Source of the DNA: an uncultured virus (IMG/VR IMGVR_UViG_3300009034_000863) | Lineage: Duplodnaviria > Heunggongvirae > Uroviricota > Caudoviricetes | Reading direction: 5' to 3' (one strand) | Virus record (IMG/VR): IMGVR_UViG_3300009034_000863 | Length of the DNA: 20,000 nt | Shown here: positions 1-20,000 of the stretch, piece after piece | Layout of the letters: every line of letters begins with the position of its first letter | Numbering within the stretch: the first letter of the stretch is position 1 | Notes under the pieces: generated by a model | Seen by the model: only the letters and a program-made list of their open reading frames with translations | Told to the model about the DNA's origin: nothing | Databases searched by the model: none | Program-made: the position numbers and the translations under genes

Positions 1-316
1 ACCCGATCATGAAGCAAAGTTGCTGGAAGATTCTAGATTCATTGACACTAGCCAATATGGTGATAGGGCACCTATCTTGAAAGGTGAGATAGGAAAAGCT
101 GCAGGACTTAAACTATTGACTTGTATCCATTCGTATCCACATTGCGTAATGTTCTTGGACACTAGTAGAGCTGGATGGTTGCTTTTGAAGAGAGATCTAG
201 ACATGAAACTTAAAGAATTACCTGAAGTAGACTCATACGCATATTACTTCTATATGGAACTATTGCCAAAGGTTATACATGAAGACGCTATAGTTTGCGT
301 TGCAGTGGACGAGTAA
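1..316 (+). CDS. Major capsid protein (HK97 fold), C-terminal part; 5' end lies outside the window
   Basis: The frame is open from position 2 (PDHEAKLLEDSRF...). The pattern 'P..LL.D..F....G....L.GEIG...G' and the terminal 'ELLPKVIHEDAIV' are typical of HK97-type capsid C-termini. It precedes neck and tail genes. Confidence 0.8.
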   Translation, partial: PDHEAKLLEDSRFIDTSQYGDRAPILKGEIGKAAGLKLLTCIHSYPHCVMFLDTSRAGWLLLKRDLDMKLKELPEVDSYAYYFYMELLPKVIHEDAIVCVAVDE

Positions 317-339
317 AAGCCATAATTATTTATTCTAAC

Positions 340-383
340 GACATATTCCTCTTTGTAGGAGTATGTCAATAAACTTTATTTTT
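340..383 (+). terminator. Stem-loop plus T-rich tract after the capsid gene
   Basis: GACATATTCCT (340-350), loop CTTTGT, AGGAGTATGTC (357-367): 11-bp stem with one G-U pair, followed by TTTATTTTT (375-383). Confidence 0.6.
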
Positions 384-435
384 ATAATCTTCTTTATAAG
401 ATAGTGTATATTATATTAAACAGGGAGGACCAAGA

Positions 436-1191
436 ATGGTATATAATGAACCAGATGATGTTCGTAGGATAGGAAACTTAACTCCTAAACAGGCACCTAA
501 CGATCTACTGCAAGAATTCATAAATAAAGCAGATAGATCTCTTATTAACGGAATAACTGTTCAGGTAAGAAATGAAGAAATGGTAGATGATATCAATCGT
601 AATTATAAACAGGTTATAGACGGTGACAATAAAGTATATTATACTCAACATTTTCCATTAGCTGATACTAATGCTACTTACACTGAAATAAATAGCATTA
701 CGAAATGGGTATGGACAGACGATATTACAGTATATACATGGGGTACAAAGTTTGATGAGAGTACAAGGTCAGAAGTAACGGTTATTGATATTAATGATAA
801 GACTGGAAGAATAGAGTTAGAGACAGCTCCTTCTGCAGCAAGTGTTGCTTGGGTTACTTGTGAATATTCTTATTATTACAATGAAATGGATTGGGATTTA
901 ATACAGGAAGTAGCAGCTTTAGGGGCATTACTAAGATGGGCTAGGAGAATATATTTCTGGCAACCTGATAGTGCAAGGATTGGACCATTAGATATCAAGT
1001 TTATCCCTAGAGGAAGTAAACTTGGAACTATTGAAGGAGGATTACCAACTACAAGAATTTATAGAGCATATGTTAGAGGTCTTAATTTACTTAAGAAGAA
1101 ACCATTTGCTAAGACTAAGGCTAGAGATATTAAAAGAATACGACAGATAGAAGAGAAAGACGATTTCATCTATACTGATATTCCACAGTAG
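436..1191 (+). CDS. Putative head-tail adaptor (gp6/gp15-like) with an inserted beta-rich domain
   Basis: First gene after the capsid gene, RBS GGGAGG at 423-428. N-terminal 'YNEPDDVRR...LLQEFINKADRSL' and later helical 'DLIQEVAALGA' fit adaptor proteins. Confidence 0.6.
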   Translation: MVYNEPDDVRRIGNLTPKQAPNDLLQEFINKADRSLINGITVQVRNEEMVDDINRNYKQVIDGDNKVYYTQHFPLADTNATYTEINSITKWVWTDDITVYTWGTKFDESTRSEVTVIDINDKTGRIELETAPSAASVAWVTCEYSYYYNEMDWDLIQEVAALGALLRWARRIYFWQPDSARIGPLDIKFIPRGSKLGTIEGGLPTTRIYRAYVRGLNLLKKKPFAKTKARDIKRIRQIEEKDDFIYTDIPQ

Positions 1192-1200
1192 GGATAGGAG

Positions 1201-1560
1201 ATGTTTGTCCTAGAAACTATGTTAGATAGGGATTACACCCTGAAGAAAATAACTGAAAGAGTAGTGGATGATATTTATGGTACTACTGAAGTTTCAGAAA
1301 CAGAATATGAAATAAAAGGCATGATTATTCCTTTGACAACTGAAGATTTAAGATATGAACTCGGAGGTAAATATGAAGCAGGAGATGCCAGAGGATATTT
1401 TCTTCAAGAATATATTATAGGAACAGAGATTATAACAGTTAAAAACAATGATATTTTAGTTGATGGAGAAAAGAATTATAGAGTAGATATCTATAATGAT
1501 TATAAATGGAAGAACATTGAAGTCAGAGAAGTATATATGAGGAGAATAAAAGATGCCTAA
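1201..1560 (+). CDS. Putative head closure (stopper) protein
   Basis: 119-aa beta-rich protein second in the neck module. 'DDIYG' and 'DILVDGEKNYRV' resemble the D.i...g..y.v motif of head-closure proteins. Confidence 0.6.
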   Translation: MFVLETMLDRDYTLKKITERVVDDIYGTTEVSETEYEIKGMIIPLTTEDLRYELGGKYEAGDARGYFLQEYIIGTEIITVKNNDILVDGEKNYRVDIYNDYKWKNIEVREVYMRRIKDA

Positions 1561-2092
1561 ACAATCTAAATCTAATCTTAAGAAATTTATTAAGGGTTTC
1601 AAGAGAATAATAAGGGAAGAAATGTACTGGGCATCTAGAAGAGTACCCAAGGCTATAGCTGAAGCATGTCCTGCTCCAGGCATGAAGAATTCTTTTGATG
1701 GTAAATATAGTAGAACCAGAGAAGGAGCAGGATTTGAAGTAACAACCAATTTCCAACCAGTCATTGCTGTGTTTGCTATGGAGTTTGGTAGAAGAGGATT
1801 ACCAATGAGAGGAAAGGCAGCATTTCCAGCTGGAGGATATCCATTAAAGGTAAAGACTGCTATCAAAACTAGAAGACGAGGGTATGGAGAGAAAGAAACA
1901 GTTAGAGGAGAGAAGATGTACGGAAGAGAGAAGGAAAAGTTTGAGGAAGAAGGAATAGTTATAAGACCTGGTCCCATTGCTCCACAGAGAGCTACATTCT
2001 TTATTAGTAGAACATGGGGACAGGAACTAAGAAATATTAAGAGTAGAATAGGAACAAGATTAGAGGGACTAGCAAGGAGAACTGCATTATGA
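1553..2092 (+). CDS. Putative tail completion/neck protein (HK97 gp10-like)
   Basis: Basic protein with 'AIAEACP', 'MEFGRRG' and C-terminal 'PQRATFFISRT'; lies between head closure and tail terminator genes. Confidence 0.6.
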   Translation: MPKQSKSNLKKFIKGFKRIIREEMYWASRRVPKAIAEACPAPGMKNSFDGKYSRTREGAGFEVTTNFQPVIAVFAMEFGRRGLPMRGKAAFPAGGYPLKVKTAIKTRRRGYGEKETVRGEKMYGREKEKFEEEGIVIRPGPIAPQRATFFISRTWGQELRNIKSRIGTRLEGLARRTAL

Positions 2093-2553
2093 GTTTCACA
2101 TTTGAAGGTCTTACAAGAAATATTATTACTTTCTTAAGAGACATATTAGACGATCCTATTTCTAGAGGTACTGAATGGATATATCCAGATTATCCTAGAG
2201 TAGATGCTACTTTGCCTAGAATATCTATTATTCAGAGTGCTACTCCTTGGATAAGAGAATATATTAGTAACCAACAGAGTATATGGGATGTAGGATATAC
2301 TCTAGACATATGGGTAGATTCTAAAAAGAAAGTAAGTATAGGAAATGAAGTTTATTCAGGTAGCAAACTTAGAGAATATTTGACTGATTTAGTTGTAGCA
2401 GCTTTCTTGGATAACAAATTAACACTAGAATCAGATTATGGAATCATGGACGTAATATTAGGATCTATATTTACTCATCCATATAATCAAGAGTTAGATG
2501 AATATAGAAAGACTATACCTCTAACCTTTGTTGTAGTCAGAACTACTGGATAA
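2089..2553 (+). CDS. Putative tail terminator protein
   Basis: 'IYPDYP....LPRISI', 'YTLDIWV' and a C-terminal beta strand; directly upstream of the tail tube gene; ATGA overlap with the previous gene. Confidence 0.65.
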   Translation: MSFTFEGLTRNIITFLRDILDDPISRGTEWIYPDYPRVDATLPRISIIQSATPWIREYISNQQSIWDVGYTLDIWVDSKKKVSIGNEVYSGSKLREYLTDLVVAAFLDNKLTLESDYGIMDVILGSIFTHPYNQELDEYRKTIPLTFVVVRTTG

Positions 2554-2604
2554 TATATATAAACAGGGAACATTAATATCATTACTGAGATCGAGAGGAT
2601 CTCA
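2554..2604 (+). promoter_or_regulatory. TATA-like promoter and 5'-leader hairpin upstream of the tail tube gene
   Basis: TATATATAAA at 2554-2563. Perfect hairpin TGAGATC-GAGAG-GATCTCA at 2586-2604, about where an archaeal transcript would start. RBS GGGAGGT at 2618-2626. Confidence 0.45.
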
Positions 2605-2634
2605 TATAAACCAAGTAAGGGAGGTAAAAATTTA

Positions 2635-3057
2635 ATGAGTCCTACAGTTATTAAAGGCTGGAAAGCTGAAATCTGGTCTAGCACTACTGCTGGAGGTCAA
2701 ACTATGTACCAGGTAGGATATGCTGAATCAGCTACTATGGATATAGATTCTGCTGTTGACGAATTTCTGGCTGTTGGTTCTTTCCAACCAGTAGCTATTG
2801 CAGAAGGTCCAAGAATTCTTTCAGGAACACTTTCAGAGGCTTGGGTAGATAATACTCATATTGCATTCTTGTATGGTGATCCTACTACTAACGAACAAAC
2901 TAGATGGCAAATATATCTGTACAATCCAACAAATAATCTATATGTCTGGGCATATGACTGCTTGATAGAGTCTCTTAGTGTAGACATTCCTGCTGATGGC
3001 TTCTTGACACAAGATGTAGATTTCAGAGCAACGTATTGGAACTATGGATCCTTCTAG
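2635..3057 (+). CDS. Tail tube (major tail) protein
   Basis: 140-aa beta-rich protein with tail-tube-like motifs 'VGYAESATMDID', 'EGPRILSGTLSEAWVD', 'CLIESLSVDIPADGFLTQDVDFRA'; strong RBS; position before chaperone and tape measure genes. Confidence 0.75.
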   Translation: MSPTVIKGWKAEIWSSTTAGGQTMYQVGYAESATMDIDSAVDEFLAVGSFQPVAIAEGPRILSGTLSEAWVDNTHIAFLYGDPTTNEQTRWQIYLYNPTNNLYVWAYDCLIESLSVDIPADGFLTQDVDFRATYWNYGSF

Positions 3058-3077
3058 AACTAAAAGGGGTATCACTC

Positions 3078-3542
3078 TTGTCTTCAGGTATATACTCAAA
3101 AACAGAGAAAGCTATAATGGGATGGACGTTAGCTACCAGAGGGTATATATCGCTTAACTGGAAATACAAGAAGACAGGAGACAACAATCTCTCTTTCTTT
3201 TTATGTCCTGTTGTTGGAATTATAAACACTGATTTTCATTTTCTAGAGAAATGGTTAGAAATTGTTAAAGTTGGCAGAATAAGACCTAGAGGACTTCCAA
3301 GAAGAGGAAAACAAGAATATATCTGGCATATTAATAAACAGAATGTTGTATATGATATTCTGACCAATGCACTCCCTTACATACATGTTCAGGAGAAAAA
3401 AAGACTAGCAGAATTAGTCTTGGAATTCTGTGATTCTAGAAAATTGGGAGGACTCAAGAAAAAGCCTTACTCCCAAAGGGAGAAGGAAATAGCAGATGAG
3501 ATTTCTGCAATAAATAAAAATAGGAGAGGAGGAAGGAATTGA
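3078..3542 (+). CDS. Single-motif LAGLIDADG homing-endonuclease-like protein, probably catalytically degenerate
   Basis: 'EKAIMGWTLATRGYISL' matches the LAGLIDADG helix, followed by 'P.VGIINTD..FLEK', 'K.EYIWHI', 'LPYI...EKKRLAELVLEFC'. The start is more likely TTG at 3078 (RBS GGGGT 3066-3070) than ATG 3036. Confidence 0.75.
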   Translation: MSSGIYSKTEKAIMGWTLATRGYISLNWKYKKTGDNNLSFFLCPVVGIINTDFHFLEKWLEIVKVGRIRPRGLPRRGKQEYIWHINKQNVVYDILTNALPYIHVQEKKRLAELVLEFCDSRKLGGLKKKPYSQREKEIADEISAINKNRRGGRN

Positions 3543-3892
3543 GTAAAGAAACGAGAAAAGTCGCTGAAATAGGGGACTTAGTGGATACAGAAGCAGAGAA
3601 ATGGGTACATATAGATCTAATAGACAAAGAAGTACGTATCAAGAAGATATTACTTGGTTCAATGGGGAAGATTTCTCAGCAAGCAGGTGAGGACCCATTT
3701 GAGAATCTAATATTAATGCTTCTTCAAGGTCTAATAGAACCCAAGCTTACGAGAGAACAGATTGAGAACATGGAACCTTTGAAAGCCAATGAGATTGGAA
3801 TGGCTATAGCAGACTTCAGTGGAATGACTAAGGAAGCAGCTAAAGGTGTAAGAAATTTATCAGAAGCGACTACGGTTTCTCCATCTGGTTAA
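3539..3892 (+). CDS. Tail assembly chaperone (lambda gpG analogue)
   Basis: Lies between tail tube and tape measure genes; 'LLQGLIEPKLTREQIENM' motif; RBS GGAGG near 3526-3532; slippery site near its 3' end. Confidence 0.75.
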   Translation: MSKETRKVAEIGDLVDTEAEKWVHIDLIDKEVRIKKILLGSMGKISQQAGEDPFENLILMLLQGLIEPKLTREQIENMEPLKANEIGMAIADFSGMTKEAAKGVRNLSEATTVSPSG

Positions 3893-4041
3893 TAATGCAT
3901 GAGTTTAACATAGCTGATCCAAAGGTGATAGCAAGCTGGACTCCAGAGTTTCTGTACTTTCTGTCAGAAGGGCTGGAGAGATATAACAAGGAAATATCAA
4001 GGGCAAGGAAAAAGGCATCGAGAAGAGCTAGGAGGAGATAA
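3539..4041 (+). CDS. Frameshift-extended tail assembly chaperone (gpGT analogue, about 167 aa) via -1 slip at A AAT TTA (3853-3859)
   Basis: In-phase X XXY YYZ heptamer in codons AGA AAT TTA. The -1 frame is open 3844-4041 and encodes IRSDYGFSIWLIMHEFNIADPKVIASWTPEFLYFLSEGLERYNKEISRARKKASRRARRR*. Confidence 0.75.
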
Positions 4042-4086
4042 CCTAAATATCCCCTATTTTTATATTAATGTAGGGAGGAATTAAAA

Positions 4087-7000
4087 ATGGGAGCAGCAGA
4101 ACCAGGAAGACCTGTATCGAATATACTTATAAAGTGTTTTATTGAGTGTAGAGAAACGACCAGAAGACTAAAGACTCTACAGAAAGAACAGAAGAAAACT
4201 ATGGCAGCAGGGAAGCAATTAGCAGATGGACAGAAACAAATACAGAATGCATGTTCAAAAACAGGTAACACATTGAGGGAAGTTACAGAAGGTCTTACTG
4301 AACTGAAAGATGCTTATCAATTCACTCCCAAGATAGATGTTGGAGCTACTATTTCTAAACTAGAACAGTTAATGAAGAAAGAAATAGAGCTAGAGAAACA
4401 ATTTGGTAAACTTCAAGACTCCATGATGAAGAAGATGAAGATAGGAGATGTAGAGGGAGTCAAGAAGTTAAGATCAGATATTACAGTTTTAATGGGTAAT
4501 ATGAGGGAACTTCGAGAAACAAGAAAGGGAATGATAGAAGACCTCAGAAGGGAAGTACCAGGAATTAAAGTTCCTTTATATGTAGAATCTAAACAAGCAT
4601 TTCAGAGTATTGGAGAATTAAATAGGCAAAGAGATGAGATAAAGAAACGACAAGAAGGTGTAATGAAAAGTTGGATTAAAGCATCTAAAGAAGGATCTAC
4701 AGAGTTAGCAGAAGGATATAGGAAACAATTTGAGACTATGAATACTGAATTAGGAGGTCTTCAGACTACTATGGAAAGTCTTGTTGGACCAAGGATTTCA
4801 GTAGACTATATGATGACACCTCCACCACAAGAAGTAGGAAGATATATGCTTCAAGAAATCAACAGCATTCAAGAAAGGATCAAGGGAATAATAAGTGAAG
4901 AATTGCCTCCCCAAACTGTAAAGATATATCCTGAAGTCTTTGAGAAATTAACACCAGAAAAAATAGTAGAGGGAATACCGATAGTAAAGGTGAAACAGGA
5001 TGTAATTCAAGAAGTCACTAGGGTATTAAAAGAGCAACTTAAGATTCCAGAACCAGCCGTCCAAGAAATAATTAGGAAAGTAGTAGAAGAACCAGAAGAG
5101 TTGCCAAGAGCAAGAGCTATGGTAGTAGAAATTAATAAGAGACTACTTATGAAAAATCTTAAGCCTTTAACTGAAATGCAATCGACAGAACTAGAATTTG
5201 CAATGATGCCTACTGGAATGACAGAATTAGAAAACAGTATAAGAATACTTAAAGATGCTAGACAGTCACACATAGATAATATTTCTGCTATGGTTACTGG
5301 TGGAAAAGCAGCAACAGAAGCAGGAAAAGGAAGAATAGAGTGGGAACAACGAGTCGCTGATGAATATACTAAAGTATTAGGTTTACTAGCTAGATTTCCT
5401 AAGATAGATATTGCAAAGAATATCAAAGCACAGGCTAGAAGTCTACTAGAAGTCTTAGAACAAGTTAAAGCGTCTATTCATGCATTACCTTCTACTCCAG
5501 AAGTTATGAAAGAGGGTACAAAAGATTTATTTATTAAATGTAAAGTGTTGTGTGAAGAAGCTACACAAAAGGTGCGAGAACTAACTACTCCAAAAGAAAC
5601 ACAGATAACATATCAAGCTAAGGTTCCTGTTGTCAGAGTAGAACCTTTAAAAGTATTAGTTGAATATGTAACTGAAAAGTTTCCTGAAATAAAAATACCA
5701 GAATTAGTACAGAAAATAATTAGGGAGTACGAAGGAGATCTACCTCCAGAGACTTTGAAAGCAACTGTTGATTATGTTTTAGGAAAGATACCTGAACTTC
5801 CAGAGGCTTTTCAGACTATAATATTTAGAAGAAAAGAATTGAAAGAACCACAGTTGAAAGAACTTACACAATTTATTAATTTAGTTCATAAGGAAATGCC
5901 AAAGGTAAAGCCAGAAGACTATATAGCAGAAGGATTGGTAGAAGCTCCCAAAGTAGAGAAACCAGAGATACCTGCTGCTGAAGTACCTATTACATGTAAA
6001 TTAATCTGTATGAAGACTACTACTAAAAACCTAGGTAAAATTACTAAGCCAAAAGAAGTACCAATAGATCTTCCTCATGCAGGGGTTAAAAGAAGTGCTG
6101 GTCGAATAAATCAAAGCATTGGAAATATAGGGGCAGGGATGACTGGTCTTACAAGATCAATTGGCAGTTCATTTGAAATGATGAGTGACAGAGCTGAAAG
6201 ATTCAGAGCTACTCAGTTGAGATGGATCGGTCGAGACTTGATGAGAATAGGATTCATGATTACAATATATGGTAGAATGTTCTCTGAGACTTTCCAGAAG
6301 GCTGCTAAAGCATCTGTGGATTTGGAAGGAGCATTGATGGATGTGGGAGATGTATTAGAAGACATAGCAGATGTTATAGGAACTACTATTGCACCAATCA
6401 TAGAGAGTCTAAGAGGACCATTAGAAATGGTACAGGATTTCTTAGAAACTCATGAAGCAATAGCAACAGTAGTGGGAATAGTCATATTACTTGGAACCGT
6501 CTTTGTAACTTTAGCTTCACAATTGTTCTCTATTATTGGAACTTTAACTGTTCTGAGATTTGGATTGCTACAGATATCTGGTTCAGCATTAGGGGCAAAG
6601 ACAGAAGTTAAAGGCTTAGGTGATATGTTTAAACTTTTGTTTGAAGTATTGTTGGGGGCTGCTAAAGTTCAACAAACAATAGTACAACAGTTAGGTCTTA
6701 CACAGCAAGAAACTAAAGCATTTTCATCAGGAATAGATGATTCAATTGTAAAAATGGAAGCGTTTTTAGGGAGTGAACAGGCTTTAAACCAAGCAGGATA
6801 TAAACTTACAGATGTTTTAAAACAACAAGAGGATGCTTTCAAAGAAATAGGAAAAACAAGTGCTGAAGCAGGTGAAAAAATAACTTCAGAATATTCTACT
6901 TTACATCCAGTTATGAGCAAACTTACAGAATCTTTTGAACAAACTTTTAAAGTATGGCAAGAAGGAAAAGATGCAGCAGCAGCATTATTGAAAAATTCTG

Positions 7001-10000
7001 AAGAGTTAAGAAAGAAACAAGATGCATTAAAAGAAGCTACCAAGAGAAAAGATAGAGAAGGCTTAAAAGCAGAGATTGAACATTTACAGGGTCAAGTTGG
7101 ACTTGGGGTAGCTTATAACCAATTACAGTCAGAAATTGTAAGGACCACTAAAGCAGGAAGAGATTATCAAAATAAAGCATTGAAAGGAATCAAGGCATCA
7201 TCTGAAAAAGTTATTAAATCGACAGAGAAACATAAGGGTACTCTTTCTGGATTGGCTAGACAAATTAGAATAAATGCTCAAGGAATAGTAGAAGCAGTAA
7301 AAGCATATAGGGAAGAACATAATTTGATTGGTAGAACTGAAAAGGCATTTCAAGCAGCAAAAGGAGCAGGTAAGAAGTTTGTAGGTCTTTTGAAATTAAT
7401 TGGTAGAGGTGCACTCGGAGTATTTGGAAGTTTTGTATTGATGAAAACAATACAGCCAATCTTTGAAGGATTAGAGGGTCCATTAGATGTTATAGCAGAT
7501 GTAATTGGAGATGTGGTAGATGTAGTTCAACCATTTCTAGATGCATTTGCAGACTTTATTGAGTTCTTAGGAGAATTAGGACCAGTTGGTAAGGCAGCTC
7601 AAATAGCTATAGCAGCCTTACTTATTGGTCTAATGTTGTTCCCTAGACAGATGATAGAAGCAGTAGCTGGATTAATTAAATTTATATTCCATATTGGAAG
7701 GGCAGGTACAGATTCTCTTACTATGGCTGAACAAGTCAAACAGAGTTTTACTAAAGTCGGACAGGCAGCACATGGAAGTATTACTCCACTGGAACTATTC
7801 AGGTGGGAACTTCAGATGATACATGATCAGGGATTAAAGACTGCTCAGTCACTTCAGTTAGTAACGAGTCAAATGCAAAGAGCTATTACTACAGGAGGAC
7901 ATGCACAAGGTCTATTGAAACCAACTGAAGAATTAGGACAGATGTTTACAGGTACTGCACAAGCTGAAATGGGTCTTGAAGGTGTTACCTTTGCTATGGA
8001 GAATGCTATAACTGTAGGAGATCAACTTGGAACTGTATTCGGAGATATGACAGAGAATATTCCAGTACAACAGTTAAGTCAGGGTGCTTATGGATTTACA
8101 TATATGACTCAGAAGGTAGAAGATGCCTCAGTTACTTTCGACAATGTAAGTAAAAATATGGCTTCAACTGTTCAAGTAACTTCTCAGATGGGAAAAGAAT
8201 TTACTGGAACAGGTAAAGAAATATCTTCTTCACAGAAAGGACTGAAGGGTGCAGTTAAAGGATTGAAGGGATTAGCAGCTGGAGCATTTAAGGGGTTTGC
8301 ATATCTTACTTTGTTTGGTATAGCTCTAGAAGCATTGCAACCTGTGTTAGAACCTTTAGCTGAAGCTATGAGAATGATGTTTGAACCTTTAGAACCAATA
8401 TTTGAGTTGATAGGAGACTGGGTAGAAGAGAATCCAGAATTAGTTCAAGGACTATTCCTTATGGTAGCAGGTCTATGGGCTGCTAATAAAATAATGGGTC
8501 CCTTTGGAGGAGTACTTGGAGTAATTGGTAAAGGATTAGGAGGATTAGGAACAGGAGCCGATACAGCGTCAGGCGGACTTAGTTCTTTTACTAAAGAAAG
8601 TGCTGCAAATCTTTTAGCAATAGCAGCTATAGTGGCAGCATTATCTTTACTAGTTAATTCATTTGCTAATATTGTTAAAGTCTTCAAAGAAAGTGAAATA
8701 TCTATTGATCAATTTGTAGAAGTTTTAGCTGCTGTTTCAGTTGCAGCTGGAGGATTAGTTGCTGTTATAGGATTGATAGGTAAAGCATTTGGAGGTTCAT
8801 TAGATACCGCTTTAGTCTTGGCTGGAATATCAGCAGTAGTCGCTGCTTTATCTCTAATGATTAATGCATTCTCAAGTTTTGTTAAGTCTGCTGGAGAATC
8901 AGGACAAGAAATAGGAGATATAATCAATTTAATACTTGCATTGTCAGTAGCTATGGCTATTCTTGTCGGTGTAATTGAATTAATGGCTGGAATAATGGGT
9001 AAGCTAGGTGGAACATGGAAGACTGCTTTGGGAGTAGGAGCAATAGCTGTAGTAGTAGGATCTTTATCTCTACTAGTAAACTCGTTTGGAGACTTCCTTA
9101 GAGCAGTTGGTGAATCTGGAATGGCAGCTCAAGACATTATCAATGTAATCAATGCAATGGCTGTAGCCATGGGAGCATTAGTAACTGTTATTGGAATAAT
9201 AGCAGTAATAATGGGTGCAACTGGTCCAATCGGATTAATAGCTGTAGGAGCTATAGCTGCTTTTGCAGCTCTAATAGCATCACTAGCTTTCTTAGTCACT
9301 GCTCTTGCTGAATTCATAAAGGGAATAGTTGAGATGGGTAAACACTGGAAGAAAGTTAAGAAGATGATATTAGAAATAGGTCCGACTTTGATAAAAGGAA
9401 TAGAAAATACTGTAGATGAAATATTGAGAGTAATAGAAACTAAAGTACCTGAATGGGTAAGGAAGTTTGCAGAAGGACTAAGGAAGATAGCAGATGCAAT
9501 AACTTCAAATGCTCCTAGCATTATAGATTCTTTCTCTAGAATATTTAGTTCACTTGCGGACATAGTGATAAAATCAGTAGATTCTATAATAAGTAATTTC
9601 GCTAGAGTCTTCACTGAAATCTTAGGTGTAATAGGAACGAAATCTGATGAGATAATACAGGCATTTGTTAGTATGGCAGTTGGAATAGCAGGTTCACTAG
9701 AAGAAGGAATATCAGAAATAGTAGTTGGATTCTCAAATATGTTTAGTGAAGTATTCTCTACTTTGGGAACTCAGATCCCATTAGTTGTAGAAAAATTCTC
9801 TACTATGATAGGTGACATAACAATTGCAGTAGGTACTGGAATAAACGATATTATTGACACATTTGGAGATATGGTTATAGATATAGCTAATAGGATAGGA
9901 GAGAAAGCGTCTCTAGTAATAAATGCTATAGGAGATATCATAAAAGGTATCATAAGTGAATTTGGTAAGAACGCTGAAGATATTGTCGATCTAGGTGGAG

Positions 10001-10749
10001 ATGTAATTGTAAATGTAATATCTGGAATGGTAGAGAAAGTGGATGATATTGGAGACGCTGTCAGTGGATTGATATCTGAGATTGGAGATGAAATAGTAGA
10101 CAATATAGACTTAATTACAGAATATGGAGGAAAAATAGTTACAGCAATAAAGGACGGAATAATAGCTGGAATAGATGTAGTGAAAGGAGCAGTTGGAGAA
10201 GTAATAGATCACATTATAGAAGGATGCCCAGGAGGAGGACTTAAAGATTTTCCATTACTAGGATATTCAGCTGGTAATCAAATGTCTAGGAGTATAGCTG
10301 AAGGTACAAAAGGAAGTATTGCACACATAAAAGATTCTGTTGGAGTGATAGGAGAAGTAATAGTTGATGGAGTAGAAGATATGTTGACTAACCTTGCTAG
10401 TATATTATGTTTCTCTCATATAATTCCAGAAGCAATAGAAGATGCCATGATACCTTCCTCTAGAGCAATGAACACACTTGGAAGTTCTTTAGAGAACAGA
10501 ATAAGTGATGTGTTTGCTACAACTCCAGAGTTAAGAGTAACTGGCAGATTTGAGGACCTAATAGCTAAATCAGGAACAGTTAATATCCCAGCTATGAGAG
10601 CAGTTCAGTCTCCTGCACAAACTAATTATAATCAATTCTACATAACTGTTCAGGCTAGAGAACTCTCTCCTAGAATGACAGATGCAGAGAAGAGGAATCT
10701 GGCAGAGGAGCTATCTAAGATGATAGCAGAAAGGACGAGGAGATCGTAA
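4087..10749 (+). CDS. Tape measure protein (2220 aa)
   Basis: Longest ORF, directly after the chaperone. Helical Ala/Gly/Ile-rich repeats, several hydrophobic segments, and a C-terminal 'TNYNQFYITVQ' strand plus helix typical of tape measure proteins. Confidence 0.9.
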   Translation: MGAAEPGRPVSNILIKCFIECRETTRRLKTLQKEQKKTMAAGKQLADGQKQIQNACSKTGNTLREVTEGLTELKDAYQFTPKIDVGATISKLEQLMKKEIELEKQFGKLQDSMMKKMKIGDVEGVKKLRSDITVLMGNMRELRETRKGMIEDLRREVPGIKVPLYVESKQAFQSIGELNRQRDEIKKRQEGVMKSWIKASKEGSTELAEGYRKQFETMNTELGGLQTTMESLVGPRISVDYMMTPPPQEVGRYMLQEINSIQERIKGIISEELPPQTVKIYPEVFEKLTPEKIVEGIPIVKVKQDVIQEVTRVLKEQLKIPEPAVQEIIRKVVEEPEELPRARAMVVEINKRLLMKNLKPLTEMQSTELEFAMMPTGMTELENSIRILKDARQSHIDNISAMVTGGKAATEAGKGRIEWEQRVADEYTKVLGLLARFPKIDIAKNIKAQARSLLEVLEQVKASIHALPSTPEVMKEGTKDLFIKCKVLCEEATQKVRELTTPKETQITYQAKVPVVRVEPLKVLVEYVTEKFPEIKIPELVQKIIREYEGDLPPETLKATVDYVLGKIPELPEAFQTIIFRRKELKEPQLKELTQFINLVHKEMPKVKPEDYIAEGLVEAPKVEKPEIPAAEVPITCKLICMKTTTKNLGKITKPKEVPIDLPHAGVKRSAGRINQSIGNIGAGMTGLTRSIGSSFEMMSDRAERFRATQLRWIGRDLMRIGFMITIYGRMFSETFQKAAKASVDLEGALMDVGDVLEDIADVIGTTIAPIIESLRGPLEMVQDFLETHEAIATVVGIVILLGTVFVTLASQLFSIIGTLTVLRFGLLQISGSALGAKTEVKGLGDMFKLLFEVLLGAAKVQQTIVQQLGLTQQETKAFSSGIDDSIVKMEAFLGSEQALNQAGYKLTDVLKQQEDAFKEIGKTSAEAGEKITSEYSTLHPVMSKLTESFEQTFKVWQEGKDAAAALLKNSEELRKKQDALKEATKRKDREGLKAEIEHLQGQVGLGVAYNQLQSEIVRTTKAGRDYQNKALKGIKASSEKVIKSTEKHKGTLSGLARQIRINAQGIVEAVKAYREEHNLIGRTEKAFQAAKGAGKKFVGLLKLIGRGALGVFGSFVLMKTIQPIFEGLEGPLDVIADVIGDVVDVVQPFLDAFADFIEFLGELGPVGKAAQIAIAALLIGLMLFPRQMIEAVAGLIKFIFHIGRAGTDSLTMAEQVKQSFTKVGQAAHGSITPLELFRWELQMIHDQGLKTAQSLQLVTSQMQRAITTGGHAQGLLKPTEELGQMFTGTAQAEMGLEGVTFAMENAITVGDQLGTVFGDMTENIPVQQLSQGAYGFTYMTQKVEDASVTFDNVSKNMASTVQVTSQMGKEFTGTGKEISSSQKGLKGAVKGLKGLAAGAFKGFAYLTLFGIALEALQPVLEPLAEAMRMMFEPLEPIFELIGDWVEENPELVQGLFLMVAGLWAANKIMGPFGGVLGVIGKGLGGLGTGADTASGGLSSFTKESAANLLAIAAIVAALSLLVNSFANIVKVFKESEISIDQFVEVLAAVSVAAGGLVAVIGLIGKAFGGSLDTALVLAGISAVVAALSLMINAFSSFVKSAGESGQEIGDIINLILALSVAMAILVGVIELMAGIMGKLGGTWKTALGVGAIAVVVGSLSLLVNSFGDFLRAVGESGMAAQDIINVINAMAVAMGALVTVIGIIAVIMGATGPIGLIAVGAIAAFAALIASLAFLVTALAEFIKGIVEMGKHWKKVKKMILEIGPTLIKGIENTVDEILRVIETKVPEWVRKFAEGLRKIADAITSNAPSIIDSFSRIFSSLADIVIKSVDSIISNFARVFTEILGVIGTKSDEIIQAFVSMAVGIAGSLEEGISEIVVGFSNMFSEVFSTLGTQIPLVVEKFSTMIGDITIAVGTGINDIIDTFGDMVIDIANRIGEKASLVINAIGDIIKGIISEFGKNAEDIVDLGGDVIVNVISGMVEKVDDIGDAVSGLISEIGDEIVDNIDLITEYGGKIVTAIKDGIIAGIDVVKGAVGEVIDHIIEGCPGGGLKDFPLLGYSAGNQMSRSIAEGTKGSIAHIKDSVGVIGEVIVDGVEDMLTNLASILCFSHIIPEAIEDAMIPSSRAMNTLGSSLENRISDVFATTPELRVTGRFEDLIAKSGTVNIPAMRAVQSPAQTNYNQFYITVQARELSPRMTDAEKRNLAEELSKMIAERTRRS

Positions 10750-10750
10750 T

Positions 10751-11209
10751 ATGGCATCAATAAAATTAAGAAGAATAAGTAATTCAGATGAAATAGAGTT
10801 AATACAGACAGTAGGAGACTACACATGTATTCTTACTAGATTAATTAAGAATGTAAAGCATACTTGGAGAAGAAGGAGAGGAAGTTTATCTACAAGACCT
10901 CTTAGAAGAGCCAAGGATAGGAATGAAGACTTGGTTGTTTATACTATGGAGGGAACATGCGATGAGACTACTGCTAAGAAGTTAGAAGAATGGAGTAAAG
11001 AGGCTGAAGAGTTCCGTCTGTACAGTCCAGCTGTAGCTGTTAACAATGATATATGTACTAATCACCAAAGTAGATGTCCTCCAACTGGAGGAGAATATGG
11101 TTACGACCTTGTCACTTTTAGTTCATGTGAAGTAGAACTATTGGCAGGTAAGAAAGAGGAATTTACTTGGACCTTCAGAATGTCTATGGAGGAAAGCAAG
11201 ACGTATTAG
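10751..11209 (+). CDS. Putative distal tail (Dit-like) protein
   Basis: 152-aa protein immediately after the tape measure gene with a tube-like beta pattern ('VYTMEGTC', 'FTWTFRMSMEE'). Mainly a positional call. Confidence 0.5.
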   Translation: MASIKLRRISNSDEIELIQTVGDYTCILTRLIKNVKHTWRRRRGSLSTRPLRRAKDRNEDLVVYTMEGTCDETTAKKLEEWSKEAEEFRLYSPAVAVNNDICTNHQSRCPPTGGEYGYDLVTFSSCEVELLAGKKEEFTWTFRMSMEESKTY

Positions 11210-11258
11210 GAGAGTATATATATGAAAGACAATAAATTAATAATGAGGGAGTATCTAA

Positions 11259-12824
11259 TTGGCTGAATTTGACGCTAAACCTCCACTGAGTATAATAAAC
11301 AAGACCCACTGGAACGCTTTGTTAGATCATGCTCTAGAAAGGGATACTTCTTTTAAAATGAGAAAAGATGGGTCAAGGTACACAGCTCTTTATGGGTATG
11401 GGACAAACCAGTCAGGAAAAATAGCATATGGGGGACCAAACGATACTGGTGGAGTAGATGGAACAGATTTCATAGCAGTTCTTCAGGCTGTTCACACTGC
11501 TATTTTAAACAGAGGAATGGGAGTGGTAAATTTTGCAGCTGGAACATATTATCCTTTAGAGAATGATACTTTATCTTGGCTTGCTTCTAACAGTTATTTA
11601 GTAGCAGAGGTTGGAACAATAATTGATATGTCATCGCTAGATTCTGTAAACAAATTAATTACTTTTGGTAATGTTCAAAATTGTGGAATGACAGGGTTTA
11701 AATGGTTGATGAATTCGACTCCAGTAACAGTAAATAAGGCAATTGGAATAGATGGGTGTACTAATGTTTCTATCATAAGAAATAGTTTCAAAAATCCTCA
11801 AATAGCAATAACAATTCAAGGAAGTAGTAGACCAGACAAGTTACTTACAATACGAGATAATTATTTCTATTCTGATTCTGAAGTTTCAGGATGTAAAGCA
11901 ATAGATGGTAATGTTGTAGCTGAAAATTCTATTTTAAATATTTCAAATAATGGATTTAAAAATATAGGATATCCAATAAGGTTACAAGGATTTGACTCTG
12001 GAATAATTGAAAATAACTGGTTTGATACAATTGGAAATAATTTTGGAAATTATATCATAGCAGTATTTGGTGGAAGTTATAAAATATCTGGTAACTTTTT
12101 CTTAAATGCAAAATATGGTGTAGATATTAGTACTGCGACAGAAAGATGTACAGCATCCTTTAATAGATTTGAGAATGTTGAATATTGTTTCTACACTGTA
12201 GATGTGGACAGATCTATATATATCGGAAATAAAGCCTATTACAAACATGCAGATATTTTACCAAGGATGTTCAGTTTACAGAGTTGTAATTATACTCAAA
12301 TAATAAATAATGAATGTATTTTTGAACACACATTTGGTTCACCAAGAGGAAAAGGTATTGCAAAACATAATCTAGCTCCGTTTTCAATGCAATATATGTT
12401 GGTTCAAGGAAATACATTTGAAGCTGATGTTGGTATAGAACTAGATACTGACGCATTAGGTGTAAGAGTAATTAACAATGATTTAAGTGCTTGTACAAAT
12501 GCTATAGACGACACATCTGTAGACACTATATACCGTTTTAATAGTGGACTAAATCCGTATGGTAAAATAACCAACCCATTTGATACTTCTAACGATCTTA
12601 TAAGTTTGAATGGATCAGCATCTTCTCCTTCAGCTGATACTTCTTATACAGCTAGAAATCTAGATATGATAATAACAAGTTCCCTAGAAACAGTAGTAGT
12701 TTATGACAATAACGATCTTGAAGTATTTAATGAAAATATGTCTCTATACGGATTTTATTTGCCTATAGGATTTAAAATTAAATGGGTAGATGTACCTTCA
12801 ACAATTCTAGTGTTTGGGACATAG
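11259..12824 (+). CDS. Right-handed beta-helix (pectin-lyase/NosD-like) tail spike or adhesin
   Basis: N-terminal 'DGTDFIAVLQA...GVVNFAAGTY' and repeated Asn-ladder motifs (IIRNSF, IRDNYF, ISNNGF, IENNWF, ISGNFF, VQGNTF, VINNDL). TTG start with RBS GAGGGAG. Confidence 0.75.
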   Translation: MAEFDAKPPLSIINKTHWNALLDHALERDTSFKMRKDGSRYTALYGYGTNQSGKIAYGGPNDTGGVDGTDFIAVLQAVHTAILNRGMGVVNFAAGTYYPLENDTLSWLASNSYLVAEVGTIIDMSSLDSVNKLITFGNVQNCGMTGFKWLMNSTPVTVNKAIGIDGCTNVSIIRNSFKNPQIAITIQGSSRPDKLLTIRDNYFYSDSEVSGCKAIDGNVVAENSILNISNNGFKNIGYPIRLQGFDSGIIENNWFDTIGNNFGNYIIAVFGGSYKISGNFFLNAKYGVDISTATERCTASFNRFENVEYCFYTVDVDRSIYIGNKAYYKHADILPRMFSLQSCNYTQIINNECIFEHTFGSPRGKGIAKHNLAPFSMQYMLVQGNTFEADVGIELDTDALGVRVINNDLSACTNAIDDTSVDTIYRFNSGLNPYGKITNPFDTSNDLISLNGSASSPSADTSYTARNLDMIITSSLETVVVYDNNDLEVFNENMSLYGFYLPIGFKIKWVDVPSTILVFGT

Positions 12825-12836
12825 GGAGTGTAATAG

Positions 12837-14561
12837 GTGACTGACTTTGATTCAAATGATTTTGAACCTATTGATTTTGAAGGGGAACAACAAGGGTTTT
12901 CTGATTTTCCTTCTTTAGTTAGAGTAATCTCTCTTACTCCAGACACCAGTACTCCAGAATGGAACATTAAATTATATAGAATAGTAAATGATGTGGAAAC
13001 TTCTATAAGTTTTGACACTGGTGGAGTAGAAGAATTAGAAACAGAACAGATTATGAATGAGGAAGTAGGTAATTTCAGAGTACGATTAACTAATGAAACA
13101 GGACAAGATGTAATGACAGCTGATGCTATCGAAATATATCTTAAACATGAAGATGATCCAGCTTTTACCAAAGTATTCACTGGTCAGGTAATCAAGGCTC
13201 CAGAAGAGGTAACAGATGAAGGAGATAAGTTTATGGATGTTACAGGTAACGATTGGGGAATACTTCTTAAAAGACATAAGTTTACCAGAACATTTTCTCA
13301 GACTACATTTGCAGATGTAATTAAGGACATAGTTGCTCCAATTACTAAAGCAGGTACTCCCACTCCAACAGAAAATAAGATATCAGTAAATAATGTAGGA
13401 GGTACAGAATTAATTGACTGGGAATTTAATAATGTCTACTACTGGGATGCAATTCAAGAACTATGTAAGAAATATGGTTACTGTTTCTATGTAGATGAAG
13501 ATAAAGACTTAAATGTATTCAAAGAAGGTTCCAGATATTCTCTTAAAGCCTTACAAGAAGAATGGTTAGAGAAATACAAGTATTACACTACAATTGAATA
13601 CATTATTAATTATCAGGAAGTCTGGGGCAGAAGGTCAACAACGTTCTTCCCTGAGACAAGAGATATCTGGACAGAGACTACTAGTAACTGGACAGCACTT
13701 GGATGGAACTATGCAAGTCAATCTAAACCAGTTACTTTAAGTTTAGGAACTCCTGGTCAAGCAGGGGTATATTATGTTAGAGCCTCTACTACTGATACTA
13801 TCCAAACTGCTTTAATACGATACAACATTCCTACTTCAGCAGATTGTTCCAATACATATTCATTCTTTAATATATGGAGGAAACAGACCCAGCCTTGGTT
13901 ATACAAGGTAAGGTTAGAAACAGATACTAGCAATTACTTTGAGACAGATCAATGGTTATATGATCCTAATTGGAATCTTAGAACATGGTCAACTAATACT
14001 TCTAGTGGATGGACATCAACAGGATCACCAGACTGGGGAGATATTAATTCAGTAGCCTTTAACTTAAAATATCCTGTTGCTTTATTTAATACTGCAAGAT
14101 TTAATTTGACTCGATTTGATACATTTGATGTTTTACTAAGTGAACAGTTTGATGATATGTACTTTGAAGGAACAAGAGTTATGGCTATTTCATATGATGT
14201 GAATTCTCAGAATACTTATGGATTAAGTGAGGGAGCAGATATAATAGATGAATCTTTAGTATATAACTCTCAGGCTCAGGCAGTAGCAGACTATATGGTT
14301 AGTAAATATAAGGATCCATTACCAGTAGTTGAAGGAGCAGAAGTGGAATATAATGATCTAACACTTAGACCAGGAGAATTAATAGATATCATAGTTCCAG
14401 AGATCACAGATGAATTCTTAATTATAAGAATAAGACATATTATATATCCAGAGAAGAACGTAGATCAGTTTATTCTATCTTACTTCGTACCAGGGGTAGA
14501 AGAAGAAATGAAATCCTTAAAAAGCAGAGTACACTCACTAGAATATCGTATAGAGGATTAG
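12837..14561 (+). CDS. Baseplate hub / Tal-like tail protein with an internal beta-sandwich domain
   Basis: Hub-like motifs 'KVFTGQV', 'DVTGNDWG..L', 'YWDAIQELCKKYGYCFYVDEDKDLNVF', 'SQNTYG', 'LRPGELIDI', and a terminal coiled coil. Confidence 0.75.
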   Translation: MTDFDSNDFEPIDFEGEQQGFSDFPSLVRVISLTPDTSTPEWNIKLYRIVNDVETSISFDTGGVEELETEQIMNEEVGNFRVRLTNETGQDVMTADAIEIYLKHEDDPAFTKVFTGQVIKAPEEVTDEGDKFMDVTGNDWGILLKRHKFTRTFSQTTFADVIKDIVAPITKAGTPTPTENKISVNNVGGTELIDWEFNNVYYWDAIQELCKKYGYCFYVDEDKDLNVFKEGSRYSLKALQEEWLEKYKYYTTIEYIINYQEVWGRRSTTFFPETRDIWTETTSNWTALGWNYASQSKPVTLSLGTPGQAGVYYVRASTTDTIQTALIRYNIPTSADCSNTYSFFNIWRKQTQPWLYKVRLETDTSNYFETDQWLYDPNWNLRTWSTNTSSGWTSTGSPDWGDINSVAFNLKYPVALFNTARFNLTRFDTFDVLLSEQFDDMYFEGTRVMAISYDVNSQNTYGLSEGADIIDESLVYNSQAQAVADYMVSKYKDPLPVVEGAEVEYNDLTLRPGELIDIIVPEITDEFLIIRIRHIIYPEKNVDQFILSYFVPGVEEEMKSLKSRVHSLEYRIED

Positions 14562-14572
14562 GAGGTGGAACA

Positions 14573-15244
14573 ATGGCAGGAATAAAACACAATCAAGACG
14601 TTGATTCTGATCACACTGTTTCAGAGGCATACTGGGAAGCGGACCATGTAGTTACAGGGGATGTACCATTTGGAGGACATCAGATAACTAACCCAGGAGA
14701 TGTAGACGGAGTAGATGTTGGTAGTCACCAACATACTGGAGTAGGAAGTCAAGGACCAAAAATAGATCATGGCGATTTAGATGGTAAAGGAGATGACGAT
14801 CATGCCCAATATTATAATAATGTTAGACACACTAAAGTATTACATGATGCTCTAGGAATTCCAGGATGGCATGGATCAACCAATACTATAAAAGTTGCTG
14901 CTCATGAATTTGTACCAACTTGGTCATATGATTCCGCTTATTTCGCTGCATCTCTTGTTCGCAATGTTGCTAATAAAACTAATCAATTGAATGCAACAGT
15001 TTATATTCCTTCAGGATATAAAGCTGTTTCGTATGTGATATATGCTGATGGCAATTATTCCGTTAGTTCTTGGGAATGTGACATTGATGATGATACTTCC
15101 ACTCCAAAAGGAGGAGGGAATGCTAATTCTACAATTAATATGACGGATGTTGCTTCTTCTTCAACAAATTATCTGGTATTAACTATATCTCTTACTTATC
15201 TTCAGGAAGTATGGGGAGCTAAAGTAAATATTCAATTGATTTAG
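14573..15244 (+). CDS. Short tail fibre / receptor-binding protein
   Basis: His/Asp/Gly-rich N-half ('HQHTG', 'DHGDLDGKGDDDHAQY') like fibre shaft motifs, then a beta-rich C-terminal domain. Last gene of the tail operon; RBS GGAGGTGG. Confidence 0.55.
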   Translation: MAGIKHNQDVDSDHTVSEAYWEADHVVTGDVPFGGHQITNPGDVDGVDVGSHQHTGVGSQGPKIDHGDLDGKGDDDHAQYYNNVRHTKVLHDALGIPGWHGSTNTIKVAAHEFVPTWSYDSAYFAASLVRNVANKTNQLNATVYIPSGYKAVSYVIYADGNYSVSSWECDIDDDTSTPKGGGNANSTINMTDVASSSTNYLVLTISLTYLQEVWGAKVNIQLI

Positions 15245-15245
15245 A

Positions 15246-15662
15246 TCACCTTAAAAATATAGAAACATCTTCACTAGTATAAAGTCTATAAACAAAATAC
15301 AATAGAAAAGGAATTGTAGCAATAAAGACGGTTTGATTTAACATTTCTAATATTCCATAGATAGATTGATAAAGAATTAAACTTTCTAGAATTATCTTGT
15401 CTTCAGGGTCATCTTCTATCAATCTAAATAAAAGGTAGAAAATAGCTACACCTAGACCTCCCATTAATTTTATTATAGTTAAAGAAAGAGGAATATCTGG
15501 AAGTCTTGTAATGACTGTATAATTTTTGTATATGTATCCTTCTCCGCCAAGAACAATTAAAGTTAAAAAGTGGGAATATTCATGTATAAAAATAGAAGCA
15601 GCTAACAATAATAGAAGACTTAGTAATAAATGTGATATTTTTATTCTAGGAATGAGGACCAC
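15246..15662 (-). CDS. Small multi-pass membrane protein with an HExxH motif (M50-like/zincin putative metalloprotease)
   Basis: 'IFIHEYSHFLTLIVLGG' at the end of a hydrophobic helix, downstream 'KLMGGL', about 3-4 hydrophobic segments; overlaps the terL 3' end. Confidence 0.6.
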   Translation of the reverse strand: MVLIPRIKISHLLLSLLLLLAASIFIHEYSHFLTLIVLGGEGYIYKNYTVITRLPDIPLSLTIIKLMGGLGVAIFYLLFRLIEDDPEDKIILESLILYQSIYGILEMLNQTVFIATIPFLLYFVYRLYTSEDVSIFLR

Positions 15663-16942
15663 CTTTTCTTCTTTCTTTTATTACCAGCTTTAAAGTACCA
15701 TGTTGAAGAAGGTATAGAAGCTTCCTGTACTCCTAACATTATACTGTCAACCCAATCGTCCTTCTCATGAGTATCAGCTGTGTAAACAGATAACTGCATT
15801 AAAGCTGTCTTATGCTTCTCTGGAATTTTAATTTGATCATGTTCTATCAAAGACTGCAATCCAAACTGCATCCTAGGTTTATTGCCTCTAAAAGATATTC
15901 CTTTGATCCTACATACTCTTAATTGCTGAAGATCTCTGATTAACCAAGGAATTGCTGCGTCAGCGTTTATTAACATCACATTATATTCTTTTACCAGAAA
16001 TGCTATTCTCTGCATAACAAAGTCTCTAGACTTTTCTGTCCATGCTTCAGCATAAACTAGGTACCATATCTCTCCTTCCTTTTGAAATATTGTGATAACA
16101 GTAGGGTTCTTAGAGCCAAAATCTACTCCCATATATGATGGAGTTTCTTTATCAAACTTACATTCTTTGACCATAACATTCTTCTGTAGTTTCTCAGCAT
16201 CAAATAATGATCCTCTAGGATTGAAAGAAGGTTCCCCTTTCCATTTAGCATTAAACTTGTCTGAAGATAACACTGCTTCTGCTTCCTTGATTTCTTGTAG
16301 AGATATCCAAGGACAGTCAAAGCTGGACCAGGACAATCTTTCCCAGTTAGGATACTTTTCTTTGTCACTCCACATCTCTATAAATCTTGAATAATAATAT
16401 TCTGTTTCAGGTGTAGCAACTAATAGGATCATTTTAAGTCCTATAATCCTAGAATAAGAATCATCTATGATTAAGTCTGGGATTAGAACTGCTTCGTCTC
16501 CTCCATATATGTCAGGATGTTCTCCTAGTACTTGTTTTTCAGATGCTGTAAAAGATTTGATCCAAGAACCATCTTTTAGATGAAGCTCTGTAACTTTAGG
16601 ATCTCCACTGATTAAATCTTTTATATATGGATGATCAATAAAATCACTAATAAATGAATGAAGCTTCTTTGCTTGAGTCCAGCTACCACTAACTAGTAGT
16701 ACCTTAATTGGTCTTCCAATTATCTGAGCATACACTGTTGTAAACCATAAAGCTATGACAGCTAGAAGCAAAGTCTTACCTGTCTTGTTAGCAGAACATA
16801 CCAGTACTCTTTTCTTTAGTGATTGCATAAACCCTAACAGTTTCTTCTGTTTATCAGATGGGGCAAAAGGAGTAATATCCTTCATAAACTGGCAGATATC
16901 TTGAAACCAGACTTTTACTTTTAATGACCAGTATAATGACAT
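15641..16942 (-). CDS. terL: Terminase large subunit
   Basis: Adenine-binding 'PSDKQ', Walker A 'SANKTGKT', Walker B '..DEA', coupling motif 'ATP', RNase H-like nuclease 'GVDFG..NPT', 'NAD' and 'DDWVDS'. Confidence 0.9.
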   Translation of the reverse strand: MSLYWSLKVKVWFQDICQFMKDITPFAPSDKQKKLLGFMQSLKKRVLVCSANKTGKTLLLAVIALWFTTVYAQIIGRPIKVLLVSGSWTQAKKLHSFISDFIDHPYIKDLISGDPKVTELHLKDGSWIKSFTASEKQVLGEHPDIYGGDEAVLIPDLIIDDSYSRIIGLKMILLVATPETEYYYSRFIEMWSDKEKYPNWERLSWSSFDCPWISLQEIKEAEAVLSSDKFNAKWKGEPSFNPRGSLFDAEKLQKNVMVKECKFDKETPSYMGVDFGSKNPTVITIFQKEGEIWYLVYAEAWTEKSRDFVMQRIAFLVKEYNVMLINADAAIPWLIRDLQQLRVCRIKGISFRGNKPRMQFGLQSLIEHDQIKIPEKHKTALMQLSVYTADTHEKDDWVDSIMLGVQEASIPSSTWYFKAGNKRKKKRWSSFLE

Positions 16943-17478
16943 TAGTATCCCCTATTCTTTAATCTCTCAGCGATAAGGTTCAAATATTCAGCTGGGATCC
17001 CTTCACATGCTTCTATGAAATCTTTGTACACATTTTCTTTTTTTACCTCAGTATCAGGGTAATATTCTTTCTTGATCTTTTCATATTCACTCATACATTT
17101 CACTATGTCCGTACTTAATCCTCTAAGCTCTCTAATCATAGAAGGCTTGAACATATTCTGTTTATTCTCAACAATTGATCCGAGTGCTATTTCTAATATA
17201 GACAATTTATCCTTTATTCTTTCTAAAGCACTTACGTCTTCATCTAATCTTTTCTTAAGATATTCAGAAGTGTACTTGTCTGCTTGCTTCATAGAATCTA
17301 AATATGGATACACATGATTCCTAAAATGTTTGCCTATAGCAGTGTCTGATATACGTTCATTCCTTTCCTTTAGCCATCTCTCTACTTGTTTATTGGTCCA
17401 TCCTTCTTCAAGAACTAGTTTATGTATTTCTGTCTTGTATTGACATCTACAAGTCTTACATCTAGCACTAAAGTACAT
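16942..17478 (-). CDS. Putative terminase small subunit (CxxC...HxxxH plus HTH, coiled coil)
   Basis: Translationally coupled to terL (TAATG overlap at 16940-16944). N-terminal CKTC, HTH-like 'GWTNKQVERWL...ISDTAIGKHFRNH', helical C-terminus. Confidence 0.65.
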   Translation of the reverse strand: MYFSARCKTCRCQYKTEIHKLVLEEGWTNKQVERWLKERNERISDTAIGKHFRNHVYPYLDSMKQADKYTSEYLKKRLDEDVSALERIKDKLSILEIALGSIVENKQNMFKPSMIRELRGLSTDIVKCMSEYEKIKKEYYPDTEVKKENVYKDFIEACEGIPAEYLNLIAERLKNRGY

Positions 17479-17520
17479 CCCTTTCCCTCATCAATACAGA
17501 TACGTCTAATATATATAAGG
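17479..17520 (-). promoter_or_regulatory. TATA-box promoter and RBS of the terminase operon
   Basis: The minus strand reads CCC-TTATATATATT (17518-17508), about 30 nt upstream of the ATG, with purine-rich GAGGGAAAGGG next to the start. Confidence 0.5.
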
Positions 17521-17668
17521 GATTAGGTTAAGAAGGTTTTAACGGTTAAATGGTTACGTTAGATACTTACCTTTTTTATATCATTGTATTGTCTTATACT
17601 CCTCCATACACAAACAACAGTCAAGGAGTAGTAAAGGTAATCCGTTATATGGAGTAATGTCGTCTATG

Positions 17669-17688
17669 GAAATTGCCTTTATATAGCT
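17669..17688 (+). promoter_or_regulatory. Putative early promoter, copy 1 (GAAATTGCC-TTTATATAG-CT)
   Basis: Purine BRE-like GAAA plus TATA box TTTATATA, about 35-40 nt upstream of the DDE ORF; near-identical copy at 19101. Confidence 0.6.
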
Positions 17689-17719
17689 TATTTGATGGAT
17701 GTTATGGTAAAGGTGTTTG

Positions 17720-18451
17720 ATGTTGAAACCTCAACATGAAGTTGATGAATACGCTATACTACAACAACACAACATAGGCTTAAGGGTTATTGGTAAGTGC
17801 TATAACCTTTCGCACAACACAATACGCAATAGGCTTAAGGAGAATGACTTAAACAAACCTAAGAGAAAATTTGACACAAAACTTACTATAAGGAGACAAA
17901 AACACAATTCGCATATATCCTTAAGTGAGGTTACTCACTTTATAGATGGATATAGGATAAACAACAATTCAATAAGACGTTTACACCATAGTAGAAAAAC
18001 AATAGATAACTCTCCTCTATTGTTGGCATTGTGTAACCGTAAAGAAGTTTTACACTATGAAGTCTTTAGTGTATGTAAAGAGACACAACAAAAATATAGT
18101 ATTCTCATTGATAACGCTTTGAAGAGAGGAATTAAGTTAAGGGTTGTTTGTATGGATAGGGTTTATAAGAAGTTGATTAAGAGACTTCAAAAACTCAATA
18201 TTGAAGTTGTTGTTTATGGTAAGACAACAATACGCCCATACAACACACAAATTGAAAGACAATTTGCGAATATGTCAAAAACTCTTTATGGAGACATGGC
18301 TTTTATTGAGACATTGAATAAAGAAGACTTAAGAGAATACTTCTTAGGGTTATGTGAAGTATTCTTCTATTACAAACAAAATAGGCTTTTAAGTTTCCTT
18401 CAAAAGAGAGAAATAGAGACATTGAAAATAATGGTTAGACAAAAACTTTAG
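17720..18451 (+). CDS. Compact HTH plus DDE (rve/integrase-core) transposase-like protein
   Basis: N-terminal HTH 'GLRVIGKCYNLSHNTIRNRLK'. Candidate triad D ('HFIDG'), D ('VCMDR'), E ('PYNTQIERQF') with 32 residues between the second D and E. RBS AAGGTG at 17710-17715. Confidence 0.65.
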   Translation: MLKPQHEVDEYAILQQHNIGLRVIGKCYNLSHNTIRNRLKENDLNKPKRKFDTKLTIRRQKHNSHISLSEVTHFIDGYRINNNSIRRLHHSRKTIDNSPLLLALCNRKEVLHYEVFSVCKETQQKYSILIDNALKRGIKLRVVCMDRVYKKLIKRLQKLNIEVVVYGKTTIRPYNTQIERQFANMSKTLYGDMAFIETLNKEDLREYFLGLCEVFFYYKQNRLLSFLQKREIETLKIMVRQKL

Positions 18452-18462
18452 AGGTTTGGCTA

Positions 18463-18609
18463 ATGTATGAAAGAGAAGACTTAACAAAACATTCTATTGA
18501 GACTTTAGAGAGACTTAGGAGAGAATGTCTAAAGAATGAGAGAGAGAATAGAGAGAGAAGACTAAAAATAGCTATTACTATTCTAAAGAAGAGAATGCAA
18601 AAGAGGTGA
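18463..18609 (+). CDS. 48-aa highly charged helical orphan protein (not in the ORF track)
   Basis: RBS GAGG at 18451-18454; MYEREDLTKHSIETLERLRRECLKNERENRERRLKIAITILKKRMQKR*; fills the gap between neighbouring ORFs. Confidence 0.65.
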   Translation: MYEREDLTKHSIETLERLRRECLKNERENRERRLKIAITILKKRMQKR

Positions 18610-18616
18610 GATTTAA

Positions 18617-18850
18617 ATGAGTGTTTCAATAGAAGACAACTTCACAACATTTAACGCTTTGGCAAATAGTGTTTGTATGACTAATTGTGAAAAACTCTTA
18701 GATGTTGAATGTCAAAATAAAAAGTGTGTAGTCAAAACATTAATTGCTAATGCCGATTACCATTATTTGATGGGATGGTATAACCTCTTACAACATGACT
18801 TACAAAAGATTTCTAAATATTTCGTTGTTGAAGTTGTGAATAAGGATTAA
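18617..18850 (+). CDS. 77-aa orphan protein with four Cys (CxxxC-x7-CxxxxC), possible metal binding
   Basis: Strong RBS GAGGTGA at 18603-18609; 'CMTNC...CQNKKC'. Confidence 0.65.
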   Translation: MSVSIEDNFTTFNALANSVCMTNCEKLLDVECQNKKCVVKTLIANADYHYLMGWYNLLQHDLQKISKYFVVEVVNKD

Positions 18851-19100
18851 CGGTTATGTGTATTACCGTTAAAATGATGAATGAAGGTTTGAAGGTTTAA
18901 GGATGTTTGCCGACTTAGAGAAAAACAACCGAAATATTTTAGGTAGTGAAGGAATAGAGAAACACCGTAAACTCAAACCCTTAAACCCCTATGAGAGAAG
19001 GAAGGGAGAGAATGTTATAATAACATTATTTCTCTTCTTATGGTTTGTTACCTTTTTTTAAGATAGAAATTACTTATAGAGGATAAGTAAACCTTATATA

Positions 19101-19119
19101 GAAATTGCCTTATTAAGCT
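19101..19119 (+). promoter_or_regulatory. Putative early promoter, copy 2 (GAAATTGCC-TTATTAAG-CT)
   Basis: First 11 bp identical to 17669-17679, then a TATA-like box and AGCT; about 35-40 nt upstream of the ORF at 19152. Confidence 0.6.
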
Positions 19120-19151
19120 ATGTTACGGAAAAGATAGAGGGAATAAAGACA

Positions 19152-19508
19152 TTGACACCCGAAACGATGAAAATAGAAGTTGATTTACAACGGAAGAAAG
19201 ACACCGCCACCGAATACACCGCCACAAAAGGCTTTTACTTCAAACCATCTTTAGACAAAAAAAGTGGAAAGCTCAAAAACGAAAGTGAGCTAACAAATAA
19301 CCAAAAGATAGAGAGGGAAGGTTACTTTTTACTTCCCAAACTCATTGACATAATGGGAAGAGAAAACTTCCTCAAAGCCGAATTAGCCTTTTTGAAAGGT
19401 TTAGAATCTACCATTGAAAAACAAACGGGTAAGACTTTAGACGGTGAAGACTTACCACAAAAAGAGGAAAACGCTAAGAAAACACAAAAAGAGAAAGTAG
19501 AAAACTAA
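19152..19508 (+). CDS. Lys/Glu-rich orphan protein, apparently monocistronic
   Basis: RBS GAGGG at 19137-19141, TTG start (ATG at 19167 is an alternative), own promoter upstream and terminator downstream. Confidence 0.7.
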   Translation: MTPETMKIEVDLQRKKDTATEYTATKGFYFKPSLDKKSGKLKNESELTNNQKIEREGYFLLPKLIDIMGRENFLKAELAFLKGLESTIEKQTGKTLDGEDLPQKEENAKKTQKEKVEN

Positions 19509-19576
19509 AAGCATAAAGCGTATTTTTCGCTTTAGTCTTTTAGTCTTTCACTTTCTTTCAACCCTTTATTTTTTTT
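19504..19576 (+). terminator. Stem-loop plus pyrimidine/poly-T tract
   Basis: ACTAAAAG-CA-TAAAGCG, loop TATTTTT, CGCTTTA-GT-CTTTTAGT (19504-19544), followed by a C/T-rich run and TTTATTTTTTTT. Confidence 0.65.
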
Positions 19577-19664
19577 ACTAAAAACGGAGTTTAGCAAACA
19601 ATGATTAAAAAGACAATTCGCCAAACCTTAAAGCCATTTTTGACATTTAGTATTAAGCCAAAAG

Positions 19665-19841
19665 CCAAAAGACAACTTAACGCTTTTACTCAACCAAAAG
19701 ACAACAATAAAAGCATAACTTTCAAAAGCACAATATATAATCTATTGCGAACTTTAAGCATAATACTGAAGCATAATCCAACGCAAAAGCATAATCATTT
19801 TTTGTTAAATCCTTCTATCTTATCCAAGCAAAAAGCATAAT
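19665..19841 (+). repeat. Direct-repeat array: AAGCATAA(T) x5 plus variants, CCAAAAGACAAC x2
   Basis: AAGCATAA at 19711, 19756, 19769, 19787, 19833 (also 19509); AAGCACAAT at 19726; CCAAAAGACAAC at 19665 and 19694. Confidence 0.7.
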
Positions 19842-19857
19842 GGGGTGATATGAAAGA

Positions 19858-20000
19858 ATGACAGCAAAAGGAATAATATCTGGTGAAGAGAGGGAAGTCT
19901 ATAAGAAACGAAAGGACTTCGACTTCAGCAGAACTCCTCTTGGCACAACCGTTATTTATCATAAGCCAAGAAAAGTGAGAAAAGAAGGAGAGGAAGTGAG
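19858..20000 (+). CDS. Hypothetical protein, 5' part (runs off the window)
   Basis: RBS GGGGTGA at 19842-19848; ATG 19858 MTAKGIISGEEREVYKKRKDFDFSRTPLGTTVIYHKPRKVRKEGEEV..., open to the end. Confidence 0.6.
   Translation, partial: MTAKGIISGEEREVYKKRKDFDFSRTPLGTTVIYHKPRKVRKEGEEV

Follow-up and report, generated by a model that had tools for sequence, protein, structure and literature searches.

In phages T5 and BF23, a long terminal direct repeat contains the first-step-transfer (FST) segment. On a wider scale, short palindromes are missing from the genomes of phages and archaeal viruses through the pressure of host restriction–modification (R-M) systems, and phosphorothioate systems are the known case of defence-linked motifs of three to four nucleotides, G(ps)GCC and G(ps)ATC among them. 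Phages of the T5 type withstand R-M of types I, II and III, CRISPR and Ssp if the FST region is free of recognition sites (PMC10644984), a precedent which an earlier, sequence-only reading of the locus described here had correctly invoked. In the Autographiviridae, sensitivity to type I R-M is conferred solely by motifs in the first-injected region, which varies and holds many anti-defence genes (PMC12455610). Among the motifs published for phosphorothioate systems are C(ps)AG, G(ps)AAC/G(ps)TTC and G(ps)AGC/G(ps)CTC (bioRxiv 10.1101/2024.06.03.597111).

The locus belongs to an uncultured tailed virus, of which a stretch of 20,000 nucleotides (hereafter the window) was analysed. CAG and CTG occur 600 times across the window and are absent from 17621..19765 (no strand assigned), a stretch delimited by word counts, shuffles and a k-mer scan. 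This largest gap measures 2148 nt (17618 to 19766), and the runner-up only 201 nt. The rate in the rest of the window would give 72 copies in the gap and the zone's own dinucleotides 41.8 (Markov); 1000 dinucleotide-preserving shuffles gave 41.7 ± 5.4, with a minimum of 28. The sequence-only reading had noticed this absence and roughly estimated an expectation of 40, which was correct, and the effect (0 vs 42–72 expected) is stronger than it had noted. Between 17626 and 19748, GATC, GTAC, CTAG, GAAC/GTTC, CAAG/CTTG and GGAC/GTCC are also missing, as it had listed by eye, and the count adds GACC/GGTC to them. Outside this stretch, the closest purged 4-mers are a CAAG on the left, at 17622, and a GAAC on the right, at 19749. 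AGCT (5 copies), CATG (3), ACGT (1) and TGCA (1) are retained inside, again as first read. The frequencies of CWG, GATC and GAAC in the zone are not normal by observed/expected k-mer ratios, a comparison which that reading had proposed and which has now been run. By word positions, a wider purged zone extends over about 17498–19748.

An unbiased scan of every 3- to 6-mer for significant gaps over the 20-kb window gave 13 such gaps, 12 of which overlap the zone. Per 2-kb window, up to 15 classes of 4-mers with an expectation of at least 5 are absent in the zone, and 0–1 elsewhere. Two families of words, CNNG (6 found where 65 are expected) and GNNC (7 vs 59), are almost wholly depleted; a joint count of CWG, CNNG and GNNC gives 13 (5 CNNG, 8 GNNC and no CWG) over about 2.1 kb of the zone, vs 82 per kb window-wide. 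The words leaking through this depletion are CATG, CCCG/CGGG, GCAC/GTGC, GAGC/GCTC and GCCC/GGGC. Some GN3C words (GAAGC, GAATC, GATGC, GCTAC and GGAGC) stay low in the zone. The GC content of the zone resembles that of the rest of the window, CG and CCG/CGG are enriched inside it, its borders are sharp, and its k-mer usage is unlike that of the rest. We take the purged set as discrete words and not as a physical spacing rule. A physical rule excluding a C...G pair was rejected, GNC, GC and CG being normal or enriched in the zone and CN3G being normal after removal of words that hold a purged sub-word; avoidance of hairpins was rejected as well, the depletion being strongest at spacings too short for loops.

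The purge extends over genes and intergenic DNA. All 21 glutamine codons of the zone are CAA. Resampling of synonymous codons (window codon usage, n=1000) gave 47.0 ± 5.6 forbidden words, with a minimum of 29, and 26.6 ± 3.6 CWG in the coding DNA of the zone; none of either is observed. Its non-coding parts hold 3 forbidden words vs 42.8 expected, and the non-palindromic purged words are missing in both orientations. Glutamine is followed by valine, alanine, aspartate, glutamate or glycine in 0 of 21 cases inside the zone vs 67 of 184 outside. Because coding and non-coding DNA are both covered and these glutamine neighbours are forbidden, the purge acts on double-stranded DNA, not on codons, and is maintained by selection. 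The sequence-only reading had already placed the purge on the DNA, and codon resampling, non-coding counts, both orientations and glutamine neighbours all bear it out.

Like the FST DNA of T5, BF23 and Tequintavirus, the zone is a limited segment free of restriction-type sites present elsewhere in the genome, and it shares with T5 FST small genes without assigned function and a repeat-rich non-coding border. It differs from T5 FST (about 10 kb) in its size of about 2.2 kb, its presence in an archaeal virus, its DDE integrase-type lead gene and the loss of whole 3- and 4-nucleotide words, including non-palindromic ones; a terminal repeat and a two-step entry are features of T5 FST. As in the leading region of the T7-like Autographiviridae, transcription runs away from the near border, and in a related genome (G002, below) the borders are nested one-sidedly. 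Unlike in that family, no viral RNA polymerase was seen, and many words are purged instead of one bipartite type I motif. GGCC, CCGG, CGCG, GCGC and CACG/CGTG are absent from the entire window, zone and body alike, and the loss of the first four resembles the genome-wide avoidance of restriction sites in phages and archaeal viruses. The zone differs from it as a second, local tier with a larger and different word set, confined to one operon. The purged 3-mer and non-palindromic 4-mers differ from classical type II sites, and the purged set is explained by no classical restriction enzyme. As to the Dnd, Ssp and BREX type 4 phosphorothioate motifs, GAAC/GTTC, CAG and partly GAGC/GCTC coincide with purged words; this likeness is a coincidence of words alone. 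We know of no phosphorothioate motifs among CTAG, GTAC, CAAG and GGWC.

The zone is a single operon on the + strand led by a DDE-type gene. The first and largest of its genes, which the sequence-only reading had overlooked, encodes a protein of 244 amino acids (17717..18451, +) that carries a helix-turn-helix at its N terminus, followed by a catalytic core of the integrase/transposase DDE type. Its triad, D77, D147 and E180, is invariant in all 27 sequences of the family alignment (A6), and the core was found to have the RNase H-like integrase fold. The protein has no Pfam family at E<=0.01, including rve, DDE_3 and HTH_Tnp, the 27 family members gave just single weak helix-turn-helix matches in Pfam, and the profile found nothing below E 0.08 among PDB sequences. 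The lead gene belongs to a previously unnamed, structurally clear DDE integrase-type family without a Pfam model. Unlike retroviral integrase, the Mu and Tn7 (TnsB) transposases and mariner, it is only 244 amino acids long and falls outside rve and the other Pfam families, and neither transposon ends nor a partner ATPase nor target duplications turned up alongside it.

Four small open reading frames follow on the same strand: a basic product of 48 amino acids (pI 10.3; 18463..18609, +), one of 77 with four cysteines (18617..18850, +), one of 52 with a hydrophobic C-terminal tail (18903..19061, +) and one of 118 (19152..19508, +). The 48- and 52-residue products have no Pfam or PHROGs family match; the 118-residue product has none in Pfam, PHROGs or PADLOC and no usable match in a protein atlas, and is 54% identical to its counterpart in the relative described below. 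The 77-residue product has an 81-residue counterpart in that relative (L001), and within its gene lies the sole nucleotide match inside the zone (18707–18783 to 54621–54697 of the relative's contig, 76.6% over 77 nt). Those open reading frames of the zone that were searched against Pfam, PHROGs and PADLOC gave no known anti-defence or other family, and none of the small ones encodes a strongly acidic DNA mimic.

The near border of the zone is flanked by terminase genes on the opposite strand. The large subunit, TerL (433 amino acids; 15641..16942, −), matches phrog_2 (E 6e-22) and Pfam Terminase_6C (E 2e-6), is 73% identical to its L001 homologue and flanks the zone without being part of it. 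A putative small subunit, terS (178 amino acids; 16942..17478, −), is proposed from position only: it lies directly upstream of TerL with an overlap of one base, and L001 has a counterpart of 178 amino acids in the same place. It has no family match in Pfam or PHROGs beyond a sub-threshold match to Clr5. Between terS and the lead gene, a divergent intergenic control region (17479..17716, no strand assigned) is nearly free of purged words, its sole island of them being CAGTCAAG at 17618–17625. A TATA-like TTTATATA at about 17677–17684, two blocks conserved with the relative (about 17652–17668 and 17690–17706, in an alignment to L005:13300-13600) and a 15-nt box, TATGGAAATTGCCTT, found at 17665 and again at 19097, are elements of candidate promoters.

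At the far border, an inverted repeat with 29-nt arms (83% complementary) is followed by a T-run (19492..19578, +) and likely forms the end of the transcription unit. The only Rfam match, at the same coordinates, was taken as chance (29.5 bits vs a gathering score of 70). Six copies of AAGCATAA on the same strand mark this border (19509..19840, +); the window holds seven copies, vs 1.46 expected, six of them here, and none of 200 shuffles reaches seven. In the relative, five of the six copies lie in the final 190 nt of the contig, at the far end of its zone. Both of its assemblies end inside the AAGCATAA cluster, 2.3 kb from the DDE gene and not at the terS-side border, and the window continues beyond the array.

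Relatives were sought with TerL, which found one virus among viral contigs, none among genome contigs and four loci among metagenome contigs (L006–L009), and with the DDE protein, P0003 and P0005, none of which had relatives among viral contigs; a distant blastn search with 17400–20000 against a phage collection gave no match. The closest relative, L, is one virus with two assemblies (L001 and L006, 99.99% identical), each from a metagenome other than that of the window. Its contig of 55,670 nt carries about 24 CWG per kb and none in its terminal 2264 nt, which adjoin terS, and this zone lacks the same 4-mers as that of the window. The window and the L contig each show a single copy of the zone; the L record is marked linear, without end repeats and 51% complete. 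Nucleotide similarity between the two viruses ends 74 nt past the start of terS, and the zone proteins are 20–54% identical. The same site, the shared control blocks and the border repeats indicate vertical descent of the two zones. For the more distant L007 and L008 (TerL 48% identical), upstream sequence could be read over 1.8 and 6.4 kb and is without a zone, and L009 was left out of the comparison as too short.

Distant carriers of the DDE family were sought with back-translated motif patterns from the family alignments A6 and A7; the pattern found in L010, a Bathyarchaeia MAG, arose by chance, no protein match accompanying it. A zone is found in all four viruses of the family with readable DNA: the window virus, L, G002 and G003. 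The gap scan found it without prior knowledge in three of the four genomes, the fourth giving a weak zone and unrelated gaps. In G002 (136 kb), 2-kb windows with at least four absent 4-mer classes occur solely at the DDE operon, and 8 of 12 significant gaps share a border at 76.7–77.9 kb. Their far ends are staggered, CAAG at 74417, CAGG at 74184, CCAG at 74135, GTAC at 73663, AGTAC at 72075 and GATC at 68197; the GATC- and AGTAC-free stretches extend 6–10 kb beyond a cassette-sized zone. These nested, one-sided borders fit polar exposure of the DNA. The zone of G003 (107 kb) is weaker: it lies at 51.5–56 kb, with a CTGC/GCAG gap of 4156 nt (P 1e-5) and at most one absent 4-mer class per 2-kb window. 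The G003 contig has a terminal direct repeat of 114 nt, with the zone in mid-contig; if these repeats are true ends, the zone is not first-entering in G003.

The purged word sets differ among viruses sharing the lead-gene family, and so does the setting. In L, as in G002 and G003, the zone stands at the head of a long run of genes, mostly small, that all point one way. The window virus and G002 have the DDE gene as their sole shared zone gene, the cargo being otherwise different. The sequence-only reading had proposed to look for the zone beside terS in related genomes: such a position holds for L and fails for G002, where the neighbour is nrdD, and for G003, so that adjacency to terS is not a conserved feature. 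Its assignment to an archaeal tailed virus gains support from G002, which shares the structural module as well as the lead gene; because G002 encodes two TFIIB/TFB homologues, the virus group is archaeal.

We interpret the zone as a first-acting operon kept free of the words that sequence-specific defences of the host would recognise, in the manner of T5 FST DNA and of the leading region of T7-like phages, and give this reading an even chance of being right. The operon would run rightward from the divergent control region beside terS, through the gene of the integrase-type DDE protein and those of the four small proteins, to the hairpin, T-run and AAGCATAA cluster. Selection on double-stranded DNA keeps it free of CAG, CAAG, GAAC and GGWC (on either strand), CTAG, GATC and GTAC. 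We infer host defences as the selecting agent: most likely, short-word defences (restriction enzymes and similar) would still be active when the operon, acting or entering first, must be intact and transcribed. The genome body, in which the purged words occur at normal or raised frequency, would presumably be exposed later, or be protected or repaired after the operon products have been made; the small open reading frames would be candidate anti-defence genes, as the sequence-only reading had supposed. The words avoided genome-wide form a second tier. Several observations weigh against this reading: the mid-contig position and weakness of the G003 zone, the ends of both L assemblies at the far border, the missing zone in the upstream sequence of L007 and L008, purged words unlike classical type II sites, and small products that resemble no known anti-defence protein. 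A literature search for a prokaryotic or archaeal enzyme reading CWG found none and yielded just eukaryotic CWG methylation.

Other explanations may be considered for the same pattern. The operon or the virion could carry nucleases of short specificity that shred host DNA, the operon surviving for lack of their sites and the remaining viral DNA being then absent from the cell or protected. The purged set does resemble a few degenerate rules (CAG, CWWG except CATG, and GDWC), and the lead gene encodes a protein of nuclease (RNase H-like DDE) fold. DDE integrase-type enzymes, however, act on defined DNA ends, not on 3–4-bp words, searches of the zone with Pfam, PHROGs and PADLOC revealed no nuclease of restriction type, and the word sets vary between viruses with the same lead-gene family. 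In favour of such a scheme, how T5 spares its own DNA during the destruction of host DNA is stated to be unclear (PMC10644984). We consider it improbable.

An equally tentative place is given to the zone as a DDE transposon with its cargo, which would move between viruses or hosts and avoid restriction words throughout. The integrase/transposase fold with its intact D,D,E triad, the variable cargo and neighbours, and the border repeats would suit a mobile element; the repeats of G002 are copies of a 33-nt palindromic element that stands at either border and again within the zone. Against this, no terminal inverted repeats flank the zone of the window, its AAGCATAA array standing on one side only; vertical descent is indicated for the window virus and L, and the long GATC- and AGTAC-free stretches of G002 are unexplained by a discrete element. 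The ends of both L assemblies, in the repeat array near the DDE gene, would be compatible with a Mu-like transposable virus; but no MuB-like ATPase was found in the zone with Pfam and PHROGs, the window continues past the array, and G003 has end repeats with the gene in mid-contig.

A DNA-targeting system of the host or the virus might instead read bare CAG on either strand, possibly by a phosphorothioate-type or modification-dependent mechanism. The CAG-rich body would then perhaps offer sites for a protective modification brought by the virus, L having a BrxP-like PAPS-reductase protein, and the DDE operon, being free of CAG and seven other words, would act unmodified and uncut. This has a small chance of being correct.

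It is also conceivable, and rather doubtful, that the virus modifies CAG and other words in its body while the first operon stays unmodified, perhaps so that host transcription machinery can read it without help, and so lacks both modification and restriction words. CAG/CTG is the top over-represented trinucleotide in the body of the window (1.68x composition, 1.22x Markov) and the second most over-represented in L, with none in the zone, and CpG shows the opposite pattern. L encodes a protein with a PAPS-reductase domain whose best match in the defence library is BrxP (E 1.2e-9), and G002 an N6/N4 DNA methylase besides its two TFB homologues. The BrxP and CysD matches are nevertheless weak, under curated cut-offs, and CAG sites are spaced through the body in a Poisson-like manner (CV 0.94 and 1.01), with a largest gap of the expected size and no sign of selection for even coverage. 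In well-studied phages, modified bases are not generally known to block host transcription.

Sharp borders and a distinct k-mer usage might finally suggest a chimeric join or a recent insertion from a CWG-less genome, an alternative which the sequence-only reading had itself raised; it is already refuted, along with chance, because the diverged L, assembled from two other metagenomes, keeps a purged zone at the same place, with homologous flanks, a diverged interior and, in the window, a GC content similar to the rest.

Taken as a first-acting operon, the zone would have a meaning beyond this virus. The purged words would be a fossil record of the attacks on the virus, and those of the window virus point to archaeal host defences that would read 3-base and non-palindromic 4-base words. 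They may mark, from the nucleotide sequence by itself, the operon of a large archaeal virus that must act first. Applied to viral metagenomes, a simple k-mer gap scan could map first-acting regions and, in their small orphan genes, anti-defence candidates. With the lead gene of the operon comes a new DDE integrase-type family, apparently tied to purged zones.

The window is the part of a tailed-virus genome that serves structure and packaging. It holds a 2220-aa ORF, ORFs for tail proteins and, on the minus strand, TerL (15641-16942), upstream of which lies a 178-aa ORF, a putative terS assigned from position only. A divergent intergenic region adjoining terS opens a zone from which short DNA words are missing. 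CAG or CTG occurs 600 times in the 20 kb, with a longest gap of 2148 nt (17618 to 19766) and a second longest of 201 nt. The rate found elsewhere in the window predicts 72 for this gap; the zone's own dinucleotides give 41.8, and 1000 dinucleotide-preserving shuffles gave 41.7 +/- 5.4 with a minimum of 28. Between 17626 and 19748, GATC, GTAC, CTAG, GAAC/GTTC, CAAG/CTTG, GGAC/GTCC and GACC/GGTC are all at zero, and AGCT, CATG, ACGT and TGCA are present. The sequence-only reading had reported such a purged block; our recount found its counts and rough expected CAG/CTG number correct (41.7-41.8 from dinucleotides), so that the observation is confirmed and extended; two unbiased k-mer statistics mark the same place. 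Per 2-kb window, 15 of the 4-mer classes with an expectation of at least 5 are missing at the zone versus 0-1 in other parts, and 12 of the 13 significant gaps in a scan of all 3- to 6-mers overlap it.

We call forbidden the words CAG, CAAG, GAAC, GGAC and GACC on either strand, with CTAG, GATC and GTAC. The nearest one before the zone lies at 17497, and a single island, CAGTCAAG, stands at 17618-17625. The zone carries five plus-strand ORFs of, in order, 244, 48, 77, 52 and 118 aa, the first and last of which are both preceded by a 15-nt box adjoining TATA-like sequence; the small ORFs remain orphans. Beyond them, an inverted repeat (arms of 29 nt) is followed by a T-run and, at the far border, by six same-strand copies of AAGCATAA (19509-19840). 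Forbidden words reappear at 19728-19862, and the next ORF begins at 19858.

What is purged is a set of discrete words. Summed over the zones of the window and of a relative, the L virus, the observed counts are zero for CAG (128.5 expected), CAAG (33.8), GAAC (34.2), GGAC (15.4) and GACC (12.0), each counted on either strand, and for CTAG (18.5), GATC (14.8) and GTAC (13.4). GAGC, on either strand, is partly lost (3 versus 11.0 expected), CATG is not lost (7 versus 11.6), and GNC, GC and GAC/GTC frequencies are normal in the zone. CG (37 vs 16) and CCG/CGG (18 vs 4.6) are enriched there, the genome being very CpG-poor elsewhere. The avoidance of GGCC, CCGG, CGCG, GCGC and CACG/CGTG, which number zero in the whole window and nearly zero in the whole L contig, is a separate, genome-wide tier. 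Outside the zone (window and L contig, pieces L003-L005), the first four are absent against 17-22 each expected by composition, and CACG/CGTG occurs 0 times versus 62 expected in the window and once versus 110 in L. These absences add to a general CpG depletion that is itself strong. In the genome bodies, CAG/CTG is the most over-represented trinucleotide of the window (1-17497) and the second most of L (1-53340), at 1.7 times the number expected by composition, with a Poisson-like spacing in both.

The purge acts on DNA and not on codons, as had been proposed from the sequence and is borne out by three lines of evidence. When synonymous codons of the five ORFs were resampled with window codon usage in 1000 runs, 47.0 +/- 5.6 forbidden words (minimum 29) and 26.6 +/- 3.6 CAG/CTG were obtained, against an observed 0 for both. 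The 618 non-coding bases of the zone hold 3 forbidden words versus 42.8 expected. Finally, each non-palindromic purged word is missing in both orientations, which points to double-stranded DNA, not RNA, as the target. The constraint extends into the zone's protein sequences: because CAG and CAA followed by G are both barred, glutamine never precedes V, A, D, E or G (0/21 in the zone vs 67/184 outside; 0/8 in the L virus zone).

The same depleted zone, sought next to terS in a relative, was found in the L virus, whose TerL is 73% identical to that of the window. Its IMG/VR contig L001 (55,670 nt) and a second assembly from another metagenome, L006, represent the same virus (99.99% identical). 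CAG/CTG runs at about 24 per kb throughout the contig and falls to zero beyond terS, over the final 2264 nt, where the same 4-mers as in the window zone are missing. Nucleotide similarity stops 74 nt past the terS start, and within the zone only 77 nt are alignable; protein identity is 54% for the 118-aa ORF and 20% for the lead gene. Conservation extends to two short control blocks and to the AAGCATAA array. The blocks, TAATGTCGTCTATGGA and ATTTGATGGATGTTATG, flank a TATA-like box (window 17652-17706, L005 13481-13535) within diverged intergenic surroundings; a palindrome closer to terS, TTAACNGTTAA, is likewise conserved. A matching zone in so diverged a virus rules out chance, assembly error and recent insertion, and an artefact is excluded. 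These data also show the purge being kept up as the zone's sequence turns over. The L array comprises five same-strand copies and a cut one (L005 15481-15670), within which the two independent assemblies end, 155 nt apart; they may stop there at a physical end or at a junction that varies between strains.

Other features of the L contig deserve mention. TerL and terS are its sole opposite-strand ORFs (2 of 52 called; 51504-53342, L005 11504-13342), the zone resuming the main direction. A 230-aa PAPS-reductase-domain protein (L003 10647-11339; best PADLOC match BrxP, E 1.2e-9; NCBIfam matches CysD and CysH under curated cut-offs) adjoins a 978-aa ligase-domain protein and a SAM methyltransferase. 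In a large sugar-modification cluster (L003 11341-L004 2392), an epimerase is accompanied by several glycosyltransferases and methyltransferases and by a radical-SAM protein whose matches are viperin-like and MoaA-like; G002, a more distant virus, has similar genes.

The product of the lead gene (244 aa) had no match in Pfam, PHROG, PADLOC or NCBIfam, and 27 cluster-level relatives among 1.84 billion proteins. In the family alignment D77, H91, D147, K169 and E180 are invariant, and a P-Y-N-x-x-A-E-x-x-F-x-N-I-x-K block is present. The AlphaFold model (pLDDT 90.4) is matched by Foldseek to Mos1 transposase and retroviral integrases. These residues and model matches class the lead-gene product as a DDE protein of the integrase/transposase type that has an N-terminal helix-turn-helix and belongs to a family without a name so far.

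G002 (136,445 nt, estimated 89% complete) has a family member 32% identical to that of the window and shares the structural module common to the window and L. It encodes two TFIIB/TFB homologues; the virus group is therefore archaeal, as the sequence-only reading had held. Its sole strongly purged zone spans about 3.5 kb, from the DDE gene through seven or eight small ORFs downstream of it, and is without CAAG, CTAG, GTAC, GATC, CAGG and CCAG, CAG and GAAC in general not being lost. On the promoter side of the DDE gene, eight of 12 significant k-mer gaps have a common border; at the other end they stop at staggered points 3 to 10 kb downstream. Just upstream of the common border, words purged downstream cluster within 150 nt (contig 77707-77855, L011 about 10793-10941): GATC three times, CTAG and GTAC twice each, CCAG and CAGG. 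A palindromic element, TGAAACGG-N12-CCGTTTCA, occurs in four copies, at both zone borders and inside (L011 7483-7515, 7855-7887, 9727-9759, 10586-10613); these may be operators or transposase-binding sites. G002 (L012-L018) also encodes a serpin, a KaiC/RadA-like ATPase, a UDG and three ligase-domain proteins, with inteins in nrdD, a DNA methylase and two other proteins.

G003 (107,029 nt, estimated complete, with an end repeat of 114 nt) has a weaker zone, about 4.3 kb long and without GCAG, GCTAG, CAGGA and others, around its DDE family member; it again heads a long one-directional gene array, yet lies mid-contig. The examinable flanks of L007 and L008 (TerL 48% identical) hold no zone. The link to the terminase genes drawn from the sequence is local to the window-L pair. 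Unrelated to the DDE locus, a 4.2-kb stretch lacking CTAGA/TCTAGA-type words (P 6e-8) falls on a 2008-aa minus-strand ORF of G003 (18048-24074).

Together, these data show selection against particular short words on duplex DNA. This selection is limited to a single operon, keeps its place, differs in its word set from virus to virus and, in one genome, is graded in one direction. The known process with this effect is that DNA exposed before the virus gains protection evades the sequence-specific defences of the host, which we regard as the best explanation here, at about even odds. The mechanism proposed earlier, whose key step would be first entry, is plausible and has good precedent: T5-like phages are described as resisting R-M, CRISPR and Ssp unless the first-step-transfer DNA carries sites (PMC10644984), and in T7-like phages motifs are reported to matter only within the first-injected region (PMC12455610). 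Exposure could be graded by staged entry or by timing alone; in the latter case the operon would have to survive uncut for as long as its products had not yet protected the remaining genome or permitted its repair; ATP-dependent ligases are encoded by L and G002, the two relatives scanned for gene content. The asymmetric words of 3 and 4 nt among those purged do not resemble classical type II sites. Phosphorothioate motifs among those published, C(ps)AG, G(ps)AAC/G(ps)TTC and G(ps)AGC, coincide with several purged words, which is a lead and not a result. Among rivals to host-defence avoidance, the zone might lack the words for self-immunity to a viral nuclease, might be a mobile DDE cassette, or might be an island deliberately left without modification in a genome that is modified.

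New here are the extent of the purge, to the loss of an entire trinucleotide, the fact that it occurs in archaeal viruses, the two tiers of word avoidance and the tie of the purge to a new DDE family.
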